Source: a phage. From it: DNA of 64,000 nt. Every line of letters starts with the position of its first letter. Positions within the stretch are counted from its first letter, which is position 1. The position numbers and the translations under genes were made by a program. This document shows positions 1 through 64,000 of this stretch, in pieces. A model generated the notes under the pieces. The model was not told where the DNA came from, made no database searches, and saw only the letters and a program-made list of their open reading frames with translations. The DNA lies in the NCBI GenBank assembly GCA_020241125.1, contig GCA_020241125.1_4708.1. One strand, written 5' to 3'.

Positions 1-47
1 AAAAAAAAAAAAAATGATAGTCACAGGCTCTCCAATGAAGGAGAGCC
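1..47 (-). terminator. hairpin GGCTCTCC/GGAGAGCC followed by T14 on the minus strand
   Basis: 8-bp stem at 26-33 and 40-47; plus-strand A14 at 1-14 is a T14 run 3' of the hairpin on the minus strand; lies 3' of gene 60-761. Confidence 0.5.
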
Positions 48-59
48 GTGACCGTCAGT

Positions 60-761
60 TTAAGATGCAGATAATCTCGCGTACTTCTGGCGAACATGGT
101 TCTTACGGCGAACTTCGTCGTCCTCGTCACGCCATTCGAGGTAAGCAACGAATCGACGTAACTGCGCCGCCGTCATCGTTGACGAGCGGTCTTCTACGTC
201 TAGAACAACGTAACGAACATCACCAACGCCATCGCAATCAACGTAACTGAATACCAAAAGGCCATCGCCGTACTCAACGATGGTAACTTCGAATCGTTTA
301 TCGAACAAATAAAACAGTTCCGATTCAATGATCATCGGAATGACGCATAAATCAGCACGATTGAGGATTTCCATCATCACCCGTAACGCGCGAGGAGTAT
401 GGCGAGCGAACTGGTCGTTAAAACGTTGTTTCATCGCTTGTTCCACGCCATCTGTTTTTGTTCCAAACCACGGACGTACTACAGATTTCGGTGGTGTAAG
501 ACGAAAGCGATATGCTTGTATAAACAACAGAATATCAGCGACGTTAGGAAATTCTTCCTGGTCTTCGTATATCTTGCGGATAATATCCGGAATCGTAACC
601 ATCAAGTATTTCTTATCGCCTCCCACTTTCTCGAGATTAGCAATATGTCCTTCTACCACAGGCTGGTAAACGAAATTATACCAATGACGGTATCTTTCAG
701 TACGTTGGTAGTTTGGGATAAAATTAAGAATAATACTCACTGCGCGTTTTAATGGGTTCAT
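60..761 (-). CDS. hypothetical protein (233 aa)
   Basis: Intact ORF with ATG at 761 preceded by AAGGA; followed on the minus strand by a hairpin plus T14 run (26-47, 1-14). No recognisable motif. Confidence 0.65.
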   Translation of the reverse strand: MNPLKRAVSIILNFIPNYQRTERYRHWYNFVYQPVVEGHIANLEKVGGDKKYLMVTIPDIIRKIYEDQEEFPNVADILLFIQAYRFRLTPPKSVVRPWFGTKTDGVEQAMKQRFNDQFARHTPRALRVMMEILNRADLCVIPMIIESELFYLFDKRFEVTIVEYGDGLLVFSYVDCDGVGDVRYVVLDVEDRSSTMTAAQLRRFVAYLEWRDEDDEVRRKNHVRQKYARLSAS

Positions 762-775
762 CGGAAGGATCCTTC

Positions 776-1189
776 TTATGTTTTAATATGCACATCGTCA
801 ATCCCCTCGGTAATCCAGCCGATGGGAAGGACAATCGTTGTTATCCTGTTATGGGTGTAGTGGTTGAGAAAATGGAAATAGTAATTTTTGTTAGACTGTT
901 CGATCCGCAGGTCGAGATGCGCGTCTTCAGGTAACCGTAACCAAGCACCGTACAGTTCATTAAACTTACGCTGAATTTTACCGGGGTTCATTGGAACCCC
1001 ACGACCACGACGATGTAGCTGACGTAATGATTCAATCAAACACTCAGAGATACCCGTTGTCGTTCCGTTATCGCTTGTATCAATAACGATGAACTCTCGT
1101 GACCCACGACCGAGATAAAAGCCAGCGACAAAAGCTGCAGCAACAAAAATTATCGTACCGATACCAATATACCAATAGTAAGTATCCAT
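776..1189 (-). CDS. small membrane protein (N-terminal TM helix)
   Basis: ORF 776-1210 begins with TTG; the first ATG (1189) has a GAGG RBS 6 nt upstream; hydrophobic N-terminus YWYIGIGTIIFVAAAFVAGFYL. Confidence 0.6.
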   Translation of the reverse strand: MDTYYWYIGIGTIIFVAAAFVAGFYLGRGSREFIVIDTSDNGTTTGISECLIESLRQLHRRGRGVPMNPGKIQRKFNELYGAWLRLPEDAHLDLRIEQSNKNYYFHFLNHYTHNRITTIVLPIGWITEGIDDVHIKT

Positions 1190-1200
1190 AACGACCTCAC

Positions 1201-1728
1201 TTATACCCAATAGTCGGCAAGCGGTTTTACCTTATTAATGGGCAACTGTACTTTACCGATGTTCTCTACATCCGCATCAGCGTAGAGAACAATTTTATCA
1301 CCGTCTCTTTCCCAACGAATAATGAATCGACCAGGAAGAAGATTACTCTGTTCAAGAGACGCAGTAACCTGTTGTGTTAAAACAGACAACCAAGCAGGCA
1401 TCAGTGTTGCAACATCTAAGTCATTTGACCATTCAGCGCGTTGCTCCACTGGACGTAACATACGTTCGACGGTGCGTTGAACTGTTGCGGTGATATAGCC
1501 TTTATCTTCGTCACTGATTGGATCAGGACGAGACACAAAACGTTCAGCAGGCTTGTGGGTAATATATTCATGCAAATCGATGAGTGGTGTTGTCATAGTA
1601 CTCGCTCCATCAGAATGTAATTGGGTAACCCGTAGGGTTGTCTGCATGCTATTCAGCAGCGCAAAAGCGCCATAAACAACAACGATACCAAGTATAGCCA
1701 AAACAGAAATCATTAACGTGTATTGCAT
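1201..1728 (-). CDS. membrane-anchored protein (N-terminal TM helix)
   Basis: ORF 1201-1776 begins with TTG; internal ATG at 1728 (MQYTLMISVLAILGIVVVYGAFALL) follows GGGGAG; the rest is hydrophilic. Confidence 0.6.
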   Translation of the reverse strand: MQYTLMISVLAILGIVVVYGAFALLNSMQTTLRVTQLHSDGASTMTTPLIDLHEYITHKPAERFVSRPDPISDEDKGYITATVQRTVERMLRPVEQRAEWSNDLDVATLMPAWLSVLTQQVTASLEQSNLLPGRFIIRWERDGDKIVLYADADVENIGKVQLPINKVKPLADYWV

Positions 1729-1795
1729 TGTCATCTCCCCTACATACGCATCTTGAAGATCGGTTAAAAACAACAAAAGAAAAAACGATATAAAG

Positions 1796-1823
1796 CAAGG
1801 TCCTCTGATATCAGAGGACCTTG
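1796..1823 (-). terminator. 28-bp perfect palindrome hairpin with T-rich tail on the minus strand
   Basis: CAAGGTCCTCTGATATCAGAGGACCTTG; the minus strand continues CTTTATATCGTTTTTTCTTTTGTTGTTTTT. Confidence 0.6.
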
Positions 1824-1829
1824 GATCAA

Positions 1830-2486
1830 TTAGCTTGCAGCTTCTTCATTTGTATCAGGTTTGCTTCCCCCTAACAAACCGTCAAACAGACCCGTATGTT
1901 TCAGGTAGAAGAGAGCGATAGCGCCCATTGCTGCTGCGCTCGTCGCCGTTAACGCAACCCCGGCACGATACTGCCATTTACGATCAGGCTTTTGATCAAG
2001 AGCCATACGACGCATGTATTCAGCCTCTGCTTCATTCCGATGAATTTCGGATTCAGCCAAGCGGGCTAAGGTATCGCGGTCAAGGTTATCATAACGTACG
2101 TTCATGGTGGTTTCCTCTTGTTTGGAAGTTGATTGCTTAGTGGATTCTTGGTCAACAGTCGTTTCAGATGGTTCAAACGGCTGGTTGTTCATTTTCTGAT
2201 CTTTATTGGTCATGATAGACTCCTTCGATTTTTGAGACGAAATTGATTTAAACCATCGTGGATGGCGGTATTCAGTTTTACATGTGCAGTTAAGTTTCTC
2301 GTGCAGGAAAGCGTAAAAACGTTTTGCGCCTACACGTAAGGCTTTCAGCATTACCCATCCACGAGCACTCAAACGGTGTAGCTGTTGCGGTATGTCGAGT
2401 TTCCTAGCCAAGCGAAAGTATCTTTCAATCACTTCGATAGGAAACCATTGTTGTTCCACATCGGTGAGACTGAAAGTCTTATCCAT
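1830..2486 (-). CDS. membrane protein with C-terminal TM helix (alternative start ATG 2213)
   Basis: 218-aa ORF; very strong internal RBS AAGGAG before ATG 2213 gives a 127-aa product; C-terminal hydrophobic segment GVALTATSAAAMGAIALFYL; TATATTAC-type motif 32 nt upstream of 2486. Confidence 0.6.
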   Translation of the reverse strand: MDKTFSLTDVEQQWFPIEVIERYFRLARKLDIPQQLHRLSARGWVMLKALRVGAKRFYAFLHEKLNCTCKTEYRHPRWFKSISSQKSKESIMTNKDQKMNNQPFEPSETTVDQESTKQSTSKQEETTMNVRYDNLDRDTLARLAESEIHRNEAEAEYMRRMALDQKPDRKWQYRAGVALTATSAAAMGAIALFYLKHTGLFDGLLGGSKPDTNEEAAS

Positions 2487-2517
2487 GATTGAAATCTCGC
2501 TGGCTTACTTCACTTAA

Positions 2518-2534
2518 GTAATATAGCCGTGAAA
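2518..2534 (-). promoter_or_regulatory. candidate phage early promoter (minus-strand TTTCACGGCTATATTAC)
   Basis: Exact 17-mer repeated at 15116-15132; contains TATATTAC; 32 nt upstream of the start at 2486. Confidence 0.45.
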
Positions 2535-2636
2535 AATGTTGGATTAAGTTAAATACCGCAACCGCAGCTAATTTTATAGGCTTTTAGCCTAAACCAATCA
2601 TCTTCGGAATCATCATCTTTGAAACAGGAATCTATC

Positions 2637-3458
2637 ATGGAAAAAGTATTTGTTTGTAAGTTGTTTACCAACGGCAATAGCCAACCAATGTATCTGACCG
2701 ATCCTGTTCTAGGTAATCGGAACAGTACCGTATTCAAAGAGGCTTTCGAATACGCTAAAAATAAAGCCGTGAGAACACTGACGTCTGATGACTGTATCAA
2801 CGGTATCACGTGGGCAGAGTTAATCGGTGATGCCGTTCGACACTTCGTTCGGGATGCGAGAAAACGGGAAATCTGTCTCACGACTATTGTTGTGCGTGAA
2901 AACGCAGAAATTTTATCAAACGTTTTGGTTGATTTTAATGACGTTTGTGTGTTTAATCCAGAGAACACGTTTGAACAATACCTTACTGCCCTGAACAACC
3001 AGCTCGGTAAAGATATTCATCCCGAATTCGCCAAGTTAACATATCAGTTACTTTTTGACGACGTCGATCCAAATACGAAGATCGATACCAGCTTATCGCC
3101 CCTGGTAAAGAAATACGGATCGGTTCTCGCTACGGCAACACCCACCACCGATGGTGGTTATGATATCGAATTGGATGATCCATTAAAAGAACAAGAGCCT
3201 ACTGGGGTTAGGGCGGTACATCACAACCTCGTCGTTAAATCTGATGGATGCGATGAACATTACGCTATGATAAACGATGAAAACAATTACCGTTTAAGTC
3301 AAGCGATTGGTGTTCTACGCTATACCGAACCCACTGTTGTAGACGATTATACATCGACAACAACGCACACCACGTGTTTCATTTTCATCTATCCCAATGA
3401 AAGTGTGTACATTACCGACTGCTATGGCAATACCGTAGATAGCTTACGTCGTTATTGA
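2637..3458 (+). CDS. hypothetical protein (273 aa)
   Basis: ORF 2619-3458 begins with TTG; ATG at 2637 with AGGA 8 nt upstream; followed by a classic UUCG-loop terminator at 3464-3491. Confidence 0.7.
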   Translation: MEKVFVCKLFTNGNSQPMYLTDPVLGNRNSTVFKEAFEYAKNKAVRTLTSDDCINGITWAELIGDAVRHFVRDARKREICLTTIVVRENAEILSNVLVDFNDVCVFNPENTFEQYLTALNNQLGKDIHPEFAKLTYQLLFDDVDPNTKIDTSLSPLVKKYGSVLATATPTTDGGYDIELDDPLKEQEPTGVRAVHHNLVVKSDGCDEHYAMINDENNYRLSQAIGVLRYTEPTVVDDYTSTTTHTTCFIFIYPNESVYITDCYGNTVDSLRRY

Positions 3459-3463
3459 TTATC

Positions 3464-3491
3464 GAGCCTGTCCTTCGGGGCAGGCTTTTTA
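3464..3491 (+). terminator. intrinsic terminator with UUCG tetraloop
   Basis: AGCCTGTCC-TTCG-GGGCAGGCT followed by TTTTTA, 6 nt after the stop of 2637-3458. Confidence 0.75.
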
Positions 3492-3561
3492 TGCTGTTAA
3501 ATATCAGGAATAAGAATTAACAAAATAGGAAAATGGTGTGTATATAACACAAAGGAGGGAG

Positions 3562-3684
3562 ATGATTATGTTACTCATTCTAATGGAGAGAGCATTGCTG
3601 GCGGGTATCTGCGCATTCTCTGTTAAACACGCTGTTGCTATCATGGCTGAAGAAAGGCGTAATACGCATAATGTATTACGCTGA
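3562..3684 (+). CDS. small hydrophobic peptide (40 aa), not in the ORF track
   Basis: Perfect SD AAAGGAGGGAG ending 1 nt before ATG 3562; translation MIMLLILMERALLAGICAFSVKHAVAIMAEERRNTHNVLR; TATATAAC element about 20 nt upstream. Confidence 0.45.
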   Translation: MIMLLILMERALLAGICAFSVKHAVAIMAEERRNTHNVLR

Positions 3685-3794
3685 AAACACTGTGTGCATT
3701 AGTGTATGACGAGAAATCGTCGAGGCCCCCGTCTTCACGAGGGCCAACACCTATGCATGATTATTCATCGTCTGTTAAACAAAAGGTTATAAAC

Positions 3795-4103
3795 ATGAGC
3801 AATTTGAACGTTGAATTTACTTCAACAACGCCTGTCATGAATGGTGTTGGCACTGAAACCAAAATCGTATTAGAACCCATTCCAGGGTTACGCGATCTCG
3901 GTGATTTTTATCCACTGATGCCGCGTATACGGAAGGCCTTAAACAGTATCGATCTTGATTCCAATAAAGATTTCCAACACGATACAGAAAATACCGATCA
4001 TGTATTGCTGCCATCAGGGATCGCAAAATTCACCTACACGCAAACATTGAAAGCCTCTGATGGTGAAATCCGTCGTTTTATCGTTGAAGTAGAAAGCGCA
4101 TAA
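3795..4103 (+). CDS. hypothetical protein (about 102 aa; ORF extends to 3702)
   Basis: ORF 3702-4103; the ATG at 3795 is the one with an AAGG-like RBS; ends 5 nt before conserved hairpin 4108-4139. Confidence 0.5.
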   Translation: MSNLNVEFTSTTPVMNGVGTETKIVLEPIPGLRDLGDFYPLMPRIRKALNSIDLDSNKDFQHDTENTDHVLLPSGIAKFTYTQTLKASDGEIRRFIVEVESA

Positions 4104-4107
4104 AAAC

Positions 4108-4139
4108 CATCCTCCCAACCCGTAAGGGAAGGGAGGATG
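4108..4139. terminator. conserved two-tier hairpin, family copy 1 (bidirectional)
   Basis: CATCCTCCC-AACCC-GTAA-GGG-AA-GGGAGGATG between convergent genes 3795-4103 and 4157-4786. Confidence 0.7.
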
Positions 4140-4156
4140 AAATATGCCGTTAAACG

Positions 4157-4786
4157 TTATTCAACAAACCCTGCATTCAACAGATTGTCGTAAACACGAT
4201 TAGCGACATCAACAGGAGAATGTGTGTTACTGGTATCTATACGCAGCGTTTTCGCGTCGCCGAGATAGTCCATAAAATCCATGTAACGATAACGTCGTTT
4301 ATTGAATGTCGCTTCATCGATGTTATCAAACATCTGATGTTTAGCGTGACGAACACGGAACCGCCTTAAATACGTAGGATAGTCGATATCCAGATAAACA
4401 TAGTAAGACGGCATGATAATCGACGGTAGGTTCGGCAACAATGCGTCAAACAACTTAACGTTGGCATCATTAACCTGATAAACATACGTCGAAGCAATCG
4501 AACGATCGCTAAGCACAGTCTTCCCTTCGTTAAGGGCTGGATGAATCACCTTGTTGAAGAGATGATTACGTTGCGACATCATCGCCAATAGTTCAGTTTC
4601 TGGATCGAATCTGTTCGTTGGTGTCTGATCTTCCAGGATAAGTTTACGAATGGCTTCTCCGTAGAGCGTACCACCGGGTTCACGTACGACACAGACGTTG
4701 TTTAAACGACTGTGTAAAGACGAGATAACCGAACTCTTTCCTGAATAATCCAGACCTTCAATAACGATATATTTATTACGAGACAT
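4157..4786 (-). CDS. tmk: thymidylate kinase (dTMP kinase)
   Basis: P-loop YIVIEGLDYSGKSS near the N-terminus and DRSIASTYVYQ, matching Tmk-family motifs; ATG 4786 with GGAG RBS (ORF track start 4798 is TTG). Confidence 0.8.
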   Translation of the reverse strand: MSRNKYIVIEGLDYSGKSSVISSLHSRLNNVCVVREPGGTLYGEAIRKLILEDQTPTNRFDPETELLAMMSQRNHLFNKVIHPALNEGKTVLSDRSIASTYVYQVNDANVKLFDALLPNLPSIIMPSYYVYLDIDYPTYLRRFRVRHAKHQMFDNIDEATFNKRRYRYMDFMDYLGDAKTLRIDTSNTHSPVDVANRVYDNLLNAGFVE

Positions 4787-4802
4787 TCCCCGCTCCAATT
4801 AA

Positions 4803-6029
4803 CTACTTCGTTTTCGCCGTTATCGGCTGCGATACTGTAATCTCGACCCGATCGACATCGGTACGTTTAACGATGATAAGGCTGCGTTCATCACCGAATG
4901 GTTCTGAGATCTTACAAGCCTCTTTAAGATTTTCGAGAATCGTGCCATGGGGTTCAAACACCGCAAAACCGGAACTAGCGTCGATTCTTATTAAATATAC
5001 ACGCACATTGTTTACGGTAATGGTGTCATCCGTCTTGAACCCACAGCAGGAGGGTAGACAGAACTGACCATTAACGCAATTAGCTAAGTATGCCTCACCA
5101 CCGAACATTTCTATTAACGTCACCGGTTTAAATGTTTTCTCTGGGAAAGCATTATTAAGAATATCGTTTCCATTCACAAACCAGATCGTTACTTTATCTT
5201 CGGAATACGCTAGTCTGTATGGTTGGGTTGCGGACGCCTGCGCTTTATGCTGGTTAAATAACTTTGATTTTGTCGCAATCACAGCACGACCTTGGGCGTC
5301 AAAGTACAGAACTTCATACCCAACACATCCGATAAACACGCGACGGTTATTAAGTTCCGGAATTCTGACTACTAACGCATTACCATCTTCCGTCGGTGTA
5401 ATACCACGTAGGATGATAGATTCGTTGTTCAATGTTGAGTTGCTCACGATGACGCTTCGCATTACCGCTGGCGACACTATTTCATCTGCTGCAGGTTCAA
5501 GTTGCTCCGCTGTTACAGTCACGGATCTGTCTTCCTTTTCAACTGGCCAGTTGAAAAGGATTGTTTTATTAAGACAAACAATTGGGGTAATTTCGCCGAT
5601 ACTCCGTATCTTGACTGAGGGGCAATTGCACACATACGGAACAAAAACATCAATATCGTTGGTCGCTTCTTCAAGCATGCTAGCATACGCCATTGCTTCG
5701 GGACGATCGGTGAGATGAATAACAGCATAGACGATATCGTCTTTTAACCACGCACGTTTCACTCGTCCTATAACACGATTGATGTCTACAATAACTCTCT
5801 GAGCTTTCATCTCCCATTTTACTGCATCAGTACCACCCGCAACCACGTTCGGTTTATCCGTGTTTACACGATGAAGGAAACTATTGATTATTTCCTCATC
5901 GATCTGGATATCCTTTCTCGCAAAATTCAACAACGGAATAACGAACTCATTGTTACCGCACTTCTCTGCTCCGCGAATGATAGGAGTACACTTCTTGTTC
6001 TCATCTGATCCCCAGATAACTTTAGTCAT
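4803..6029 (-). CDS. hypothetical protein (408 aa)
   Basis: ORF 4803-6056 begins with GTG; ATG 6029 has AAGGAAA RBS; N-terminus MTKVIWGSDENKK; no phosphoesterase motifs seen. Confidence 0.65.
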   Translation of the reverse strand: MTKVIWGSDENKKCTPIIRGAEKCGNNEFVIPLLNFARKDIQIDEEIINSFLHRVNTDKPNVVAGGTDAVKWEMKAQRVIVDINRVIGRVKRAWLKDDIVYAVIHLTDRPEAMAYASMLEEATNDIDVFVPYVCNCPSVKIRSIGEITPIVCLNKTILFNWPVEKEDRSVTVTAEQLEPAADEIVSPAVMRSVIVSNSTLNNESIILRGITPTEDGNALVVRIPELNNRRVFIGCVGYEVLYFDAQGRAVIATKSKLFNQHKAQASATQPYRLAYSEDKVTIWFVNGNDILNNAFPEKTFKPVTLIEMFGGEAYLANCVNGQFCLPSCCGFKTDDTITVNNVRVYLIRIDASSGFAVFEPHGTILENLKEACKISEPFGDERSLIIVKRTDVDRVEITVSQPITAKTK

Positions 6030-6062
6030 TTTCTGTTTCCTTCTTGGGTTTTGCACAAGTTT

Positions 6063-6677
6063 CTAACGGCGTTTTGTACCGACCTTCCCATTTCGATGGT
6101 CATCAAGAATACGCCATTCTTCGAACAGGAGTTCGGCTGCGAAATAACCTACAGCGATGCTGTCTATCGCATGCTCATCAAGATTCGCTAACACAACACC
6201 GTTTCTGGGTGTGATGTTCATGAGGTTCAACACTTTCTGGCGAACATCGTCCTTACCAACACGGGACGTCATAATCCCAACAGCGCGTTTTGCGCTTCGG
6301 TTATCAACCCCTAAGAAAGATACCGTAGGATCAAAATCGATAACCGTTGTCTGAATCGCTGAAAACAGCTCGCTGAGCGCCATACCGCTTTGCTTGAAAC
6401 GACCGATGAATGGCGTCTCACAAGCGACCGCTTGCGGCTGGTACTCTTGCAATAACGTTGTCAGTGAACGACGGTGTTCTTGGATACGTGCGGCACGATT
6501 ACCGTATCCAAGCGCAATATCGCCATCGGGATCATATCGACGTGAAGCGTGCCATGTCCCTGCATACAGCAGTTCAATATCTTCGACACGCACGTCCAAA
6601 CGTAGTAACGACGCACCGAGTGTATCGGTGCCAGGGTCGATTGCCAGAATATCGTAAGCGTATTCTGGTGGGATCAT
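6063..6677 (-). CDS. RuvC-like Holliday-junction resolvase
   Basis: Motifs ILAIDPGTDTLGAS, AVACETPF and DEHAIDSIAVG match the RuvC catalytic acidic residues; ATG 6677 overlaps the upstream stop as ATGA (translational coupling). Confidence 0.7.
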   Translation of the reverse strand: MIPPEYAYDILAIDPGTDTLGASLLRLDVRVEDIELLYAGTWHASRRYDPDGDIALGYGNRAARIQEHRRSLTTLLQEYQPQAVACETPFIGRFKQSGMALSELFSAIQTTVIDFDPTVSFLGVDNRSAKRAVGIMTSRVGKDDVRQKVLNLMNITPRNGVVLANLDEHAIDSIAVGYFAAELLFEEWRILDDHRNGKVGTKRR

Positions 6678-7486
6678 GGTGTTACAACAGCCTCTACTGA
6701 CCATGGGAAGGTTTTCGCAACAACACCTTCCAGGAAGCGTTCAACTTCCGATTGCTCATACACCGAAAGCTTTTCGAACGGCGTTTGGTCTTCGGTTAAA
6801 CCTATCGCGTGAATAGGACCCAGGTCTTTAACCAGAGTGACTTCGCCTTTAACGCCTTCGCGTTTAACGATGATCGCATGATCATTAACCTTGGGATCAT
6901 ACAGCACGCGCATCATGGTTACCGCGTCATCCGGTTCATGACCGAAATCGATGGCAACACGAGCATTCGTCCCTTCATCATCCAGAAGCTTGCTCAGCGC
7001 TTTACAACGGTCTTCAATCCAATCCAACGCAACCACGGTTTCTTGGCGTAGCTGAACCTCAACTTCTTTTCCTTGTTCGTCGATACGTTTCACGGTAACA
7101 AAATCGTGTAATAGGCGGTCAGGAAGGAGGGAAGCAATAAGCTCAATGTTGGGTTCAGGTTTTTCGTTTTCCAGAATGATGGTCGCTTGTGCGTCCAGAT
7201 GTTCTTTAAAACGGATGTAGCGCGTTAATCGCAGAACTTCATCTTGGGATTTTGCGTCTTCGGGAATAATCTCCGTCATGACGTTATAAATCTTTTCAGC
7301 GAACGTCGGAATTACGGTGATTGTAATTCGTGCTGGTGTACCACGCTCCTGGTACTCATCGGCTAACTTCTTCGCCATCCCGTTAAAGTAGGTCTGGAGA
7401 AACGGTTGCTGCGTTAAAAACATTTTCTCCAGATCGGAATAGCGATGCTTGCGTGCATGGCCTAGCTTCTTCATGGGTTTTTTCAT
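6674..7486 (-). CDS. hypothetical protein (270 aa) in the recombination module
   Basis: ORF with ATG 7486 and AAGGA RBS; no recognisable catalytic motif; sits between the SbcC-like and RuvC-like genes. Confidence 0.65.
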   Translation of the reverse strand: MKKPMKKLGHARKHRYSDLEKMFLTQQPFLQTYFNGMAKKLADEYQERGTPARITITVIPTFAEKIYNVMTEIIPEDAKSQDEVLRLTRYIRFKEHLDAQATIILENEKPEPNIELIASLLPDRLLHDFVTVKRIDEQGKEVEVQLRQETVVALDWIEDRCKALSKLLDDEGTNARVAIDFGHEPDDAVTMMRVLYDPKVNDHAIIVKREGVKGEVTLVKDLGPIHAIGLTEDQTPFEKLSVYEQSEVERFLEGVVAKTFPWSVEAVVTP

Positions 7487-7507
7487 CAACAGAAATCCTT
7501 ATTTGTC

Positions 7508-9964
7508 TTAAATAATCGTGACGTGTTCGTTATATGTTTCAGGGAGAATGATGTTCGTTTTATCAAGAACCATACACTCGGCTTTACGGAATGATGCATG
7601 GTTGATCACATAGTGACTGATGAACCACACCTGGCTTACGCGGTGACCATCAACCAGACGACGAACAAAATCCATGGCATTAGATTGGTGCTGCGGATCA
7701 AATGTTGATGCGAATTCATCTAACATCAACGGATAATCCGTAAACCCCTTGTAATGCATCATCGCGATGATGAACGCGATATTGATAATTTCCTTTTGTC
7801 CCTTACTCCCATAAACAATATCTTTTCGCGGTGTCGGATACTTCTCAGTTAAAAGCGGAAAACGATAGTTCAATCCTTGCGCGTCGATAGCACACGGGAG
7901 TATCTGAAGTTGGTATTCCCAAATACTCGCAATGATGCCGTTCATGTACTCAACGAACGCGTTGATGGGACCCGCAATTGTTTCGGCAATCAGTCCGTTG
8001 GATGGACTCAACTCATCCAGAACAAGTTGTGCGTAACTGAGCTGTTCTTCCACCTCTTTTTGTGTCGTTTCCAACTGAGCCAGAAGCTGCTGGTCGGTTT
8101 TAGCTTCCTGTAGTTGCTGTTCGACATGACTTATTCGGCGAACTGTATCAGACATCGCAGCACGTAACGATTTCGTGTAGAGGTGTTGCAGATACTCTAA
8201 CCACAGTTGCGTTAACGCTTTATCGCTGTTATCAGAACGTACCTGATCTTCCATAATCGCCGTAATGGTTTCCAATCTACCTTCCGTAGCTGTGATGGCT
8301 TGTGTTAACCGCTCAACGGTTGTTAACAACTCTGTCCTGTTCTTATAAAGCAATTCTCGACGTTGCTGTAACGGTTCAACATCAACCGCTTGTACACGTT
8401 CGAGCATGCCTTGAAGATGTTTACGTTCTTGTTCGGCTTGTGTATAACGTGCGAGTTTCTCGAATGCAAGCAACCAATCATTAATGATTCCAATGCTGCG
8501 GAATCCTAATCCGTTTTTACGTCCTTCTTCCAGCAGATTGTCCCACATGGGTTTAATGGCGTAATAATCCTTCGTCCAACGTGTTAACTGACGATGTTGT
8601 TCCATCCAGAGCGTATAACGCTGAACCTTCTCGCTAAGCTCAGCTAACGATTTCTCTTGTTCTTCAACCCAAGCACGGCCTTTCTGAATGCGTTGTTCAA
8701 TACTCGCTTTGCTGGTCTTTTCCGTTTCACCAACATGAAAGCGATAATTGCATTTTGGACAGCTGGTCTGGGGTTGATGATTCAGATGGTCGAGATGCGC
8801 TTCCAAATCGGCTAACGCATGTTTCGCGTTACGCAAACGCATTCTTGCTGCCTCTTCCTCCTTGATGTAAGCTTCAGCATCGTAAACATGATAGGTGTTG
8901 TCGGTATCAATCCATTCTTGCAATAGTTCCGTTAACGGAGCCTGAACTTGTGTGAGCTGTTGTAAACAAACCGCAGCGTCCAGATTCATCGTTAAAAGCT
9001 CACCTGGATGATCTTGCTGAAGTTGTTCGTCCAAACATGCAATGCGGGCTTTAATTTGATCGATATCACCTTCGCCAGACTGTTTCAACTGGTCAAGGAT
9101 ATTATCGATACCCAACAGCTCGTCAACCTGACTTTCGAGTTTTGCATTCGCATTCGCGAGTTGCTCTCTTAGTTCAGCCAGATTCTGCTGTTCTTGTTGC
9201 GATGTTCCTCCTTGGTAACGAACAACCGCACGAAGAAGCTCGCGATTAAAATGATGGGCACGTTGTGCGGATTCCAGAAGCTGTCGTTGATCAACATCGC
9301 TATCGAATAACGGCAATCCCATCATCGCTTCGAGCGCTGAGCGTTGCTGTTTTAACTCTGCTTCCAATCCCTGGTGGTCGGTGCCCGTGTATTTCGCTTC
9401 AATGCGCTGTGATGTTTCAACCAACTTATTCAGTGTATGCTCATTCACCGCTTTCAGTGAACGTACTTGTTGCTTAACAACCTGAAACAACTCGAGCGCA
9501 TAATCGACGTTAACCGGACATATCTGTGTTAATCGTTCGCGGCGTTTCATCGGTCCCATTTCGGTGAACTGATAAGCCGTTTCGTAACCTAGCAACAAAC
9601 GAATGGTGTCATCATTAAGTTCGAAATGTTCTTCAATCAGTTTCCATTGGGCCGGTTGTGTGCCACCACCGTTCAGGTTCTCGCTGTCGTTAACGTAGAA
9701 CTCATGCTTAAACCCTTTTTCTAAACGACTGATAAGACGGTATTGCTTATTACGGTGTTCGCAGCGGTACTCGTAATACCCGTCTTTATCAAAATCAGCA
9801 CGCTCAGGAACGGTCGGATACAGCAAAGGCAATAGACTACTCTTACCGGAACCATTACTGCCTAAAATGAGTTGTACGGGATTATCTGGCCGGATGACCA
9901 GCTCCCGAATCATCCCGGTATCAAAACGATTGAATCCACGTAAGTGGAGATAGGTGCATCGCAT
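7508..9964 (-). CDS. SbcC/Rad50-like SMC-type ATPase
   Basis: Walker A LILGSNGSGKSSLL, long central heptad-rich region with CPKCNYRF (CxxC zinc-hook-like), C-terminal GSKGQKE signature-like and LMLDEFAST Walker B; ATG 9964 with AAGGA RBS (ORF track start 10000 is GTG). Confidence 0.8.
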   Translation of the reverse strand: MRCTYLHLRGFNRFDTGMIRELVIRPDNPVQLILGSNGSGKSSLLPLLYPTVPERADFDKDGYYEYRCEHRNKQYRLISRLEKGFKHEFYVNDSENLNGGGTQPAQWKLIEEHFELNDDTIRLLLGYETAYQFTEMGPMKRRERLTQICPVNVDYALELFQVVKQQVRSLKAVNEHTLNKLVETSQRIEAKYTGTDHQGLEAELKQQRSALEAMMGLPLFDSDVDQRQLLESAQRAHHFNRELLRAVVRYQGGTSQQEQQNLAELREQLANANAKLESQVDELLGIDNILDQLKQSGEGDIDQIKARIACLDEQLQQDHPGELLTMNLDAAVCLQQLTQVQAPLTELLQEWIDTDNTYHVYDAEAYIKEEEAARMRLRNAKHALADLEAHLDHLNHQPQTSCPKCNYRFHVGETEKTSKASIEQRIQKGRAWVEEQEKSLAELSEKVQRYTLWMEQHRQLTRWTKDYYAIKPMWDNLLEEGRKNGLGFRSIGIINDWLLAFEKLARYTQAEQERKHLQGMLERVQAVDVEPLQQRRELLYKNRTELLTTVERLTQAITATEGRLETITAIMEDQVRSDNSDKALTQLWLEYLQHLYTKSLRAAMSDTVRRISHVEQQLQEAKTDQQLLAQLETTQKEVEEQLSYAQLVLDELSPSNGLIAETIAGPINAFVEYMNGIIASIWEYQLQILPCAIDAQGLNYRFPLLTEKYPTPRKDIVYGSKGQKEIINIAFIIAMMHYKGFTDYPLMLDEFASTFDPQHQSNAMDFVRRLVDGHRVSQVWFISHYVINHASFRKAECMVLDKTNIILPETYNEHVTII

Positions 9965-10078
9965 GCTATGATAATCCTTCTTCGATACCTTCTGAACCAC
10001 GGGTTCAGAATGCTAAGCTGAAGCCATACTTCAGCGTTATTTTCTATATCGTTATTTAAATCAGTAGGAGATTACAGC

Positions 10079-11167
10079 ATGAGCGACCTGGCAACAGACA
10101 ATCGCACAAAAGGGAGTCAGCTAGCTCCAGACAACAACGTAAGCGTTTTCCGTATCTATGCCTTGGGTACTGTTGCTGCCGACTTTTCCAATAAAAGTCT
10201 GGAGGAAGATCCTAACCAGACGCTGGAGGTCTTTCTTGATGAGATGATGTCAGGCGCTGATGGGAAAGTTGAAGCGGTGGGAAGCGTTAAAGAAGTCAGT
10301 GCAACAGACGCTCAAGGGAACAGCTATACGGCGAAAGCGGCAACAACAACCAGCATACAGTGTTACTGGTTACCCTTCGGCAGTAACCGGATGACAGCAC
10401 CTAACTTGAGGAAAGGTCAGCGTGTGGTGGTTTGGCGTACCGCGGATGAAGAACAACTCTATTGGCAACCCAAAGGAGGGGATAGCGAGCTGATGACCAT
10501 GGAATCGGTTATCCTCACCGTCAGCGCACGTCCTAGCGCCAAGAAGGACCGTAAATCGATTTCAACGGAAGACTGCTATTACCTAATGGTTGATACCTTC
10601 CTCAAGAAAGCGGTTATCGGCACCAGCGCACAGCTTGGTGAAGTTACCCAAGTCTACATGGAACTTAATCTGGACGAGGGTTACCTACAGGTTGCGGACA
10701 GCGTTCATCAAAATCTGTTGTTACTCCATTTTGTCGAGCATATGCTGCGTTATCAAAACCAGGACGACAGCATCATCGACGTGACAAAAAAGAACATCAC
10801 GTTCCAGTGCGAGGATACGCTCAAAGCAATCGCTAAGAACGATATCCGAATGAAAGCAAAAAATATTTATACGGAATGTGAGAACTTTGAACGTACCAGC
10901 AAAACAGAAAGCGTTACGAGTCAGAATGTTTCTTTGAAGTGTGATCGTTACACCGCGCAAGTATCAGGACAGACCACGTTTAAATGTCCTAATACGGTAT
11001 TCACTGGAGCTGTAAGCTTCACAGGTGAAGACGGAAACACGATGACGTTGAATGGGAACTTCGTACACATCGCAGGCTCTTGGCGTTCACCAACCGGAAC
11101 AAACGTATACACCCACGATCACGGTGGTGTAGATCGTGGTAGCGGTCGTACAGACCCGTTCCAATAA
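10079..11167 (+). CDS. hypothetical protein (362 aa), possibly beta-rich structural
   Basis: ATG 10079 with TAGGAG RBS; C-terminal THDHGGVDRGSG; ends at bidirectional hairpin 11199-11233. Confidence 0.65.
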   Translation: MSDLATDNRTKGSQLAPDNNVSVFRIYALGTVAADFSNKSLEEDPNQTLEVFLDEMMSGADGKVEAVGSVKEVSATDAQGNSYTAKAATTTSIQCYWLPFGSNRMTAPNLRKGQRVVVWRTADEEQLYWQPKGGDSELMTMESVILTVSARPSAKKDRKSISTEDCYYLMVDTFLKKAVIGTSAQLGEVTQVYMELNLDEGYLQVADSVHQNLLLLHFVEHMLRYQNQDDSIIDVTKKNITFQCEDTLKAIAKNDIRMKAKNIYTECENFERTSKTESVTSQNVSLKCDRYTAQVSGQTTFKCPNTVFTGAVSFTGEDGNTMTLNGNFVHIAGSWRSPTGTNVYTHDHGGVDRGSGRTDPFQ

Positions 11168-11198
11168 ACAGAAGAAAAAAAAAAGAAATGCAATACAA

Positions 11199-11233
11199 CC
11201 TCCTTCCCTAGCCGTCAAGGCCGGGGAAGGAGG
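11199..11233. terminator. conserved hairpin, family copy 2 (variant loop)
   Basis: CCTCCTTCCC ... GGGGAAGGAGG arms between convergent genes; A10 run at 11177-11187 is a T-run on the minus strand. Confidence 0.65.
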
Positions 11234-11248
11234 ATTATAGTTTATTTA

Positions 11249-11638
11249 TTAACGCGTTGCATTCTGGATGATTTCTTTTCCGATCTTAACCAAAGCGGGT
11301 ATCTGTACAGCGGTTGCGCCTCGATGACGAAACGCGGTCGTTAACGCGGTATCGATACTCACCGCACGTCCGTGAAGACGATCGAAATAGACTTGAGTGA
11401 TTGCGGTAGCGTAATCCTTTCGCTGTTTCTTGGTTTGGCTCAACAGCGCCGCACTATGACTAACGATGAAGTAAGCGATTAAGAAGAACGCCGCTGACCG
11501 AGAACCAGGTAGAAAACCTTGTCGCTTAGGGAGCATCTCACAATCGCGAACACTATTATCGTTCGCCAGCTCTTCCATATCAACACAGCATAATTTTGCA
11601 TAGGTGTGGAGATAGTGGGTAAAAGTTGAATTTAACAT
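11249..11638 (-). CDS. hypothetical protein (129 aa)
   Basis: ATG 11638 with GAGGAAA RBS. Confidence 0.6.
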   Translation of the reverse strand: MLNSTFTHYLHTYAKLCCVDMEELANDNSVRDCEMLPKRQGFLPGSRSAAFFLIAYFIVSHSAALLSQTKKQRKDYATAITQVYFDRLHGRAVSIDTALTTAFRHRGATAVQIPALVKIGKEIIQNATR

Positions 11639-11743
11639 TTTCTTTCCTCGATTGCCATGAGTTCAATGTATAGCTTAAACGTCACAGAACGACGTATAAC
11701 GGTTTGTTTTAATTTCTAAGGGGTTTCCTTATCTAAGATTGAT

Positions 11744-12106
11744 TTAAAGCGTTCTGAAGAGTTCTGTAGCGTTCTCGTCACGTAGGCAGGCTTCGTTCAA
11801 CAATTCAGCTAACAGCTTCGACCGAACTTCAACAAATGTCCTGAGGCGATGCTCCCATTCTAAACGGATAGTGTACGTATTATCCAGGTTTTTGTAATCA
11901 ACGACAGATGTAGAACAACGGGCCTCGCGTTTGTTCACAGCACTCCAAACATCACGGATAACCGTCACGCCTTTCTTGGTACACGTAAACGTTAAAATAA
12001 AGCGATTATTCGCAGCTTCTTCACGGACGCCAACAAATTCACTTCGCAACGATGAGACTTTGATCAGTCGGTCAATAGCTAACGATAAACCGATACGTTG
12101 TTGCAT
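11744..12106 (-). CDS. hypothetical protein (120 aa)
   Basis: ATG 12106 with AAGGA RBS; part of a leftward cluster of small genes. Confidence 0.55.
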   Translation of the reverse strand: MQQRIGLSLAIDRLIKVSSLRSEFVGVREEAANNRFILTFTCTKKGVTVIRDVWSAVNKREARCSTSVVDYKNLDNTYTIRLEWEHRLRTFVEVRSKLLAELLNEACLRDENATELFRTL

Positions 12107-12107
12107 A

Positions 12108-12533
12108 TCAAATTCCTTCTTTCAGAATCTCATTAAGACCGTCAGTAATCCAGTCGAACTTCGTCTTAATCATGGCTGGGTTCAATCCATATACTTCCCA
12201 CACAAGCTGGGGTTTATGTGTTCCATCGTCCAAACAAAGCACATCGATTGAGAGTACCATACCACCCGTCAATTTCATGTTCTCGCAACTACGAAGATAT
12301 GCGGATTCTAGCAATACTTTCCCTAACGCAGTGCAAGCAAATGTTAACCGGGAAGAGTACAGGTACGATGACGTTTTACAGTAGGTTGCTGATATCGGTT
12401 GAATATGTTTGCGGAGTTTGGCGTCTTCACGTAAAAGCAATAACGTGTGATGTAACCGCGTATGCTCGGTAACCGATGAGCTATACTCACAGATACACTC
12501 TTCGGCGACTGATTTAGGCCATTTAATTTTCAT
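12108..12533 (-). CDS. hypothetical protein (141 aa), weak paralog of 12549-12992
   Basis: ATG 12533 with GAGGA RBS; N-terminus MKIKWPKSVAEE resembles MEIKFCKSIAIV of the upstream gene. Confidence 0.55.
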   Translation of the reverse strand: MKIKWPKSVAEECICEYSSSVTEHTRLHHTLLLLREDAKLRKHIQPISATYCKTSSYLYSSRLTFACTALGKVLLESAYLRSCENMKLTGGMVLSIDVLCLDDGTHKPQLVWEVYGLNPAMIKTKFDWITDGLNEILKEGI

Positions 12534-12548
12534 GTTCGATTCCTCGTA

Positions 12549-12992
12549 TTAACACTGTGTTCCATTCGATAAGCGGGTGGTATCAAAACGATCCAGTTGG
12601 TGTACAATGCTATCAGCAACACGATGCAAATAGTGTATTTTGTCCATTCGTGAAATCGCAGAAATCGTCCAGCAAGCCTCTGACGTCCAATAGGTGCCGT
12701 CTTCACTAAGGCTAACGTTATAAACTAACTTCGTCATCACATTTCTCGCCTTATGCTCAGCAGACCAGAATATGTTTTCTAACACATCCTTCCCCGTTTG
12801 TGAAAACACGAACCCAAGCTTCACGTCGAAGTCGGATGCTTCAAGATTAACGCAGTGAAGATGATTCTCTAACGGCGCAAAAGAGGCTAAACGTTCCAGC
12901 GCATGTTGCAGTGTGGGATGATCGAGCTTTTCGAGATCATCCGCAGGTTGTTCAGGTACAATCGCGATCGATTTACAGAATTTAATTTCCAT
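12549..12992 (-). CDS. hypothetical protein (147 aa)
   Basis: ATG 12992 with AGAGGA RBS. Confidence 0.6.
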   Translation of the reverse strand: MEIKFCKSIAIVPEQPADDLEKLDHPTLQHALERLASFAPLENHLHCVNLEASDFDVKLGFVFSQTGKDVLENIFWSAEHKARNVMTKLVYNVSLSEDGTYWTSEACWTISAISRMDKIHYLHRVADSIVHQLDRFDTTRLSNGTQC

Positions 12993-13104
12993 GGTAGGTT
13001 CCTCTTGATAGTGGTTGATGATAGTAACGGGGACGGCGATGTCCCCTTGGTTTCTTATTGCCCCGCCCGAACCCGATGGGGTACAGGCGGGTGATGTTGA
13101 TGCG

Positions 13105-13512
13105 TTATAGCGGCATCAGACGTTCTTTAAGTTGGGTTAACTTATTTGCAACGATGTTCTCAACGTCGATCATCTTGTTCATGTTGTCGAGGGTATCCTG
13201 CCAGATGAAAATATCCACGGAACCGGTTCCGACTAACGCGTTCTCAGGACGATGGTCACGGGTCACGTAGCGTGGTCTCTGCGGGCAGGTTTGTAACTCG
13301 ATCCAAAGCGCATCTAACGGACCACGGTCCGTGACACCTAAGGCGAAGAATTCACCTCGTACGACCAGAACATCATCAGCCGTCCTGACACGGGTTGATC
13401 CTTCGTACACCAATTCCATCTTTGCTCGACAGGCTGGGTTCTCGTTCCACGCCTGGACGGCATCGGCAAGGGCTATTGACGTTGCGGTGGTGTTCGTTTG
13501 ATCATGTTGCAT
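13105..13512 (-). CDS. hypothetical protein (135 aa)
   Basis: Intact ORF with ATG 13512. Confidence 0.55.
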   Translation of the reverse strand: MQHDQTNTTATSIALADAVQAWNENPACRAKMELVYEGSTRVRTADDVLVVRGEFFALGVTDRGPLDALWIELQTCPQRPRYVTRDHRPENALVGTGSVDIFIWQDTLDNMNKMIDVENIVANKLTQLKERLMPL

Positions 13513-13589
13513 TCTAAGCTCCTGTAACGCTCTCTAAGCGTCGTTTTAAGTTAAGGTATAGTTTCCCTTCTTTGGATTCGTTTATTGCG

Positions 13590-13865
13590 TTATACGGCTT
13601 TTCTGTGCGCGTAGAACGCCTTCGTTCCGTTGTTGATTGCTTCAACCACATCCCGGGTTAACACAACGGCGTTATCGCTTCGAGACGACGGTGCGTAATA
13701 CCCTTCACCGTTCTCGGTAATCAGGCGATAACGGACTAAGCCTATGCTCGGTTCAACACGTAGCACCTTCTCAAGTTTGTATTTGATGATCTTCGTCAGG
13801 CTAACCGTGTCTGACACGTAGATCGCTTTATAAACTTTGTTCTTTGCTGTGGGTTTCATCAACAT
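13590..13865 (-). CDS. hypothetical protein (91 aa)
   Basis: Intact ORF with ATG 13865. Confidence 0.5.
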   Translation of the reverse strand: MLMKPTAKNKVYKAIYVSDTVSLTKIIKYKLEKVLRVEPSIGLVRYRLITENGEGYYAPSSRSDNAVVLTRDVVEAINNGTKAFYAHRKAV

Positions 13866-13905
13866 GATTTCTGTTGTATTTTCCTTTTCGCTTGTTGGTG
13901 TTGGA

Positions 13906-14205
13906 TTAATGTTTAGGTTCCGTTTTGTGTTGTGCGAGTAATGTGTTGATCTGCTCCCGTTGTTCTTTTAAGCATGCAGGAAGCTGGTCTTCCCGTACCG
14001 TTCCGATTTCCAACGTGATGTACCAACGTTGTTCGGAAGCCTGCCATTGAAAACTGCTCTGTAACCTCAGGATGCTAGGATCACGTACCTTGCTTGCACT
14101 GTAACGGTTGAACCAATCCAGGTATGCTGCTTTCCCTTCCTCGTCAGCGATGTAACGCTGCACGCTGTTCTTCCCTTTGTTCTCGTATCCCGTTGCACGT
14201 ATCAT
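13906..14205 (-). CDS. hypothetical protein (about 100 aa)
   Basis: ORF 13906-14259; ATG 14205 overlaps the stop of the upstream gene as ATGA. Confidence 0.5.
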   Translation of the reverse strand: MIRATGYENKGKNSVQRYIADEEGKAAYLDWFNRYSASKVRDPSILRLQSSFQWQASEQRWYITLEIGTVREDQLPACLKEQREQINTLLAQHKTEPKH

Positions 14206-14984
14206 GCGAACGTTTCTCCTGTAATGTGTTGCGGATGGCGTAGCATGGTAGCATCCCATTGTACGATCTGGCTTCGGCTTACCCGCATCATGATGGATTC
14301 GTCATCAAGCCCCTGTTGCGCAACCGGCAACCAACGTTCCCCAAGCACCTTCGCTTCAACACGTTTCTTGCGTGGGTTGTAACGCACCTCGCTAACCCAA
14401 GCGAATCCAAGCGGATGGACTACCCGTGGATAAAACATGCGAAGCAATTGATGCATCCGATCCGTTGCCTCCAATTTGCCATCCACCATGTAAGGTTTCA
14501 CCATGGTAAGCTTTTTGGTGTAATACGTTCCAACGGTATGGTTACGCCAACTTGGCAAGGCATGATCCCCTTCTCTCAGTTTGCTATCCGAGTTCATTGA
14601 CCAGACCTGCTGTTTACCGGCCAGCATCGCGTACTGCCGATCAACGCAACGAACCCGATCGGCGAACAATGGATCCAGGACATCATCCACCGCGCCCTTA
14701 TTGCGATAACCGTGATGTACCACCAACCTGCTTGCGCTCATCGATGCGGGATGCTGGCTCTTATGCGCATACAGCCCTCCGTCACCGCGAGCGTCGTAAA
14801 GATAACCGCATGCGCCACGCCATATCACCTTGCCTACGGTTCTCTCGTCTTCAAGCAGCATCGTCGGCCCATCAAGCAAATTGGTGAACCACTGCACCTT
14901 CACGCATTCCGCTTGGACATGCTCAGGTAATGCCTGATACTCTTTTTGGGTGTATAAGGTATCAAAAATGATTTCTTCGTTCAT
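14202..14984 (-). CDS. hypothetical protein (260 aa), first gene of a leftward unit
   Basis: ATG 14984; promoter-like motifs at 15065-15078 and 15116-15132 lie upstream on the minus strand. Confidence 0.65.
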   Translation of the reverse strand: MNEEIIFDTLYTQKEYQALPEHVQAECVKVQWFTNLLDGPTMLLEDERTVGKVIWRGACGYLYDARGDGGLYAHKSQHPASMSASRLVVHHGYRNKGAVDDVLDPLFADRVRCVDRQYAMLAGKQQVWSMNSDSKLREGDHALPSWRNHTVGTYYTKKLTMVKPYMVDGKLEATDRMHQLLRMFYPRVVHPLGFAWVSEVRYNPRKKRVEAKVLGERWLPVAQQGLDDESIMMRVSRSQIVQWDATMLRHPQHITGETFA

Positions 14985-15064
14985 TTAAAAAGTTCCTCTG
15001 TTTCACGTTAATTAAACAACGTATTGATTTCTATTTGACAGAATACGAACATCGTACGTATCTA

Positions 15065-15078
15065 TCACTTAGGTAACG
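15065..15078 (-). promoter_or_regulatory. TTACCTARGTGA motif, degenerate copy
   Basis: TCACTTAGGTAACG resembles the exact 16-mer found at 43272-43287 and 51447-51462. Confidence 0.3.
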
Positions 15079-15115
15079 CTTACGCGTCGCGTTCATGATA
15101 CCATGCATCATGAAG

Positions 15116-15132
15116 GTAATATAGCCGTGAAA
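15116..15132 (-). promoter_or_regulatory. candidate phage early promoter, second exact copy
   Basis: Identical 17-mer GTAATATAGCCGTGAAA (plus strand) upstream of the leftward small-gene cluster. Confidence 0.45.
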
Positions 15133-15367
15133 GGATTTGTGTTAACGCAAGGGTTTTGTTTGTTTTTTAAGAAGGGATGGATTTAGAAGAGGTGTTTCAA
15201 GGAAGGTAAACGAGAATAGGTATTTTGATTTAAGTAAGATGTTATCTGTATCCGTTAGAAGTGTATTGTCTAAGTTATCTTGTTTATCTTAGGTTTAATC
15301 GTTTTTATCTTGGTATGTTTAAGTTGTTTTTATTTAACTGTTAAAATGCTTATCTTCAAAACAATGG

Positions 15368-15422
15368 ATAACATGTGTTTACTACGCTCGTTGAGTTATA
15401 ACTCAACGGTAACACATGTCAT
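15368..15422. repeat. nested palindrome
   Basis: Perfect 20-bp palindrome CGTTGAGTTATAACTCAACG (15389-15408) flanked by inverted arms AACATGTGTT and AACACATGT. Confidence 0.6.
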
Positions 15423-15811
15423 CTGTGCATTACACTACGTTACATGCTAGTTAAATCGGATAACTCAAAAAAACATTTGTGATACTCTTCTTCACGTTGT
15501 TCATCAGAGTATCTCGTCTATACTCATTGCATTCGTATACGACATAACCGTTACACGCTAACGCTACGCTTATAGCTTGATAACTCTAAGGATAAAAACA
15601 TAAACTCGCTTCGCTCGTTTAGTTTTTCTTTTTCTTAGAGTTATCCTGTTGCTCGTCTCTAAAGGACTTCGCTCCTCCCCCGTCCCCCGAAGGGGCCGAG
15701 GTCGTGGAAATTTTACTTTCCAAATACATTTACAACATCTGTAAACTTTTACTCCAGGTACTTAATCTTATCATTAGAAATTATAAAAGAGAAAATAAAC
15801 ACAAACATAAA

Positions 15812-15846
15812 CCTTCCCCCGACCCGTAAGGGAAGGAGGAAGGGAG
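15812..15846 (-). terminator. conserved hairpin, family copy 3
   Basis: CCTTCCCCCGACCC-GTAA-GGGAAGGAGGAAGGG, 9 nt 3' of the stop of 15855-16748. Confidence 0.65.
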
Positions 15847-15854
15847 AGATTAAA

Positions 15855-16748
15855 TTATTCGGAAACGTTATAACCGAATACTGCTTTACCGTAGGTGTGA
15901 GTACCGTCAGCTAACGACAGCACCAACACATGGTTGTATGTAGCGTTAACGCCTTTATCGGTAGACCCGGTGGTAGCACCGTTATAGACAAAGGTAGCTG
16001 TTTGCAGATTGGTTTTCAGTTCATTGATGATATCATCACTTACACCAGTCTGTTCTTTAATCAGGGTGGTCAGGTTACCCGCTAAGCCTGCATCGATCTT
16101 GGTATCGTTACTGGTAATAGCTTGTAAACCTGCGGTGTAAGTACTGAAGTCTAACGGATAGGTTAACAGACGTGCTGAGGTCTTGGTACCATCGCCTTCA
16201 TCAACGTAGGTTAAGTTACCCAGATTGGTAACCTTGATGATGTTAGCCAGATCCAGCGTGGTGTTATAAACTTTAACTTGAACAGAGCCATACCACGCCA
16301 ACGAATCTTCTTTGGCTTCCAGGGTGATCGTCTGGATACCATGCTGGTCGAAGGTAACCGGCGTAGCTAACGTTTCGGCTTTGATGTCTTTCGCTTTATC
16401 CAGGAACTTCTCACCGGAAGGCGTGATCATACCGTAGCGTTGAGCTACAAGGTCAACCACATCACCGATGGTGGTGTTCGCCTCAACGTTAACACGTACA
16501 GCGATCTTCTGGAACCACTTAGCCAGATCCAGACGATGGTAGGTGACATCTCGGTTATTGAAGTAAGGGGTACCTTCACCAGGACTAAGTGTTAAAGTTG
16601 CTTCTGGAGCAGAAGGATTCTTTTCTTTAAGGACGTATTTAAGGTCGGTATATTTAAAGCTGGCACCAGTGTCAGCGTTAAGCTGGTTGATCTCATCAAC
16701 GATAAGTTGCCAAGGTGTTTTTAAAGTAAGCGATACTTGAGCAGTCAT
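15855..16748 (-). CDS. abundant (codon-optimised) protein, member of a six-gene paralog family
   Basis: ORF 15855-17024; ATG 16748 with GAGGAA RBS; strong host-like codon bias; motifs YHRLDLAKWF and LAWYGSV shared with 27809-31428 genes; followed by conserved hairpin 15812-15846. Confidence 0.8.
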   Translation of the reverse strand: MTAQVSLTLKTPWQLIVDEINQLNADTGASFKYTDLKYVLKEKNPSAPEATLTLSPGEGTPYFNNRDVTYHRLDLAKWFQKIAVRVNVEANTTIGDVVDLVAQRYGMITPSGEKFLDKAKDIKAETLATPVTFDQHGIQTITLEAKEDSLAWYGSVQVKVYNTTLDLANIIKVTNLGNLTYVDEGDGTKTSARLLTYPLDFSTYTAGLQAITSNDTKIDAGLAGNLTTLIKEQTGVSDDIINELKTNLQTATFVYNGATTGSTDKGVNATYNHVLVLSLADGTHTYGKAVFGYNVSE

Positions 16749-16887
16749 TTTCTTCCTCGATAGTTGGTACATCACTCTCAAAAGATGTAAGTGTTTACAG
16801 AAATTAATATATTTTATATTAAATGTGAATATTATGGAGAACGACTCCGAATCTCCTTTTCGACCATCAAAATCAGAGGACACGAAC

Positions 16888-17433
16888 ATGTCTACTTTAG
16901 ACTTTAACAAAGCAGCGAAATCCCTTCTGCTTGATCTTATTAACACCAAAGCGACCCGCACATTGGCTGAAGAAGAACTGCAGTTCGGTACTCCGCAGGA
17001 ATCTTCCGAACATGAAAAGAACACCGTTATTCAGCTGGACGCGGCGGCTGAAGCAGCTAACCTGCAGGGTACTCAGCAGTTCTACTACGATCGTCTGGCT
17101 CTGTCTGACGTTTTCGCTGATGTAACTGGTGATGTTACTTTCGAACTGCCGCACGGTACTGACAGCATTCAGGCTTCTGAGCTGGTAAGCAAGCTGGTCA
17201 CCAAATTCGGTCTGGCTTCCCTGAATGGTGAAATCAGAGAAGAAACCTTCCAGCTGTCTGCCGGTACTGTTGGTGAGGTAATTCTGAATGCGATCGAGGG
17301 TGGCCTGGTATACACTGGTACTCTGCGAGTTGCCCTGACCTACGCACTGGCACCAAAAGACGAACTGGCAACCGTTCTGGCGAATAACGTAGCTGAAGGT
17401 TTCGAGAAACCGACCGTTAGCGTTGTTGGCTAA
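16888..17433 (+). CDS. abundant (codon-optimised) protein, paralog-family member
   Basis: ORF 16825-17433; ATG 16888 follows AGAGGA; strong codon bias; QFYYDRLALSDVF motif; divergent from 15855-16748. Confidence 0.75.
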   Translation: MSTLDFNKAAKSLLLDLINTKATRTLAEEELQFGTPQESSEHEKNTVIQLDAAAEAANLQGTQQFYYDRLALSDVFADVTGDVTFELPHGTDSIQASELVSKLVTKFGLASLNGEIREETFQLSAGTVGEVILNAIEGGLVYTGTLRVALTYALAPKDELATVLANNVAEGFEKPTVSVVG

Positions 17434-17632
17434 TAAGCACATAGAGCAATAGTATGGGTTTTGTACAGCTCGGCTATTGATCTTCTACAATTTGGTTGTA
17501 ACAATCTGCGTGGTTGCACGCTTATCTTTCTCATTGAACGCTTCGTATGAAGCGTGGTGTTGAAAGGGTTGTGGATCTCCTCAAGCGGCCAGGGACCCAG
17601 ACCAACCTGAATAAACACAAACACATGTTAAG

Positions 17633-17664
17633 CCCCTCCTCATCCGTTATTGGGTGGGGGGGGG
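17633..17664 (-). terminator. degenerate family-like hairpin with G9 tract
   Basis: CCCCTCCTCA ... TGGGTGGGGGGGGG with the same upstream context (AATAAACACAAACA) as copy 3; 3' of the endolysin gene. Confidence 0.35.
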
Positions 17665-17727
17665 TCTTATACGTCTTTATGCGTTCCGTTCGTTCTGGAG
17701 CGTTTTAGGACGGTTTATGATGGTGTT

Positions 17728-18363
17728 TTACTCAACACTGAACCCGTTCAAGATGATCGCTTCATAACGCTTACGTTCACGACGTTTGCGTGCCTGCCAA
17801 CCGTAGATGAATTTCTCATCTTTCTCACGACGTTCCGCTAATTCGATGTAATAGGTGCTCTGCATGTCCAGCATCGCATCGATGAGATAATCCTTACCGG
17901 TTGCACCACGCTTAGCGATGTAAGCGTCGAGCGCGCTTAACGTCGCAGGTCCCATCAAACCGTCGGCGTTGATATTCTTCCAGTACGTTTGTCGGTTGTT
18001 CATGACGTTCAGATAACGTTGGAGGTTCTTAACCGGGACGGTTTTGCCAGCATTGATACCCAGGTCAAAGAGACGGTCAGCTAAGAACACAGAACGTTTC
18101 ATGACTTCGTCAAGTTTCATCTTATCCCAGAAGTGGGTCTTGTAGATAAAGAACGCCATTTCCGTGGTAAGGTTACGCATGTTACCGTCCCAGCCGAATT
18201 TCGTTTTCAGCGTGGTTTTGTATTGATCGGCGAGTGTTTTCGTAATGCCGTGGTTCGTGATTCCACCCGAGTCATCGGGATCGTCGACGTAACCTGCTTC
18301 GATGCTGGTTTTATCGCGAATGATAAATTCGCACGTGAAATCTTTCTCAGTAATCTTAGCCAT
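17728..18363 (-). CDS. endolysin, GH108-like N-terminal domain plus PG_binding_3-like domain
   Basis: GYVDDPDDSGGITNHGIT matches the GH108 EGGYxxDPxDxGGxTxxGIT core; DGLMGPATLSAL matches the peptidoglycan-binding DGxxGxxTxxAL motif; GAGGAG RBS 6 nt before ATG 18363. Confidence 0.85.
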   Translation of the reverse strand: MAKITEKDFTCEFIIRDKTSIEAGYVDDPDDSGGITNHGITKTLADQYKTTLKTKFGWDGNMRNLTTEMAFFIYKTHFWDKMKLDEVMKRSVFLADRLFDLGINAGKTVPVKNLQRYLNVMNNRQTYWKNINADGLMGPATLSALDAYIAKRGATGKDYLIDAMLDMQSTYYIELAERREKDEKFIYGWQARKRRERKRYEAIILNGFSVE

Positions 18364-18406
18364 TAGAACTCCTCGTTTAAATAACGATTTAGAGGAACAG
18401 GAAGGG

Positions 18407-18484
18407 TCTAGAACGCGATAAACGATTTAACCCAGGCAAACCCTAGATTAAACTTTTCGAAGCGTTACAACGCGTTCTAGAACG
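18407..18484. promoter_or_regulatory. 11-bp inverted repeat plus 12-bp palindrome upstream of the endolysin gene
   Basis: TCTAGAACGCG (18407-18417) and CGCGTTCTAGA (18471-18481), plus palindrome CGTTCTAGAACG (18473-18484), between the tail-fibre stop and the endolysin start. Confidence 0.4.
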
Positions 18485-18489
18485 TTGAA

Positions 18490-20538
18490 TTAAATACCCT
18501 TGGTTCCCTTCACGTGATGTGCAATTTCTTCAACCATTGCACGCAGAGCACGAAGTTGTTGGTCATGTTCGTACCAACCACCCAACAGAACCCCGCTATA
18601 CACCATGGTGTCAAGACTTAACAGCCCTTTATCTGATACGTTGATCATTTCCGGGAACTGTTCTTGAACACGCTGTGCGATAACACCGATCTTCTCGACA
18701 TCAGGATCGTAGTTGTGACGGAAACGGGCAAGTCCGGTATACGCCATTTCACGTAAACGATCACTGAAAGATTCCGGATGATCTTTCAGATAACGAATGT
18801 CATGTTTACTACGTTCATCCGAGCGAATGTAAGCGTTAGGAACATCGATATTGCTGTTGAAGTACAGCGCACTACCACCGCCTGCAGAGTTCCCCCAATA
18901 GAAGCGTGTGATCTCACCGCCACCATTCTCCGTGATGATGACATGTTTACCTAAACGCGTACCGCCACTACCATCAACGAAGACCAGTTTGTTTCCGCTG
19001 TAAGAACCCCAGAACAAACGTGTATCGATGATGTGCGTTGCAGCGAGGCGGGCGTTACGTGGTGTAGAATACACGGTGTTAACATCTTGCTGCGCTTGCG
19101 CATCGGAAGCGATACCATAGTTCTGTACGTTACCTAACCCAACCTGCGCTTTCGTAACCGCGTGTGGGTTATCACGACGGTTAGCGTGAGCGTTAACCAG
19201 ATCACCCGCTAATTTCTGAATTGCCCAGTTGGTAGACTGTGGTGTCATGTAACGGTTAGTTGCAGAACCACCTTGCGCTTCAGCTTGGTTAGCGGTTGGA
19301 TAGTTCTCAACGCTTCCCAACCCTACTTGTGCCTTAGACACTTGGTGTGGGTTGTTCTTGTCAGCGATGTGCGCATTAAGCGGAACTAACGCAAAGGTCT
19401 CAATGGACGCTTTGGTTGTGTTCGGTGCCATTAATCGGTTAGCTGCAACACCGGCACGCGCTTCTTCTTCAGAAGCCATCGGATAGTCTTGCACATTCCC
19501 TAACCCAACCTGCGCTTTGGTTACTCTGTGTGGGTTGTTGTAATCGGCTTTATGTGCATTAAGTGGAATCAATGCGAACTGTTCAATCGCTGCAACAGTG
19601 CGTAGCGGCGTCATGAAACGGTTGTTCGCTGTTCCGGCTTTCGCCTCATCATCCGAAGCGGTCGGGAAGTTATCAACGTTCCCAAGGTTAACCTGTGCTT
19701 TGGTGACGCTATGCGGGTTGTCTCGACGGTTAGCGTGAGCGTCGACTAGATCGCCCGCCAGTTTAGCAATCGCCCATCCAACCGTTTGTGCTGTCATGTA
19801 ACGGTCTGGTGCGGTACCGGCTTCTGCCTCCGCCTTGTTGGCAGTAGGATAGTTCTGTACATTACCTAGTCCGACTTGGGCTTTTGTGGTTTCGTGCGGG
19901 TTATCGGTACGGTTAGCATGTGCGTAATGCAGATCGGTCAGATCTTTATCCGCTGCTTGCATGTCTTTGCGTAACTGATCGATTGCCGCCCAGAGACGGT
20001 TATCGGATGCAGCATCACCGATAAGTATTGCGGCTTTCAGTGAATAGATCGCTAAGCAAAGATGTTCGGTACCGTAGATAGCACTAACGTGGTGGATGTG
20101 TGGTTCAGGCGGATAAAGTTCCGGTTTGTTCTTGATGTCGTCCCAGTTGATCGGACGATCGTCAAGTTTGAGTTCTTCGATAGCCTGATATAACGCGTCA
20201 ATAAGACTTACGTAAACACCACCGATGATACGATAGTCGTTAACTAATGTACCCTCGATATCATCGTTGATGATGGCGATGGCTGCACAGATTTCTTTAC
20301 CAGCGTAAAGCGTAGCGTCCTGATACAAGAAGATGGGCTTATAATCCACACCTCGCACCAGTGTCTTACCGGTAAGCTTTTCGGTGATAACCAGACTTTC
20401 GGTGAAGAACGGTCCGCCATCAAGAGCGTAACATTTGTTCTCGGTTCGTGGAACGGTATGCTCTTCACCAACGATGTGGTTGCTATCGAGCGTGCCGGTC
20501 CAGTCCTCGGGGTACTTCAGGGTAATTGGTGTTGACAT
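18490..20538 (-). CDS. tail fibre with C-terminal intramolecular-chaperone (S74-like) domain
   Basis: Five tandem NPHxVTKAQVGLGNVxNY repeats; C-terminus SDERSKHDIRYL ... IGVIAQRVQEQFPEMI resembles the autoproteolytic chaperone domain of phage fibres and endosialidases. Confidence 0.85.
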   Translation of the reverse strand: MSTPITLKYPEDWTGTLDSNHIVGEEHTVPRTENKCYALDGGPFFTESLVITEKLTGKTLVRGVDYKPIFLYQDATLYAGKEICAAIAIINDDIEGTLVNDYRIIGGVYVSLIDALYQAIEELKLDDRPINWDDIKNKPELYPPEPHIHHVSAIYGTEHLCLAIYSLKAAILIGDAASDNRLWAAIDQLRKDMQAADKDLTDLHYAHANRTDNPHETTKAQVGLGNVQNYPTANKAEAEAGTAPDRYMTAQTVGWAIAKLAGDLVDAHANRRDNPHSVTKAQVNLGNVDNFPTASDDEAKAGTANNRFMTPLRTVAAIEQFALIPLNAHKADYNNPHRVTKAQVGLGNVQDYPMASEEEARAGVAANRLMAPNTTKASIETFALVPLNAHIADKNNPHQVSKAQVGLGSVENYPTANQAEAQGGSATNRYMTPQSTNWAIQKLAGDLVNAHANRRDNPHAVTKAQVGLGNVQNYGIASDAQAQQDVNTVYSTPRNARLAATHIIDTRLFWGSYSGNKLVFVDGSGGTRLGKHVIITENGGGEITRFYWGNSAGGGSALYFNSNIDVPNAYIRSDERSKHDIRYLKDHPESFSDRLREMAYTGLARFRHNYDPDVEKIGVIAQRVQEQFPEMINVSDKGLLSLDTMVYSGVLLGGWYEHDQQLRALRAMVEEIAHHVKGTKGI

Positions 20539-20551
20539 AACCTGGAGGTCC

Positions 20552-23149
20552 TTATAACGTGACTGTACCTAATTTGGTTGTCTTATTGAGATTAATGACT
20601 GAGATCTGGGTATCGCTGGTCGTGATGGTGCCGATATTAACGCGCTGTCCTTTATCATCCTCTTGCTTGTGGATGGTTAATTCCAGCTCTAACTGGTTAC
20701 CATTAGGAACAACGGAAACGTACCATGTTTTATTACCTGGTGAGCTATTATAGTCTTTTAGGTTATAATGGCCTTTAGGTAAGGTCATGGCCTTACCAGC
20801 AAACAAACATGAAATATCCTCGTTGATATAAACGTCGAAACCGGAAGAAGCGATGACTGTTGAGGCCATTATTCGAGACGCGACGATACCACGATTATAG
20901 TCGTCGATTGTGGTACCTATGACATTGAATACTTGCCCCCCGTTACCCATAATGGTCGATTCGCTAGTGTTTACGTAGCCGATACCCCAAGTCGGATGAA
21001 TGTTCCAGCGGTACCCACTGTTTTGTAAATATGTATACAAGTCTTCATAGGCCGCATTCACCCAACTACCATCACTTTTTCGTCCAGCCCTAAATTGGAA
21101 TGTATTGCTATTTCCAGATGTTCCTCGGCCAAGAGGGACATGTCCCGCCACTAACCAACCATCTGTACTTTGCATATACGCGAACGAACCGTACGCTCTG
21201 TTATCGGCCCAAATATTCACGGTATCAACACGTTCAACGTAGGCGATCACCTTTTGTACGCCGGTTATAGCGATCGAACCCTTGCGTGCCGACACACTAA
21301 CTTCAGCAATTACGACACCCATTTTCCGCTGGCTGCTGTTAAATCCCAATACAACCATTAAACACGGTGCGTTTGTTGTTTCTGGAGGAATCGTTATCGA
21401 TTGTTTCCAGTCGGTGATTCCGCTGAGTTTTGTTCCAGTATATGCGTTCCAGACGGTTTGTCCAGCCGATTTCAGATTCTGTTCAGAAATAGAAATGGCC
21501 TCGCCCTCAGGGATTAACGTGTCGTAATTGAGACCAATGTTGCTGGATAGACGAAGGTCGTTTAAGTAAGATCCGCTGAGTGTGACGTTACCGTTACGAT
21601 AAATTGTCAAGAATGGCGCAGCCAGGGAGTTTAATACCGTAAAGTTACTCGATGGCATGAAACCATAGACATCGATGCCATTACCGTGGTAATGGTAGTT
21701 TGTCCAACTACCTTGATAACTTACGGTACGTGCATCGTAGTGGCCTTGTCCAAGACCGCTGCTGGATAACGTGTATATCTTGGTTGCTGATAGAAATGCG
21801 AGATATCCATGCGCTGCCAGAGCTCCAACTACCCTGTCTTTTATCTTTAACCAAGCTGAAGTATACAACGTACTGTCGGGATTCATTTTGGCTATTTCAT
21901 CGTAAGCTGTGCCTGCGAAGTTTCCGATAGTGTACGTACGTATATCCGGCTGTCCGTTATTGTCGTTCTGTACAGCAATTACTTGCCCAGAATCATTGAT
22001 ATCGATATTACCGATACAGTTGTGAGCCCCCCACACCCAATATCCATCTTTATAATTGGATTCTCCTTGTGTAAATGTCGACGGTCCTCGCCACGCGATG
22101 CCGTTCGATTCGGCGTAGTAGGTAGCTTGTCCCGATCCTGGATTCATGGCGTATCTGTTATTGGTCGGGTCAAAATCGATGTAAAAATGATGCATTCCTT
22201 GACGTTGACGGTTGTCCCGATCATTTGTCCACCACGACGAACCGACCAGAATTCGCGCCTTACCATTTTTTACAGTGGACCATAAACGTATTGCGGCGCG
22301 CCAGACGATTTGACCGATCCCGTTGGACGGGAAACTATTCGTACTGATGCTGTTGCAGACAACGAGCTCGCTGCTGTTGTTTATTTGAGTCCCTTCAATT
22401 GTAACGCCGTTTATGTTAGTAATCAGTGTTGCCGATACACTACCCCCTGTAGGGGCGATAGAGGAACGTTGAACGGTGTAAATTTTTAGTGATAATTTAT
22501 AGCCGCTCCGAATAGCTATACCAATGTAAATAGTTCCATTAATTTCCCAACAACAAACATCGGGCATTGTTTCTTTGAAATCGGATAAAGCACCGTCGAT
22601 ATACATCGCAACGTGTTTGCTGGCGTCGAATGTGCCGTCCGTTAACGCGATGAACATTTTGGCATTATTACCGTTGATATCAGCCGCTAATCCGAGTAGT
22701 ATGTTGTTCTGATGACAGTAAATGGCTTTAGGCGCTAGATCCAACATAGCTGGTTGGTACTGTCGGCTTGTTGGTATTACGCTAGTAACTGCGCCATTTT
22801 GATCCGTTTTACAAATAACGTAATATACACCGTGTATGATGCTGTTTGTCGCTGACCTCAGTAGGACGATCGTCCCGTCAGATTCACGACATATACCGTA
22901 ATGACGATAGTCGGTGATTAAACCGATAGCGCCATCGGCCGAACCTTCGATTGCCAGAGGAAAATAACTTTGGTCCCCAACCTGTTCGATATCGGTTGCG
23001 CCGATATCGATGTATTTTTCCATCTCAGTGTTGAACTCAGCGGTACTGTAGGCACCGAGATCGCTCGCCTTTAGTCCCGTTGGGTTGTCACGACTGGCGA
23101 TACGTGTAGTAACGCTACTCACCAGTTCGCTGAACTTTTTCATTGCCAT
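20552..23149 (-). CDS. tail fibre or tailspike (865 aa)
   Basis: N-terminus MAMKKFSELVSSVTTRIASRDNP is shared with the two small downstream genes (adaptor-like); long beta-rich, G/N/S/T-rich body; GAGGTG RBS. Confidence 0.7.
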   Translation of the reverse strand: MAMKKFSELVSSVTTRIASRDNPTGLKASDLGAYSTAEFNTEMEKYIDIGATDIEQVGDQSYFPLAIEGSADGAIGLITDYRHYGICRESDGTIVLLRSATNSIIHGVYYVICKTDQNGAVTSVIPTSRQYQPAMLDLAPKAIYCHQNNILLGLAADINGNNAKMFIALTDGTFDASKHVAMYIDGALSDFKETMPDVCCWEINGTIYIGIAIRSGYKLSLKIYTVQRSSIAPTGGSVSATLITNINGVTIEGTQINNSSELVVCNSISTNSFPSNGIGQIVWRAAIRLWSTVKNGKARILVGSSWWTNDRDNRQRQGMHHFYIDFDPTNNRYAMNPGSGQATYYAESNGIAWRGPSTFTQGESNYKDGYWVWGAHNCIGNIDINDSGQVIAVQNDNNGQPDIRTYTIGNFAGTAYDEIAKMNPDSTLYTSAWLKIKDRVVGALAAHGYLAFLSATKIYTLSSSGLGQGHYDARTVSYQGSWTNYHYHGNGIDVYGFMPSSNFTVLNSLAAPFLTIYRNGNVTLSGSYLNDLRLSSNIGLNYDTLIPEGEAISISEQNLKSAGQTVWNAYTGTKLSGITDWKQSITIPPETTNAPCLMVVLGFNSSQRKMGVVIAEVSVSARKGSIAITGVQKVIAYVERVDTVNIWADNRAYGSFAYMQSTDGWLVAGHVPLGRGTSGNSNTFQFRAGRKSDGSWVNAAYEDLYTYLQNSGYRWNIHPTWGIGYVNTSESTIMGNGGQVFNVIGTTIDDYNRGIVASRIMASTVIASSGFDVYINEDISCLFAGKAMTLPKGHYNLKDYNSSPGNKTWYVSVVPNGNQLELELTIHKQEDDKGQRVNIGTITTSDTQISVINLNKTTKLGTVTL

Positions 23150-23161
23150 TATTCACCTCGA

Positions 23162-23647
23162 TTAAATAGGCGAGTCGGGTAGCTGACCATCATCGATCTC
23201 GATGGTGGCCACCTTACGTGTTGCAGCAAGATGTGATGTACCCTGGATTTTGTTCCAGGTGCCGATACGCATGGCGTTTTTGTAGCTGCTATCGCTATCG
23301 TTCAGCGTGTAAACAAAACCGCTATCGGTTACGGCAAGATAGATCCAGCCTACAGACTCACTGATGCCTGACACATCCAAAGTTGCTGCTGGCACCGTCC
23401 CTACCACCGTGTTGTATTCCGCTGTACCTTGACCAATGCTGATCCGGCCGTTGCTGTAAGTGGCTGCCGGAAGCGTTTTATTTCGACTGAAGAAAAGAAA
23501 CGGAAGGTAACGCTGAGTAACAAGCGGTGCAAGTTTAGGAGCCACTTCGGTCTTAACGTAGACATTTGTTTGTGCTGGCGTTACCTCGTGAGGGTTCTTT
23601 TGGGTGAGATACGCTCCCCATTCAGAAAGCAATGTTGATAGCTTCAT
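23162..23647 (-). CDS. small tail-fibre-related protein (161 aa)
   Basis: N-terminal similarity (LSEWGAYLTQKNPHEVTPAQ) to fibre N-termini. Confidence 0.6.
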   Translation of the reverse strand: MKLSTLLSEWGAYLTQKNPHEVTPAQTNVYVKTEVAPKLAPLVTQRYLPFLFFSRNKTLPAATYSNGRISIGQGTAEYNTVVGTVPAATLDVSGISESVGWIYLAVTDSGFVYTLNDSDSSYKNAMRIGTWNKIQGTSHLAATRKVATIEIDDGQLPDSPI

Positions 23648-23651
23648 GCGG

Positions 23652-24167
23652 TTACCCCATGTAACGTTTTTGGCCGAGGATGAAGACTTTGTTGAATACC
23701 ACCGAAGTGATTCCTGTTGCGTTACAGCTCACCTGCCCGACGCGAATTGCTGTTGATGTATCGACCCCAGCACTACTCTGCCAGATCCAATCGATCGATC
23801 CGTCTTTCTGACGAATGAAAAGATAACCGGTTTTGTTCGCCCAGTCGGAAGTAAGTTTTTTGATGTCTAGCGTTCCCTTCGCCAGAATATAGTCGGTACC
23901 GGCGATCATGACGGGTATTTCAGGATACGAGATTACCGTACCGCTGGCAGTAACGTTGCTGATGCGTTCGCTACGAATATCGGTACAGTCACCGAAATAC
24001 GCTACGGGGAGTATCCCCTTAGGGAGCTTTTTGCCGATTCTCGTATCGATCGTGTTTTTATCGGGTGCGTCGATTTGCGCTGCGGTGACTTGGTTAGGGT
24101 TATCCTTCCTTGCGTACCATGTCGTCATGCGAGCACCCAATTCACTCATTTTTGTGCCCATTTTCAC
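23652..24167 (-). CDS. small tail-fibre-related protein (171 aa)
   Basis: N-terminus MSELGARMTTWYARKDNPNQVTAAQ is similar to 23162-23647 and 20552-23149. Confidence 0.6.
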   Translation of the reverse strand: MKMGTKMSELGARMTTWYARKDNPNQVTAAQIDAPDKNTIDTRIGKKLPKGILPVAYFGDCTDIRSERISNVTASGTVISYPEIPVMIAGTDYILAKGTLDIKKLTSDWANKTGYLFIRQKDGSIDWIWQSSAGVDTSTAIRVGQVSCNATGITSVVFNKVFILGQKRYMG

Positions 24168-24174
24168 ATCCTAT

Positions 24175-24212
24175 CGAAAAATAAAAAGAAGGAAAGGTGG
24201 GTAGAACCCACC
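24175..24212 (-). terminator. intrinsic terminator after tail fibre gene 24219-26372
   Basis: Stem GGTGGGT/ACCCACC (24196-24212); the minus strand continues CTTTCCTTCTTTTTATTTTTC. Confidence 0.65.
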
Positions 24213-24218
24213 CATCCG

Positions 24219-26372
24219 TTATAACGTTTCGAAGTCGGTTGCTTTGATAACCGCGTTGAAGTTGGCAAGGAATTCCTTAAGCAGTGCTTGGAAGACATCA
24301 CGAAACGCTGTGTTCGTCTGCAAGCTGGTTAAATAATCGTTCTTAAGGTAATCGCTCAGCTTACCGATCTTCTGCATCTTCTCGCCGTCTTGGTTCTCTC
24401 CAGGTTCTTGGCTGTTGATGTTAACCCATTTGATCCCTTCGAGATCGCCATCGGCAAGGAAGTTGGCGGGTGTCTCATCGTCGTTCAGGATTTTAATCGT
24501 ATCACTGGATTCAATGCCACCGTAAGCTTCCAGAAGCTGGTTGACTGTTAGCTTATTGGTGTTGATTGAACCATTGACACCATCGATACCGATGCCTGCA
24601 CCTGTGATGGATGTCGCCGAAAGATCGATCGGTCCGGTTAACTTACCACCGTTGATCGGTAACGCACCAACTTGCTCAGCGGTGTGTGTATGGTCAGCTA
24701 ACGCCGCAAACGCCACGATAGACTTATATGTCGAATACGGCGTCATATACGCTGATTGGTTGGTGTTGTCAGCCGCTTCAGTATCGGTAGCGACATTAAA
24801 GTTCTGCACGTTGCTGAGACCGACCTGCACCTTCGTTACTTCATGCGGGTTGTTCTTATTGACAACGTGTGCTGCAAAACCATCACCAGCTAAAGCAGTG
24901 ATTGCCGCTTTTGTCGCAGCCGGTGTCATATAGCGGTTGGTTGCTTCACCCGTTTGCGCCTCTTCGTCGGAAGCAACAGGATAGTTCTCAACGCTTCCCA
25001 AACCGACCTGAGATTTTGTTACTTGGTGTGGGTTTTCGGTATTCGCAATATGACTACTGAACCCTTGACCCGCCAGTTGCTCGATTGCGTAACGAACAAG
25101 TATTGGTGTCATGTACTTGTTGTTAACTTGACCATCGATAGCTTCTTGGGTGGTGGCAACCCCGAAGTTTTGCACGCTCCCCAACCCAACTTGCGCTTTC
25201 GTAACAGCGTGGGGGTTATTGGTGTTACCGATGTGATCGGTAACCGTTGGGGTGATTAATCCTGCGATAGCGGCTGCCGTGGTCGCAGGGGTCATGTATT
25301 TATCGTTAGCAACACCCGCAGCAGCTTCTACGTTAGATGCTACACCGTAGTTCAATACATTTCCTAACCCAACCTGCGCCTTGGTTACCCCGTGGGGGTT
25401 GTTCTTGTCTCCGGTATGGGTTGTCAACGTAGCGTTAACGTTATCGATACGCGTGCTTAAGCTATCAGTGATTGCTTTGATTGCGGCTCGTACACCCGCT
25501 GGTGTTGTGTACAGATCTGTGGCCGTACCGGTAATGGTTGTATTACTATCGGCTACACCGTAGTTCTCAACGTTTCCGAGTCCCACCTGGGCTTTCGTTA
25601 CCTTGTGTGGGTTGTTGTAGTTGCTGATGTGCGCAGCAGCACTATCACCACTCAGGTTAGCGATCATCTTACGCGTCATCGCCAACGTCATGTACAGATT
25701 TTCACCGATGGTTTCCAGATCGCTCTCGGTCGCCGTTGTGAAGTTCTGAACATTTCCTAACCCAACTTGAGCCTTGGTTACGCCGTGGGGGTTATCGCGA
25801 CGATTCTCGTGCTGCAGCAATGCAGTCATTGCTTTATTGAACCCTTCTTCAAGCGGTTCTTTCAATGATTCGATTGCAGCCACCACATCGTCCCACGTCA
25901 TTGTGTCGGTTTCGACATTATGTTGGTGGTTGATTGGCGGGAATACGGAAGGAACGTCAGCAACCTTTTCCCAGAACGTAACGCGAGGGTCGTAAAGGTT
26001 GTTGGCTAAAACGTTAAGAATTTGTTGTTGATCAAGTGTAAACTCACCCCCCAGTGAATAGTAGTTCAGTTGCAACTGTCCACTGAATGCGGTGTCCAAC
26101 AGCATGATGGAACCGTATAATTCCAGGCCGGTCAGCGCAGCCATGGCACGGAAGGGGTGAGTGCATAAAAAGTCAACGCCTTCTTCCAGATACGCGTTTG
26201 TTTCAGGGTTGTAGATCTTTAACCCATTGCGAAAATATGGCGCGTATTTAGGAACGAGAAAGTTAAATCCGGTCCCCGTGGAAGGACGGACAGTGACGAG
26301 TTCTTCTGGAACCCATGCGCCATCCAAATTCCCCTGCGGGTTATACGGAAGGCGTTTAATTTCATCTGTCAT
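24219..26372 (-). CDS. tail fibre (717 aa) with NPHxVTKAQVGLGNV repeats
   Basis: At least seven NPHGVTKAQVGLGNVQNF-type repeats; followed by hairpin plus T-run 24175-24212. Confidence 0.85.
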   Translation of the reverse strand: MTDEIKRLPYNPQGNLDGAWVPEELVTVRPSTGTGFNFLVPKYAPYFRNGLKIYNPETNAYLEEGVDFLCTHPFRAMAALTGLELYGSIMLLDTAFSGQLQLNYYSLGGEFTLDQQQILNVLANNLYDPRVTFWEKVADVPSVFPPINHQHNVETDTMTWDDVVAAIESLKEPLEEGFNKAMTALLQHENRRDNPHGVTKAQVGLGNVQNFTTATESDLETIGENLYMTLAMTRKMIANLSGDSAAAHISNYNNPHKVTKAQVGLGNVENYGVADSNTTITGTATDLYTTPAGVRAAIKAITDSLSTRIDNVNATLTTHTGDKNNPHGVTKAQVGLGNVLNYGVASNVEAAAGVANDKYMTPATTAAAIAGLITPTVTDHIGNTNNPHAVTKAQVGLGSVQNFGVATTQEAIDGQVNNKYMTPILVRYAIEQLAGQGFSSHIANTENPHQVTKSQVGLGSVENYPVASDEEAQTGEATNRYMTPAATKAAITALAGDGFAAHVVNKNNPHEVTKVQVGLSNVQNFNVATDTEAADNTNQSAYMTPYSTYKSIVAFAALADHTHTAEQVGALPINGGKLTGPIDLSATSITGAGIGIDGVNGSINTNKLTVNQLLEAYGGIESSDTIKILNDDETPANFLADGDLEGIKWVNINSQEPGENQDGEKMQKIGKLSDYLKNDYLTSLQTNTAFRDVFQALLKEFLANFNAVIKATDFETL

Positions 26373-26476
26373 GATGCGCCCTTTACAAGTTGTTAGTAAG
26401 TATGGGATACCCTGGGGTATCCTGTGTTAACAGCGGTAAAATATTACTGTAACTATAAAATAAGGGGGCCTCTCCC

Positions 26477-27757
26477 ATGTATACATTGGTAAAAACTTAC
26501 GGGTTACCCGTAGGTTCTGGCACGGCCTGGACAGCGCTTGAGGCGGGTGAAAGTGTCCTGAGTACGTTGTTCTCAACGTATCAAAAACTCAAGATCCAGG
26601 TCCACGAAAGCTATGCTGACCAGCAACAAGTTATTGATCTGTACACATTTCAATCCGAGCTTCAAAACAGCAGCGATACGCTCAATGCGTGGTTGAAAGC
26701 GAAATCGGATGCGCATACCAACCTTCGTGGACAGCCTGGCGAGCTGTCGATTAAAACCCACAAGCTTTATTGTCACGACGCTATTACTGTAGGCTTTCTC
26801 CCTAAAGTCGGTAATAGTGGCTATCATCCGAGCAACGCGATCCCTGAGTCGGAACGCACTGATATCCTGTTGACGAAAGCGAATACGAATTACGAAAATA
26901 TCGGCAAACACTGCTTGTTCACCGTAGGCGGTTATGTTCATCCTCACGTCTACGGTAAAGACGTCGGTGTCTATATCCATGGTGGGTTCAAGACGGCACA
27001 GCGCAGCCAAGAAAACGATATCGGCATGATTGATTTTAGCCGTATCGGGAGTTTGGAAATCCATGCTATCACAGAAGAGATGGTTGCTGATTCCACGAAG
27101 CTCTTGCCGTATAAGGACGAGATGTACTTGCGGTTACCGCGCAAGGTCGCCGAAGATGAAACCGTCGCGCTGGTGTTCGGGGGATATTTACATCTTCTTG
27201 ACGATTGTTACACGATCGTTAGCGACACGACAGCGAAAATAAACTGCATTAACATGTTTCTCTATGAACGGTACTTCCGTTCCCGTAAATACCTTGATCT
27301 AACATCTCTTGGTATTCTGTTGAACGAAGAAGACCCACAGTCCGACATTGTTGCCAATCGTTTATTGTCCGATAAAGCATTAAAAGCGTGGGTGACGCAT
27401 CCTTGCAGTTTCTGGGTGTATATCAAAGCAACATCAATTCAGGTTACGCAAGAACCTTTACCACGAAGCGGTGTACCGGGACAGTATTTCTTAGGTAAGA
27501 AACCGGAAGGATTGATTCGGGCCGATCTCGGTGAGTTACCCGCTTACGTGCAGACCTATGAAAAACCGTTATGGGTACTTCACTCGCGCTGGGGACTTCG
27601 TAAGAACATGTTGTTTGAAAATACGTTGTACAAACATACGCGCGTTAAGCGACTTAACGATACGCCTTATCTTCACCAGGTCTGGTTGGAAACGCATGCG
27701 ACGTTGCAGACAGTACACAAGCTCGAATTGATCGATTCCAGTCAGAAAAACAAATAA
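26477..27757 (+). CDS. hypothetical protein (426 aa), plus-strand gene inside the tail module
   Basis: ATG 26477; AATATTAC element about 30 nt upstream; ends at bidirectional hairpin 27768-27799. Confidence 0.7.
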   Translation: MYTLVKTYGLPVGSGTAWTALEAGESVLSTLFSTYQKLKIQVHESYADQQQVIDLYTFQSELQNSSDTLNAWLKAKSDAHTNLRGQPGELSIKTHKLYCHDAITVGFLPKVGNSGYHPSNAIPESERTDILLTKANTNYENIGKHCLFTVGGYVHPHVYGKDVGVYIHGGFKTAQRSQENDIGMIDFSRIGSLEIHAITEEMVADSTKLLPYKDEMYLRLPRKVAEDETVALVFGGYLHLLDDCYTIVSDTTAKINCINMFLYERYFRSRKYLDLTSLGILLNEEDPQSDIVANRLLSDKALKAWVTHPCSFWVYIKATSIQVTQEPLPRSGVPGQYFLGKKPEGLIRADLGELPAYVQTYEKPLWVLHSRWGLRKNMLFENTLYKHTRVKRLNDTPYLHQVWLETHATLQTVHKLELIDSSQKNK

Positions 27758-27767
27758 CCAAACATAA

Positions 27768-27799
27768 CCCTCCTCCAACCCGTAAGGGAAGGAGGAGGG
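27768..27799. terminator. conserved hairpin, family copy 4 (bidirectional)
   Basis: CCCTCCTCC-AACCC-GTAA-GGG-AA-GGAGGAGGG between convergent genes 26477-27757 and 27809-28714. Confidence 0.7.
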
Positions 27800-27808
27800 A
27801 ATATGCTG

Positions 27809-28714
27809 TTATGCTACATATAACGTCAGATAACCGTCGATGAGCGTATTCATCACACTGAGTTGAAGTACGACAGCTTTACTACCATCTGTACGTACAC
27901 CGAACGGTAGTGTTTTGAATTGCTCTGGATCGGCTATTACTTGCGCATTCTGCAAGTTGAGCGGTCCAGGCATTGCTGACAATACCCAGCGATCGTTGAC
28001 CATAAGGCCGTCGATCTCTTCAGAGAGACCCAATTGCAGTGCGTTCATTTCTGCGATTAGTGCCTCCGATTGCGTATCGCCTGAGGTTAGCGTATACCCA
28101 TCGGTAAGCGATGCCAGAACACCAGCAGATACGAACCAGTTGTACGAAACAATAGCGCCTGGGAGTTTACTGCTATCTCGATCGATGATATAATTCAACC
28201 CAGCCAACATATTGTTGCGAACGAGGTTGTTGAGGTCATTATGTCCTGAGGTTAACTCAACAAGTAACTGACCAACCCATACTTGGTTACCGGGTTTAGG
28301 TGTTATCATAACCTGTATCGGTGACTTGGACTTATCCAGATCCGCGTCGACAATCTCGGTTTTGTTGAGAAGGATACCGTACGTCGATGCTAAGACAGGT
28401 AGGATCTCAGAGACCTTGGTTAATGCATCTAAGGTTTCGATCTCGATGGGCCAGCGGTGCTGTCCGCCAGACCAGGTACCCAGTTTACCAAGATCGATGC
28501 GGTTATAATAGATGTCGACAGAGTTCACCAACCCTGAACCCGGTTGGGGATGCACGGTTAACTTGCTGTTACGCTTGTACCATGTGCTTTCAGAAGCCTC
28601 ACCGATAACCAGTTTATCCAGCGTTACGCCTCGAGCATCGAAATCGCTATGCTTTCGAATCAGCAGAAAGAGGATTTCTTTCGATTCTAACCCCAGGATT
28701 TCACTGTACTCCAT
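27809..28714 (-). CDS. paralog-family protein (301 aa), putative tail or baseplate-associated
   Basis: AAGGGG RBS; motifs YYNRIDLGKL and DRWVL shared with 30493-31428. Confidence 0.7.
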   Translation of the reverse strand: MEYSEILGLESKEILFLLIRKHSDFDARGVTLDKLVIGEASESTWYKRNSKLTVHPQPGSGLVNSVDIYYNRIDLGKLGTWSGGQHRWPIEIETLDALTKVSEILPVLASTYGILLNKTEIVDADLDKSKSPIQVMITPKPGNQVWVGQLLVELTSGHNDLNNLVRNNMLAGLNYIIDRDSSKLPGAIVSYNWFVSAGVLASLTDGYTLTSGDTQSEALIAEMNALQLGLSEEIDGLMVNDRWVLSAMPGPLNLQNAQVIADPEQFKTLPFGVRTDGSKAVVLQLSVMNTLIDGYLTLYVA

Positions 28715-28729
28715 TTAACACCCCTTAGG

Positions 28730-29614
28730 TTACGGTAGGATTTCTGCGCCCGTCGGGCCTGCCTTACGAGCTTCCAACGCACCAAGGTCGTATTTCAACG
28801 TCAGCGTATCGTTGGTGGTAAATAGGTTGTGATAAGTCGAAATCAGATCGGTAACCTGTGCGCCTACGATTTCGTTCATGTCGAAGGCAGAACCTTGACC
28901 ATCATCAGCACGAACGATTTTGTCGCCAGCAGAGACCATCCCAATTTCAGAAATAACCGCGTACTCTTCACCACCTTCGGTGAGTTTAGCCACATTGAGG
29001 TATTCGCTGATATCCCACGGCGTCCAGACCAAAGAGACTTTACAGCTATAATCGTAGTACTCTCCGGTTGCCACCAGAATTCCTGTTGTTGGAATATCCG
29101 GTCGGGGTGGGTTGAGGTTCTTGTCGGTTGGATGCCATTCAATAGTCTGAGCAACACCATCGATGTACTTGGTATATCGCGTGGAGCGGACAACGTTATC
29201 GAAATCGATGCGACGGCCGTAATAACAGATGTACTTTTTACCGTTTTCCAGTGTCTCAATACGACGTAACCCAAATCTAGCACGTTCGTCCGTGGTTAAA
29301 TCGTTACCAACTTCACGCATCACGAAAGGTTTGATTTTCCATGGTGAAAGATCGCTTGCTTCGTGAGCGATCGGCATCGAGGAAGGGATGCCGTTAGCGT
29401 TGCGGATGAATTCGTGACCTTGGTTGCCGATACAGAAGTAACGTACAGCAGGATTACCCTCGGGGTAAACCTTTGATTGAATCTGAAGCTTTTCGTTCAA
29501 GGTGCTGTGTTCTTCCCATGCGTGAGGAAGACCGAGCGTAAGGTTAGTTTGTACTTGACCGCCGATAATCGTACGGACGATACGATCGGTAGCACGGATT
29601 TGTGTAGAAGCCAT
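28730..29614 (-). CDS. hypothetical protein (294 aa), possible paralog-family member
   Basis: AGGAAA RBS; YYGRRIDFDNV resembles the family YxDRI motif. Confidence 0.65.
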   Translation of the reverse strand: MASTQIRATDRIVRTIIGGQVQTNLTLGLPHAWEEHSTLNEKLQIQSKVYPEGNPAVRYFCIGNQGHEFIRNANGIPSSMPIAHEASDLSPWKIKPFVMREVGNDLTTDERARFGLRRIETLENGKKYICYYGRRIDFDNVVRSTRYTKYIDGVAQTIEWHPTDKNLNPPRPDIPTTGILVATGEYYDYSCKVSLVWTPWDISEYLNVAKLTEGGEEYAVISEIGMVSAGDKIVRADDGQGSAFDMNEIVGAQVTDLISTYHNLFTTNDTLTLKYDLGALEARKAGPTGAEILP

Positions 29615-29630
29615 GTCTTTTCCTATTTAA

Positions 29631-30482
29631 TCAGTTATATTGCATCAACAGGATACCGCCGTAGTTCGTGCAGTAATCTTGGCTAAGCGTAACGATAACA
29701 GCGTTAGCGAACGCAGGGTTAACAGGATAACCCTGTGCGATAAGTTCTGTTGTTTTACCGGTTGCAAGCACGGTGGCTCCGTAAAGGTTGTTTTCGTCTT
29801 CACGGCCGTTATAAACCCATGGGGTTGGCGCAACGTTGTTGAATAAGCTAACCAATGCGCTTAAGTTACCACCAACTTTTAACCCGGCGAGATCGGAACG
29901 GATAGCTGTACAGTCTATAGCGTAACTGTAGACCAATGCCTGGATACGATTTGCGGTGTAGTACGGGAAATTGAGACCGGTCATCACCGAAGTCTTCATC
30001 ATCCCCGCAATATCGTGGGCACTATCGAGGAGATAGAACGTAACACTTCCCGTCCAAGCCAATCCGGTTGTTTTCAATTCTACGGTGTGAGGGAACGGAT
30101 ACTCATCACCTCGTACGATCGGAGAATCGACGCAGCTATCCTGATCGATAACGATTCCGTACGTTGATTGAATCAGAGGGATAAGATCGTGCGTTGTTTT
30201 AACCCCAGCATCGATAGCAAGCTTCGGTTCCATTCCCAAGAAGAAGTCTTGGATAGGGATACGATCGTACCACACGTAGCTGCTTTCGCGGTATTGTGCT
30301 GGTGTTACTGTTGCCGAAGGGGATACCTTAGCGCGAGTGTTTCGGCTATACGCGTGGTTTCCGTTTTCAGCAACATCCGTGATATCAATTGCATCGAAGT
30401 TAAAGTCGAAGTCAGGATTGGCTGCCTGAATAAGTTCAGCGACCAGTACTTTAGGACTTTTGTTTAACAATTTCTGACTCAT
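29631..30482 (-). CDS. paralog-family protein (283 aa)
   Basis: AAGGA RBS; motifs VWYDRIPIQDFF and LAWTGSV. Confidence 0.7.
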   Translation of the reverse strand: MSQKLLNKSPKVLVAELIQAANPDFDFNFDAIDITDVAENGNHAYSRNTRAKVSPSATVTPAQYRESSYVWYDRIPIQDFFLGMEPKLAIDAGVKTTHDLIPLIQSTYGIVIDQDSCVDSPIVRGDEYPFPHTVELKTTGLAWTGSVTFYLLDSAHDIAGMMKTSVMTGLNFPYYTANRIQALVYSYAIDCTAIRSDLAGLKVGGNLSALVSLFNNVAPTPWVYNGREDENNLYGATVLATGKTTELIAQGYPVNPAFANAVIVTLSQDYCTNYGGILLMQYN

Positions 30483-30492
30483 TGTTTATTCC

Positions 30493-31428
30493 TTAGCCTT
30501 GTTCTTCTGGAGAACGACCCTGGAGGCTTGCGGTATGTCCGTCGACGTTGTAATAGAAAATCAATGGACCGCCGACAGCAGTACAGTAGTTTTCATCCAG
30601 ACTGATCTCGATACCGTATTGGTAACCTGCTCGTGCTGGAATACGTCCACCTAACTCGCCGTTGAAAGCCACTTTAGCGTTATACAGGTTATACGGTGCG
30701 ATGTTGTCGTCTAATACCCAACGATCGGTAGTCATTTCAGCCAGAAGATCGGCAACCACCACATCGCTAATAACGGTACCTGTTACCAGCGAAGCCAGCA
30801 GTTCACCGTAATCAGAGGTATCACGACTGTAACTGTAAATCTCACCGCTAGCGCGTACGCCTTGACCAAAGAACTTAAGACCATCCAGCTCCTTGATCGC
30901 GATAATATCATCAAGATTCGGTACACGCGACTTCATCAAGATACGAACGCTCCCCGTCCAAGCCAGGCAGTTAGATGCGACACGAAGCAATTGTCCGTTA
31001 ACAGTATCCCAGTTAAGTTCGTCGTTGACGATTTCTTCCGCGGTAAGACCAAGACCGAAACGTTCTTTGATGATAGGCCAGATATCACGCATCTTGGCGG
31101 CGTCTGGCGCATCGATAAGAATAGGCGCTACGTTACGCAGATACGCACCGATATTGATACGATCGTAATACAGCGTCGTCGAACCTTCATAATCGTCTAA
31201 CTCGGTAAGCTTAGCGGTTGCTGTCGCCGTAATCTGGGTGTCGCGCTCATAGGCGCTTTGGTTGGTGGTTGGTGTTCCTAAAACCAATAATTCAGGGGTT
31301 AGGATATGCTCTCCGTTCTGAGGTGGGTTATCGTGGTTGATAAGACCATACACGAGATCGGATGAGGGTAAAGAGACGTCGACCGGGTAAAGTTCGGTGT
31401 CGTCAATAGTTGTTACCGTATCACTCAC
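30493..31428 (-). CDS. paralog-family protein (311 aa)
   Basis: GTG start with strong GAGGAGG SD; motifs LYYDRINIGAYL, LAWTGSV, DRWVL. Confidence 0.7.
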   Translation of the reverse strand: MSDTVTTIDDTELYPVDVSLPSSDLVYGLINHDNPPQNGEHILTPELLVLGTPTTNQSAYERDTQITATATAKLTELDDYEGSTTLYYDRINIGAYLRNVAPILIDAPDAAKMRDIWPIIKERFGLGLTAEEIVNDELNWDTVNGQLLRVASNCLAWTGSVRILMKSRVPNLDDIIAIKELDGLKFFGQGVRASGEIYSYSRDTSDYGELLASLVTGTVISDVVVADLLAEMTTDRWVLDDNIAPYNLYNAKVAFNGELGGRIPARAGYQYGIEISLDENYCTAVGGPLIFYYNVDGHTASLQGRSPEEQG

Positions 31429-31487
31429 GGTGACCTCCTCGCCAGGAATTAGATAAAAAAGACTTTACGATTTGCTGCGCTATCACG

Positions 31488-33899
31488 TTAAACGTCCTCG
31501 ATAGGCAAAGGTTTAACAATCAAACGATTGAGCGGATTCGATAGACGCATACTGATAGGCTTATACGCAGCATGATTCGTCTCACTTAGAGCCACTGATC
31601 TGAAACGACCGTTCAACTGTTTGTAAATCGGTTCTATCCAGAGACCTCGAAGATCACGTTTACGGAAACGTTGTTCGAACGGTTTGATTGGGGTTACGGT
31701 TAACCCACGCAACGACTCTGATGGCAGACGCTCACGAAGGTCGCGTGGTGCCCGACCTGGGAACGGTGCAAGCCACAAACCATCGAGCGGATTTTTACGG
31801 AAACGCAACGAGACAGGATCGCTAATGACTTGTGCCCAATATTGCGTACTGAATCGAACGGTTTGGGTGTTCTCGTAACCACTACAATCACACCAGGTTG
31901 GTTTCGGAGGCGCTTCCAAACTTTCAACCGCTGATTCACGCCAGTTCGTCATCGGGTTGTTATCATGCACGAATTTGATAACTTCCGTAGCCTGGTTATC
32001 CGTATCATGAACGTTTGCCTGTGCCCAGTCTTCCCACAGTTCTTCACTACCACTTACTAAACTCGAACCGAGACGAACGGCGATTTTATTTAGTGGTTTG
32101 ATTGGGTCACTGTTGATTGTCTGGATAAAATGGATGGTGTAACTGCTCAATGTCTTAAGCAGCTGCAGCATTCCGTATTGAATATCCTTAAGACTGGTGA
32201 CATCTTCCAAATCCTGGCCGGTGGCCTTTGTGAAGATATCGAGAGCCAGAATACCCGCCTCTTCTTGACTGATTGCGTCAAGCTCCCAATCCATCGATAA
32301 GAACCATTCCTTGTAAAGCTGTCCAATACCGAAGTCGACACCAACATCCATGTAGAAGTTTTCAACGATTGCTTCAGCCATGCCTCGAGCTTGATAATGT
32401 TCTTGGAGCTGATACATGAACTGATGGCGACGCCAGCCCTGGTAAATCTCGGTAACGGCGCTCAGAAACTCTTCAGTACTGACGACAGCACGCAGCGTCA
32501 CTTGCTTATCCAAACACCACCAGATCAGTTTATCGGGAATGATAGCAGGATCGGTAATGCTACGGAGATGGTCGAATGTCGGTAGCGTTAACACCCTGAC
32601 GTGGTTAGCATGGATCTTAGGTACTTCAATCAGCGTCATGCCCATCGAATAGTTCAGCAAATACAAGAACAGCTTGTATGCATCTTTCATCGACATCGTC
32701 ATGGTATCACCCGTCACCGGGTTGGTTGTCGTTAACCGTGACTGATACATGCCTATCGCGCTAAGATGAATCCATTCGTTCAGCAGGAAATCATACTTAG
32801 GATACAGTTCACTGTCTGTAAGGTCTTCGGCTTCACTTTCCAACACCTTGGTCGTTAAGGTATTGTTGTCATGCATCGACATCTTCTCTATCGTGCGGTT
32901 AAGCTCGGTATAATACTCCGCTTCGTTATCCCGCGCTAAAGGGAACTGTTGCTGCATCACGGTGGTGACCTTACGTCTTACCGTGCCATTACCGACGATC
33001 TCTTGAAGGTTAAGCGGTTTACGCTCCATGTAAACAGCAGGTTTTAACGTCTGGGGTATCTCGGAAGCGTCTTGTTTGATCGAGAACGCACCGATTGGAA
33101 TTCCACGATCGGTTAATACCTTTTGAATGAGCTTATCGTAGTTTTCCGTTCTGCCCATGTTTCTTTCAACGTAAGCGATGTTACGATAGAACCAGAGCAT
33201 TTGGGATTCGGTCATGTATCGCTTGAATCGATCGAGACCTTGATGGCTTGCCAGATAACTCCAGATATGGAAGCTATGGGCATAATGGGTATGACAGTTT
33301 TCCCAACGAATACCTTTTATCATCTCAGGTATTTGTGTGAATAGGATGGCGTATAGCGCAGGCCAATGAAGCATATCGACGCTCTCGTATGCCGGATGTT
33401 CCCAGCGTCTGAAGTAATCGTCGATTTCTTGCTGTAAACGTGGAATAAGATTGGCCTCGCGTGACTCAACATCTTGTGTATCGTACCAGAGAATCTCATG
33501 ATTGCGTGCCGCAATTGCTTTCTCGATATCGATGGGGTTAAGGATACCCAAGATCAACATACGTTGTTCCGGGTACCGCGCAATTAAACGATTGAAATAA
33601 TCTCCACCATACGCGTACTCCCTTGCCGTCATGCGATGCCGTAACATGTTTTCCTTAGTGAACTCGATCTCTTCGAGCGTATCCAGGGAATTTACGGTCA
33701 TCATTGTCTGACAAGGATGATACTCGCCAGCGAGATTCATGTAGTATAACCACGTGCGTGGGTCGTCCCCGACGGCCATCTGGTAGACTTCGGAAACCTT
33801 GAGGTTTAACCGTTCTGCCGTGATGTCGCTTTTAATAATCAGGGTGTCCGTTAGACGCTGCACGCTTTCCGAATAAAGCTGATAGTCAGTGTTGGACAC
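31488..33899 (-). CDS. large structural-type protein (about 804 aa) with C-terminal RFRK...GLW repeats
   Basis: ORF 31488-33968 begins with TTG; GTG at 33899 has GGAGGA SD; C-terminal repeats RFRKNPLDGLWLAP and RFRKRDLRGLWIEP. Confidence 0.65.
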   Translation of the reverse strand: MSNTDYQLYSESVQRLTDTLIIKSDITAERLNLKVSEVYQMAVGDDPRTWLYYMNLAGEYHPCQTMMTVNSLDTLEEIEFTKENMLRHRMTAREYAYGGDYFNRLIARYPEQRMLILGILNPIDIEKAIAARNHEILWYDTQDVESREANLIPRLQQEIDDYFRRWEHPAYESVDMLHWPALYAILFTQIPEMIKGIRWENCHTHYAHSFHIWSYLASHQGLDRFKRYMTESQMLWFYRNIAYVERNMGRTENYDKLIQKVLTDRGIPIGAFSIKQDASEIPQTLKPAVYMERKPLNLQEIVGNGTVRRKVTTVMQQQFPLARDNEAEYYTELNRTIEKMSMHDNNTLTTKVLESEAEDLTDSELYPKYDFLLNEWIHLSAIGMYQSRLTTTNPVTGDTMTMSMKDAYKLFLYLLNYSMGMTLIEVPKIHANHVRVLTLPTFDHLRSITDPAIIPDKLIWWCLDKQVTLRAVVSTEEFLSAVTEIYQGWRRHQFMYQLQEHYQARGMAEAIVENFYMDVGVDFGIGQLYKEWFLSMDWELDAISQEEAGILALDIFTKATGQDLEDVTSLKDIQYGMLQLLKTLSSYTIHFIQTINSDPIKPLNKIAVRLGSSLVSGSEELWEDWAQANVHDTDNQATEVIKFVHDNNPMTNWRESAVESLEAPPKPTWCDCSGYENTQTVRFSTQYWAQVISDPVSLRFRKNPLDGLWLAPFPGRAPRDLRERLPSESLRGLTVTPIKPFEQRFRKRDLRGLWIEPIYKQLNGRFRSVALSETNHAAYKPISMRLSNPLNRLIVKPLPIEDV

Positions 33900-33926
33900 G
33901 ATCGGTCCTCCAAGGAGCCAGTGTAA

Positions 33927-36836
33927 ATGAACGATATAAATAAAGGGCGCGTCGCCCTCGAACGTCAAATGAGCAATAATGACGTTGCGAAGGCACTCAT
34001 GAACAAATTTGTCGCTCCTGCTCCGCAGTCACGTCTTTATAATACACGTGATGCGGAAGGAGCGAACGGTCGTTTCGGGTTAGTTGTTCCCGACCAAATG
34101 ACGATGAACACGGTTACGCGTGCGACCGCGACAAACATCGAGGATAATAAAAACATCCTCGAGCTGTTCCCTGAACTTAAACGCGTGATGCAGATCTATG
34201 TTGCCGCGTTGACGAACCCTAACGATCTTAAGACGGTCGAGATGTTTATCGACAGCGAAGATTTCCCCGGCAGAGTCGCAGAAATCGTTCAGCCGATGAT
34301 CGATACCATCGACACGCATTTTAAGAATATCTATAAAATAAAGACGCTTATCCCTCGTATCATCGAAGACGTCTTCTTTATCAAGGGCAGTTATAACTTC
34401 GTTGTTCTGCCGGAAAGCACGCTCGACCGCGCCATTAATGGTAACGGTCAACTGAAACTTGAAGAATACGGATTTAAAGACAACCATTTTGCAAGTTGGG
34501 GGCTTCTAGGTAACGACAGTCGCAAACGCCACGAAAATCAATTACCTGCGACGGTTTCGATGGAAGATTATTTCTCGGGTGTTAATGAAACCATACCGTA
34601 CGATCCTGTTGTTCGCATAGACAGCATCAAGTTTACCAATACCCTGCTTCGCGATAAGGACGGTAAATTCATTGAAGCGAAGATCGATATTCCGGATATG
34701 GTTACGGTTGTCGATAACCCAGACATCCTCCGCATGCCTATTCTGCATCAACGTCGAGCAGCGACAGCAGTGCAGCGTGCGTTACGCGCAAACACGTTAG
34801 GAGGTAGTGGTTTGGTAACGCTGTCAGGCGATCCGACCCTAACCGCTAACCGACGTGAGCTGTCGCAAGAACAGGTTAACGAGATCTGGAATAAGCTCAA
34901 CATCCAGCGCCACACCAAGGTATCGCCCGTTTACGCGCTGGCAACCCCAGATACGCTTGATCGTCAAAGCGTTGGCCATCCTGGCGTGATGCATGTACCA
35001 CCTGAGGCATTAGAACCCGTACATGCGCCCGGTGATCCTGAGAACCATATCGGGTATTTGGTTCAGTTGGATGAGTTTGGTTATCCAGTACGTTTGGTTG
35101 AAGATGCGGCGTATTACAAGCAGTTGGAAGGTCGGTTGTCGAAGATCACCGCAGATATCGCAGGTACGTCAAGCAACGGCATGGCGAGCGAGATGATTGG
35201 TGCAGCCAAGAACATGATCCAAGGTACGTCATGTAATCAGGTAGACATGTCGGCCTTCGTATCATCGTACGAATCGCTGATGCAACGTTACATTGTCGAA
35301 CGTATCGTTAACGGTTATCTTGGCAGTGCGGTGGAGATCGGTGCGACATCATCGTTTTATCTGTCGATGCTTGCTCGTAGCCTCGCTCACAAGCAGACCC
35401 GTGTTTTGTTTATTCCTCGAGAGATGGTGACTTACATCGCCTATGAATACAACAAATACGGTATCGGTCGTTCGCTGCTTGAAAGTACGAAGATGATCTC
35501 ATCGCAACGAGCCATGCTCATGGTTCAAGAACTGATGGCGAAAATCAAAAGTTCGTTGAACTATACGACGCTAAGCGTAATGCTTGAAGACACCGACAGA
35601 AACCCGGTCGATACCGTCGAACAAGCACTGCATAGTTTCGCTCGTGTCTACCAGTCTGGTTTCCCGTTGGGTGAAACTAACCCGATGGATATCATCAACG
35701 CGTACGAACGAAGCTCGATTCGATTGAAGGTTGAGGGGAATAACCCACGCTTCCCGAAATTGAATACAGACGTCAGTGTTGAGCAGCGTAACTATCAGTC
35801 TCCTGATAATGAGCTGATGGATCGTTACCGTCGTGACCATTTCATGGGCTTGGGTGTGTCTCCGGAGATTATCGATACTTCCTACCAATCTGAATTCGCA
35901 GCTTCTGTGATTACAGCTAACGCGATGCAAGAGAAACAGTTCACGGTTTGTCGTGAGGTGATCACGAATGGGTTATCGGACCACATCAAGAAATATACGG
36001 CATACAGTCCCGTGTTGTTGACGTCGTTACGAAACACGGTTCGTGCGAACATGTCTAAGCTTTCCCAGGCACAATTGAAGCAGCTTTTTGGTAGCGATTT
36101 CGAAAACGGTGTTATCCGTAACGTTAACGCCTATCAGGAGATTGACGACCAATCAGCAACAATGGATCTGGATTACACTAAACCAGAAGTCCAGGAAGTT
36201 ATTGCCGATGCTTATGTGTCCATGTTCTTAAACAGCCTGCGTGTGCGTTTACCGGATAGCAATGCCCGTCGCCTTGAAGATCAGGTACGTGAATATAATC
36301 AGTACAAGGAAGCGATTACTGCGCAACTTGATGATTATTTAACGCCTGATTACGTCATGGGTCTGGGTGGGGTTGATGAAACAACGCTGCAGATGATCCG
36401 CGCATGCATTATTGGTACCGCGATGCGTACGTGGGCAAAAGAGAACAACTTCAATCAGGAGCTGGCTGATCTCTTCAGTCTTGACGATAAGAAGAATGCC
36501 GTGCAAGATTGGAAACGTATGTCCATGGAACATATTGAAGTCATGGGTAAATGCATGGGTGATTTTGCATTGTATATTCAGAATCTGACGAAGAAGATTG
36601 AAGAGAAGATGGGAGCTCAAGCACAGGACGGTAGCGTTTCATCTGATGGTTCGTGGTCATCCGATTCAAGTAGCGATACCGGTTCTTCTGATGACTTCGG
36701 TGGCGGTGACGATTTCGGAGATACCGATTTCGATACCGAAACGATGGAGGAAACCTCAACAGAAGAAACAACCACATCTGAGGAAACGACTACCGACACA
36801 ACGTCAGAAGACGATACTTCAGGTGACATTGTCTAA
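33927..36836 (+). CDS. large protein (969 aa) with acidic S/D/T/E-rich C-terminal tail
   Basis: ATG 33927 with AAGGAG RBS; last about 110 residues low-complexity acidic; ends before hairpin 36868-36902. Confidence 0.75.
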   Translation: MNDINKGRVALERQMSNNDVAKALMNKFVAPAPQSRLYNTRDAEGANGRFGLVVPDQMTMNTVTRATATNIEDNKNILELFPELKRVMQIYVAALTNPNDLKTVEMFIDSEDFPGRVAEIVQPMIDTIDTHFKNIYKIKTLIPRIIEDVFFIKGSYNFVVLPESTLDRAINGNGQLKLEEYGFKDNHFASWGLLGNDSRKRHENQLPATVSMEDYFSGVNETIPYDPVVRIDSIKFTNTLLRDKDGKFIEAKIDIPDMVTVVDNPDILRMPILHQRRAATAVQRALRANTLGGSGLVTLSGDPTLTANRRELSQEQVNEIWNKLNIQRHTKVSPVYALATPDTLDRQSVGHPGVMHVPPEALEPVHAPGDPENHIGYLVQLDEFGYPVRLVEDAAYYKQLEGRLSKITADIAGTSSNGMASEMIGAAKNMIQGTSCNQVDMSAFVSSYESLMQRYIVERIVNGYLGSAVEIGATSSFYLSMLARSLAHKQTRVLFIPREMVTYIAYEYNKYGIGRSLLESTKMISSQRAMLMVQELMAKIKSSLNYTTLSVMLEDTDRNPVDTVEQALHSFARVYQSGFPLGETNPMDIINAYERSSIRLKVEGNNPRFPKLNTDVSVEQRNYQSPDNELMDRYRRDHFMGLGVSPEIIDTSYQSEFAASVITANAMQEKQFTVCREVITNGLSDHIKKYTAYSPVLLTSLRNTVRANMSKLSQAQLKQLFGSDFENGVIRNVNAYQEIDDQSATMDLDYTKPEVQEVIADAYVSMFLNSLRVRLPDSNARRLEDQVREYNQYKEAITAQLDDYLTPDYVMGLGGVDETTLQMIRACIIGTAMRTWAKENNFNQELADLFSLDDKKNAVQDWKRMSMEHIEVMGKCMGDFALYIQNLTKKIEEKMGAQAQDGSVSSDGSWSSDSSSDTGSSDDFGGGDDFGDTDFDTETMEETSTEETTTSEETTTDTTSEDDTSGDIV

Positions 36837-36867
36837 ACGGATGTAAAAAAAAATAACACATAGTTAA

Positions 36868-36902
36868 CCTTCTCCCCAACCCGATGAGGGAAGGGGAGAA
36901 GG
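36868..36902. terminator. conserved hairpin, family copy 5
   Basis: CCTTCTCCCC-AACCC-GATGA-GGG-AA-GGGGAGAAGG with perfect 10-bp outer stem; A9 run at 36847-36855. Confidence 0.7.
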
Positions 36903-36922
36903 GCTATGCGCTATTTAATTTA

Positions 36923-37195
36923 TTACGAGGTTAACCACGATTCAATTGTGGTGAGTTTGCTTCTCAGTACGCGCCAACTAGGGTGTGGTGGGATCACAGC
37001 GCCTTTGTCGATTACGGTTAGCTGAACCTGGTACTTCTGTTGCATACGCGCTACCGTGTCGCTTATCGAGAGGAAAAGCTGGTAACGTTCATATGCCGTC
37101 AGTTCACTGTCCTGTTGAACTGCGTTGGCCGCTAACGTAATTTCGCGTAAGTCCTTTGCATCCACAGAGACGGTAATGAGTTTATATTGACTCAT
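36923..37195 (-). CDS. hypothetical protein (90 aa)
   Basis: ATG 37195 with AAGGAAA RBS. Confidence 0.55.
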   Translation of the reverse strand: MSQYKLITVSVDAKDLREITLAANAVQQDSELTAYERYQLFLSISDTVARMQQKYQVQLTVIDKGAVIPPHPSWRVLRSKLTTIESWLTS

Positions 37196-37256
37196 ACGGT
37201 TTCCTTATCAACTAGGGTATTGCAAATACAATACCCACCGTCGGACGATAAGTTAA

Positions 37257-39815
37257 TTACTGCTCTTCACGTTCCAGCAGATACTCGGAAGCGGTAATAC
37301 CGTTTACCGTACGTACTGCTTTCAGACGAGTATCATCGCTCAGAATTACAGTAACAGATTGCAGACCTTTTACTTTGGTTTCGAAGGTCTTGAACACCTG
37401 ATCCAGCATACGAGCAATGCTTGGGTTGGTTGCAGCCGATGCGTGGGTGTAACCGCTTTGGTTCAGCTTCAGAATCTTGGCGTTGGTCGGTACGCGAACA
37501 ACAACATGCGGACGCATCGCGAACACGCTGTGATTGAACCAGTAAGCATCGTTGCTATCTTCGTCGGTAACGATGTCTGGATTAACACGCATATCCTCGA
37601 CAGCCGCATCCGCCAAACGACGTTCGATTTCATCGGCGTCCAGAGAGCCATCTTTCTCCAGTTCTGCACGATACTCACTCATGGCAACCAGATGACGTTC
37701 ACGATTCGCTGCGGATTTTTCGTGAGCGGCTTTCAGGTAGTCATGCATGTTGTACAGTTCTGCCATGGAAAGACGAATGTTCCACTGACCTTCGCCGTCA
37801 CGATTGCAGTAGAGACACTTCAGCATGTTGACCCAGGTATAGTAGCAATTGGAGAATTCATCTTCAATGAACTTCTGGTCCATTTTAAGATCGTGAATCA
37901 GCCAACCGGACAGTTCTCCGATATCATCAACGAAGCTAGAGATGGTGGTTTCAGAGAAGTTCTTCGGTACGATACGTTTGATCAGCTTATTGACGTCTTT
38001 GGTCATGCTATCGTTCAGGAAATGCCAAATACGCAGAGGAATAACATCTCGATACTGTTGCATGATCTGACGATAAGCTTTGATATCGTCGCTACGACCT
38101 TTATCAATAGACAACGCATCCAGGAATTCATGGATTGCATCCAGCTCTTTGTCGGTATAGGTTCCCAGATAGGAATTGACGGTGGCAAGGAATGCTAATG
38201 CGTCGTTTTGGTTAACGTCGGTGTTGGTCTGCTGAATGATTGCCACTGAAGCTTTGGTTTCAGCATCCTCAACGCTTGACGCTGCGATTGCGTCGGTGAC
38301 GGTAAACAGTTTCATTTCGCGCTGCTCACCGACAACGATTGGCTCACGTTGAACCGGTTTGTTAAGACTAACACGAACAACTTCTGCTTGCGCGATGCGA
38401 TCCAGTTTTGCCATTTCCTGCTCTGCCATACGACGAGCGGTTGGATCTGATTCAAGTTCGATGTATTCCACTTCTTCCTCCGTGAGGGATGTAATGTCAA
38501 CAATGGTTTCATGAAGAATTCCGTTTTCGTCGATACGTGCTCGACGAGCGAAGTGCCTGAAGTCATACAACGTCGGCCAACGACTATTAGGTGCAAAGTC
38601 TTTGGCTTTCAGACGCATCTGCATAAATTCTTCATGTTGAACAACACGACCGTAACGCTTAGCATCTTCGGTCGCATCAATTGGATTAACGGTCTTTGTT
38701 ACCGTAGCAGAACGAGCCGTACGAACGGGTTCCGGTTTCACCTGCGCAGGTTCAGGTTGAACGGGTTTCTGCTGCCCAGCCTTAACATGCCATTCTGGCT
38801 CTTCGTACTGCTCAGCAAATTGCTCAGCCGCTGCAAAGATATCGTTGATACCACCAATATCTCCTTCAGGATTTGTCGAGTAAATCCGTGGTTGTGGTGC
38901 CTCGTAACGCGGTGCTGTAGTAGCAGGTACCTCATCAACGATAGGATCGTCATCACCAACATCATACAAACGGTTGAACACACAATCCTTCGAATCAATG
39001 TACGATGGCGCTTGTGGTTGGACAACCGTCGGCCGAGGTTGTGCACCGTATCCTGGTGTTGTTGGAGCCATGCCGCGCATAACTGCCGGACTAGGTTGGT
39101 ATTGCGGTTGCGGATAGGTTCCACCATACATGGCGTACGCAGGCTGTTGTGGTTGACCATACCCGCTGCTAACCATCGCGCTTGCTTGCGGCCCACGATA
39201 AGTCATCCCCATCTGCATCACCTGCTGCTTCAAACCACGTGACTTCTGAGCGATTTGCGCTAGGCTTCCGCTTTTATTCAGCTGCGTGTACTTATTCGCG
39301 GCTTCCGGGTTAATGCGTGATAATTCAATCGCGCGATAATATTCCGGGTACTGATTCGGTTCAAAGAGCCACGTTACAAGATGATACAGCGCAACTGTAC
39401 TCACGGCAGCAGAGACGATCTGGTCATCGGACGCGTTCTGCGGCATCGGGTTGATGTAAGAGAACACGTTCCAACAACAGTCTTCAACAAGAGATTCCAT
39501 CATCATATCGTTATTGGTATAACGTGCGACGAACTCGGTTTGTATTTTGTCTTGCTGAGCGAAGTCTTTCAGGACATTAAAGATGGCTTGACGGATTTTG
39601 ACGATCGTCGCTTCTTGGGTGATGAAGTTATAGTTCTGCTGATATGAGGGTTGTTGGTATTGTGGTGGTTGATAGGCGTTATTCGGGTATGCGCCGTACG
39701 GCGATTGCTGATACTGTTGCTGACGAACCTGTTCAGCCGCATAATTAACCGTGCTCGTATAAGGGTTTTCGCTATAACCCATTTGTTGATACATGTTGTT
39801 ACTGCCATTATACAT
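37257..39815 (-). CDS. abundant (codon-optimised) 852-aa protein with Q/Y/P/N-rich low-complexity N-terminal region
   Basis: Strong codon bias; N-terminus YQQSPYGAYPNNAYQPPQYQQPSYQQNYN and a second block YGQPQQPAYAMYGGTYPQPQYQPSP. Confidence 0.8.
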   Translation of the reverse strand: MYNGSNNMYQQMGYSENPYTSTVNYAAEQVRQQQYQQSPYGAYPNNAYQPPQYQQPSYQQNYNFITQEATIVKIRQAIFNVLKDFAQQDKIQTEFVARYTNNDMMMESLVEDCCWNVFSYINPMPQNASDDQIVSAAVSTVALYHLVTWLFEPNQYPEYYRAIELSRINPEAANKYTQLNKSGSLAQIAQKSRGLKQQVMQMGMTYRGPQASAMVSSGYGQPQQPAYAMYGGTYPQPQYQPSPAVMRGMAPTTPGYGAQPRPTVVQPQAPSYIDSKDCVFNRLYDVGDDDPIVDEVPATTAPRYEAPQPRIYSTNPEGDIGGINDIFAAAEQFAEQYEEPEWHVKAGQQKPVQPEPAQVKPEPVRTARSATVTKTVNPIDATEDAKRYGRVVQHEEFMQMRLKAKDFAPNSRWPTLYDFRHFARRARIDENGILHETIVDITSLTEEEVEYIELESDPTARRMAEQEMAKLDRIAQAEVVRVSLNKPVQREPIVVGEQREMKLFTVTDAIAASSVEDAETKASVAIIQQTNTDVNQNDALAFLATVNSYLGTYTDKELDAIHEFLDALSIDKGRSDDIKAYRQIMQQYRDVIPLRIWHFLNDSMTKDVNKLIKRIVPKNFSETTISSFVDDIGELSGWLIHDLKMDQKFIEDEFSNCYYTWVNMLKCLYCNRDGEGQWNIRLSMAELYNMHDYLKAAHEKSAANRERHLVAMSEYRAELEKDGSLDADEIERRLADAAVEDMRVNPDIVTDEDSNDAYWFNHSVFAMRPHVVVRVPTNAKILKLNQSGYTHASAATNPSIARMLDQVFKTFETKVKGLQSVTVILSDDTRLKAVRTVNGITASEYLLEREEQ

Positions 39816-39849
39816 TTCTTACGATCCTTTTTATTTATTCGGTTATGTG

Positions 39850-41646
39850 TCAATCGATTATGTCGTGATCGTTAATTTCTACAATTTCTTCATCGAATCG
39901 ACCGACGTCTTTCTTCAAGCCTGCATTGGTTGCTGCAACGTCATTTGCAATTTGTGGGGTAATGATTAACCGACCGCGCTCATCGATAGGTGCGTACATA
40001 CTGAACTTCTGACGTCCGGTTGGTTCGGAGTGTGGAAGATTCAGATAGCTTGCACAGAACGGGATGGAACCACTAACCAAACGACTCTCGTCAGCCAATG
40101 CAGCACCGCCTGCGTTTTGGCTCTGGAGAACAACATGCGTGCTCACTTTGAACAGCATGCAATCACCTGGTGACTGAATCGATGTTGCCACTTTCTCACG
40201 TTTATCACGATTGCTCTGGATATTGAGAATCGCTTCCGTTGCAACTTGATTTCGCAACGCCTTCTGTACATCGCGATTGGTCATCTCTTTACGGTTGTTC
40301 TGTCGTTTACCACGTTCTGTGGTTTTAAGATGGAACCCCAGTTTAAAGATGCTCTTACGCACATCCTCCATGACATATTCCAACACCATCAATTCCTTAC
40401 CGAACATCGTCGTGGTATCAACACGACTCATTTCGATAGTGACATTGTCAATCAGATACGCCATAAATTCGTAGAAGTCGTCGCAAGGAATATTTTCCTG
40501 TTTGAACTTCTTCTGCTGAATCTCGTCAACGTAAAGATCGAGACTGTCGATGTGGTGATTTACATCACGTAACAAACGCGCATCCGCGTTGTTGTTATTA
40601 AAGATAATCAAACCGAGTAATGTACGCCAATGGTCTGGCGCATTCGCGAACTCCTCAACCGGATAGTCTTCCGGAAAACGATCGTAATAACGGTCGATGA
40701 GATACAAGAATGCACCGACAAGGCCAAGAACAATACGTTCCGTGCCTCCGCGTCTTACAGCAATTTGAATATCAGGATGTTTGTAACGTACAGCGCTAGC
40801 GCTACGGCTTTTACCGCTTTTGCTGATACTAAAGCCTTTAGGAATAACCCCCATGGTGCGATAGATTACCCATTGGTCACGCGGAAAATCGCGTTCAGCA
40901 AGGTTCCGTCCGGTTACGGCTTCGACACCTGCAAAACGTCGGAAACACTCACCCACCCCATACTTCGCAAAGAGATAGTGACCCAGTGTGGTTACGCTGG
41001 TGTGGTTGATGTTGTCACCGTTCACTTTACTTTGTTTAGTAAGATGGTAGATTTGCGACCAGGGTAACGACAGGTAATGACGATAATCGATACCGGTCGG
41101 TGTATCATTGCTCAGGAACTGATACGGTGTACGTTTAACCGTGATTTTGTCACGCGGAAGCATGATGAACGCCATGTCTTTCGTGTAACTGATTACCGGG
41201 TCAGCGAGCACTGCACTGAGAATGAAGTTCGCACCACGTAGACGCATTTTACCACCCTGACCTACCGCGGGTAATAGGAGAGGATGTCGGATAATGCAGT
41301 AGTCCTTTCCGGGTTCACGACGGTCACCTGATTCCATCGCGCCGTACCAGCGGAATTCTAGCATCACCATAAACACATCGGATGGCGCAAGGTCGAAGGT
41401 CAGCTTACCGCTATCCTTCCCTTTGGTTTTCTTTCCTCCGCTTAAGTAGTGGAACTGTTCGCGGGCCATACAGCGACGCAGGCCATGATACACCAGATCC
41501 TTAGGTAAACTATCTTTGCTGTTCCGCCAAAGACGATCAACATAGGACTCAACATCTTGCATCTTATCGACGACGATGTTGCGTGCTATCTTCTCGTTCA
41601 TCTTCGGTGCAAGCCCAGCGACAGCTTTGCAGAATCTAGGATCCAT
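39850..41646 (-). CDS. hypothetical virion-module protein (598 aa)
   Basis: ORF 39850-41649 begins with GTG; ATG 41646 with AAGGAG RBS. Confidence 0.75.
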   Translation of the reverse strand: MDPRFCKAVAGLAPKMNEKIARNIVVDKMQDVESYVDRLWRNSKDSLPKDLVYHGLRRCMAREQFHYLSGGKKTKGKDSGKLTFDLAPSDVFMVMLEFRWYGAMESGDRREPGKDYCIIRHPLLLPAVGQGGKMRLRGANFILSAVLADPVISYTKDMAFIMLPRDKITVKRTPYQFLSNDTPTGIDYRHYLSLPWSQIYHLTKQSKVNGDNINHTSVTTLGHYLFAKYGVGECFRRFAGVEAVTGRNLAERDFPRDQWVIYRTMGVIPKGFSISKSGKSRSASAVRYKHPDIQIAVRRGGTERIVLGLVGAFLYLIDRYYDRFPEDYPVEEFANAPDHWRTLLGLIIFNNNNADARLLRDVNHHIDSLDLYVDEIQQKKFKQENIPCDDFYEFMAYLIDNVTIEMSRVDTTTMFGKELMVLEYVMEDVRKSIFKLGFHLKTTERGKRQNNRKEMTNRDVQKALRNQVATEAILNIQSNRDKREKVATSIQSPGDCMLFKVSTHVVLQSQNAGGAALADESRLVSGSIPFCASYLNLPHSEPTGRQKFSMYAPIDERGRLIITPQIANDVAATNAGLKKDVGRFDEEIVEINDHDIID

Positions 41647-41685
41647 CACACACTCCTTTCAGAAAGTTGCTTAAGCAGATTAAAG

Positions 41686-43128
41686 TTACTTTTTCGATGA
41701 CACTTTCTCAAGAATCTTGAAAAAGGTCATACCTATACCGACAACGGCCGCGGTTATGCTCGCAGCGGCTTTCCAAACATCGACGTTACGTTGACGTCGC
41801 GCTTCTTCCGCTTCACGTTGTCTTTTTGCCTCTTCATCACGTCGACGTATCTCAGCAGCAAACTCGTCGTGCTTACGTTTGGATTCTTCGTCTCGACGAC
41901 GAAGTTCAGCGACGAATTCTTCATGTTTGCGTTTAGCCTCGTCGTCACGACGTTTTAAATCAGCTTGATAATCTTCGTGTATTTGTCTACGTAGATCATC
42001 TTGACGCTTCATTTCGGCTTGGTGTTGTTCCATCCTACGTTTTTGTTCGTCTTTAAGCTGATCGAGTTCGGCTTTATGTTGTTCATCACGCAGCTTTGCG
42101 TCGGCGCGATGCGCCTCATGCATCTGTGCGATAACTGCCTTGTGTTCATCCGCCATACGTCGCATTTCAGCCATCACCCCTTTAAGGGTTTCTTCTGATG
42201 CCTTACGTTCGTAGCTACGTTGGTCGAAATCATTTTTGTAGGCTTCTTTTTGGATGGGGTCGCGCCAATGCAATGCCGATTCACGTGTCGGAAAAACATT
42301 GTACTTCCACATCTCTTTTTCCAAATCTTCGACCGGTACGAAGATGGAGTCATTATTCCCGAAGGTAACCAACATACCTGGCGCGCCTGCTCCATTCGTT
42401 GGTTTTATTTCGAACGCTTTCCCCAACACGTTAACCCATAAGCTATACGGATTATGAAAGTCGGGCGGCGTCCAATGGATAGTGAGTTGCGTTCCGAGAA
42501 TCCGGAAACCCTCTGTTTTTCCCGTCAAGCTCCGCGCGCACGTTGCGATGTAGGGGTGATCAATCCCTTTCGTAACGTGGTCTGCGCTTTTGTATTCTCC
42601 TTTAACTTTTACGATTGCCACGTTGATTTGCGCGACATAAGCGGGTTGATTAAAGTTCAGCGTGTTGAGGTCAATTTGACATATCTCATCCAGCGTATCG
42701 TACCAGTCTTGCTGGTCTAATAGACGCGGCATTTTCTCAGCGTTAACAATACGACGGATATGCGGTTTCCTTATCGCGTAACCTGTACCGTTTTTAACAC
42801 GGAGTATATCCCGACGTCTACCCGCGTAGACGAAGTTTCTGAATGCACCATTCGCATTAGATACGTCATGGCTGTCAACTATTACAGGACTACGAAATTT
42901 TGAACGTCGTACGATCCTGAATGTATTGCCGTCCTCAACCCTACCAGGAATGTACTGGAACATATTGTCGGAGGTGATAACCAACACGGTATGGCCAGAT
43001 TCATTAATACATGCCCATCCTAATTCCAGGTCATATAACGGTTCAGCATAACCGTCAATGCGATAAGCGTGCGTACCATCCCACGGTTCGAACGCGGTAT
43101 CACATATTGGCATGGAGGGCATCGTCAA
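41686..43128 (-). CDS. protein with C-terminal charged coiled-coil repeats and terminal TM helix (480 aa)
   Basis: GGAGG RBS; C-terminus has RRRDEEAKRKHEEF-type repeats then AAASITAAVVGIGMTFF. Confidence 0.75.
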   Translation of the reverse strand: MTMPSMPICDTAFEPWDGTHAYRIDGYAEPLYDLELGWACINESGHTVLVITSDNMFQYIPGRVEDGNTFRIVRRSKFRSPVIVDSHDVSNANGAFRNFVYAGRRRDILRVKNGTGYAIRKPHIRRIVNAEKMPRLLDQQDWYDTLDEICQIDLNTLNFNQPAYVAQINVAIVKVKGEYKSADHVTKGIDHPYIATCARSLTGKTEGFRILGTQLTIHWTPPDFHNPYSLWVNVLGKAFEIKPTNGAGAPGMLVTFGNNDSIFVPVEDLEKEMWKYNVFPTRESALHWRDPIQKEAYKNDFDQRSYERKASEETLKGVMAEMRRMADEHKAVIAQMHEAHRADAKLRDEQHKAELDQLKDEQKRRMEQHQAEMKRQDDLRRQIHEDYQADLKRRDDEAKRKHEEFVAELRRRDEESKRKHDEFAAEIRRRDEEAKRQREAEEARRQRNVDVWKAAASITAAVVGIGMTFFKILEKVSSKK

Positions 43129-43271
43129 CCTCCATCAGATTGAAAACTATCACGCATAATACATTTCCCTTTTCTTGTTCTTATCGAGCCGACAGCCGAC
43201 GGTTTCAGCATCGTTCCTAGCGCGAGAACGACCTTACGTGTTGTCTATGCCTTATTCATCGCAGGCGTCTG

Positions 43272-43287
43272 TCACCTAGGTAATGTA
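43272..43287 (-). promoter_or_regulatory. conserved 16-mer TCACCTAGGTAATGTA (candidate promoter or operator)
   Basis: Exact repeat of 51447-51462; about 145 nt upstream of the start at 43128, just after a family hairpin. Confidence 0.4.
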
Positions 43288-43330
43288 AGCGTCAAATTTT
43301 TTCTATTCGCAACAATAAACGGCATAGAAA

Positions 43331-43360
43331 CCTCCCCCAACCCTTGCGGGCTGAGGGAGG
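43331..43360 (-). terminator. conserved hairpin, family copy 6 (variant loop), 3' of the capsid candidate
   Basis: CCTCCC-CCAA-CCC-TTGC-GGG-CTGA-GGGAGG. Confidence 0.6.
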
Positions 43361-43459
43361 CTGACTTATGTATCACGGTGCCGGATGAATGTCCGGTGCA
43401 ATGAAACCATCCGCAACGTTGTCGTCAAGAATATCATCCAACGAAGCAGCTACGGTAGT

Positions 43460-45682
43460 TCAGTTAGTCTGAACAGGCAGCTTGATGTTTTCAGTGTAGA
43501 CCTTACGCAGGTTCACAACGTTAATCAGACCCAGCAGCGGGCAGTTGTTAACGAAGCGGCAGCGCGGCTGAACCATGGTTTCTTTAGAAACCTGACCGTT
43601 ACGGGTAACCTGAGCAACAGATACCAGTTCCGGTACATACAGGAACATACCGAAGGTCAGCGGATCCGGAGAACCCTGGATACCACGAGACAGGGTCACG
43701 AAGATCTTATCGCGCAGCATGACGTTCGGGTTATCTACAACTACGAAGTTGAAGCTTACACCAACGGTACGGAAATCACCATCGGTCTGCAGGAACTGCG
43801 GGATGTAGTTGTCAGTTGCTACTACGCAACGCGGTTTCTCATCAGCGTTGGAAGACAGCAGCTGCAGAGCTGGCTGATAACCAGACTCGGAGTACATGCG
43901 GTATGCCATCTCACGAATCACGTTCATGATCGCAGCAGACACTTCAGCACGACGTTCTGCAGTGGTGGTACCCTGAACAGATTTCTCCAGGTCCAGATTG
44001 ATTTCTTCGAACCACGGACGGATCAGGTAACGACCGAAACCTTCGATCTGGATGTCACCGAACTGACGGAAGCGAGAGGTCGCAACCGCTTTCAGTGCGT
44101 CTTTGTAGCTGAACAGTTTCTCAACCATCAGGTTGTCGAAACGTGCGTTAGCAGCTTGGATCAGAACGTCCAGGTCAGCAGCGTTTTCTTCCCAATCCAG
44201 CGGACGAGGAATGGAGAACGGAGCCAGCAGGCCGATTGCGTAACGTTCTTGCTTCATGTTGAAGTCAAGGTGCTTACCGCGCTCACGACGGTTGCTGTTG
44301 TTACGGCGGATACGCAGTTCGTAACCAACCAGTTTGAAGCTCAGGTCTTCAGCCAGTTGTTTGAACTCTTCGCTCTTACGCGGTTGTTCGATGTTGTCCT
44401 GATCAACCAGGCGATACAGTTCAGCGTTAGCGCCGTTAACACGCAGACCGGCTTTCTCTACGTTGGAAGAACCGTAAACTTCGATCGCCAGCTGAGCAGC
44501 AGATTTCGCATCGATGATGTCCTGCAGCGCTTCAGCTTTCGCGCCTTTAACGTCTTTGGTGTTCTCATCAACGAAGATGGAGTGGGTGTCGAACGCCAGG
44601 GTCATTTTGCGGAAGTCGCCTTCCAGGGATTTCTGGAAACCGTTGGTGATCAGACCAGATACGTCGAACGGTACGTAAGAGGTTTTGCTGTGCTTGGTAG
44701 ATTTGATTTCCACCAGGATTTTGGTCAGCGTGATCTGGGCGTCCAGCGCGTCGGTGTTGTCGCTGTAACCGTTAGCCAGGATGCTATCGTCTTCAGCAAT
44801 ACCGATCATGTCGATCAGTTTATCAACAGCCAGGTAAGACGTTTTGTAAGTTACGCCTTTAATTTCGATGTCGCGCGGAGCAACGATAGCTTTGTCAACG
44901 AAGTACTGTGCGTTAGCATCGTCAGCACGATAGATCGGATGCAGATCGGTCACGTCGTTGGACAGAACGTCGTTGTACATGAACGCATCCAGCAGCGGAC
45001 GACGTACCCAATCAGCCGGAGTACCGTCAGCGTTACGACGCAGGTGGTTGAACACCAGCGGACGACGGAAAGATACGTCGTAACCGATCTGGTTCGGAGC
45101 CAGAACGATGGTGTTGTACAGTTCGTTACCCATGCGGCTCAGACGAGAAGCCTTCACGTTGAACACAACGGAGTACGGCATCATGTCACGCAGTTCTTTC
45201 TGGTCGTAGGACAGCTGAACCAGTTCTTCAGATTCGCAACCGCAGGAATCAGCAGCCATCATGACGAAGTTAGAGCTGTCAACTTCACGGCCAGACGGAG
45301 TGGTGCTGATGTTCATGGAACGTGCTTGTTTAGCATATTCTACCGGGTTACCATGAGCCAGCATGATCAGTGCTGCTGCACGAGCCTGCTGTGCGTTCAT
45401 GGTGAACAGCTGTTCTTCAATACGCTGCTTCTCTTCCGGAGTGGTGGTTTCGAAGCCCAGCATGGACAGAACCGGTTCTTCGGCTTTACGGATGTCGCTG
45501 CTGAAGCTCTTAACATCCATTTCGTTAACCAGTTTGTCCATGGATTTGAAATCAACCTTAGAAGCAGATTCCATAGACAGGAAGGTGTTCTCCAGACCTT
45601 TGTCTGCTGGTTTGCTACCATTAGCGGTCAGGAACTGGCGAGTGGCCGCGACCTGTTGGCTAAGAAGGGTTTTATCATTCAT
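43460..45682 (-). CDS. candidate major capsid protein (740 aa)
   Basis: Strongest codon optimisation in the window, so the plus-strand ORF 43385-45685 is an antisense shadow; AAAGGA RBS; size fits jumbo-phage capsid proteins (recollection, not verified). Confidence 0.6.
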   Translation of the reverse strand: MNDKTLLSQQVAATRQFLTANGSKPADKGLENTFLSMESASKVDFKSMDKLVNEMDVKSFSSDIRKAEEPVLSMLGFETTTPEEKQRIEEQLFTMNAQQARAAALIMLAHGNPVEYAKQARSMNISTTPSGREVDSSNFVMMAADSCGCESEELVQLSYDQKELRDMMPYSVVFNVKASRLSRMGNELYNTIVLAPNQIGYDVSFRRPLVFNHLRRNADGTPADWVRRPLLDAFMYNDVLSNDVTDLHPIYRADDANAQYFVDKAIVAPRDIEIKGVTYKTSYLAVDKLIDMIGIAEDDSILANGYSDNTDALDAQITLTKILVEIKSTKHSKTSYVPFDVSGLITNGFQKSLEGDFRKMTLAFDTHSIFVDENTKDVKGAKAEALQDIIDAKSAAQLAIEVYGSSNVEKAGLRVNGANAELYRLVDQDNIEQPRKSEEFKQLAEDLSFKLVGYELRIRRNNSNRRERGKHLDFNMKQERYAIGLLAPFSIPRPLDWEENAADLDVLIQAANARFDNLMVEKLFSYKDALKAVATSRFRQFGDIQIEGFGRYLIRPWFEEINLDLEKSVQGTTTAERRAEVSAAIMNVIREMAYRMYSESGYQPALQLLSSNADEKPRCVVATDNYIPQFLQTDGDFRTVGVSFNFVVVDNPNVMLRDKIFVTLSRGIQGSPDPLTFGMFLYVPELVSVAQVTRNGQVSKETMVQPRCRFVNNCPLLGLINVVNLRKVYTENIKLPVQTN

Positions 45683-45831
45683 TGAAAGTATCCTTTACAG
45701 AATTAACTTATATAAGTCGGTCGATAGACCATAGCGTACACGCGTGCATGCGCCACTATAGTATCAGTAAACACTTACCGTTATTGAGGTCGTGATACAA
45801 CACTAAAAATGCCGCATAACTTTTCCCTACG

Positions 45832-46452
45832 TCACAAACGACGCAGGCGATAATGGATGGAACGATTGGTGCAATATGAACGGAACAGCGGCAATTGCGC
45901 AACTTCCGCAAGACTCATATTAATTCGCAGGTGTTCAATAACGGCGCTGTAGTTATCAGCAATACGATCGCTCAATAACTCTTCTGCCAATAAAGGAAGA
46001 CAATCGACAACAATCGCGATCACATCCTCATTAACATAACGCACCCGAACACTCAACGGACGTTTGTCTGGGCTGTAAGTTGGATCCGCCAAACGACGTT
46101 CAATATCACGCGGATAGCTCGTCAGTAAATGGTAATAACCATTGTCATAACGATTGATGTACTCACACAGCACATCAACATTCTTCTCTGGCGGCAAACC
46201 TGTTTCGTCATAGTGATACGCAAACATACCACCAAGCAGGTTGTTAAGATGAACCGCAGGGTTCGCTTGTTCGTGTTCTTTCGTGATGAAGAAAGGCACG
46301 TTCTGGGCTGCGAAATAAAAACCTACATCATTGGGCGATAGTATGCCGAAAAGACTTTTAGGGTCTAATAACACCTGTAAGTCATCACGCGCATTTCGAA
46401 TAATCGCGTGTTCTACCCAATTCGGAACGACGAGATATCGGAGTTCCTTCAT
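45832..46452 (-). CDS. hypothetical protein (206 aa)
   Basis: ATG 46452 with AGAGG RBS; immediately upstream of the capsid candidate. Confidence 0.65.
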   Translation of the reverse strand: MKELRYLVVPNWVEHAIIRNARDDLQVLLDPKSLFGILSPNDVGFYFAAQNVPFFITKEHEQANPAVHLNNLLGGMFAYHYDETGLPPEKNVDVLCEYINRYDNGYYHLLTSYPRDIERRLADPTYSPDKRPLSVRVRYVNEDVIAIVVDCLPLLAEELLSDRIADNYSAVIEHLRINMSLAEVAQLPLFRSYCTNRSIHYRLRRL

Positions 46453-46491
46453 TATGATTACCTCTTTGCAAGTATCGAAAGGATTGAGTCG

Positions 46492-48102
46492 ATGGACCCA
46501 AAACAGATAGCCATTAAGATTATTACGTTACTGTTTCGTAATGCACAATTGAACCATCCCGATCCCAGTACGATCGAACATGTTAAATCCGTCTTAGATA
46601 AAGTCGAACCCCCGAAAAACCATCTCGCTACAGACGTAGATAGAGAGGTTTTCAACAACCTGATGAATACCATTCATTGGATGTTGGAACAACCATTATC
46701 GGAACCTTTCGATAAACAACAGTTGTTACAAAGGATACGTTTGGATTGCCTTGAACAAAGCAATCTTTACGAGATTCTTGCCGACGGACTGTACGATATC
46801 GAAGACGACGCTCATATCAGTAAGGTCTGTTCACTCTATTACAACGAATTACGTAATCTGATTACCCGTCGTCGTGTTTTCGAAACCTTTAGAAACACGT
46901 ACATGGATATCAGTAACGGGCGACTTGGGGATAAAGAATTTTTCGATGCAATGGCGAATCTGAAATTATCGCTAGACAGTATCGAAATGGATACCGAAAA
47001 TCCCGAAGAGATGTCGTGTATGATTGACGGCTTTATCGCTGACAGCGAAGACGATATCGAGAAAGTCGAACGTATGTTCGTCAAAGCGATGGAACGTAAC
47101 AGTCCTGAAGGTGGATTTGTAACCGGCTGGCAAGGCTTTAATAAAATGTTGGGGTCGGTCGGTGTTTTACGTCGCGGTACCTTAGGACTGATTGGTGCAA
47201 TGCAGCACCGGAACAAGTCAGGCGTGTTGTTAAAACTGTTCACACATCTGGCATTGTACAACAAACCCCATTTCTTTTTCCCGGAGCGAGCAAAGAAAGC
47301 ATTACTGATTCATTTGTCGACAGAAAACGAAGTGGAAGAAAACACGCTTCAGATATACAAGAACATGCGAGAACAGGAAACAGGCGAATATGTCGATATT
47401 CGTAAGATTGACCCTCGCGAGGCATCACGTTATGTGTTGAAGGTGTTCAACGATGCGGGTTTCTCTGTTTGTATGCGTCGTGTTGATGGGATGAGTTATA
47501 AACAACTCGCTAATCTCATCGACCATTTCGAACGCATGGGTTATGAAGTCATGGCGTTGTTCATTGACTATCTGAAAATGTTCTCATCGGAAGGGCTGGA
47601 TAGAAATGGACCGACCGGCGCATGGCTCCAAGAACTCTTCAACAAAGTCCGTAACCTCTGCAGTGTTAAACGTATTTTAGGCATGACCGTACACCAGCTG
47701 TCATCCGATGCGAAGATGCGTGCACGTGATGGCAACGATGAAGAGTTTGTTGACCAAGTCGCAGGTTTAAGTTACTGGGATGGTTGTAAAGGGATTGACC
47801 GTGAGATTGACCTTGAAGTGATTGTTGATATCGTTAAGGAACCGGGCAAACGTCAAAGCTGGCAAGTCTTTGCATTAGGGAAAGACCGTCAACCGGATAA
47901 CGGTTCAACGAAACCTGAAGACAAACACTTCGCAATGCCATTCCAAACCATCGGGATGCTTCCTGATGATTACGGTAAGAAAGCAGTGTATTGCCGCAAG
48001 GTTGGCGGACAACCTGTCTCCGAGGGAGGTAAAGGTCCGTGGAACAAGTTCGATGAAAACGCAGCACCGAGTAATGAATTACAATTTGATTTAGAATTTT
48101 AA
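46492..48102 (+). CDS. possible DnaB-like (SF4, RecA-fold) helicase
   Basis: ALFIDYLKMF resembles DnaB H2/Walker B (hhhhDYLQLM); degenerate Walker A-like LIGAMQHRNKSG; QLSSDAKMRAR resembles the H3 region; start taken at ATG 46492 (ORF opens at 46408). Confidence 0.45.
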   Translation: MDPKQIAIKIITLLFRNAQLNHPDPSTIEHVKSVLDKVEPPKNHLATDVDREVFNNLMNTIHWMLEQPLSEPFDKQQLLQRIRLDCLEQSNLYEILADGLYDIEDDAHISKVCSLYYNELRNLITRRRVFETFRNTYMDISNGRLGDKEFFDAMANLKLSLDSIEMDTENPEEMSCMIDGFIADSEDDIEKVERMFVKAMERNSPEGGFVTGWQGFNKMLGSVGVLRRGTLGLIGAMQHRNKSGVLLKLFTHLALYNKPHFFFPERAKKALLIHLSTENEVEENTLQIYKNMREQETGEYVDIRKIDPREASRYVLKVFNDAGFSVCMRRVDGMSYKQLANLIDHFERMGYEVMALFIDYLKMFSSEGLDRNGPTGAWLQELFNKVRNLCSVKRILGMTVHQLSSDAKMRARDGNDEEFVDQVAGLSYWDGCKGIDREIDLEVIVDIVKEPGKRQSWQVFALGKDRQPDNGSTKPEDKHFAMPFQTIGMLPDDYGKKAVYCRKVGGQPVSEGGKGPWNKFDENAAPSNELQFDLEF

Positions 48103-48106
48103 ACGC

Positions 48107-48163
48107 AAAAAAAAAAAAAGATTGTGCGGTTCCCTCCTCCAACCCGTAAGGGAAGGAGGAGGG
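48107..48163. terminator. conserved hairpin, family copy 7, with A13/T13 run
   Basis: CCCTCCTCC-AACCC-GTAA-GGG-AA-GGAGGAGGG (48132-48163) plus A13 at 48107-48119; between convergent genes. Confidence 0.75.
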
Positions 48164-48179
48164 GTTATGACCGCTTTGA

Positions 48180-48506
48180 TTAACTTATTGTCATGAATTC
48201 ATTAGGTGAAAATTTCCAGCCGTTCTCGGTGAGAAGCGTGTTGAGTTTCGCTGCAACGATAAGCCATGCGTGCATGGCTGTTACATCGTATTGGCGATTC
48301 ACTCGACGTTGGTTTTCGATATTGATTTGCTCCTGTTCAGTGATGTTTGGATAAAGTGCGATAGCGCTAGGTTTACCCAGCGCGCTAGTCATCACCGCCG
48401 TACATTCACTGATAATGTTGTTTAAGTGGTAGTTATACACCGTTCCACGCATGACGCGATGACGGCATTCGATAATAGCGTCGTAAATGATTTCTCGAGT
48501 AATCAT
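48180..48506 (-). CDS. hypothetical protein (108 aa)
   Basis: Intact ORF; followed by conserved hairpin 48132-48163 and T13 run. Confidence 0.55.
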   Translation of the reverse strand: MITREIIYDAIIECRHRVMRGTVYNYHLNNIISECTAVMTSALGKPSAIALYPNITEQEQINIENQRRVNRQYDVTAMHAWLIVAAKLNTLLTENGWKFSPNEFMTIS

Positions 48507-48512
48507 GATAAT

Positions 48513-48914
48513 TTAAAACATACGGTCGTTTTTAGCACGGGCGTCCATTACCAGATCGTAGATGCCTGCGGTTCGTAAGCACTCTTCGTAGTAACGATGT
48601 GTGCCTTCCTCAGCCATCCACGATAACCCTCGGCTATCCGCAACGATAACCAGTTTGTTATTGTTGAACGCACACACCACACGGTATGTCGCGTTGTTAT
48701 TCGGATCGCGAGTGATGAGTTCATAGACGCCGTTAACAGGTTTACTGAATTCGCCGTTTAACGGAACGAGTTCGGTAGTACCTTCAGCAAACGTTACGTT
48801 GATCGGTGATGGATCTTTAGCGATAACAGTATATTCCACATTGTGTTCTTTACTGGTCATAATACCGAAGTAAGAACTCACAGGGGAACGCGGTACACTA
48901 AGAATATTAAACAT
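48513..48914 (-). CDS. hypothetical protein (133 aa)
   Basis: ATG 48914 with AGAGGA RBS. Confidence 0.6.
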   Translation of the reverse strand: MFNILSVPRSPVSSYFGIMTSKEHNVEYTVIAKDPSPINVTFAEGTTELVPLNGEFSKPVNGVYELITRDPNNNATYRVVCAFNNNKLVIVADSRGLSWMAEEGTHRYYEECLRTAGIYDLVMDARAKNDRMF

Positions 48915-48984
48915 AAATGTTGTCCTCTTAATTGGATTTAGATTGTTGGGTATGTGATTGGGAAATGAAAACGTTGTTTCGGTT

Positions 48985-49554
48985 TTAGACGATGAGTGAC
49001 CAGGTAGTAAGCACCCCGCTTGCGAATTCGAGCTTAAGACGTTTACCGATAAGTTGTTGCTGGATCATCTTCTCGGTGATACGTCGATCATGCTGAACCG
49101 CTTTATCAAACGCTTCTTTCGCTTCAGCTTGGTAGAAGTTCGTTTCTTCGTTTTCGTCGATCTCTTCGAGAGCATCGTCGTCGATGTCAGCAAGTTTCAC
49201 TCGACCGTTTTCATCAGGTTGTTCTGCAGGTTCATTGTCATACGGCGTGTCTTTTGTTGGTGCGACACGATGTTGCAACTCGACCTGCGTTAACATGATC
49301 TCCATCTCACCATCGATAGGAATGATTTCATCGGCGCTGCCGTTTTCGGTCAACTCTCGACTTTCCAGTAATGTCGTCGTAACAGAGAACACCTCTTCAA
49401 CAGGAACCTCATCATCGTCGATAGTGTTAACCGTATTGCTGGTAACTTCGGCAACGACCATCAAATCGAATGCGTGAGGATCGCCTGGCATTTTGATTCC
49501 TGGAAGTTTGTTGAGGTACCAAGGATCGAGAATCATGATTTCTGGATTGAACAT
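48985..49554 (-). CDS. acidic hypothetical protein (189 aa)
   Basis: Intact ORF, strongly D/E-rich. Confidence 0.6.
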   Translation of the reverse strand: MFNPEIMILDPWYLNKLPGIKMPGDPHAFDLMVVAEVTSNTVNTIDDDEVPVEEVFSVTTTLLESRELTENGSADEIIPIDGEMEIMLTQVELQHRVAPTKDTPYDNEPAEQPDENGRVKLADIDDDALEEIDENEETNFYQAEAKEAFDKAVQHDRRITEKMIQQQLIGKRLKLEFASGVLTTWSLIV

Positions 49555-49629
49555 CGTTTTTACCTTTCTATGTTAGGTGGGTTGCGGATAGAAGAATCAA
49601 TGCATAGACTGATTTAAGTTTGTTAAGGT

Positions 49630-50532
49630 TTACTTAGTCTTCGAGTTACAAGGACTGACATGTTGTTGTACTCGTTGAATCGTATCGTAGTACGGGTTAG
49701 ATTGGTTGAACATGCTGTTGTGTGGATGATAGCCGTATGGCGCATTTTGCCTTGTTGATGAGAAACCTTGTTGAGAAGGACGATTTGAATTAACCGCGAG
49801 TACGTAGTAAACCAAATTTTGACGGTCGAACGTTCCTTCGTTTTTGAAGGTGTCGGCGTAGGTGTTTATCGCTGGAGCGAGTCTATCACCATCGGCGGTA
49901 ATAATTGTACCGTCTGGGTAAACTTCACGAACGACGCACCATGTTCCGATAAGAACGTCTTTGGGCGGCGTATTGCCGTATCCGGTTGTAACGGTAAGGT
50001 AAGTATCGAACCCTTCAGAACAACAAGGATGACGATAGATAGGTCCTGTCATTTCCGTTCTATCGGTATCGTCGCATTTCTCTATCGAGAGCGATGGTGT
50101 GTCGGTTTTGAAATTGTCAAATTCTTTCTTTAAGTCGATTACAGGTTCTTTCGTATAGTACTTCTTGATTGCTTTGACGTAAAGATCAGGAACGGTTGTC
50201 AGCATTCCGTTATACCTGATTCTCAGGTTTTCGAGTAATCCAAAGATACTCGCGCATGCTTGTTCGCGAGGTTTTGTAAGATAAGAGATCCCCCCAGGAA
50301 CGCTGGGATCTTTGAGAAAGAAGATTGCGTTATTGTCGTTGTGCAGTGCGTTGAAGAAAACGATTGATTCGATATATACGGAGCATAGGCTGTCGTTGGC
50401 GTCGTCAGATAACACCCAGATGCACTCATCGGTCGTCTTGTTTAAAAGTTCTGTTTTGTCCACCAAACGTTGTTTCATTGCGAGGAAATGTGCCTGTTGT
50501 TCAGCGGATAATTCACGATAAATAGTGGTCAT
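49630..50532 (-). CDS. hypothetical protein, tandem paralog of 50618-51391
   Basis: ORF 49630-50610; ATG 50532 with AAGGAG RBS; IYRHPCCSEGFDTYLTVTTGYG ... VREVYPDGTII aligns with IYIHPECHTTYDRYLTITGG ... IREIYPDGRIV. Confidence 0.7.
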   Translation of the reverse strand: MTTIYRELSAEQQAHFLAMKQRLVDKTELLNKTTDECIWVLSDDANDSLCSVYIESIVFFNALHNDNNAIFFLKDPSVPGGISYLTKPREQACASIFGLLENLRIRYNGMLTTVPDLYVKAIKKYYTKEPVIDLKKEFDNFKTDTPSLSIEKCDDTDRTEMTGPIYRHPCCSEGFDTYLTVTTGYGNTPPKDVLIGTWCVVREVYPDGTIITADGDRLAPAINTYADTFKNEGTFDRQNLVYYVLAVNSNRPSQQGFSSTRQNAPYGYHPHNSMFNQSNPYYDTIQRVQQHVSPCNSKTK

Positions 50533-50617
50533 GTTGAGCTCCTTGATTACGATAAGGATGATTGCGGTTTTGTGATGCTGGTAGGGCCCTAAACAAAGGA
50601 GCCCTACCAATATTGGG

Positions 50618-51391
50618 TTACTCAGGATCGGCGTAGAAATGGTGAGGATAGCCGGAGTACGATCCCGCGTTACCGGCTATGGATTCTTTCTGGGAATCGA
50701 CGACGAGCGCATAGAACTGTCGGGAATTTGTTAGCGTTGAGAAATAAGCGGAAAGGACTTTTTCATTCAACGCATCGCAAGGTAGACAGGTGCGACCGCA
50801 AAACGTCACGATACGGCCGTCGGGATAGATCTCACGAATCATTCTCCACTCACCGATATCCACTGGTGATGGCGCTGCTACACCACCTGTTATCGTTAAG
50901 TAACGATCGTACGTGGTATGGCATTCAGGATGAATATAGATCGGCTTGTTCGTTTCGACAGGTTCCGAAGTATCTCGACGACTAAGAAGCTCAACGACTT
51001 CAAGATAAATCGTTGGTAGATCGCGGAGAATACCGGTGCTACGACGTTTCTTTGTGATTCGCGGACGAATCTCGTTGAGAGCGTATTCGAGCTTACGTTC
51101 AGCTTCGTACGCATCGAGTTTTATCAGGCGACCCGGTTCATCGGAATGATCCTGAGTTACGTAAACGAAATACGCGTTGCCTTTTGCAGCGTGAAAGATT
51201 CGAGCGACCTTAAATGTTTCTACGGTACGATACCCAAGGCGCGATTGATTTTCCACAGGAGAAAATATCCAATGTCGTCCTTCGTCCGCCTCAACAATTT
51301 CGTTGAAACTATCCGTTTGTTCTGGGACCTGGTAGTCAGCCATTAATGTATCAAGAGCGTCGTCAGCCAGTTTGATGTAAATATCTGTCAT
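50618..51391 (-). CDS. hypothetical protein, tandem paralog of 49630-50532
   Basis: ORF 50618-51604; ATG 51391 with GAGGAT RBS; promoter-like motif and inverted repeat just upstream. Confidence 0.7.
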   Translation of the reverse strand: MTDIYIKLADDALDTLMADYQVPEQTDSFNEIVEADEGRHWIFSPVENQSRLGYRTVETFKVARIFHAAKGNAYFVYVTQDHSDEPGRLIKLDAYEAERKLEYALNEIRPRITKKRRSTGILRDLPTIYLEVVELLSRRDTSEPVETNKPIYIHPECHTTYDRYLTITGGVAAPSPVDIGEWRMIREIYPDGRIVTFCGRTCLPCDALNEKVLSAYFSTLTNSRQFYALVVDSQKESIAGNAGSYSGYPHHFYADPE

Positions 51392-51424
51392 GTTTGTATC
51401 CTCGGCTATTAAGAGAAATTTACA

Positions 51425-51462
51425 GTGATAACAGTAACCGTTGTTATCACCTAGGTAATGTA
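51425..51462 (-). promoter_or_regulatory. conserved 16-mer plus adjacent 9-bp inverted repeat
   Basis: GTGATAACA-n8-TGTTATCAC (51425-51450) overlapping TCACCTAGGTAATGTA (51447-51462); about 35-70 nt upstream of ATG 51391. Confidence 0.4.
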
Positions 51463-51495
51463 GTCGCGAAATAAACTGGGTTAGACAGTATATGA

Positions 51496-51527
51496 CCCTC
51501 TCCCAACCCGTAAGGGAAGGGAGAGGG
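51496..51527 (-). terminator. conserved hairpin, family copy 8
   Basis: CCCTCTCCC-AACCC-GTAA-GGG-AA-GGGAGAGGG, 5 nt 3' of the stop of 51532-52899. Confidence 0.7.
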
Positions 51528-51531
51528 AATA

Positions 51532-52899
51532 TTAAACGGTTGGACGAACAGTATTGTCTTTTTCTGGTGCAATCCATAACGTGACTGTACCATGGCATGT
51601 CCACTGCGGTTCACGCACAGAAGAACCTGCCATTGTAACAGCGCAATCGGTACGCATGATAACCCCGTATGCTTCGCAGAGATTGTTATCCTGCATCCAC
51701 ACAACTTTAGCGGGCATGCCAGGATACAACAAATCCATGTTTGCGTATTCCCACACCAACTGCATCGTTCTACCGCGTAATCCGGCAGTATTGCTTAATT
51801 CACGCCATCGGTTATCGGTTACGCGTCCCATCCCTTTCGCCACTTTCACGTTATCGCTACGTTCTTCAGTTACGTACTCGCTAACGTTTACGGTACGACT
51901 GATGATCGTATCACCCCCTTTTGATAATGTCATTCCCTGACTCATCTGACTTGCCGAAACAAAACGCCCACCCGCATTACCTAACAACGAAGCCGCGTTA
52001 TTGATGTCGCTTACCGACGCCCCTCTCGTACACGCAATTTCCACGTATTTGTCACGATTGATCCAGGTCTTGTCCATGCCCGGAAACATATCGGCAGGAT
52101 AGTTGTAAAAGATCGCCGTGCGCCGACCGTCAGAGAAACGGGTTTCGTCGTATAAGGGGTAGATATACAGATACGGGGATTGATAATAACAACCGACGTC
52201 AGCTGAATAAATACCGACCTGGTTCTGTATTTTATCTACGAGATCCATCGCATTGGTACCGTGTGGAAGAATAAGCAACTTGAATGGGTTGTCGTTATTC
52301 GGTGCAACAATATCCACACCCTGCATTTTGAATCCGGTGTCAGCTTCAACCGCAGAAAGTATCTTGCTGAATTCAAGTCGCAGTACATCCAGCACTTTCG
52401 ACCCAGTATAGTTCTCACCGGTTTCTGATTGCATGAAGCTTTCAAGAACAGGATCGAACAGTTGAAATTGAAGATCGACCATTTGTTCGTAGTCTTTCTT
52501 CGAAGAATCGGTTGCGGTACGTTCGTCGGTAGCGGACATACGACTGTCTACGGTTGTTAAACAAACCGCTCGGTAGACGTAAGCTTGTGCGGCATCGTCT
52601 ACGGTTTGGCGTTGTCCGCGCATCAGGCTGTACGCCTGCACGATGATGCGCATTTTAAGTTGTTGTTGGTACGGTAGAATGTATTTTCCGTAACTGCCGG
52701 GCGGGAACTTTACAGAGATATAGAGTTCATCTCCAGCGTTACGTTCATAGTCTCGATACGTGTGGACTTGAGTCACTAAAGGAACAGACACCGTCATTGA
52801 CGGCGTGATTAATTCCGCGGTGACTTTATACGCAACAGCAACTGCTTCCTGCGCAAATGTACCGATATACCGTCCTAACGGCGTCTGTTTGTAATCCAT
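51532..52899 (-). CDS. hypothetical virion-module protein (455 aa)
   Basis: Intact ORF with ATG 52899; followed by conserved hairpin 51496-51527. Confidence 0.75.
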   Translation of the reverse strand: MDYKQTPLGRYIGTFAQEAVAVAYKVTAELITPSMTVSVPLVTQVHTYRDYERNAGDELYISVKFPPGSYGKYILPYQQQLKMRIIVQAYSLMRGQRQTVDDAAQAYVYRAVCLTTVDSRMSATDERTATDSSKKDYEQMVDLQFQLFDPVLESFMQSETGENYTGSKVLDVLRLEFSKILSAVEADTGFKMQGVDIVAPNNDNPFKLLILPHGTNAMDLVDKIQNQVGIYSADVGCYYQSPYLYIYPLYDETRFSDGRRTAIFYNYPADMFPGMDKTWINRDKYVEIACTRGASVSDINNAASLLGNAGGRFVSASQMSQGMTLSKGGDTIISRTVNVSEYVTEERSDNVKVAKGMGRVTDNRWRELSNTAGLRGRTMQLVWEYANMDLLYPGMPAKVVWMQDNNLCEAYGVIMRTDCAVTMAGSSVREPQWTCHGTVTLWIAPEKDNTVRPTV

Positions 52900-52901
52900 G
52901 T

Positions 52902-53507
52902 TTAACGACCCCGTTGCTGTTGTTGAATGATGAATTCTTCGATCTTCGTACCACGGAATTCGCTGTGACGAACCGCTTGCAGTTGCTCTTCAACGGTTGG
53001 GCCTGCATTGAGACCACCACGACGTGCGCGGTTGATGCCGATTTTACGGCGCTGACCGATTTCACGTAAACGTGAAGATAATCCGCTCATTTCGGTTGGG
53101 TCTTTAATGCGACCGCGTGCAACGTTCCACAGACCACCCATGAACTCTTCGAGGATACGGCTGGCTTCGAGAGACGGTACGCGCGCGTTAGGGTCGTTTT
53201 CGAGATTGTATTTAACGTATTCCGTATGTTCCAGAAGAAGCATGAACATCTTCATGGCGTTCACGTCAGGATTTGCAATACGCATAGGAACACCACGAGA
53301 ATGTTTTTCAGCAGCCTGCGGTACGGTAAGCTGTGCGGGCACCTCTTCGTTCATGGCCATATCGTCGATTTCTGCAACCCCTGAAGAGTAGACGCCGCTG
53401 ACCTCATTGGTGTAATTGTCCACCATGAATTTACGGGGAATCCAGAATTCGAATTTACGTTCAAATAGACGTTTGGTTGGGGTACCTTTAACGTGTTGTA
53501 GACTCAT
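52902..53507 (-). CDS. hypothetical protein (201 aa)
   Basis: ATG 53507 overlaps the upstream stop as ATGA. Confidence 0.65.
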   Translation of the reverse strand: MSLQHVKGTPTKRLFERKFEFWIPRKFMVDNYTNEVSGVYSSGVAEIDDMAMNEEVPAQLTVPQAAEKHSRGVPMRIANPDVNAMKMFMLLLEHTEYVKYNLENDPNARVPSLEASRILEEFMGGLWNVARGRIKDPTEMSGLSSRLREIGQRRKIGINRARRGGLNAGPTVEEQLQAVRHSEFRGTKIEEFIIQQQQRGR

Positions 53508-54820
53508 GGTTCAATAGCTCCTGCTCGTAACAGCATAATAACGAACGGTGTGAAATAATAACGATCCAGCGGAGAAAGCAACGGTAATGCGTCAACCATC
53601 TGTTTCAGTGCTGGATGACTGATTGCTTTCTCATCGACCATATCACGTACCATACTCTCAATGATTGTCATTGGGGCTTGATTGCGATAGAAAGCCTCTG
53701 TGAAAACATAGTACGGATCGTCCGCTACAGATGGAAACAACGGAACGCCGTCATACTCCATCGATGTAAGGTTGGTCACCAACGGATTTGTCGGTGGTGT
53801 GTTTTCAGGTACAGCCAACTCTTTACCTACGTCTTCACCGAGCGACGTGGTCGCAGGCCACATACAGAACCGCGCACCACTAAAACGAATCCCACCTGCA
53901 GCCGGGTACTGATAGAAACGCTTTGTTGACAACAGTGTGAATTTCACCGTCAACCGCGCCTCGTCTTCCCGACGTCCGTCCATTACCCATTCAAAGACAG
54001 AAATCGCATTCGCTTCCTGGCTGTCGTCTACGTTAAGACGTCCGAAGTTCCATGAAGGTTTTCCTTCAAGCGACGACCATAATTTCGTAAACGCGTTAAC
54101 ACACCAGGGATCGTAGGTTGCCGCATCCTGACCAGGAACAAGTAATGTGTTTAATTCACGGCTGTAGAATTCATGGTAGTACGCGTGACAAAGTCCCAGC
54201 GCACGACGGAGATAATCATACTTACGATTGTATTTCTCCGTTGCCATTACGGGATGTTTTCCGTGCTTTAACTGGTCTTGGTCGTACAGCGTATCCTCAA
54301 CGATTTTCGCTTCCAGTTCGATAAGCTGTTTTTCGTCAAGAATACGCTGGAAGGAAATATCGCATTCGTAAGCCGGTGCTAAGCTAATGTTCTTCGGCGT
54401 GATTCGGGTGATCGTGTACACCGCGATACGATGATCGAGACCGGAGATTAACAGCATGTTACCTAAAAGAGGAACCGATACCGCCGGAAGTATACACGTA
54501 CCCTCGGATTGAAAACGTGCGGTCCCGTTGTCGTACGACGGCGTCAATGACGACATTAACTTGATAGGGTAATGTCTGATGCGACGGTACTGCTGTTCAG
54601 CGATGTCTCGGTTAGCTTGAAAACTGCTTTGTTCATCATCGCGACCGAGAATCTGTTCGTAATAATCACATTCTACGGAATAACCGGATGCGTAATTCAC
54701 TAACCCGATTTGACTATTGTATTGCTCATCCACCACCGCAGAACGATAAACATCGTCGCGAGCCTTCGCGGGTTGTTGGGGGTTGATGGTGGGTTTCGCG
54801 GGCTTCTTAGCGAGCGCCAT
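53504..54820 (-). CDS. hypothetical virion-module protein (438 aa)
   Basis: ATG 54820 with AGGAG RBS. Confidence 0.75.
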   Translation of the reverse strand: MALAKKPAKPTINPQQPAKARDDVYRSAVVDEQYNSQIGLVNYASGYSVECDYYEQILGRDDEQSSFQANRDIAEQQYRRIRHYPIKLMSSLTPSYDNGTARFQSEGTCILPAVSVPLLGNMLLISGLDHRIAVYTITRITPKNISLAPAYECDISFQRILDEKQLIELEAKIVEDTLYDQDQLKHGKHPVMATEKYNRKYDYLRRALGLCHAYYHEFYSRELNTLLVPGQDAATYDPWCVNAFTKLWSSLEGKPSWNFGRLNVDDSQEANAISVFEWVMDGRREDEARLTVKFTLLSTKRFYQYPAAGGIRFSGARFCMWPATTSLGEDVGKELAVPENTPPTNPLVTNLTSMEYDGVPLFPSVADDPYYVFTEAFYRNQAPMTIIESMVRDMVDEKAISHPALKQMVDALPLLSPLDRYYFTPFVIMLLRAGAIEP

Positions 54821-56372
54821 AGCGTTTCACTCCTACGATGGTACCGACAAGAATTCTCGGTACGAATAAACTACGATGTTTGAACCACGAAGCGGTTGTT
54901 GGGATACGTTTGATGGCTTCGATAAGCCCGATTAGCGTATAGCACCCCCGACTGTTCTTCTTAGGCCAGTACTTTTTATCTAGACCTAATACTGCAAACA
55001 GCTCATCCACCAGATTGGGATAACAACACAACGCTTCAAGTGTTTCAACCTGTAACTGACTTAAATCTAACAGTATCGCCAGACGAACGTGGTAATCACT
55101 CCGTAAGTCTAACGGATCTTTCGCTTCAAGATCGCCAACGTCGGTTAATGTCCACGCGTCTCTTGCGTAGCGGTATTTGCCCTTCCAAACCTCAAGGAAA
55201 AAAGGAGACTGGTAATGACATTTTGACCATTCTGGGTACTCACGGAACCACCGAACAAGATCGGGATGGAATTCACCTTCTTCGGCTAACGAGTCCAACG
55301 TCACCAACAGGTTAGGTTGTTCAGGATCGATGGCAAGCAGCGCGGTGAAAAGCGTGCTTGATGGAAGTTCGGTTTCCACACTTGATGGCGGTAGCCATTC
55401 ATCCAGATCAGGATACCGATACGCTTGAATCGACGCACCCTGCTCGGGCAAGAACGAATCACGAAGAATGTCCTGATACTGCACCACCATACCACCACGA
55501 CGCGCACGGGATTTATCACGCACCGAAAGGCTCGGTTTGTAAAGGTACTCTTCGGGGAGTATCTGTTGGTGTACTTGAACAGGATACCGTGCTACGATAT
55601 GTGTTGGCGTGTCGTACGTGTAACGGTAAGAGAAGGTTGCGTTGTACGAAGAACTGTTCTCATTCTTCTCTGGCTTCGGAGCGTCGGTGAAATCAAATTG
55701 ACCAGAGATCTCTTCTTGCATTTCCCTGATAACCAATTTAACGCTCTTACCGTCACCGGCAACTGTCGTCATGGTGGTTGCGCGGTTGTCGAACCCGTCT
55801 CTAAGGTATTCGCTGAACTTATCCCCGTAACCCGCTATTGCTTCCCGGTGTGTATGAATAACTTTTAACAACATGAGAAACTGTGTTGGGATCGCATAGC
55901 TGTATTCGGCGCTAAGGAAGGCAGCGACATGCTGACTTGTGAGCAACCGTTTCATGTCGTACCACCAACGTTCGGCAGTGACCTGATCTTCGAACCGTTT
56001 GGTGATCTGCATGGTTGCAACCATCGTACTGTAAACAGGTACTAACGATACGCCAAGGTTACGGTCTTCAAATACGGGAAGACTGTTTCGTTTGTAAACG
56101 GTATCGTACATAGAGGCCTGTTCTTCAGGGACAATGTTAAGCTCAATTTGGATAAACCCGTCAGCAGGCCCCTTTACATCCTGATCAACAACTTGCGGCG
56201 GTTGCTCGTTCGCAGCACTCATTTTAGCGTGAAGAGCTTCCCCTCGAAAAAGAATGTTCTCCCGACTATAATCCCACCCGCAAAGCTCGCTGATCTGCCG
56301 TAACACCGCGATTGCAACCGGACGTGTTACCGTCGCGTATACGTCATTGATTTTTCGATCAAGTTTAGGCAT
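54807..56372 (-). CDS. hypothetical virion-module protein (about 521 aa)
   Basis: ORF 54807-56399 begins with GTG; ATG 56372 with GAGGA RBS sits 3 nt after the upstream stop. Confidence 0.75.
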   Translation of the reverse strand: MPKLDRKINDVYATVTRPVAIAVLRQISELCGWDYSRENILFRGEALHAKMSAANEQPPQVVDQDVKGPADGFIQIELNIVPEEQASMYDTVYKRNSLPVFEDRNLGVSLVPVYSTMVATMQITKRFEDQVTAERWWYDMKRLLTSQHVAAFLSAEYSYAIPTQFLMLLKVIHTHREAIAGYGDKFSEYLRDGFDNRATTMTTVAGDGKSVKLVIREMQEEISGQFDFTDAPKPEKNENSSSYNATFSYRYTYDTPTHIVARYPVQVHQQILPEEYLYKPSLSVRDKSRARRGGMVVQYQDILRDSFLPEQGASIQAYRYPDLDEWLPPSSVETELPSSTLFTALLAIDPEQPNLLVTLDSLAEEGEFHPDLVRWFREYPEWSKCHYQSPFFLEVWKGKYRYARDAWTLTDVGDLEAKDPLDLRSDYHVRLAILLDLSQLQVETLEALCCYPNLVDELFAVLGLDKKYWPKKNSRGCYTLIGLIEAIKRIPTTASWFKHRSLFVPRILVGTIVGVKRYGAR

Positions 56373-56748
56373 CGATGTCGTCCTCGCTAATTTCCTCACC
56401 TCCTTGTTGTCGATATCCGGTATAATGAATCAGACTGCTCTGTAGAAGCTCTTTAACGAGCCCTAGACGCGTTTTATCTGTTTCATTGGACGTTTCCATT
56501 AATGTTTCTATTTCGTTGTTTAAAACAGCGTATAGCGCTTCTAACGGCAATCCTTGGATGATTGGTTTGATGGTACCTTCCGGTAGTGCCGCAACAGGAA
56601 TCTGCACGACGGTTTCGTGTGCGGTATGTGGGTTAATACGGCAAATATACATACCGGGTACTGAATGTCGCGGGCACGCCGCTACCAAGCATGTCTGTTG
56701 CTGCGCACCGTTAAGTGCGAGTGAAAGAAATTTTGCTTCACGTGTCAT
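56365..56748 (-). CDS. hypothetical protein (127 aa), first gene after a terminator
   Basis: ATG 56748 preceded by leader AAACAGGAATCT, identical to the 12-mer before ATG 2637. Confidence 0.6.
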   Translation of the reverse strand: MTREAKFLSLALNGAQQQTCLVAACPRHSVPGMYICRINPHTAHETVVQIPVAALPEGTIKPIIQGLPLEALYAVLNNEIETLMETSNETDKTRLGLVKELLQSSLIHYTGYRQQGGEEISEDDIDA

Positions 56749-56800
56749 CGCAGATTCCTGTTTGAAAGATAAGATATCACATGATGGTCGACAGCATAAA

Positions 56801-56820
56801 GCCCACCCCGAAGGGCGGGC
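56801..56820 (-). terminator. GC-rich hairpin 3' of the 1125-aa gene
   Basis: GCCCACCCC-GAA-GGGCGGGC; on the minus strand followed by TTTATG; not a member of the conserved family. Confidence 0.45.
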
Positions 56821-56836
56821 TGTTTATGCGTACGGA

Positions 56837-59800
56837 TTACTTGTAGGCACCGCAATGGGCTTTGATGAGGAAAAGCACCGCTTGCATCGGTTTATTGAAC
56901 TGTTGCCATAACGTCAATGCCGGATGGAACAACCAATCTTCCAGGCCGAGAACAATACCGTAGTTAACGACATTATTAACATCGTTCTCAACGTTGAGTT
57001 CGCTATCCAGGAATTTATCGATTGAACGCAGGGTCTGCATGGCGTTGTCAGCAATAAGCCAAGCTTCATGTGCTTCACGAGCCGCACGCAGCACTGCCTC
57101 CAGTTCGCTGATAGTAGCTACCGGTAATTCCTCACTGGTGAGGTCGTCAGAAACCGTAAACTGGCGATTGATACCGGTGTAGATCCACTGCATCAGTTTC
57201 GCTGCTTCCTCGTTCGGGTTGTTACGCGTTGTCGCATAAGTCGCGCTCACCTTCACGATGTGCGTTTCACCAAGATACGCTTTGGACCCAACACCTTTAC
57301 GATCGCTGTCTTTCCACGGTTGTACGGTAGCGACCATGAGCTTATCCCATTTCTGAATAGGAATACGCTTCAGACCAACAACCGATCCAGCGGATGTTTC
57401 GGACTGGTTGCTCTTCCGCACGTCGCTGAGCTCACGATCGATCGCAACGATTAATTCACGCGTCATGTTACCAAGCATTTTGATTTCACCCAACGCAGCG
57501 ATGAGCTTCTTCACATCGGTAACAGGTTCACCACCGATGGTAAGATGACGGATGAAACGTTTCAGAATAATCCGTTCTGCTGCTGGGTTACCGCGACGCG
57601 CTTTGGCCAGCGCTTGCTGTGTTTCGGCGAACAGCTTATCCCATGGAGCCGTAGCGGCGGTATAGTAACGATGGTTGGTTTCAATCCAGTTACCGATACG
57701 GTTAACCGCGCTCTTAACGGTATCCATGAATCCTTCCATCGCAATTTCGGTAGCTTCGACGTTACCCTGGAAGTTATCGGGACCGATCTCGCGTGCCGCT
57801 ACCAGAATACCTTCCACCGCGCTCACCGCGTGGCGACCGATAGCCAGATTTCGCTGCGCTTCTTCAGCACGCTCAACGAATTCCACCACCGCAGGATTAT
57901 CAACGATTTCCGCCTCGGCAACAACACGTGTACCGGCATCGCCTTCCAGTGTTTCGATGGTGACAACAGGATCGTTTTCACCAGCAACATCCTGGTATTC
58001 TTCCTGTTTGAGATCGCCGTTATCAGCCGCTGCGACAGCGGTGAGTATACGAACGGTAACATCGCCGAGTTCTTTTGCAGCGAATCCGTAAACGGTGCAT
58101 GCGGTCGTTGCAAAGTTCATCAGGGTACGTGTGCGCTGCGTGACGTAGCGTGCGCCCGATTCGTTTTCCACTTTGTCCAGATCGCGGAGTAACTGCTCAG
58201 CCGTCTCCTGAAGTTGAGTAACTGCTTTCAGGAGGTCTTCGTCAAACAGTTTCGTTGCCGCACCGATCAGCATTTCAACGCTAACGTTGGACGGCACAGC
58301 ATCATCCTGTTGTTTCATGGCGCTAAGTTCGTCACGGAACTCACGAATGCCGTTTAACGCATCGTCGATAGAATATCCGAACGCTTTCACGCCCGCCATT
58401 CCAAGAGCTGCTTTCATTTCAGCTGGATGCTGAACTTGCTCGCCTTCCTTGCTGTTCTTTAACTCATCGAAATATTTCTTCGACGCGTCCGCAATACGTT
58501 TACTGTCTTTAACCGCATTTACGATCTTATCGACAGATTTCGAGTCGTTTGCGAGCAGCGTATCCAGTTTATTCCACTCAACGTCAACCTTCTTGGTGTC
58601 GCTCGGCGGAGGAAGCAGTTTCATCACTGGTGCTGTGCGTTGTTCTTTGGTCAGCTTGTCGGCCTTCTCTTCGATTTTTTTCTTATTAACACCAAAGAGA
58701 TTTTTCAAACGCGCCACGAGGGCTTTTAAGAACTTCGCGACCGCTTCGTAAACCGATTTCAGAATCTGTTTAAAGCGACCCGGCTGCTTTTCCCCGTCTT
58801 CCAGATTGAGATCGCTGTTCAGTGCGACATCAAGCTGTTTGTACGATTCCATGATGTATTCGTCTTTGATTTCAGGACGAATCTCGAAGCTTTCCATCGG
58901 ACCTTCAGCCGGACGGAATTCCATTTTCAGTTCGCCTTGCAGGGTAGGGTCGACAATGGCGATCGCTTCACCCTGACCATCAGCGTTAAAGCGTTCAGCG
59001 TAACGAGTACGGCGAACAATAACACTCTTATCCCCATCAAGACGACGTACCACCATGGTGCCAGGAATGTACGGTTGTTCTGTTTCAATGACGGTTACAT
59101 CTGTTTCACCCTCACCGAGAATAACAGATGCACGCTGTTCAACAACAGGAACATCTAATACACCACGGGCTTCCAGCTCTTGATGAATTTCGAACGACTC
59201 TTGTTTCAGATCTTCATCTTCTTCGTTTTCGTCGTCTTCATCATCGTCACCTTTGGTGTTTTCATCACCCTTGGTGGTTGTGTCGTCGGTGGCACCAGCG
59301 TCAGCGTCGGTGTTAGCAGGTTCTTCGGACGCAGGTTCGGTGGTGTTGTCCTCCGTGGACGACCCGTCAGTGTTATCGACATCAACATCACCTTGCAGTT
59401 CTGTTTCCTGAGCAACTGCTTCGGCTTTCTGCTCGCCGGTATTGCCGTCATTAGCGTCAACGACAGGTTGTTCGTCAGCGACGGTATCTTCAACCTTTTC
59501 TACTTTCTCCACGACACGTTTAATCACGGTGACTTTGATGGGTTCTTCCGTTGTTTTGGTTTCTGGCGTCACCTCGGTTGCCGCAGCCGCTGTTTCAGCA
59601 ACAGGTTCTGCTTTTTCCGGTTCGACGACATTACCTTTAACACCTTCGGTGGTTTCTGCAGGTTGCGCTGCCTGTTCGATTTGCGCCGGATTGGTTGGAT
59701 CGATGGCGTTAGCCGCATCCTGAATCTTGTTCTTCAGGTTGTCGCGGTCAGCGTTAACGGTCGGGTCGTTGGTCACTTTCGGTGCCGGTGTTTCGGTCGG

Positions 59801-60214
59801 TGCGTTTGCCGGATACGGGTTCTTCGGCTCTTCGCCAGGTGCGGTCGGTACCGCGATCAGAACGAACGGTTGAACATCGTTACCGTCTTCCATGGTTACG
59901 CCACCGTTGCTCGGTGTGAAACGAATTCGTAAACTACCATCAATAGGACGGGTCACAATAACAGCACGTACGACATCCTCACCGTTCTCATCCGTGCTAC
60001 GAATCACACGAACAGCGTCATCAACGGTAGCCCCTTCCTCGAGCGTATCTGATTCGATCGTCGCTTCGATGCTGTCTGGCCGTGCCGCTGTAGGTAATGC
60101 GATCACTTGCTCTTCTTTATCAGTAGAAAGCGTTGCTTTGACTTCGATAGGTGTATCGCCGCTTTCCAGGTTAAGATGCGACTTACGCATCAGATCAGCT
60201 AACGATTTTTTCAT
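56837..60214 (-). CDS. very large protein (1125 aa) with long acidic low-complexity linker
   Basis: Intact ORF; central about 200 residues E/D/T/A/P-rich (for example DDDEDDENEEDED); followed by hairpin 56801-56820. Confidence 0.8.
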   Translation of the reverse strand: MKKSLADLMRKSHLNLESGDTPIEVKATLSTDKEEQVIALPTAARPDSIEATIESDTLEEGATVDDAVRVIRSTDENGEDVVRAVIVTRPIDGSLRIRFTPSNGGVTMEDGNDVQPFVLIAVPTAPGEEPKNPYPANAPTETPAPKVTNDPTVNADRDNLKNKIQDAANAIDPTNPAQIEQAAQPAETTEGVKGNVVEPEKAEPVAETAAAATEVTPETKTTEEPIKVTVIKRVVEKVEKVEDTVADEQPVVDANDGNTGEQKAEAVAQETELQGDVDVDNTDGSSTEDNTTEPASEEPANTDADAGATDDTTTKGDENTKGDDDEDDENEEDEDLKQESFEIHQELEARGVLDVPVVEQRASVILGEGETDVTVIETEQPYIPGTMVVRRLDGDKSVIVRRTRYAERFNADGQGEAIAIVDPTLQGELKMEFRPAEGPMESFEIRPEIKDEYIMESYKQLDVALNSDLNLEDGEKQPGRFKQILKSVYEAVAKFLKALVARLKNLFGVNKKKIEEKADKLTKEQRTAPVMKLLPPPSDTKKVDVEWNKLDTLLANDSKSVDKIVNAVKDSKRIADASKKYFDELKNSKEGEQVQHPAEMKAALGMAGVKAFGYSIDDALNGIREFRDELSAMKQQDDAVPSNVSVEMLIGAATKLFDEDLLKAVTQLQETAEQLLRDLDKVENESGARYVTQRTRTLMNFATTACTVYGFAAKELGDVTVRILTAVAAADNGDLKQEEYQDVAGENDPVVTIETLEGDAGTRVVAEAEIVDNPAVVEFVERAEEAQRNLAIGRHAVSAVEGILVAAREIGPDNFQGNVEATEIAMEGFMDTVKSAVNRIGNWIETNHRYYTAATAPWDKLFAETQQALAKARRGNPAAERIILKRFIRHLTIGGEPVTDVKKLIAALGEIKMLGNMTRELIVAIDRELSDVRKSNQSETSAGSVVGLKRIPIQKWDKLMVATVQPWKDSDRKGVGSKAYLGETHIVKVSATYATTRNNPNEEAAKLMQWIYTGINRQFTVSDDLTSEELPVATISELEAVLRAAREAHEAWLIADNAMQTLRSIDKFLDSELNVENDVNNVVNYGIVLGLEDWLFHPALTLWQQFNKPMQAVLFLIKAHCGAYK

Positions 60215-60229
60215 AAAGCGTTATTCCTC

Positions 60230-61336
60230 TTAAAAGTAATATTTCAGCGCCTCGCGAGAGACATCAAGCATAGCCGCTGTTGAATTCGTAAAGAACTCGG
60301 CATAGCCCACAAGCGGCACCTTGATCCACGCGGTATACGCTGTAAGGTATCGAGAAAGGGCTACCATAGCATCATCAGAAGCAGTAGTAACTGACAACTG
60401 ACCTTGTTGACGATAAACGTCGTTAAGTTTTGCTTGTAGATTCCCTGCGATTTCGAGTAACTCGTTGGCGTACTTTTTACGATGGTAACTAACCAGTAAA
60501 TCAACACCCGTATTTACCGACTCGAGTAGCACACCAACTTGTTCTAATGTTGGCATTGTAACCACCATATCCCGTTCAACGGACGGTACATCCTGGACTT
60601 CAAACCGTGCGGATTGAATAGCGAGGGACTGTTGAATTGAACCAGAACCTGAGGTGGTAACCTGATCGAGTCGTAGCGTACGGTTGCCCAGTAACGTTAC
60701 ATTGACGAGTCTCGATTCGTTCAGCGTACTGTAGACTTTATGCAATAACGTATACGCATCACGATTAATCACATCGATTAATGCGGTATCCGTCTGTTTT
60801 AAGATAATGTCGAGTGCTCTATCTAACGTATTAGCGAACTGCTTAAAATCATCACGGAACGACGAAGACAAGAGATATTCAGCGATTGCCAAATTCTGTT
60901 TGTATAACGTATTCCCAGTTGTGAAGTCGAATCCAAAACTGTTCCCATACCGTAGGTGCGGTGCCAGCGTTGACGAAGCTTCGAAGCTTTGCGCGATGGG
61001 TTTACGACCAACGGCTTTTGTGTAGTGACGGCGGATGTTGCTGAGTTCGAGCTGTAGTGCGCGACTACGATCGATAAACCGGGCGATAAACGCAGTGATG
61101 TTCCGCAACGTTGTCCAGATCGCATCGATGATGGCTTTGATGATTTTCATCGCAAGCTGATTGTACGATTCCATCGTGAGGAGATCAGCACTTTCTGTGG
61201 TATAACCGGTTGCCGGAATACCGCCTGCTTGCTGATAAATAAGCTGGTGAATTTGTCGTTGCGTTGCTGTCTCTGGCACAGGTAATGTTTTTAACAAGCT
61301 TAACGCTTGAATCTGTCCGTCATAGGTCTGCAGCAT
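60230..61336 (-). CDS. hypothetical virion-module protein (about 369 aa)
   Basis: ORF 60230-61378; ATG 61336 with GAGGAAA RBS; overlaps the upstream gene by 17 nt. Confidence 0.7.
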   Translation of the reverse strand: MLQTYDGQIQALSLLKTLPVPETATQRQIHQLIYQQAGGIPATGYTTESADLLTMESYNQLAMKIIKAIIDAIWTTLRNITAFIARFIDRSRALQLELSNIRRHYTKAVGRKPIAQSFEASSTLAPHLRYGNSFGFDFTTGNTLYKQNLAIAEYLLSSSFRDDFKQFANTLDRALDIILKQTDTALIDVINRDAYTLLHKVYSTLNESRLVNVTLLGNRTLRLDQVTTSGSGSIQQSLAIQSARFEVQDVPSVERDMVVTMPTLEQVGVLLESVNTGVDLLVSYHRKKYANELLEIAGNLQAKLNDVYRQQGQLSVTTASDDAMVALSRYLTAYTAWIKVPLVGYAEFFTNSTAAMLDVSREALKYYF

Positions 61337-62621
61337 TGCTGGTTTCCTCAAGTTCGAGATGCGCGTCAAGATAATCATTAAGACCGTCGATGACGTCGCA
61401 GACAGTTAACAGGAATCGGGCAAAAGCAACCGCCTGGAAGCCGACGACGTTACGCGCGATACCCACACGTTGAACGATAGCGGATGCGGTGGTATCGTCG
61501 TTGTCCATCTGTTGTAGCAAACGCTCGTAAGGTTGAATCCATTCGTCCTGGTCGGCAAGGCCTGCTTCAAGACAACGTTTAAATTCCAACTGTCGTAGCG
61601 TAGACCATAATGTACTTAATGCGTTGATGATTGTATTGGTTCCGTCGATAACGTCGTTCAACGGTAAGAAACGGAATCCGTCTTTTGCTGATTGGAACGG
61701 TGCAGCCTCCCACACAACGCTGAATTGTGTTCCTGTTGCGTCTTCGATGTTGTGTAATTTAAGGTAGGAAGCACCAACAGGTGCGTCAACGACGATATCG
61801 TCTGTTCCGGTAGGCTTTAACGGCTTCTCGCATAACGCGTCGTTGATGACTTCGAGGATATTCTCCCAACAGGCTTCGTTTTCTGCAGCGATACCTTCTT
61901 TGTTATCCGCTGATGGTGCTTTTAGTAGCTGCATTAATAACGGATCGAGTTGACGATGCCATGCTGCGAGGATTCCTGTGTTCGTTACGATGTTTTCTGC
62001 GGTTTGTCGTAAATCAGCAATGCTGCTTACCGCACCGCCTTTCGGATGAAGATATCGCCAGTTGTAGGGAAAGTTCTCCCAGAATGCGTTATCTTCATCG
62101 ACGTCGTATTCGGAAATAGTTTTCAACGCAGCCGCTTTCTTTAATAACGGCTTCACCTGACGAACGAATCGACGATAACAGCGATTACAGATATCGATCG
62201 CATAGCGGTATAATTCGTTCATGTAAAGCCATAACGCTCGGGTTGCTTCTTTTGCGGTCTTGTCAAAACTTTCCATGTTCAAGCTCATCCCGCTGGAAGT
62301 TTCCTCTTCCAGACCCTCGATGATTTGGTTTGGGTCCATTCCCATTCCGGCTGCTGCGGTTGTTGCGATATGTTTGATCGTGCTGATATCGCGTTCTTCA
62401 ACTTCAGCCATGTTTGGGACAATATCCAGCCGGAGTTTATTTAATGTTTGAAGGTGTTGTTCACCTTCTTTCATCACCGTGTTTGTTTCGTCGATTGAGT
62501 GAAACTGATTCTCAATATTACTGGCATCGAGAATGTTGCCAGCGATACCGAACGATTCTACAGGTTCATCATCAATCCCTTGAAACAACGATGTCATGGG
62601 TTGTTGCAACACGTTTTCCAT
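61320..62621 (-). CDS. hypothetical virion-module protein (433 aa)
   Basis: ATG 62621 with AGGAG RBS; first gene after conserved hairpin 62729-62760. Confidence 0.75.
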   Translation of the reverse strand: MENVLQQPMTSLFQGIDDEPVESFGIAGNILDASNIENQFHSIDETNTVMKEGEQHLQTLNKLRLDIVPNMAEVEERDISTIKHIATTAAAGMGMDPNQIIEGLEEETSSGMSLNMESFDKTAKEATRALWLYMNELYRYAIDICNRCYRRFVRQVKPLLKKAAALKTISEYDVDEDNAFWENFPYNWRYLHPKGGAVSSIADLRQTAENIVTNTGILAAWHRQLDPLLMQLLKAPSADNKEGIAAENEACWENILEVINDALCEKPLKPTGTDDIVVDAPVGASYLKLHNIEDATGTQFSVVWEAAPFQSAKDGFRFLPLNDVIDGTNTIINALSTLWSTLRQLEFKRCLEAGLADQDEWIQPYERLLQQMDNDDTTASAIVQRVGIARNVVGFQAVAFARFLLTVCDVIDGLNDYLDAHLELEETSNAADL

Positions 62622-62728
62622 TTGGGACTCCTACGTAGGAAAATCTTGGCGGGTGATCATGTCCGCCATTTACCTTCTGAACCGTTGATTCAGAAGTCAA
62701 AAGATAACCGGATACCAACGCCATAAAA

Positions 62729-62760
62729 CCTTCCTCCAACCCAACAGGGAAGGAGGAAGG
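62729..62760 (-). terminator. conserved hairpin, family copy 9
   Basis: CCTTCCTCC-AACCC-AACA-GGG-AA-GGAGGAAGG, 3' of 62771-63922. Confidence 0.7.
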
Positions 62761-62770
62761 GATATAGTGG

Positions 62771-63922
62771 TTATGCTTTTTCGGTTACAGCGTCGAAGTA
62801 TTTCGCTGCAGCAAATACAGCATCCGCATATTGGCGTATCGAAGCGCGAAGAATCTTGGTTGACAATACAGTACTTAAGCGCGCCATTTCAGAAACCGCG
62901 CTTACATAAGGACGGATGGTTTCACGATCGGCTTCAGGCAGCTTGTCGAGCATATCACCCCACTTCGTTTTGATTTTCATGCCGTTGAGTTTAGCGGTAC
63001 GCTCCACAGAACCGGCCAAAGCTTCAACCATGTGGAAATAAGAGGAGTCTATCGTACGGAACACGTTAAGATAGGAAGTCAATGCACCTTTCAGTTCGTT
63101 ATCGTCTTTGAAAATGTTTGCGTTCTCTATCTCACCGGTCACCGTCGTCTCGGCTTCAACCCGAATATTTTTCACCAACGTATAGGCTTTAATCGCATCG
63201 TGTTCGTTTTCGACGGCGTCGAGACCTTGAATAACGAATTCCTTCCCACCGCTCTCTGGAAAAACAACTTTATTCAGAGCTGATTTGATCGCCAGCAGGT
63301 ATTTGTCTAAGATAGACGGAAGCAGTGTGAGGTCAGTGAGGTCTGCGACCTTTTTATTGATATCAGCCACATGCTTAAACAGTGAATCCGTCCCGCTTGC
63401 GCTTGCAGCGAGTTGTTCGATATGCTTGCTTGCAAACACGGCATTCGCTGATTTAGCATTAGGGAACATATTGACCATATTTCCAGTGGGCTTATCCAAC
63501 TGTTTGATATGGCGCTCACCTTTATTCACAGCGGTTGCGATCTTGACAATTTTGTTGTATGCAACGACCAGGTTCTTGAACAACATCTGGAACAGTTTGA
63601 ACAGTTGCTCAGCGATATTCGCAATGATTACCCAAACTGCGTATAACGCTTGTGCTGCGCGTTCTTTAAAGCCTTCCAGCACAATAGCTTGCCCTTCCAC
63701 CAAACGATCGTCAGCTTGGAACATGTCTTCATCGGACATCCCCAGGTTAGCCGCTGACGTCGAAGCAATCTGACGGATAAGGGCGATGTCGCTCGCACGT
63801 GCTTCAGGGATCGTAGGTGCGATCATGTACGCGGTATCTTCCAGCGTTGCTGAGGTACGCACCGCAATTTCAGCCAGTTCGCTGGATTCGTCGATCGTCT
63901 CGTCGGTGCGTCGAACCACCAA
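62771..63922 (-). CDS. hypothetical protein (383 aa; start uncertain)
   Basis: ORF track start is TTG; first ATG is at 63826; the upstream context runs toward the window edge. Confidence 0.65.
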   Translation of the reverse strand: MVVRRTDETIDESSELAEIAVRTSATLEDTAYMIAPTIPEARASDIALIRQIASTSAANLGMSDEDMFQADDRLVEGQAIVLEGFKERAAQALYAVWVIIANIAEQLFKLFQMLFKNLVVAYNKIVKIATAVNKGERHIKQLDKPTGNMVNMFPNAKSANAVFASKHIEQLAASASGTDSLFKHVADINKKVADLTDLTLLPSILDKYLLAIKSALNKVVFPESGGKEFVIQGLDAVENEHDAIKAYTLVKNIRVEAETTVTGEIENANIFKDDNELKGALTSYLNVFRTIDSSYFHMVEALAGSVERTAKLNGMKIKTKWGDMLDKLPEADRETIRPYVSAVSEMARLSTVLSTKILRASIRQYADAVFAAAKYFDAVTEKA

Positions 63923-64000
63923 CTCAACTTCGTCCTCTTCGATTTCTGCGTTGGGATCATTTTGCTCCGCTGGAATTGCCGCAAGAAGATCTTCGGCGCT

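Follow-up and report, generated by a model that had tools for sequence, protein, structure and literature searches.

The window analyzed here, a stretch of 64,000 nucleotides of phage DNA taken at its full length, matches the left end of Escherichia phage vB_EcoM_Goslar, from position 43 to ~62,280, with ~95% identity (92 to 97% for most of the window), apart from a few short segments that are more divergent or have no alignment. Goslar is a phiKZ-like, nucleus-forming jumbo phage (Chimalliviridae) of 237,307 bp with E. coli as its host and, judged by this alignment, the window phage is a Goslar-like chimallivirus. The genes for the virion RNA polymerase (vRNAP) are located outside the window. 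For the comparison of motifs and expression, we put together the Goslar genome and its annotation. Two large minus-strand ORFs of the window, homologues of the Goslar virion proteins gp025 and gp029, have in common tandem repeats with a period of 183 nt (61 codons), located at 19079-19960 and 24782-25801.

The 17-mer GTAATATAGCCGTGAAA occurs exactly on the plus strand at 2518-2534 and at 15116-15132, where the first-pass annotation had placed it, and a relative with three mismatches lies at 51455-51471. Read on the minus strand (TTTCACGGCTATATTAC), both exact copies are intergenic and stand, as had also been claimed, in front of minus-strand units, 32 nt before the ATG of the ORF at 1830-2486 and 132 nt before that of the ORF at 14202-14984. 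The 17-mer is the core of a longer motif of ~40 nt with the consensus nTTAAYnCAAAwww-TTTCACGRC-TAYATTAC-YTwnGTGA, which we found at four sites in the window, all intergenic and all on the minus strand. We refer to these sites as P1 to P4. P1 and P2 hold the two exact copies, and P3 and P4 are two further members of the promoter family that were absent from the earlier reading. The sites are positioned below by the final C of TAYATTAC (anchor C) and scored in bits with the weight matrix that follows.

P1 (2509-2548, minus strand; anchor C at 2518; 52.5 bits) includes the copy at 2518-2534, sits in a divergent intergenic region, and is identical over its 40 nt to Goslar 2551-2590. Its transcript is predicted to start at the G at 2511, so that a 5' UTR of ~25 nt would precede the ATG at 2486. 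Early unit 1 (60-2511, minus strand) contains the ORFs at 1830-2486, 1201-1776, 776-1210, and 60-761, which are the homologues of Goslar gp004 to gp001, with a strong hairpin at 1796-1823 after the first gene. Two proteins of this unit were scanned and had no match in Pfam or PHROG. P2 (15107-15146, minus strand; anchor C at 15116; 50.6 bits) includes the second copy of the 17-mer, at 15116-15132, and has four differences from its Goslar counterpart, each in a column that varies within the family. Its predicted start at 15109 would leave a 5' UTR of ~125 nt. Early unit 2 (11249-15109, minus strand) consists of eight small ORFs, from 14202-14984 to 11249-11638, homologous to Goslar gp021 to gp014.

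The surroundings of P2 have some features of their own. Immediately after the predicted P2 start, the window carries a 43-bp insertion relative to Goslar (~15066-15108), which ends in TTACCTAAGTGAT, a sequence similar to the 3' portion of the promoter motif (ATTACYTwnGTGAT); the insertion may be a relic of recombination between promoters. On the other side, 665 bp without any ORF (15147-15811) separate P2 from the terminator of the gp022 homologue. This segment has six copies of GATAAC/GTTATC within 400 bp and the palindrome CGTTGAGTTATAACTCAACG at 15389-15408, and the only equally dense GATAAC cluster in either the window or Goslar is found at P4. An Rfam scan of 14900-15900 returned a single sub-threshold chance hit (isrI, E=0.81).

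P3 (43271-43310, minus strand; anchor C at 43280; GAATAGAAAAAATTTGACGCTTACATTACCTAGGTGAC; 44.4 bits) is likewise identical to Goslar over 40 nt, and its start is predicted at 43273. Early unit 3 (36923-43273, minus strand) is made up of the ORFs at 41686-43128, 39850-41649, 37257-39815, and 36923-37195, homologues of Goslar gp040 to gp037, and ends at a hairpin at 36845-36900. P4 (51446-51485, minus strand; anchor C at 51455; TTTCGCGACTACATTACCTAGGTGAT; 45.1 bits) has a predicted start at 51448 and a putative 5' UTR of ~57 nt that would open with a hairpin of 7 to 9 bp. Early unit 4 (48180-51448, minus strand) begins with two ORFs absent from Goslar, at 50618-51391 (257 amino acids) and 49630-50610 (326 amino acids), continues with those at 48985-49554, 48513-48914, and 48180-48506, which correspond to Goslar gp046 to gp044, and ends at a hairpin at 48128-48168. 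Pfam and PHROG scans of ten proteins encoded downstream of the promoters returned nearly all of them as orphans, the only solid match being the PHROG category "polymerase" for the ORF at 39850-41649 (gp039 homologue).

The two additional ORFs of unit 4, both on the minus strand, lie on a 1.77-kb segment (49614-51386) that stands in place of 82 bp of Goslar (49575-49656). This segment is directly downstream of P4, which is kept in both phages, and the 257- and 326-amino acid proteins had no match in Pfam or PHROG. It looks like an accessory early-gene cassette that was gained or lost behind a fixed promoter. The annotated Goslar gp047 (62 amino acids, 49584-49772) spans both P4 and the scar left by the deletion, so this ORF is unlikely to be a genuine gene.

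That the match is exact over 17 nt is by itself weak evidence, because exact repeats of 15 to 16 nt occur by chance elsewhere in the window. When up to three mismatches were allowed, the 17-mer pattern gave three matches in the window as compared to 0.22 expected, and none of 100 shuffles reached three. The bare 8-mer TATATTAC was not enriched, with 4 copies in the window versus 1.68 expected and 10 in Goslar versus 7.5 expected, and neither was the 11-mer GGCTATATTAC with two mismatches allowed. Thus, the bare 8-mer cannot by itself support a promoter claim. The significance comes from the longer context: TTTYN5TAYATTAY was found 3 times in the window (0.10 expected) and TAYATTACYTnnRTG 11 times in Goslar (0.1 expected).

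The weight matrix, built after these pattern searches, has 40 columns that run from -30 to +9 relative to the anchor C. It detected 12 strong sites in Goslar, with leave-one-out scores of 31 to 51 bits, the highest score in 30 Markov-2 random genomes being 11.8 bits. Every one of the 12 is on the minus strand, 32 to 212 nt before a minus-strand gene. The four window sites scored 44 to 52 bits against the same null maximum of 11.8, and a model-free repeat search of the window also returned P1 to P4 (repeat families D7 and D8). Thirteen of the matrix columns are invariant in Goslar, and four more are kept in 11 of the 12 sites. TAYATTAC is present in all 12 Goslar and all four window sites, with seven of its eight columns invariant, and the columns of TTTCACG are each kept in 10 to 12 of the 12 Goslar sites. 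The A at -27, the A at -22, and the G at +7 occur in 12/12 sites, the A at +8 in 11/12, and about one third of the Goslar sites carry TACATTAC. Eight of the ten bare TATATTAC copies in Goslar fall within matrix sites, which leaves two non-promoter copies where ~7.5 were expected, and all ten are on the minus strand; this shortage of stray copies may reflect selection against the core element outside promoters.

Over the four promoters, the window and Goslar differ by nine substitutions, none of which falls in the 17 invariant or near-invariant columns; the chance of this is (23/40)^9, or ~0.007. That the two 17-mers are exactly alike is a peculiarity of the window strain, as the second site of Goslar reads TTTCACGACTACATTAC, and in IMG/VR, the exact 17-mer was found solely in Goslar and three Goslar-like contigs.

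One alternative is that the sites are host promoters, with TTAAYn serving E. coli RNA polymerase (RNAP) with sigma-70 as a weak -35 element and TAYATT as its -10 element in the transcription of the first phage genes. TAYATT indeed retains the key -10 positions T1, A2, and T6, so that the motif shares a TAnnnT hexamer with E. coli sigma-70 promoters, and P2 is the best such match within positions 1-16000 (TTAACA-16-TATATT, 10/12). P1, P3, and P4 fail the same consensus scan, however, and sigma-70-like matches show no overall enrichment (23 versus 29 expected and 10 versus 23 expected). Unlike in sigma-70 promoters, the conservation runs here beyond the hexamers and into the transcribed region: the invariant columns G-10, C0, T+2, T+6, G+7, and A+8 lie outside the sigma-70 determinants, and the TTTCACG block is just 3 nt away from TAYATT. 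Moreover, the motif has been kept in phages that infect Pseudomonas, Erwinia, and Klebsiella, and early transcription of the phiKZ type is independent of host RNAP. Together with the continued transcription of the downstream genes from a genome held in a vesicle that carries the vRNAP, as described below, these data make recognition by sigma-70 very improbable.

Published early promoters of related phages resemble the motif closely. The early consensus of phiKZ is TATATTAC, that of 201phi2-1 is TTTRARR_BTATATTACDWHDGTG, and those of N1M2, OBP, and EL are TTTCARRYAKATATTATYWAAGTGWA, TTTYARRYAKATATTATYWWADTG, and TTTYAAACCTACATTATY, respectively, with TTTCARRYAKATATTATYWAAGTG as the joint early consensus of N1M2 and OBP (PMC7058600). 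The statement of the first-pass annotation that TATATTAC is the phiKZ early consensus is borne out by this published table, and the likeness extends further, to the longer consensuses of 201phi2-1, OBP, and N1M2; P1, which reads TTTCACGGCTATATTACTTAAGTGAA, has the same blocks at the same spacing as these. Early promoters of jumbo phages have been described as having a conserved A/T-rich element of ~10 nt centered near -10 and a T-rich block upstream of -19, with conservation around -10, -20, and -30. In AR9, the early promoter is AAATATATATTAT-(6N)-G(+1) (PMC5312081), and phiKZ and phiR1-37 also start 6 nt after the element. The G found at +7 in all 12 Goslar sites, taken together with the spacing in AR9, phiKZ, and phiR1-37, leads to the predicted starts at 2511, 15109, 43273, and 51448. 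The "TSS sequence" of Goslar chmA has been described as beginning 91 nt before the ATG, which neither confirms nor contradicts our predicted start, 66 nt before the ATG.

The chimallin genes provide a direct comparison. The Goslar matrix detected a site before the phiKZ chimallin gene PHIKZ054 (TGTAATGAAAAAAATTTGAGATTTATATTACTAAATTGAA, 26.2 bits), for which a primary start site bearing the early motif has been mapped. This site has 30 of 40 positions in common with the Goslar chimallin (gp246) promoter, AATATTGAAAAAAATTTCAGGGTTATATTACCTAGGTGAA, and the distance from the anchor C to the ATG is 73 nt in both phages, the two proteins being ~25% identical. Weaker matches at a similar distance were found upstream of chimallin in RAY (20.7 bits) and Noxifer (15.3 bits), and at a greater distance in Eowyn (12.2 bits) and PhiPA3 (7.1 bits). 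In IMG/VR, the pattern TTTCA-N4-TATATTAC-N4-GTG is present in >120 stretches, mostly from contigs of 150 to 317 kb and often several times per contig. The positions left free by this pattern agree with Goslar among 110 such sites: upstream of TTTC, A, T, and A are favored at distances of 11, 9, and 6 bases, and GTG is followed by an A in 82%.

The predicted units can be compared with a published Goslar experiment. Armbruster et al. (bioRxiv 10.1101/2023.09.20.558163) reported that knockdown of chimallin (ChmA) leaves the Goslar genome in the early infection vesicle, which carries the vRNAP, and that the knockdown transcriptome at 30 min matches 5 min of wild-type infection. This knockdown RNA-seq already delimits the early units. 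We used the per-gene counts of their Supplementary Table 2 (knockdown versus control, log2 fold change of replicate A, hereafter log2FC); these counts come from Goslar, the 95%-identical relative, at 30 min of infection under ChmA knockdown, are possibly not strand-specific, and reflect the vRNAP indirectly rather than through a direct assay of the enzyme. The log2FC values are bimodal, with 145 genes above -1.31 (retained) and 102 below -2.46 (lost). The retained genes form nine contiguous regions, which are leftward save for a few internal plus-strand genes. Strong matrix sites mark eight of the nine upstream boundaries of these regions, and at the ninth (gp225|gp224) we found the highest-scoring of the sub-threshold sites, with 15.4 bits. 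The late regions contain no strong site (hypergeometric P 1.4e-11).

The remaining four strong sites fall within retained regions. Three coincide with clear step-ups in log2FC: from gp106 (+0.19) to gp105 (+1.08), from gp176 (-0.43) to gp175 (+0.93), and from gp245 (-0.72) to chimallin gp246 (+0.95). At the fourth, the change from gp183 (+1.09) to gp182 (+1.32) is marginal. Thirteen sites for 145 retained genes imply either units of up to ~30 kb or further, unrecognized promoters of another kind. The step-ups at Goslar gp236 and gp183 have no matrix match upstream, which suggests additional early starts whose motif is degenerate or of another type.

In the Goslar region equivalent to the window, the retained genes are gp004-001, gp021-014, gp040-037, and gp047-044, which correspond one to one to P1 to P4, and all other genes from gp005 to gp057 drop 5- to 190-fold. 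At P1, gp004 has a log2FC of +1.26 versus -7.33 for its upstream neighbor gp005; gp003-001 are at +0.4 to +0.6, below gp004, a decrease that fits partial termination at the hairpin at 1796-1823. At P2, gp021 (+1.20) contrasts with gp022 (-5.35), gp021-014 are all between +0.88 and +1.26, and the flanking gp013 and gp022 are at ~-5. P3 separates gp037-040 (+0.69 to +0.97; gp040 +0.94) from the major head gene gp041 (-4.01), and P4 separates gp047-044 (+0.84 to +1.19) from gp048 (-3.29). The suggestion of the first-pass annotation that phiKZ-type early promoters precede leftward early clusters at the two 17-mers is supported by these data, as gp004-001 and gp021-014 are retained and gp005 and gp022 fall ~100-fold; the same pattern would be expected in the window phage given its identity to Goslar. 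Two plus-strand strings that had been listed as related elements with one mismatch did not hold up and do not belong to the family. AATATTAC (26439-26446) is present, but it scores -52.0 bits and the downstream gp030 is late (log2FC -5.16), and TATATAAC (3543-3550) is likewise present at -32.2 bits before the late gp006 (log2FC -5.44).

The same experiment bears on the question of which phage enzyme reads the motif, as the sites could be middle-class promoters for the non-virion polymerase (nvRNAP). Expression of several of the downstream genes, chimallin among them, continues through the whole infection, start sites of both the early and the middle class are known for PHIKZ054, and the nvRNAP subunits are still made in the ChmA knockdown. 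On the other hand, the middle and late motifs of phiKZ are different (TATG at the start and, near -22 to -24, a weak element that is AT-rich or reads TACT), the knockdown transcriptome is that of 5 min post infection, and the motif fits the early consensus in every phage compared. Because the middle and late motifs differ and the knockdown transcriptome corresponds to 5 min, recognition by nvRNAP is highly unlikely. A third reading would have the motif as a binding site for some other factor, such as a regulator or an element of replication or packaging, located at operon starts by coincidence. The GATAAC repeat clusters beside P2 and P4 hint at other DNA-binding activities, but the strict orientation of the sites, their short distance to the first gene, their exact coincidence with the on/off boundaries of early transcription, and their homology to mapped promoters leave only a minute chance for such a coincidence.

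We also examined the hairpins that lie at the borders of the units. A conserved family of GC-rich, terminator-type hairpins with the core CCTCCnCCAACCCGTAAGGGAAGGAGGAGG is present at 4104-4144, 15808-15848, 27764-27804, 36845-36900, 43326-43366 (minus strand), 48128-48168, 51492-51532, and 62725-62765 (repeat families D5 and D6). Its members sit where transcription units end, in many cases between convergent genes or shortly before early promoters, and the orthologous Goslar positions near 27746-27777 and elsewhere carry a terminator annotation. These hairpins are probably bidirectional terminators. P3 is located ~15 nt downstream of the hairpin at 43326-43366 and P4 ~7 nt downstream of that at 51492-51532. 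Thus, with hairpins both before P3 and P4 and at the close of units 3 and 4, the layout is that of a late unit, a terminator, an early promoter, an early operon, and again a terminator.

A second type of hairpin was found at the predicted 5' ends of the transcripts themselves. Six of the 13 predicted Goslar early transcripts open with a hairpin in which pairing begins at the predicted +1, as compared to 7% of controls (P ~1e-4, post hoc), and the hairpin position in Goslar peaks at +7 from the anchor C. Such 5'-end hairpins are located at 15097-15109 and 51427-51448 in the window and at the Goslar sites 15060, 49725, 86698, 113790, 166062, and 172971. Among 104 sites in other jumbo phages, which are not independent of one another, 24% have a 5' hairpin versus 8% of controls, with a broad peak from +5 to +9. 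The overall folding energy of the 5' UTRs did not differ from that of random 45-mers (P=0.2), and it is the hairpin position alone that stands out. One might combine the ~40-bp tripartite sequence, a stem-loop at or near the first transcribed bases, and a role as landing pad into a larger conserved module, a proposal that we regard as doubtful. In such a module, the tripartite sequence would have hardly changed between Goslar and phiKZ, even as the protein under its control diverged to ~25% identity, the 5' hairpin could make early mRNAs more stable or label them for export out of the infection vesicle, and the promoters would serve as landing pads for the gain or loss of accessory early genes, such as the two-gene cassette behind P4.

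Together, these data indicate with high confidence that the 17-mer is the central part of a ~40-bp early promoter of Goslar-like chimalliviruses, most likely recognized by the vRNAP. All five subunits of the Goslar vRNAP, gp78, gp196, gp205, gp207, and gp210, have been detected in virions. This multisubunit enzyme, packaged in the virion, transcribes the injected genome within the early infection vesicle, at a stage when the phage nucleus has yet to form. TAYATTAC would act as a -10-like element at about -14 to -7, preceded by TTTCACGRC at about -23 to -15 and by the A/T-rich TTAAYnCA block at about -36 to -29. The invariant T-G-A that follows would contain the transcription start, predicted at its G, seven bases after ATTAC. 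Each of the four window promoters would thereby head a leftward operon of mostly orphan genes, with P3 and P4 placed directly behind the putative terminator hairpin that ends the preceding late unit.

What emerges is a concrete model of the early promoters in Goslar, a chimallivirus of E. coli, and in related phages, consisting of a consensus, 12 to 13 sites in Goslar, and four in the window. Because work on the phage nucleus and the early infection vesicle in E. coli relies mainly on Goslar as its model, a map of the Goslar early units has practical uses, in the design of reporters and knockdowns, in defining the earliest set of genes, and in the study of DNA recognition by a multisubunit polymerase that lacks a sigma factor. 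We found no description of a Goslar early-promoter motif in the literature searched. Early promoters of the phiKZ type are a known class, and a Goslar-type case is what specialists would expect rather than a surprise.

Among known systems, coliphage N4 offers a parallel, as its injected polymerase also reads a few dedicated early promoters. The N4 enzyme is a single-subunit virion RNAP, and its promoters are DNA hairpins; within our motif, no inverted repeat was visible on inspection. In AR9, as at the sites described here, six bases separate ATATTA(T/C) from a conserved G, which in AR9 is the mapped start (PMC5312081). In contrast to Goslar, AR9 is not a chimallivirus, has uracil-containing DNA, and is without the TTTCA block; its use of a vRNAP was deduced from the independence of early transcription from protein synthesis (PMC5312081). 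A closer likeness is found in 201phi2-1, OBP, and N1M2 (PMC7058600), which have TTTCA, four variable bases, (T)ATATTA(C/T), four bases, and GTG(A), together with an A/T-rich block further upstream. The spacer of the other phages is mostly GATA or GATC, as compared to CGGC or CGAC here, and N1M2 and OBP end in ATTAT, while the motif described here ends in ATTAC. Last, phiKZ (Ceyssens et al. 2014; Wicke et al. 2021, PMC8244752) has the same arrangement of the -10-like element TATATTAC and a T-rich block before early operons, including that of chimallin. It differs in reading TTTGAGATT at the chimallin promoter, the sole phiKZ site examined, where the Goslar type has TTTCACGRC, and in having 28 to 32 sites, as compared to 12 to 13 in Goslar with its E. 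coli host.

Follow-up and report, generated by a model that had tools for sequence, protein, structure and literature searches.

A small open reading frame with a strong ribosome-binding site beside three conserved predicted hairpins in Goslar-like phages

Escherichia phage vB_EcoM_Goslar is a nucleus-forming jumbo phage of E. coli (Chimalliviridae) and is under development as a genetic model. Small hydrophobic ORFans are a familiar feature of phages, and several described systems can be compared with an ORF of this kind when it is preceded by a strong ribosome-binding site. Among the holins and antiholins, S105/S107 of phage lambda represents the dual-start motif. Small hydrophobic peptides are also found among the type I toxins, for example Hok, TisB and Ldr. 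Further, there are 5′ mRNA stabilisers which act via ribosome docking, namely STAB-SD of Bacillus thuringiensis cryIIIA and the ermC leader ORF. With regard to transcription, the non-virion RNA polymerase (nvRNAP) of phage phiKZ recognises the sequence TATG and initiates at the G (PMC12809450).

The ORF analyzed here is located in a phage DNA stretch of 64,000 nucleotides (contig GCA_020241125.1_4708.1), which we refer to as the window. Bases 2600–4800 of the window are 97.2% identical over their full length to phage Goslar (MK327938/NC_048170), and within the ORF the DNA of the window and of Goslar is 100% identical. A sequence-only reading of the window had reported the ORF as unannotated. 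This is true for the ORF track that was available to this reading, but the public records carry exactly this coding sequence, at the same position, as Goslar_00006/HOV27_gp006 (QBO63799.1), a hypothetical protein of 38 amino acids (100% identity over 38 amino acids, tblastn E = 6e-18). The two descriptions differ in the start codon: the Goslar annotators chose the second in-frame ATG at 3568, the sequence-only reading the ATG two codons earlier at 3562. GenBank and RefSeq already list the gp006 ORF as an orphan hypothetical protein, and nothing is added here to its annotation. It is situated between gp5 with its terminator and gp7/thymidylate kinase, and this gene order is the same in all relatives. 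The gp5 terminator is annotated as such in Goslar and is invariant in 19 genomes except for the length of the T-run. In the literature we found no published function for gp006 and neither ribosome-profiling nor whole-cell proteomic data on it; only per-gene RNA-seq counts were retrieved.

How does the locus compare with the systems mentioned above? With phage holins and antiholins, gp006 shares its small size, the hydrophobicity of the N-terminal part, the charges in the C-terminal tail, a pair of methionines one codon apart and late expression. It is, however, much shorter, has no uninterrupted segment of transmembrane length, carries a residue between the methionines that is not basic, is located outside a lysis cassette and matches no holin family. 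The similarities to Hok, TisB and Ldr are a helical hydrophobic peptide of less than 60 amino acids, an mRNA which is conserved including its synonymous sites, and stable hairpins. In contrast to these toxins, neither an antisense RNA nor an antisense promoter was identified, the Shine–Dalgarno (SD) sequence is not sequestered in the predicted folds, and the phage is strictly lytic. STAB-SD and the ermC leader resemble our locus in that an unusually strong SD sequence and a very short ORF lie near the 5′ end of the RNA, ahead of a structural gene with high expression, and in that the peptide sequence appears unimportant. Here, however, 110 nt and two candidate TATG promoters lie between the ORF and gp7, co-transcription is only possible, the host is Gram-negative, and transcription takes place in the phage nucleus, uncoupled from translation. 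Finally, the locus has in common with the late promoters of the phiKZ nvRNAP (PMC12809450) the presence of TATG, at three positions, the nucleus-dependent expression and an enrichment of hairpins followed by TATG; in our case, however, the start sites are only predicted and TATG is a frequent sequence in the window.

We tentatively favour the view that gp006 is a translated micro-cistron with a weakly constrained peptide, embedded in a late RNA/promoter module which is constrained at the nucleotide level. In this view the gp6 locus is a short transcription unit; its expression depends on the phage nucleus. The features of the locus are collected in Table 1.

Table 1. Features of the gp6 locus in window coordinates
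Feature	Position	Strand	Description and basis
gp5 intrinsic terminator	3464–3490	+	10-bp GC-rich hairpin, TTCG loop, then T-run; terminator scan
TATG 1, candidate phiKZ-type nvRNAP promoter of the gp6 unit	3490–3493	+	directly after the terminator; putative start G3493
AT-rich putative 5′ leader	3494–3550	+	near-invariant block 3506–3525; variation map
Shine–Dalgarno run AAAGGAGGGAG	3551–3561	+	AGGAG core 3553–3557 invariant in all 19 genomes
First in-frame ATG, probably not the main start	3562–3564	+	3 nt after the AGGAGG core
Micro-ORF of 38 codons with TGA stop (3682–3684)	3568–3684	+	identical to Goslar_00006/HOV27_gp006
Hairpin 1	3657–3681	+	perfect 9-bp stem GCGTAATAC/GTATTACGC, 7-nt loop; −11.3 to −12.7 kcal/mol
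Variable patch between conserved blocks	3689–3694	+	variation map
TATG 2, candidate gp7 mRNA start	3705–3708	+	invariant; hairpin 2 begins with its G (G3708)
Hairpin 2	3708–3721	+	GACGA-GAAA-TCGTC, 5-bp stem, GNRA-type loop; invariant in the genomes covering it
Hairpin 3	3724–3745	+	GGCCC.CGU-CUUC-ACG.GGGCC, 8 bp, GC-rich, one C-A mismatch
TATG 3 (TATGC), alternative gp7 promoter candidate	3752–3755	+	invariant; 6 nt past hairpin 3; sequence conservation ends at 3757
Fast-evolving spacer, several 1-nt indels	3758–3794	+	ends in the weak gp7 ribosome-binding site (AAGG)
gp7, 102 aa, downstream neighbour, possibly co-transcribed	3795–4103	+	virion mass spectrometry, RNA-seq

The sequence-only reading had described the SD sequence, the ATG at 3562, the frame, the stop codon and the translation MIMLLILMERALLAGICAFSVKHAVAIMAEERRNTHNVLR correctly. 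The spacing was misjudged, since the purine run abuts ATG 3562 with 0 nt in between, and not with 1 nt as had been stated, and since the distance between the AGGAGG core (3553–3558) and this ATG is too short and falls below the claimed value of about 5 nt. The second in-frame ATG at 3568–3570 is found 9 nt from the core, which is near optimal. Further, the codon between both ATGs (3565–3567) is the most variable of the ORF and encodes Ile, Thr or Asn, which would be expected for a spacer. Based on this hypervariable codon and on the 9-nt spacing we take, as the Goslar annotators did, 3568 as the start; the product is then likely a peptide of 38 amino acids.

The pairing of the SD sequence with the 3′ end of the 16S rRNA amounts to −12.1 kcal/mol, which is rank 1 among about 73 starts of long ORFs in the window (median −5.8 kcal/mol), and the SD sequence of the neighbouring gp7 is very weak with only −3.4 kcal/mol. 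An SD sequence of at least this strength occurs before a start codon 10 times in 128 kb, mostly within terminator stems; the majority of the AGGAGG strings of this genome are located in such stems. At least 38 codons are opened by 16% of the ATGs in shuffled sequence and by 37% in the real sequence. The length of the ORF on its own has no significance and the SD sequence on its own is not decisive either. It is the conservation in 19 related genomes that lifts the site above chance. In codon usage the ORF scores 0.249 per codon, where real genes reach 0.34 and spurious ORFs −0.10, and none of the other five frames scores higher. This score is within the distribution of real genes and is exceeded by only 6.8% of the spurious ORFs, equivalent to a likelihood ratio of about 3. 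What is generally expected from a protein gene is present, that is, a ribosome-binding site at functional spacing, genome-typical codons and a frame which is open in the relatives, the latter being an observation of low power. Two other coding possibilities were discarded. An ORF of 46 amino acids on the minus strand (3644–3504) is without SD sequence, has a pN/pS of about 3 in its frame and shows no coding signal. An N-terminal extension of gp7 from GTG 3702 is disrupted by independent 1-nt indels in relatives.

By contig look-ups and DNA pattern scans we assembled 19 Goslar-like genomes or contigs which span the locus. All of them keep the frame, the stop codon, the AGGAG core and ATG 3562, and the ORF is free of indels; at position 3568 there is an ATG in 18 genomes and a GTG in one. 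The protein searches yielded nine clusters of 38 amino acids at 84–97% identity. Loss of the reading frame in related phages had been proposed as an observation that would speak against the ORF. Instead the frame, the AGGAG core and a start codon are kept in 19 of 19 genomes and in nine protein clusters, although this check has low power. A metagenome scan revealed seven new Goslar-like loci; three further metagenome matches as well as two viral-contig matches to hairpin 2 were due to chance.

Beyond the Goslar group, tblastn against 50,697 phage records found no homologues of the peptide. A word-indexed search of 5.8 billion proteins and a profile search of 1.84 billion representatives retrieved only Goslar-like sequences, and a single match to a 492 amino acid protein in the peptide homologue searches was spurious. 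There was no match of the peptide in PHROGs and Pfam at E ≤ 1, and the locus was not found in complete E. coli genomes or in a collection of species-representative genomes. As to the neighbours, gp7 has no homologue outside Goslar. For gp5, weak homologues are found in Erwinia Machinavirus phages; the intergenic DNA downstream of these is unrelated and without a comparable ORF. Using the thymidylate kinase as bait led to the same three viral contigs only and to no distant synteny. More distant relatives of the locus were found in none of the collections searched. Neither the leader nor the ORF nor the hairpin block has a repeat copy in the window or in the rest of Goslar, and the block of 103 nt is single-copy in Goslar. 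In one relative (L010) most of gp5 is missing, but terminator, gp6, hairpins and gp7 are still present at 97.6% identity. That the gp6 locus is kept here without most of gp5 fits a self-contained unit.

The variation among the 19 sequences is distributed very unevenly over the locus. The number of variants per site is 0.84 in the spacer before gp7, 0.37 in the leader and 0.31 in codons 1–30 of the ORF, and drops to 0.04 in hairpin 1 and to 0.05 in hairpins 2 and 3 (3708–3746). The difference between the ORF body and the adjacent spacer is highly significant (p = 6e-8). The first eight codons of the ORF are near-invariant at the nucleotide level, positions 3660–3688 are fully invariant, and the last seven codons (32–38) are without any synonymous change. 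Constraint extends into the non-coding block 3695–3756, with two singleton variants in 62 nt. In the ORF the third codon positions vary less than those of the neighbours (12 of 30 versus 62 of 86, p = 0.0036).

Hairpin 1 spans codons 31–38 of the ORF and ends at the stop codon; it encodes what the sequence-only reading had termed the basic C-terminus. The only change inside this hairpin is C3658T, by which a G-U pair is preserved. In hairpin 3 a variant of one relative (C3729T, L015) converts the C-A mismatch into a U-A pair. Both of the variants that fall within stems are compatible with the predicted structure. The region folds more stably than shuffled sequences (z = −2.5). Double compensatory changes were observed in 0 of 68 predicted pairs, a test which is powerless as the stems hardly vary; because there is no such change, the hairpin structure is supported by conservation and thermodynamics and not by covariation. 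An alternative long hairpin (3662–3707) proposed by RNAalifold is less stable (−9.2 kcal/mol versus −11.3 kcal/mol for hairpin 1) and has no covariation support either. The loop of hairpin 1 contains a TATG on the minus strand, which is meaningless on its own. None of the three hairpins is an intrinsic terminator, as there is no U-tract; on the plus strand they are followed by TGAAAAC, by a GA linker plus hairpin 3, and by AACACC, respectively. Near the locus the gp5 terminator alone qualifies as intrinsic terminator. A search of Rfam 15 gave no match for the locus, and the sole match (ROSE_2) reached 15.7 bits at a gathering threshold of 65 and fell on the gp5 terminator. There is no tRNA or tmRNA in the window. 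Judged from the variants, selection among the relatives visibly appears to preserve the ribosome-binding site and the three predicted RNA hairpins rather than the peptide.

We then consider the peptide itself. In a nine-genome alignment the pairwise pN/pS of the small ORF is 1.1–2.3, in comparison with 0.01–0.22 in nine flanking genes. This high ratio arises because the synonymous diversity is 4–8 times below that of the neighbours, with the non-synonymous diversity being as high or higher. In codons 2–37 of the 19 sequences there are 13 synonymous and 15 non-synonymous unique variants. The synonymous fraction expected without protein constraint, computed given that 24 of the 28 variants are transitions, is 0.33. 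The excess of synonymous variants has a binomial p of 0.105, which corresponds to an omega near 0.6 (interval including 1). By codon position the variants of the ORF distribute as 11/5/12 and those in the neighbouring sections of gp5 and gp7 as 7/9/62 (chi-square p = 0.0004); for the ORF, a uniform profile is favoured over the profile of the neighbours by 9.3 nats. The nucleotide diversity has the order 3 > 1 > 2 (pi 0.096, 0.059 and 0.025 for positions 3, 1 and 2), and of the six frames it is the annotated one in which the synonymous fraction is highest. Thus, neither a significant synonymous excess nor a third-position bias as in the neighbours, the signs of purifying selection at the protein level, was found in the 19 sequences. 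We note that, as estimated from the codon content, about 82% of neutral histories would keep the frame open if they comprised 28 variants, mostly transitions. Almost all stop-creating changes are transversions here, which are rare at the locus, and the conservation of the open frame is therefore nearly uninformative. Taken from these comparisons, the sequence of the peptide appears to be at best weakly constrained.

Expression of the locus can be followed in the per-gene RNA-seq data at 30 min of Armbruster et al. (bioRxiv 10.1101/2023.09.20.558163 v2, Supplementary Table 2). The reads for gp006 are 111/137/117 in the control and 1/1/1 upon knock-down of ChmA. The neighbours behave in the same way (gp005, 411–584 reads in the control and 1–6 in the knock-down; gp007, 284–383 and 1–4), and gp001–004 are not reduced by the knock-down (log2 change +0.2 to +1.3). 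The loss of the gp006 reads places the locus in the nucleus-dependent (middle/late) class. From the published counts we calculate a read density per nt of about 1.0 for gp6, about 1.1 for gp7 and about 0.6 for gp5. At the protein level, gp7 is one of the proteins with more than 200 copies per virion in a 2026 preprint on the Goslar virion (10.64898/2026.04.21.720040); in the mass-spectrometry entries of its Table S4 that were examined, HOV27_gp007 stands at about 250 copies and gp005 at about 8, and gp006 does not occur among the entries examined.

Where could transcription start? In the window, a TATG follows within 13 nt in 13 of 94 strong hairpins, compared with 2.2 expected (p = 3e-7). These hairpin–TATG modules include a bidirectional palindromic repeat of about 32 nt with TATG on both sides. 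The context of the gp5 terminator, TTTTTATGCTGTT at 3486–3498, shares TATGCTGT with modules near 27802 and 56797. As the gp5 terminator belongs to this enriched class, we infer that the gp6 unit starts near G3493. The second TATG is surrounded by a conserved block which extends 10 nt upstream and 48 nt downstream. These assignments are to be read with the reservation that TATG is short and present in 298 copies in the window and that the consensus is that of phiKZ and may not be that of Goslar. We also asked whether late RNAs generally carry a hairpin at their 5′ end, starting from the G of TATG, and rejected this, since such a hairpin is found at 12.4% of the TATG sites and at 12.2% of random G positions. 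No sigma-70 promoters were found in the region, and such promoters probably play no part in this phage family. A sequence similar to the early promoters of phiKZ (TATATAAC at 3541) was likewise dismissed, because relatives have AATATAAC or ATTATAAC instead and because expression is nucleus-dependent and not early.

AlphaFold2, with a shallow alignment, predicts one continuous helix for residues 2–39 with a mean pLDDT of 84. The N-terminal 27 residues of the peptide are hydrophobic and are interrupted by E-R and K-H. The sequence-only reading had called the peptide similar to a single transmembrane helix. This is borderline: the one predicted helix and the best 19-residue Kyte–Doolittle mean of 1.97 agree with it, but at most 11 residues in a row are neither charged nor His, and a crude, position-independent sum on the Hessa scale is +2.3 kcal/mol. 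Insertion of gp006 into the membrane is possible but not confidently predicted.

We suggest that the unit could be expressed in these following steps. Transcription would probably start near 3493, at the TATG located behind the gp5 terminator. The resulting leader of 75 nt would carry the strongest ribosome-binding site of the window. Host ribosomes would then most likely start at ATG 3568 and synthesise the hydrophobic peptide of 38 residues, presumably a single helix with a charged tail. The hairpins would most likely form the 3′ boundary of a short gp6 RNA or act as its stabiliser. The hairpins together with the embedded TATG motifs are also likely to constitute the promoter and leader region of gp7.

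It is quite possible, on the other hand, that there is no functional peptide at all and that the DNA between gp5 and gp7 is a nucleic-acid module, consisting of a strong ribosome-docking leader, three hairpins and TATG elements, which sets the level or stability of the gp7 mRNA, or which gives rise to a separate structured RNA of about 250 nt. The ORF would then be incidental, or only the act of translation would matter as in a 5′ stabiliser or leader ORF. The near-even distribution of the variants over the codon positions, the pairwise pN/pS of at least 1 and the constraint at synonymous sites point in this direction, as does the fact that the most conserved parts are hairpin 1 and the non-coding block behind the ORF. 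The excess folding stability and the nearly uninformative conservation of the open frame are consistent with it, and it could account for a gp7 that has a very weak SD sequence and yet reaches about 250 copies per virion. Against it stand the complete lack of compensatory changes and of an Rfam match, the distance from the ORF stop to the gp7 start with two candidate promoters in between, and the codon usage and frame ranking, which mildly favour coding. Further, an SD sequence of −12 kcal/mol which precedes an ATG by 9 nt on a real transcript would hardly be passed over by ribosomes. Another reading is that gp6 is a dual-function late RNA of about 250 nt, which begins at the TATG behind the gp5 terminator and extends to hairpin 3. 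Such an RNA would be the mRNA of a dispensable helical micro-peptide and a structured RNA at once, with the hairpins being read by phage or host RNA-handling factors (e.g., for export or stabilisation of mRNA at the phage nucleus) and setting in cis the output of gp7. We regard this as unlikely.

The sequence-only reading had considered a toxin, a holin-like factor or a regulator of host membrane proteins; none of these specific roles finds support in our data. A small membrane-inserted toxin, a holin/antiholin-like factor or a modulator of host membrane proteins, including an arrangement like that of type I toxins, is in our view improbable. One could argue for it with the hydrophobic N-terminal two-thirds, the charged tail and the single-helix model, with a Kyte–Doolittle value above the classical threshold of 1.6, and with a crude Hessa sum similar to that of TisB and of some small membrane toxins (only a rough guide). 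The two in-frame methionines one codon apart recall the dual starts of holins, and the nucleotide conservation of the whole mRNA recalls toxin mRNAs of the hok type; expression is late. But the limit of 11 residues means that E-R or K-H would sit in the bilayer, 38 amino acids is below the usual size of holins, and the residue between the Met codons is Ile, Thr or Asn and thus not basic. The neighbours are gp5 of unknown function, a virion protein and a thymidylate kinase, so that the locus lacks an endolysin and is not part of a lysis cassette, and toxin–antitoxin genes are not found among them. Neither an antisense promoter nor an antisense RNA is evident, the SD sequence is accessible in the predicted folds, the peptide is weakly constrained or unconstrained, and there is no match to a known holin family or any other in PHROGs or Pfam. 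The simplest idea, a chance ORF in neutral intergenic DNA which gene finders call only for its purine run, seems very improbable indeed. It draws on the high frequency of ATGs that open at least 38 codons (16–37%) and on the location of most strong SD-like strings in terminator stems. It conflicts with the low variation in comparison with the adjacent spacer, the lack of indels and the near-invariant blocks, and with the findings that the locus is transcribed and is kept where gp5 is mostly deleted. We retain, tentatively, the translated micro-cistron in a nucleotide-constrained module.

In summary, the gp6 locus calls for caution: it was called as a gene on the strength of its ribosome-binding site, whereas the comparative data show selection on RNA/DNA features and not on the peptide. 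It is mildly unusual that a very strong translation signal occurs without detectable selection on the peptide, beside invariant hairpins and next to the gene of a high-copy virion protein. If the hairpin block is a promoter, leader or stabiliser for this virion protein, it would, though still an incremental finding, be among the first defined cis-regulatory modules in a nucleus-forming phage of E. coli.

The intergenic region that separates the divergent genes gp4 and gp5 (numbered as in Escherichia phage Goslar) is the border between an early block, gp1-4, and a nucleus-dependent block, gp5-13. When the phage nucleus is blocked by ChmA knock-down, RNA of gp1-4 is not reduced, whereas that of gp5-13 falls 16- to 100-fold or more (RNA-seq, bioRxiv 10.1101/2023.09.20.558163). 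At position 2525 the minus strand carries TATATTAC, a phiKZ-early-like motif some 30 nt upstream of gp4.

Features of the window and of the relative L010
Feature	Position	Strand	Remarks
gp4-gp5 intergenic region	window 2487-2636		divergent
gp5-loss region	L010 5634-6000		counterpart: window 2630-3412
gp7	window 3795-4103		orphan protein, 102 aa, downstream of gp6
Palindromic repeat	window 4108-4139, 15812-15843, 27768-27799, 48131-48164, 62729-62760		
Palindromic repeat, variant copy	window 43329-43362		
gp9	window 4803-6056	minus	hypothetical gene, 400 aa
Start codon with strong Shine-Dalgarno (SD) sequence	window about 17624-17626	minus	inside gap 17025-17727

Most of gp5 is missing from one Goslar-like relative, L010 (ENA ERZ28649724 scaffold), where only the counterpart of window 3190-3268 and the final 46 nt of the gene are left. 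Despite this loss the gp5 terminator, the micro-ORF gp6, the hairpins beside it and gp7 are intact. In the Machinavirus Erwinia phages pEa_SNUABM_9 and Caitlin a tRNA cluster is found directly upstream of the weak gp5 homologue, and downstream of each homologue lie a terminator and the motif TATCCTATATTTTTTTGGATATATATCA, which is conserved. Over its 64 kb the window contains no tRNA genes at all.

For gp7, no homologues were found beyond the Goslar group. Its ribosome-binding site (-3.4 kcal/mol) is among the weakest in the window, despite the high copy number of about 250 per Goslar virion (10.64898/2026.04.21.720040, Table S4). A second SD matching that of gp6 in strength (-12.5 to -12.8 kcal/mol) precedes the start codon near 17624, which opens ORFs of 64 and 31 codons. 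Because an annotated terminator adjoins this start codon, the SD may be merely a piece of a hairpin stem.

Across Goslar-like genomes gp9 is hypervariable, with a pairwise diversity of up to 0.45 per site and a product varying from 393 to 408 aa; the diversity of the flanking genes is only about 0.03-0.07 per site. Judged from the sequences, this variability suggests diversifying selection or cassette exchange.

An intergenic palindromic element of about 32 nt, CCCTCCTCC-AACCCGTAAGGGAA-GGAGGAGGG, is repeated in the window. It forms a hairpin in both directions, and TATG, the late-promoter motif of the phiKZ non-virion RNA polymerase (PMC12809450), is found a few bases away on either side. Over the whole window TATG follows 13 of 94 strong hairpins, where 2.2 are expected (p=3e-7). 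By its sequence, the repeat looks like a joint terminator and late-promoter module.

Follow-up and report, generated by a model that had tools for sequence, protein, structure and literature searches.

A conserved, folded 288-nt core between a late virion gene and an early operon of a Goslar-like jumbo phage is a candidate structured non-coding RNA

The comparative analysis presented here identifies, within the longest ORF-free gap of a Goslar-like phage, a 288-nt core that is conserved more strongly than the neighbouring proteins in every known close relative, and that sequence comparison places under strong purifying selection at every position. The window, meaning the whole 64-kb stretch of DNA that was analysed, is ~97% identical to and collinear with E. 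coli phage Goslar, and its source is a Goslar-like nucleus-forming jumbo phage. What the analysis shows is the anatomy of the gap, the class of its promoter, its terminator, how well the core is conserved and how it folds. The reading we prefer, and hold with about even confidence, is that the core would be a new clade-specific structured non-coding RNA belonging to no described family; its transcription, its strand and its role are what we infer, and the published Goslar RNA-seq (Armbruster et al.) is tabulated per gene. Goslar is the E. coli model of the nucleus-forming (chimalli-) phages, with their compartmentalised replication and resistance to DNA-targeting defences, and an RNA at this position would define a new family of phage ncRNAs, within a system that has RNA export and RNA-binding proteins (ChmC). 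Since dCas13d and antisense oligomers are already in hand, the function of such an RNA is directly testable; if the core is a DNA element, it becomes a candidate for the replication-initiation or priming site of these phages.

Organization of the gap

The gap (14985-15854) comprises 870 bp without an ORF of at least 60 aa on either strand and is, as the earlier note had stated, the longest such stretch in the window, the second longest measuring 243 bp. It is also AT-rich as described there, with a GC content of 0.359 against 0.469 for the whole window, and of all 100-bp windows in the 64 kb the two richest in AT lie in it (15264-15363 and 15711-15810, GC 0.23 each). The gap is the junction between the homolog of the late virion gene gp022 (family DUF7941, stop codon 15855-15857) and the homologs of the early operon gp021-gp014 (gp021 start codon ATG at 14984), both gene sets running leftward on the minus strand. 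Its parts, from left to right, are as follows.

14985-15103, minus strand: leader (5'UTR) of the gp021-gp014 early operon, from the early promoter to the gp021 ATG, with an RBS just ahead of that ATG
15104-15145, minus strand: early promoter of the virion-RNA-polymerase type, core TATATTAC at 15123->15116, directed at gp021
15146-15240, no strand assigned: purine-rich block poor in C (4 among the 95 nt of the + strand) with an invariant TTTCAAGGAAGGT at 15195-15207
15241-15366, plus strand: loose TTATCT(TAG) array, 5 copies, GC 0.26
15367-15423, no strand assigned: nested palindrome (hairpin), outer arms 15367-15379 / 15411-15423, 13 nt, 92% complementary
15424-15464, no strand assigned: variable linker with GGATAAC at 15458, mean pairwise identity 0.44-0.60, many indels
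15465-15752, tentatively minus strand: invariant core of 288 nt, candidate structured non-coding RNA
15481-15513: core hairpin A
15516-15543: core hairpin B
15579-15645: core hairpin E, arms GATAACTCTAAG / CTTAGAGTTATC (15579-15590 / 15634-15645)
15678-15701: core hairpin F, GC-rich
15706-15721: core hairpin G
15729-15745: core hairpin H
15741-15752, no strand assigned: palindromic 12-mer GTAAA-CT-TTTAC, right boundary of the core
15753-15811, minus strand: AT-rich spacer, GC 0.22; it includes the U-rich tail belonging to the gp022 terminator, and at 15763-15771 ATAAGATTA is conserved
15812-15836, minus strand: intrinsic terminator of gp022, 9 pairs followed by the T-run TTTATGTTTG, 19 nt past the stop codon (terminator scan)

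The Goslar annotation leaves the gap blank, and gene calls spanning it in the loci of 14 relatives place no gene inside, so that the protein-coding gene in related genomes that would have overturned the earlier reading did not appear. When the whole gap was compared with INPHARED phages by blastn, Goslar was the only match. The genomes compared are strongly mosaic, long blocks of 97-100% identity lying beside blocks of 60-77%. In tblastn searches gp021 proved specific to the clade, and the next relatives that gp022 has reach no more than 28% identity, which makes synteny outside the clade uninformative. The seven proteins downstream of the gap match no Pfam or PHROG family, and for this reason no initiator is recognisable nearby; the helicase and polymerase genes lie more than 24 kb away. 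The ends of metagenomic contigs were rejected as an indication of a pac site, as they are mutually inconsistent and fall in a repeat-containing tail-fibre gene. Our literature search on a chimallivirus replication origin or a Goslar ncRNA found nothing relevant.

Conservation of the core

In 19 distinct variants (26 related loci and the window itself) the core shares 94-99.6% identity with that of the window, whereas the remainder of the gap reaches 50-79% and the flanks ~74%. Its edges are sharp and common to all lineages, whichever type of flank adjoins them, and among the 280-nt windows of the 12-kb neighbourhood it ranks within the best two in the lineages that diverge most (neighbourhood median 0.81), a second, equally conserved segment lying at ~18500. 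The 99% identity to Goslar is by itself no evidence of selection, because the genome-wide median is 97.7% and stretches of 100% are common. Only 17 columns of the core vary, 8 of them in a single hairpin tip, and the loops are as invariant as the stems. Two core haplotypes exist that are ~5% apart, where their flanks are ~25% apart, and recombinant haplotypes within the core occur in L017 and L020. The segment upstream of the core is kept on the minus-strand side only, that on the plus-strand side being replaced or deleted in L005, L031 and L033. In the sister lineage L013, whose gp022 is ~50% identical, the core is not found at this position.

The core appears confined to this clade. Rfam 15 covariance models, searched on both strands of 14500-16500, returned nothing at E <=1, and ARAGORN found no tRNA or tmRNA in the window. 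There was no match to the core in E. coli genomes or plasmids, none to a core 24-mer in GTDB species genomes, and no paralog in Goslar; an IMG/VR search returned the three known genomes only. At neither end of the core is a promoter or a canonical terminator recognisable; the U-run lies 7 nt from the nearest stem.

Folding and strand of the core

The RNAalifold consensus of the core contains 84 pairs, and 99.8% of its cells are paired, a value that drops to 36-53% when partners are slid. Fold z-scores are -4.86 for the minus strand and -4.37 for the plus strand, and all four combinations of RNA or DNA parameters with either strand fall between -4.4 and -5.4, the strongest (-5.44) being the DNA-parameter fold of the minus strand. 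As the four scores are similar, fold energy was rejected as a means of choosing the strand or the type of nucleic acid. Hairpin E has 24 pairs, all of them invariant in 18 variants, and its inner helices, AAAAAC/GTTTTT and TAAAC/GTTTA, lead to a GCGAAGC tip on the minus strand. Its arms are the 12-bp inverted repeat that had been reported previously; the repeat is real, with its first arm having been placed 10 bp too far left, and the spacer is 43 bp where 53 bp had been given. The two hairpins that had been described at the right edge of the gap likewise exist, one being the GC-rich hairpin F and the other the gp022 terminator.

Covariation is thin, with only three core pairs changed on both sides and most pairs never varying. 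The tip helix of hairpin B passes through the states A-U/U-A, A-U/C-G, G.U/C-G and G-C/C-G, and three changes break predicted pairs: 182-207 (L031), 187-202 (L014, L023) and 217-231 (L038-40, as G x G). The 'compensatory' stem of L031 looks like a single template-switch event. Several observations weakly favour the minus strand. The consensus energy is -78.9 kcal/mol for the minus strand and -62.2 for the plus strand, a cUUCGg tetraloop is present on the minus strand in 17/18 variants, and three independent one-sided stem changes produce G.U pairs if the minus strand is read and C x A mismatches if the plus strand is, a one-strand bias that three such changes would show by chance with p ~0.25.

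The right boundary of the core is shared with other parts of the genome. Goslar has 5 copies of GTAAANNTTTAC where 0.33 would be expected; each copy lies within an intergenic region or at its border, and the motif also adjoins both DNA polymerase genes. The 12-mer end of the core also shares a 16-nt identity with the chmA/gp245 intergenic region.

The core as a proposed structured non-coding RNA

That the gap might be a locus for small structured RNAs had been suggested in the earlier note, and the suggestion is plausible, but for the core, a part which that reader had not singled out. Along the direction of transcription the order is the gp022 terminator, the 288-nt core, the AT-rich spacer, and then the early promoter with its structured 5'UTR. 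In the model we propose, the core RNA would be made from the minus strand as an independent transcript, with its 5' end near GUAAAAGUUUAC (15752) and its 3' end at the U-run 15474-15468, and the fast-evolving, AT-rich and C-poor spacer that carries the TTATCT repeats and the palindrome separates it from the early promoter. Because the loops are as invariant as the stems, the RNA would probably act as a protein-bound RNA.

In several respects the core resembles phage RNA candidates described earlier, which are structured, 120-300 nt long and placed in an intergenic slot straight after a late gene, and which are conserved within one phage genus with no function assigned. It differs from them in being larger (288 nt) and more uniformly conserved, with invariant loops, and in being known here from sequence. 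The core is unrelated in sequence to described RNAs (no Rfam match, E <=1).

Alternative readings of the core and the gap

The main rival, which we regard as unlikely, is that the core acts as DNA, its minus-strand hairpins serving, once that strand is single-stranded, as a priming or primosome-entry signal of the G4 oric or plasmid ssi type, or as part of a transcript-primed origin, with the AT-rich neighbour as the unwinding region. Against this, the ssi and oric signals known so far span 40-150 nt and show less uniform conservation than the 288-nt core. The minus strand of the core carries GCGAAGC at 15608-15614, GCGTAGC at 15563-15569 and GCGTTAGC at 15557-15564, that is, three mini-hairpin motifs (four in five lineages) against none on the plus strand and a background of 0.14 per 288 nt per strand, and lineage-specific changes have repeatedly added GCGAAGC or CCGAAGG on the minus strand. 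Such a cluster has a probability of 4e-4 per 288-nt segment for three or more motifs, but the enrichment was noticed post hoc and is marginal genome-wide, ~0.7 such clusters being expected and 2 seen. Motifs of this kind occur at the G4, St-1 and alpha3 complementary-strand origins, at RSF1010 ssiA and at the N4 hairpin promoters (Hirao review, PMC13037366), where adjacent hairpins tipped GCGNAGC, GCGNNAGC or CCGAAGG lie on one strand as they do here; the genome considered here is double-stranded and replicates in a phage nucleus, the core is two to seven times longer than those signals, and it is known from sequence. The strongest fold z-score, obtained with DNA parameters on the minus strand, the flanking of the core by the two 100-bp windows that are richest in AT within the 64 kb, and the recurrence of GTAAANNTTTAC from the core edge beside both DNA polymerase genes all point toward this alternative. 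Against it stand the lack of a GC-skew inflection at 15 kb, the absence of the AT-rich array from L031 and L033, the lack of any recognisable initiator-like or primase-like neighbour, and the cUUCGg loop and G.U pairs, which are RNA-type features. By analogy, ColE1 RNA II, T4 oriF/oriG and the T7 primary origin may be set beside the gap as transcript-primed origins, in which a structured or G-rich transcript region adjoins an easily melted AT-rich stretch; in contrast to them, the AT-rich part is here missing in some relatives. Goslar encodes an RNase H (gp190 annotation). The specific proposal that the core and its AT-rich neighbour form the replication start region of Goslar-type phages, primed by a folded minus-strand transcript, G-rich in part, and/or a mini-hairpin single strand in the manner of ColE1, the T4 origins or G4 oric, is by analogy conceivable and in our judgement doubtful; if true, it would explain a replication start without a visible initiator protein or iteron logic.

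We also think it improbable that the core serves phage DNA-binding proteins as a double-stranded platform, whether as an operator or enhancer of the early promoter or the late gene or as a genome organiser, and is not transcribed as a functional RNA. The dimer-type palindrome GTAAANNTTTAC, confined to intergenic regions and their edges, the TTTAC half-sites at 15712, 15729 and 15748, the GATAAC/GTTATC motifs beside several hairpins, and loops conserved like stems would all suit such a platform, but 288 contiguous invariant positions far exceed the need of a few operators, the other 13 early-class promoters do without such an element, and the hairpin layout, the covarying tip helix and the pattern of variable loop and conserved stem point to a folded single strand. 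Slightly less probable still is that nothing beyond the terminator and the promoter is functional, the core being a passive gp022 3'UTR or a recombination linker kept similar by module exchange. The strong mosaicism, the recombinant core haplotypes of L017 and L020 and the equally conserved segment at ~18500 are consistent with exchange; the recurrence of the same sharp-edged 288-nt block in all 19 variants with any flank type, haplotypes ~5% apart where flanks are ~25% apart, and strongly non-random fold z-scores argue against it. An unannotated small protein gene in the gap is hardly credible. Short ORFs exist (on the plus strand one of 56 aa at 15280-15450 and two more of 41 and 31 aa, on the minus strand one of 36 aa at 15619-15729), and one has a weak PHROG match (E = 0.02), but the 56-aa ORF crosses the palindrome, which is itself deleted in relatives, and the 36-aa ORF of the core was rejected since it has no Shine-Dalgarno sequence, no family match and changes in a ratio of 2 non-synonymous to 1 synonymous. 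Variation in the core follows no codon-position pattern, no Pfam match was obtained and no gene is called here in any relative whose gene calls span the gap; the core is not coding.

A very improbable reading, listed among the possibilities of the earlier note, is an iteron-type origin, with an initiator bound to the TTATCT repeats and with melting of the palindrome and the AT-rich DNA. The five same-strand repeats, all on the plus strand with starts at 15242, 15275, 15284, 15305 and 15350, are present as described, lie beside palindromes in the most AT-rich DNA of the window, and account for 5 of its 20 TTATCT copies within 114 bp, where ~0.04 would be expected. Compared with an iteron array, which would have at least three regular, helically phased direct repeats of ~17-22 bp conserved among relatives, an adjacent AT-rich unwinding region, an initiator gene in cis or a nearby replication module, and a switch in strand composition, the gap has the AT-rich region and lacks the rest. 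The TTATCT/TTATCTTAG units are 6-9 bp long with irregular spacings of 6-130 bp, and the TTATC units show no helical phasing (R <=0.24 at periods of 9-13 bp). Relatives carry 2-11 copies, always in a single orientation and with turnover of positions; the array, whose organisation the earlier note had proposed to look for in related phages, is not conserved among them, and it is essentially absent from L033 and from L031, in which 148 nt separate promoter from core. Across the full Goslar genome, cumulative GC skew stays level from 0 to 100 kb, reaches its minimum at ~214 kb and lacks the inflection near 15 kb that had been proposed as a check, though in phages this test is weak; no initiator gene is adjacent in cis. 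Like the origins of lambda (ori), P1 (oriR) and theta plasmids, the gap combines AT-rich DNA with same-orientation direct repeats near inverted repeats; unlike in those origins, the repeats are shorter, irregular, unphased, variable in number and dispensable, with no initiator in cis. An iteron origin is thus unsupported, because array and palindrome are fast-evolving, unphased and missing in relatives.

The array, the palindrome and the variable spacer

The nested palindrome is present as had been described, and its inner part is a perfect 20-nt palindrome (15389-15408); an inner 16-nt insertion is found in this window alone. The outer stem of the palindrome is invariant in 11/12 aligned genomes while its loop varies, and the whole palindrome is missing from UViG11560 (L005), L031 and L033. 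Array and palindrome are fast-evolving and dispensable in natural relatives, and as these relatives do without both, neither is the essential part of the gap. The variable linker of some relatives contains an extra hairpin of the form AACGTTTTGT-loop-ACAAAACGTT, and the purine-rich block holds invariant sub-blocks among indels in a 12-genome alignment. Several further assignments were considered and rejected: a 10-17-aa ORF in the purine-rich block, whose frame differs between clades; a TTA-TCT 'Leu-Ser' ORF, whose changes are non-synonymous only; and TTATCT as a DnaA, Fur, IHF or MotA box, for which, by eye, the needed flanking bases are missing.

The gp022 terminator and the adjoining spacer

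The hairpin at the right edge of the gap is the intrinsic terminator of the late virion gene gp022 and a member of a genome-wide repeated family, with AGGGAAGG present in 12 Goslar intergenic regions and further copies in the window at 4118, 27778, 48142 and 51506. The AT-rich spacer between this terminator and the core exists in two sequence types that are ~70% identical, both of which keep TAATCTTAT. ATAAGATTA lies on the minus strand 8-22 nt upstream of the core, and on sequence grounds the spacer with this motif may be a candidate promoter for the core. ATAAGATTA has no other occurrence in the Goslar genome and was rejected as a shared promoter motif.

The early promoter and the 5'UTR of gp021-gp014

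Motif and published RNA-seq together establish 15104-15145 as the early promoter that drives gp021-gp014. A PWM derived from the Goslar class TTTCACGGCTAyATTACC, with ~14 strong sites in the genome of that phage, gives this site 45.7 bits, and the promoter block is the best-conserved part of the left half of the gap (mean pairwise identity 0.94). ChmA knockdown leaves an early transcriptome (Armbruster et al.), in which gp014-021 are retained with log2FC of +0.8 to +1.4 and for gp022 the 417-508 reads shrink to 4-14 (Armbruster et al. Sup. Table 2). In the same table the first downstream gene has a positive log2FC at 14/14 Goslar sites and the upstream neighbours collapse. Genome-wide, 14/14 class sites precede early-type genes, and within the range of the window all four predicted promoters mark the 5' ends of four early blocks. 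At chmA, transcription starts within 91 nt of the ATG, and the class motif lies 73 nt upstream there.

The promoter-like motifs that had been noted at the left edge fared unequally, the one at 15118-15145 (minus strand) coinciding with this genuine phage promoter and the one at 14914-14941 lying inside gp021. With the gp022 terminator and a validated early promoter followed by its 5'UTR, the suggestion that the gap is a regulatory hub is supported. A sigma-70 scan gave no excess over chance (4 found, 4.2 expected). The early promoters of other jumbo phages (phiKZ and AR9 classes; Sokolova et al. 2020, PMC7598289) similarly consist of a highly conserved AT-rich motif of ~10 nt with ~14 copies per genome, placed before operons of the early-infection vesicle stage; the consensus of the Goslar clade is longer. 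Middle and late promoters of jumbo phages are not predictable from sequence (PMC7598289). As a by-product, the early-promoter consensus of the Goslar clade, validated on published RNA-seq, delimits early operons.

The 5'UTR that follows the promoter contains hairpins at 15075-15093 and 15093-13. It also carries a 43-bp indel (15064-15106) between 13-bp direct repeats, the segment being present in the window, UViG11560 and L020 and missing from the other relatives.

A gene-free interval at the boundary of late and early operons

The window is collinear with the genome of Goslar, the nucleus-forming jumbo phage of E. coli that is its closest named relative, starting at about genome position 1, with a median nucleotide identity of 97.7% and many stretches of 100%. 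The 870-bp gap at 14985-15854 lies between the homologs of Goslar genes gp021 and gp022, and its Goslar counterpart (14972-15825) is unannotated and forms the largest gene-free interval of that annotation. The main elements of the description in the earlier note hold. The gap is indeed the longest stretch of the window lacking an ORF of at least 60 aa (the runner-up is 243 bp) and is AT-rich: its GC content is 0.359 versus 0.469 for the window, and the two 100-bp windows with the highest AT content in the 64 kb both fall inside it. Five same-strand TTATCT copies fall within 114 bp where about 0.04 are expected, the nested palindrome spans 15367-15423, and the two hairpins at the right edge are confirmed. 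The 12-bp inverted repeat also exists, with arms at 15579-15590 and 15634-15645 and a 43-bp spacer; the note had its first arm 10 bp off. Sites resembling sigma-70 promoters occur at chance frequency.

Features at the gap and early promoters of the window
14202-14984, minus strand: gp021 homolog, start codon at 14984, left neighbour of the gap
14985-15103, minus strand: 5'UTR of the early operon; contains two hairpins and an indel of 43 bp with a 13-bp direct repeat on either side
15104-15145, minus strand: early promoter in the gap (45.7 bits)
15836-15812, minus strand: gp022 terminator hairpin with T-run, after the gp022 stop codon
15855-15857, minus strand: stop codon of the gp022 homolog (virion protein), right neighbour of the gap
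2506-2547, minus strand: early promoter, 5' end of block gp004-001, retained in ChmA knockdown
43268-43309, minus strand: early promoter, 5' end of block gp040-037, retained in ChmA knockdown
51443-51484, minus strand: early promoter, 5' end of block gp047-044, retained in ChmA knockdown

A promoter of a different kind was revealed by intergenic k-mer enrichment in Goslar, which gave GTAAT(A/G)TA, the reverse complement of TA(T/C)ATTAC; with its context the class has the consensus TTTCACGGCTAyATTACC. About 14 strong sites occur in Goslar, all on the minus strand and 40-130 nt 5' of genes, including chmA, and the window holds four in total. RNA polymerase-encoding jumbo phages each have a conserved AT-rich early-promoter motif near -10 that is read by the virion RNA polymerase, while their middle and late promoters are not predictable from sequence (Sokolova et al. 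2020, PMC7598289), and the class found here fits this published early-promoter rule. We compared the sites with the RNA-seq data of Armbruster et al. (Supplementary Table 2, bioRxiv 10.1101/2023.09.20.558163), in which knockdown of the nuclear-shell protein ChmA, arresting infection at the early vesicle stage, is set against a non-targeting control. Expression of gp001-004, gp014-021, gp037-040 and gp044-047 is retained in the knockdown, whereas that of gp005-013, gp022-036, gp041-043 and gp048-050 collapses, with gp022 reads falling from 417-508 to 4-14 (bioRxiv 10.1101/2023.09.20.558163). The four promoters predicted in the gp001-050 range coincide exactly with the 5' ends of the four early blocks, and the first downstream gene has a positive log2 fold change in the knockdown at 14/14 Goslar sites. 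From the promoter class and the knockdown data together, the gap is therefore the boundary of late and early operons.

On the late side, the gp022 terminator belongs to a repeated family, and 12 Goslar intergenic regions contain its word AGGGAAGG. The near-identical hairpins of the family, CCTTCC(C/T)CC(A/G)ACCCGTAAGGGAAGG, the word with the strongest intergenic enrichment in the Goslar genome, follow many genes, in the window at 4118, 15822, 27778, 48142, 51506 and 62746. That the gap holds both the gp022 terminator and an early promoter we regard as shown, with high confidence.

Several gene calls around these elements deserve comment. The Goslar counterpart of the 51443-51484 promoter (49713-49754) overlaps the annotated start of gp047, and given this overlap the start codon or the gene call may be wrong. 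The mechanical ORF of the gp022 homolog (15855-17024) extends as far as a GTG at 17024 (389 aa), but the Goslar annotation and all 297-299-aa homologs point to a start at the ATG that yields MTAQVSL... (297 aa). The gp021 homolog has only ~61% protein identity to Goslar gp021, against 97-100% for the neighbouring gp014-gp020 genes; part of it, especially 14552-14895, is unalignable to Goslar at the DNA level, relatives carry two allelic forms of 250 and 260 aa, and no family match was found. It looks like a fast-evolving early accessory gene.

A conserved non-coding core within a labile interval

The stretch 15420-15810 is ~99% identical to Goslar and the flanking genes ~90%; we initially read this as selection and dropped that reading because such identity is only the genome-wide baseline and the flanking genes are unusually diverged. 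Since conservation of the gap against Goslar alone is uninformative, more distant relatives were needed. A protein search with gp022 gave 71 relatives at 49-94% identity, many on ~240-kb contigs, and the DNA around 15 of these was fetched; a 20-mer from the core (15465-15752) added nine metagenomic loci and one chance match. The earlier note had named a protein-coding gene at this position in related genomes as evidence against its view, and none is called: every ~240-kb Goslar-clade genome keeps a gap of ~830-950 bp. The most distant lineage, L013, a sister clade sampled over 10.9 kb with a 50% identical gp022 and a different gene order, has a 374-bp gap that runs from the terminator directly to the early promoter.

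Within the gap, every relative matches the window at 94-99.6% identity over the 288-nt core and at 50-79% over the rest (15146-15469). The core has sharp edges common to all lineages, the left one marked by an A-run (15467-15473) and the right one by GTAAACTTTTAC (15741-15752), and there are 19 distinct variants among 26 related loci and the window. In the most divergent lineages the core ranks among the top two 280-nt windows of the 12-kb neighbourhood for conservation, with an identity of 0.94-0.95 against a median of 0.81 and ~0.74 in the immediate flanks. In our 12-genome alignment 17 columns of the core vary, 8/17 of them in the tip of one hairpin. We considered a coding sequence and rejected it: the third-codon-position variation expected of coding DNA is absent, a 36-aa ORF has no Shine-Dalgarno sequence and a 2:1 ratio of non-synonymous to synonymous changes, and a protein-family search gave no convincing match. 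The core likewise had no match in Rfam, no similarity to phage, E. coli or plasmid collections except Goslar itself, and no paralog in Goslar. We consider it very probable that the core is a functional element.

The palindromic 12-mer GTAAA-NN-TTTAC lies at 15741-15752. Goslar has five copies where 0.33 would be expected, and each lies within an intergenic region or at its edge. The other Goslar copies are at 81200, 173087, 176758 and 188961. Both DNA polymerase genes have a site next to them, a convergent gene pair has one too, and the copy in the divergent chmA/gp245 region is identical to the gap over 16 nt. A dimeric phage protein may use the 12-mer as an operator.

The features that first drew attention behave differently. 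The TTATCT region is riddled with indels in the 12-genome alignment. Lineages carry 2-11 TTATC units, which all point the same way and follow the consensus (G/T)TTATCTT(A/G)G; the places they occupy change from lineage to lineage, and helical phasing is absent (R <= 0.24). The palindrome, where kept, has an invariant stem and a variable loop, its inner 16 nt being found in this window alone. It is missing from UViG_3300011560 and from L033, which has two TTATC units, and in L031 array and palindrome are both missing and the promoter lies only 148 nt from the core. Looking for the same repeat organisation in related phages, as the earlier note had advised, thus shows the array and palindrome to be variable, missing from some relatives and dispensable. 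The iteron-type replication origin that it had envisaged would rest on these dispensable, unphased repeats; cumulative GC skew over the whole Goslar genome has no inflection near 15 kb, no initiator is visible among the seven neighbouring early proteins (no Pfam or PHROG match), and on these grounds such an origin is not supported. The plus strand of this spacer is extremely cytosine-depleted over 15146-15366 (4 C in 95 nt, then 13 C in 126 nt) and contains an invariant TTTCAAGGAAGGT at 15195-15207.

Fold and strand of the core

The core folds as a row of hairpins.

Hairpins and mini-hairpin motifs of the core
15481-15513: hairpin A
15516-15543: hairpin B
15579-15645: hairpin E, formed by the 12-bp inverted repeat
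15678-15701: hairpin F
15706-15721: hairpin G
15729-15745: hairpin H
15608-15614, minus strand: mini-hairpin motif GCGAAGC
15563-15569, minus strand: mini-hairpin motif GCGTAGC
15557-15564, minus strand: mini-hairpin motif GCGTTAGC

Stability z-scores against shuffled controls are -4.86 (RNA, minus), -4.37 (RNA, plus), -5.44 (DNA, minus) and -4.71 (DNA, plus); all are strong, and therefore energy cannot select strand or type of nucleic acid. With RNAalifold, the minus strand gave 84 pairs; 99.8% of their cells are paired, a share that drops to 36-53% once the partners are slid by 1-3 columns. Covariation is thin because the sequence barely varies: both-sided changes occur in three pairs, the tip helix of hairpin B takes the states A-U/U-A, A-U/C-G, G.U/C-G and G-C/C-G, and three changes break predicted pairs, at 182-207 (L031), 187-202 (L014, L023) and 217-231 (G x G, L038-40). 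In L031 hairpin F has a perfected stem and an inverted loop; this has the look of one template switch at a quasi-palindrome and is not good evidence for selection on pairing. Loops inverted between lineages, CGAA versus TTCG in this hairpin and GAAG versus CTTC (L020 versus L014) in the AACGTTTTGT...ACAAAACGTT hairpin of the linker just left of the core, are a signature of template switching at quasi-palindromes, which can mimic compensatory evolution.

Every hint as to strand favours the minus strand, although the hints draw on few evolutionary events and none is decisive. Three independent one-sided stem changes are G.U on the minus and C x A on the plus strand (chance of all agreeing ~0.25); the minus strand has a consensus energy of -78.9 kcal/mol and the plus strand one of -62.2 kcal/mol; a cUUCGg tetraloop is on the minus strand in 17/18 variants; and the GCGNAGC and GCGNNAGC motifs are all on that strand. 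Upstream in the minus-strand sense, 15753-15811 is kept in all lineages with a conserved ATAAGATTA, whereas the sequence upstream in the plus-strand sense is replaced or deleted in L005, L031 and L033. The left boundary reads as a U-run on the minus strand.

The minus strand mixes two kinds of hairpin tip: the RNA-typical cUUCGg, and mini-hairpin motifs of the DNA type, three to four in number, to which lineage-specific changes add more GCGAAGC or CCGAAGG copies. Such motifs have been described at the complementary-strand origins of G4, St-1 and alpha3, at RSF1010 ssiA and in the hairpin promoters of the N4 virion RNA polymerase (Hirao review, PMC13037366). Their cluster in the core, the top one of the window, raises the alternative that the core acts at the DNA level as a priming site or transcript-primed origin, but two such clusters are seen genome-wide against ~0.7 expected by chance, and this one was noticed after the fact, so we treat it as a lead and not a demonstration. 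That the core instead acts as an RNA from the minus strand we regard as an evenly balanced proposition.

Proposed arrangement and related observations

Read from right to left, the gap comprises the gp022 terminator, a candidate structured non-coding RNA of ~290 nt read off the minus strand, then a labile AT-rich spacer, and finally the early promoter plus the 5'UTR of gp021-gp014. Loops and linkers of the core are no less invariant than its stems, and such an RNA would therefore be expected to rely on a protein partner or on tertiary structure and not on simple antisense pairing. The core lies outside every described RNA family; its nearest counterparts in the literature are ncRNA candidates next to UTRs in phiKZ and ncRNAs derived from 3'UTRs in PAK_P3 (PMC10914365).

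A second large gene-free stretch of Goslar (82470-83288, 819 bp; 12470-13288 of fetched locus L009), outside the window, directly follows the NUMOD1/HNH endonuclease gene gp069 and adjoins the DNA polymerase fragment gp068; it had no Rfam match at the gathering threshold and is probably intron or unannotated exon sequence. In the window, 5511-6035 and 21089-21979 (gp009 and gp026 regions) have no blastn alignment to Goslar, the rest of the genome being 96-97% identical, and look like mosaic replacements. The gp025 homolog, a Peptidase_S74-containing virion protein, has internal repeats of 63-81% identity at 19100-19900, and several metagenomic assemblies break near gp025.

Follow-up and report, generated by a model that had tools for sequence, protein, structure and literature searches.

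A young palindrome within an older, dispensable minus-strand hairpin at a late-to-early gene boundary of Goslar-like jumbo phages

A perfect 20-bp palindrome in an ORF-free gap of a 64,000-nt stretch of phage DNA (GenBank assembly GCA_020241125.1, contig GCA_020241125.1_4708.1; hereafter the window) is a recent acquisition and not an ancient functional site. From comparison of related sequences we suggest, with a probability of roughly 55%, that the nested repeat to which it belongs is an old and dispensable RNA hairpin of the minus strand that has received a young insertion in its loop, and that this hairpin resembles an accessory intrinsic terminator or insulator. The palindrome is an ordinary feature, a lineage-specific embellishment of that hairpin with nothing new in kind. 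The conserved non-coding core next to it and two recurrent motifs, one of early and one probably of late control, are more interesting than the palindrome.

The window aligns collinearly with the 237-kb genome of E. coli phage vB_EcoM_Goslar, a nucleus-forming jumbo phage of the Chimalliviridae, at an identity of ~96-97% over most of its length and ~90% at 14.9-21 kb. Searches of a phage collection, distant mode included, matched the region to Goslar alone; complete E. coli genomes and plasmids gave no match to the region, and GTDB representative genomes yielded no relatives of gp022. The hairpin lies in an 870-bp gap (14985-15854) flanked by a gp021-like gene of the early operon (14202-14984, minus strand) and a late gp022-like virion protein gene (15855-16748, minus strand). 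The counterpart gap in Goslar measures 854 bp and is the largest ORF-free stretch of that genome; the second largest (82470-83288, 819 bp) adjoins a DNA polymerase fragment, gp068, and the NUMOD1/HNH gene gp069. The first-pass annotation had described the region as free of ORFs, and across 14985-15854 no ORF survives comparison with relatives. We rejected a protein-coding reading of the gap: its ORFs span just 31-56 aa and are broken by indels of the relatives or vary with the hairpin pairing, not with the peptide. A sigma-70 promoter scan returned matches at chance level.

The perfect palindrome is a derived insertion

The palindrome, CGTTGAGTTATAACTCAACG, occupies 15389-15408 and is perfect over its 20 bp, just as first reported. 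The inverted pair reported around it also exists and is longer than had been thought: its arms, GATAACATGTGTT (15367-15379) and AACACATGTCATC (15411-15423), measure 13 bp each and match at 12 of 13 positions by Watson-Crick pairing, and the whole nested feature spans 15367-15423, one base more on either side than previously given. Between the palindrome and the outer arms lie spacers of unequal length, 9 nt and 2 nt. When the 64-kb window was simulated 200 times with a first-order Markov model, a perfect palindrome with arms of at least 10 nt turned up in just 7 runs, and the real window contains three, at 1796-1823 (28 bp), 5533-5560 (28 bp) and 15389-15408. The second of these, TCCTTTTCAACTGGCCAGTTGAAAAGGA, is located inside a gp009-like ORF of 417 aa (4803..6056, minus strand), just inside the interval 5510-6036 in which collinear similarity to Goslar is lost; this may be the sign of a recombination breakpoint or of an inserted element.

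Secondary-structure prediction had been proposed as a check, and the nested repeat does fold far better than shuffled sequence. As RNA, a 76-nt segment reaches -26.2 kcal/mol on the minus strand and -25.8 kcal/mol on the plus strand, with z-scores of -5.6 and -5.3 and no match among 200 shuffles; as DNA it reaches -14.9 kcal/mol (z -5.0). The palindrome is not an assembly artefact, since it is common to four independent public assemblies, all encoding an identical gp022-like protein, whose identity to the window is 99.93-100% over 5.9 kb.

We compared the locus in two sets of genomes, one made up of these four near-identical assemblies (at least 99.93% identical to the window) and the other of 11 diverged Goslar-like genomes, namely Goslar, two other IMG/VR contigs and eight metagenome contigs; some 59 Goslar-like genomes have been reported from assemblies of bacteria (doi 10.1101/2024.12.31.630880). 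MAFFT places a 16-bp lineage-specific insertion, GCTCGTTGAGTTATAA, at 15386-15401, accompanied by a T-to-C change at 15404; at the insertion point the relatives read TACTAC|CTTAACGG. The insertion, which creates the perfect palindrome, was found only in the window and its sub-lineage of at least 99.9% identity. Seven of the 11 diverged genomes (L003, Goslar, L010, L011, L013, L014 and L015) keep the outer hairpin and have none of the central 16 bp, and the other four (L004, L009, L012 and L016) are missing the whole hairpin module. The annotation had named absence of the palindrome from close relatives that keep its flanks as the outcome that would refute its reading, and this is the pattern seen in the seven hairpin-bearing relatives, in which the flanking sequence is almost identical. 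In trees built from gp022, from the right flank and from the hairpin flanks, the window nests among genomes without the insertion, with L014 basal, and the insertion is therefore derived.

The inserted bases are the reverse complement of the adjoining segment 15396-15411 at 13 of 16 positions, and neither the window nor Goslar contains another donor for them. Judging by this sequence match, the most likely source is a replication error, a fold-back or template switch that would have copied neighbouring bases in inverted orientation. A single switch event does not yield the exact sequence, as it leaves over the T-to-C change and a central TTATAA. Through the 16-bp insertion, an inner stem of 4 bp with its 5-nt loop gave way to a perfect 10-bp stem, and the predicted folding energy moves from -19.9 kcal/mol in the ancestral form to -26.2 kcal/mol in the form of the window. 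A more stable hairpin is the sole predictable effect of the insertion.

The palindrome had also been proposed as a binding site for a dimeric protein, and in one version this would be a newly gained operator-like site made of two inverted ATAACTC heptamers, a heptamer characteristic of the region. The dyad symmetry is perfect and 20 bp is a typical size; the arms hold ATAACTC as part of the octamer GATAACTC, of which the 870-bp region contains three of the four copies in the window and three of the nine in Goslar; and the insertion is fixed in five independent samples of the sub-lineage. Two of the three regional octamer copies, however, are the two arms of one hairpin. The palindrome is missing from all 11 diverged relatives, and it lies ~260 bp from the early promoter and ~330 bp from the GTAAAAGTTTACAGA motif described below. 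The further copies for which a genome search had been suggested did not appear: the window holds none beyond chance even with two mismatches allowed, IMG/VR holds none, and 596 Gb of genomes returned one match, at chance level, in a Pedobacter MAG. Being neither conserved nor recurrent nor placed beside a promoter, the palindrome is in our view an improbable protein binding site.

The palindrome shows the de novo rise of perfect palindromes inside existing hairpins. It also carries a caution, that a striking dyad without a counterpart in close relatives is not evidence of function.

The outer hairpin and its minus-strand signature

The older hairpin module (15367-15423, minus strand) lies in a variable spacer (15367-15466) between the conserved core and a repeat array, and in form it resembles an intrinsic terminator. 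Its 13-bp outer stem pairs 15423-15411 with 15379-15367. The module is present in 8 of 12 genomes, and the substitutions in its stem distinguish the two strands. Read as the minus strand, all 104 cells of the outer stem (13 pairs in 8 genomes) can pair, nine of them as G·U, whereas on the plus strand 95 of 104 pair and the same nine cells become A·C mismatches. Two substitution events account for the G·U cells, one at an ancestral position and the other an A-to-G change specific to L003, and the strand argument is limited to these two independent events. All changes in the outer stem among the genomes are wobble-compatible.

On the minus strand the hairpin is followed at once, on its 3' side, by a U-rich tract, 5'-CAUUGUUUUG (15357-15366). 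The minus strand after the stem reads CA-UUGUUUU-G (15366-15357), identically in all eight hairpin-bearing genomes; on the plus strand no T-run follows the hairpin. Taken together, the nine G·U cells that become A·C on the plus strand and the U-tract after the stem point to a conserved signal that acts at the RNA level, on the minus strand, and not as a DNA cruciform or an operator. Of the earlier proposal of a hairpin or cruciform, the hairpin is upheld by its folding and by the outer stem kept in 8 of 12 genomes, and the palindrome as a functional cruciform is not.

In its ancestral form the hairpin has an outer stem of 12-13 bp and, inside it, a TACC/GGTA stem of 4 bp capped by a loop of 5 nt, with a predicted energy of -19.9 kcal/mol. 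It displays three of the four testable features of an intrinsic terminator, namely a stable stem-loop, a 3' U-tract and a position downstream of a transcription unit on the same strand, and it lacks a G+C-rich stem with a loop of 3-8 nt: the outer stem is AT-rich, with 5 G·C among 13 pairs, and the branched interior of the ancestral form measures 15 nt. A scan for simple consensus terminators did not call it.

The gap that holds the hairpin is a boundary between late and early transcription. In RNA-seq of Goslar under ChmA knock-down (doi 10.1101/2023.09.20.558163; per-gene values from Sup. Table 2), gp014-gp021 are unaffected (log2FC +0.8 to +1.4), which identifies them as early, vesicle-stage genes, and gp022-gp036 fall (log2FC -3.5 to -6.8), which identifies them as nucleus-dependent late genes. 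Both units are transcribed from the minus strand, and the gap between them is therefore a late-to-early boundary. The other late-to-early boundaries that we examined in Goslar are far more compact, for example ~135 bp from gp213 to gp214, and the extra ~700 bp in the gap is thus not needed for the boundary as such. Goslar-like genomes are highly mosaic in the early operon gp014-gp021 (pairwise identity 0.4-0.6 at 14550-14900 and 11800-14200), and part of gp021 cannot be aligned to Goslar, in contrast to the adjoining conserved core.

On the minus strand, the hairpin follows the gp022-like gene and the conserved core and precedes the early promoter. The gp022-like gene has a terminator of its own, a hairpin with a T-run at 15812-15836 (minus strand) that was called by the terminator scan and belongs to a repeated family (…CCTTCC.CC.ACCC….GGGAAGGAGGAAGGG) whose copies stand at the ends of many genes of the window and of Goslar; sites of the family in the window include 15806-15845 and, for example, 4118, 27778, 48142, 51506 and 62746. 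The nested hairpin comes after both this terminator and the conserved non-coding unit, and could serve as a further block that sets late transcription apart from the early promoter. Transcription termination by the hairpin is putative. The 28-bp palindrome at 1796-1823, CAAGGTCCTCTGATATCAGAGGACCTTG, offers a supporting analogy for the terminator reading: it stands between gp004-like and gp003-like genes, a T-run follows it on the minus strand, and it appears by collinearity to correspond to the terminator annotated in Goslar at 1841-1862, in the gap between gp004 and gp003. Four relatives do without the nested hairpin, which is therefore not essential.

That the hairpin and palindrome have no function at all, the one being neutral, indel-prone filler of a variable spacer and the other a slip of replication, is rather unlikely in our estimation. 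The presence of the module is polymorphic, with 4 of 12 genomes missing it, many indels fall within it, and no part of the locus is less conserved than 15133-15466, at a pairwise identity of 0.42-0.68, all of which would suit neutral filler. Set against this, wherever the module occurs its outer stem and U-tract hardly vary, and both of the changes seen are compatible with wobble pairing on one strand, a weak argument given the few substitutions.

We regard a DNA cruciform within a replication origin or packaging site as a very improbable identity for the hairpin. To our knowledge neither kind of site is known for this phage family, a published review mentions no origin, and the setting has some of the looks of one: the gap is the largest ORF-free gap of the genome, and several hairpins and a single-copy conserved core occur in it together with an AT-rich, indel-prone array of direct TTATC(T) repeats (15230-15366, plus strand, 25.5% GC). 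The five direct copies (15242-15354) have a very short unit, and their number varies among relatives. The absence of the hairpin from 4 of 12 genomes speaks against such a site, as does the strand asymmetry of the stem, which is an RNA signature, and no recognisable initiator gene lies beside the hairpin. The cumulative GC skew of the complete Goslar genome does not switch at the site; its extreme is at ~215 kb, and 15-19 kb shows no more than a shallow local dip.

A conserved non-coding core and recurrent motifs in the gap

Next to the hairpin is a single-copy, nearly invariant core of ~320 bp (15467-15790), a candidate ncRNA or cis-acting DNA element that we assign, by inference, to the minus strand. 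Across eight genomes, 96% of the columns of 15471-15767 are invariant and the pairwise identity is 0.979, making this the best 300-bp window within ±4 kb, where the best coding window reaches 88%. Pairwise distances are 0.003-0.031 in the core versus 0.03-0.18 in gp022. Against Goslar alone the core is unremarkable, as 15% of 320-bp windows are equally conserved, and its constraint becomes apparent only with 8-12 genomes. Goslar contains no second copy. Rfam gave no match at the gathering threshold over the whole window, and noise alone at E<=10 over the region; ARAGORN found no tRNA or tmRNA; and no ORF in the core survives the indels and the hairpin-preserving substitutions of L012.

In the minus-strand sense the strict conservation of the core stops exactly at the T-run 15467-15473. 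This homopolymer varies in length, with A7 in the window and A10 in L022 (GCA_020395325.1), which is at least 99.9% identical, and it varies among relatives as well. The core folds better than shuffled sequence on both strands (minus strand z -4.6, plus strand z -3.4), RNAalifold gives -85.4 kcal/mol for the minus versus -68.5 kcal/mol for the plus strand, and several substitutions are wobble-neutral on the minus strand only. One of 97 pairs has changed on both sides, a value reached by 34 of 500 shuffles, and the core varies too little for covariation to become significant. In L012 (JACXXQ010002411.1), the homologue of 15677-15701 is a GC-rich core hairpin in which the loop and the asymmetric positions are inverted relative to every other genome, so that a UUCG tetraloop is found on the other strand. 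The change has the look of an inverted hairpin loop; it shows that the stem is kept and does not inform the strand.

We tentatively consider the core a minus-strand ncRNA, which is possible and somewhat short of an even chance. Only slightly less probable is that the core acts in cis as DNA, for example as an origin or pac site, for which the whole-genome GC skew gives no support, and the remainder falls to an upstream regulatory region or something else. By a related and equally tentative proposal, the nested hairpin would be the distal terminator of an undescribed minus-strand ncRNA of Goslar-like phages, ~270-370 nt long, starting just downstream of GTAAAAGTTTACAGA at 15738-15752 and ending at the T-run 15467-15473 or at the U-tract of the hairpin. 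Should the core prove to be an ncRNA or an origin or packaging site, no earlier element of its kind would have been defined for this nucleus-forming group.

The motif at this proposed start, GTAAAAGTTTACAGA (15738-15752, minus strand), sits inside the core, contains the dyad GTAAANNTTTAC and recurs elsewhere. In its degenerate form, GTAA[AG][AT]GTTTAC[AT]GA, it occurs in the window at 15738-15752 (-), 16787-16801 (+) and 45764-45778 (-). Goslar has five exact copies of the 15-mer (15703, 16758, 45743, 173084 and 176758) versus 0.0035 expected, and five of the GTAAANNTTTAC dyad versus 0.2-0.3 expected. Copies of the 15-mer stand upstream of chmA, of gp023 and of the major capsid gene, in the last case ~83 nt from the ATG, and we consider the motif a candidate late or middle promoter or regulator site. 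Near-copies of the GTAAAAGTTTAC dyad are present at Goslar 81197-81211, near the second-largest ORF-free stretch and outside the window.

At the other end of the gap, an early promoter motif of the virion RNA polymerase type, TTTCACGGCTATATTACC (15115-15132, minus strand), drives the operon from gp021 to gp014. The general form, TTTCACGGCTATATTAC(C/T)T..GTGA, appears in the window at 15115-15132 (-) and 2517-2534 (-), and in Goslar, always on the minus strand, at 2560, 113790, 142793, 160784, 166062, 172971, 201937 and 226688, upstream of gp004, gp105, gp159, gp175, gp182, chmA, gp214 and gp200. By the RNA-seq data (doi 10.1101/2023.09.20.558163), the genes directly downstream of eight copies (gp004, gp021, gp105, gp159, gp175, gp182, gp200 and gp214) are all of the early class, and those just upstream of the copies are of the late class. 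Early promoters of jumbo phages are linear AT-rich motifs of ~10 nt (PMC7598289), and the Goslar-like motif agrees with this rule. As a by-product, the analysis provides a working map of the Goslar-like late-to-early boundary, with its early motif, terminator family and 15-nt element, together with the conserved core.

Comparison with known systems

With the operators of dimeric repressors in phages and bacteria the palindrome shares a perfect dyad of 20 bp. It is unlike them in being neither conserved nor repeated and in having no adjoining promoter. The hairpin-shaped promoters of the N4 virion RNA polymerase come to mind as well, since here too a DNA hairpin lies in the control region of early genes of a phage that injects its own RNA polymerase; those promoters, however, have stems of 5-7 bp and loops of 3 nt, unlike the hairpin described here. 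The Goslar early motif, TTTCACGGCTATATTAC, is also unlike the N4 hairpin promoters, and its copy at 15115-15132 is ~240 bp away from the hairpin.

The conserved core, ORF-free, structured and single-copy in a nucleus-forming jumbo phage, recalls the non-coding RNAs of phiKZ, which are reported to be expressed. As a candidate RNA it differs from described ones in having no sequence or Rfam similarity to them and in not being antisense.

The insertion has its closest parallel in quasipalindrome mutation by fold-back or template switching, a well-known class. Template-switch mutations in T4 rII and in an E. coli thyA reporter reportedly follow the models of Ripley and Lovett. The palindrome differs from a simple mismatch correction of this kind by its net insertion of 16 bp, its TTATAA centre and its extra substitution. 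Like such mutations, it is a derived change within an imperfect inverted repeat that made the repeat longer and perfect, and its inserted bases complement the adjoining arm at 13 of 16 positions.

The outer hairpin departs from canonical intrinsic terminators in its AT-rich stem and large branched interior, in being optional among relatives and in lying downstream of another, canonical terminator. Like the Rho-independent terminators of E. coli and of its phages, those annotated as putative in Goslar among them, it has a stable stem-loop directly followed by a U-rich tract, and a place between the end of one transcription unit and the next promoter.
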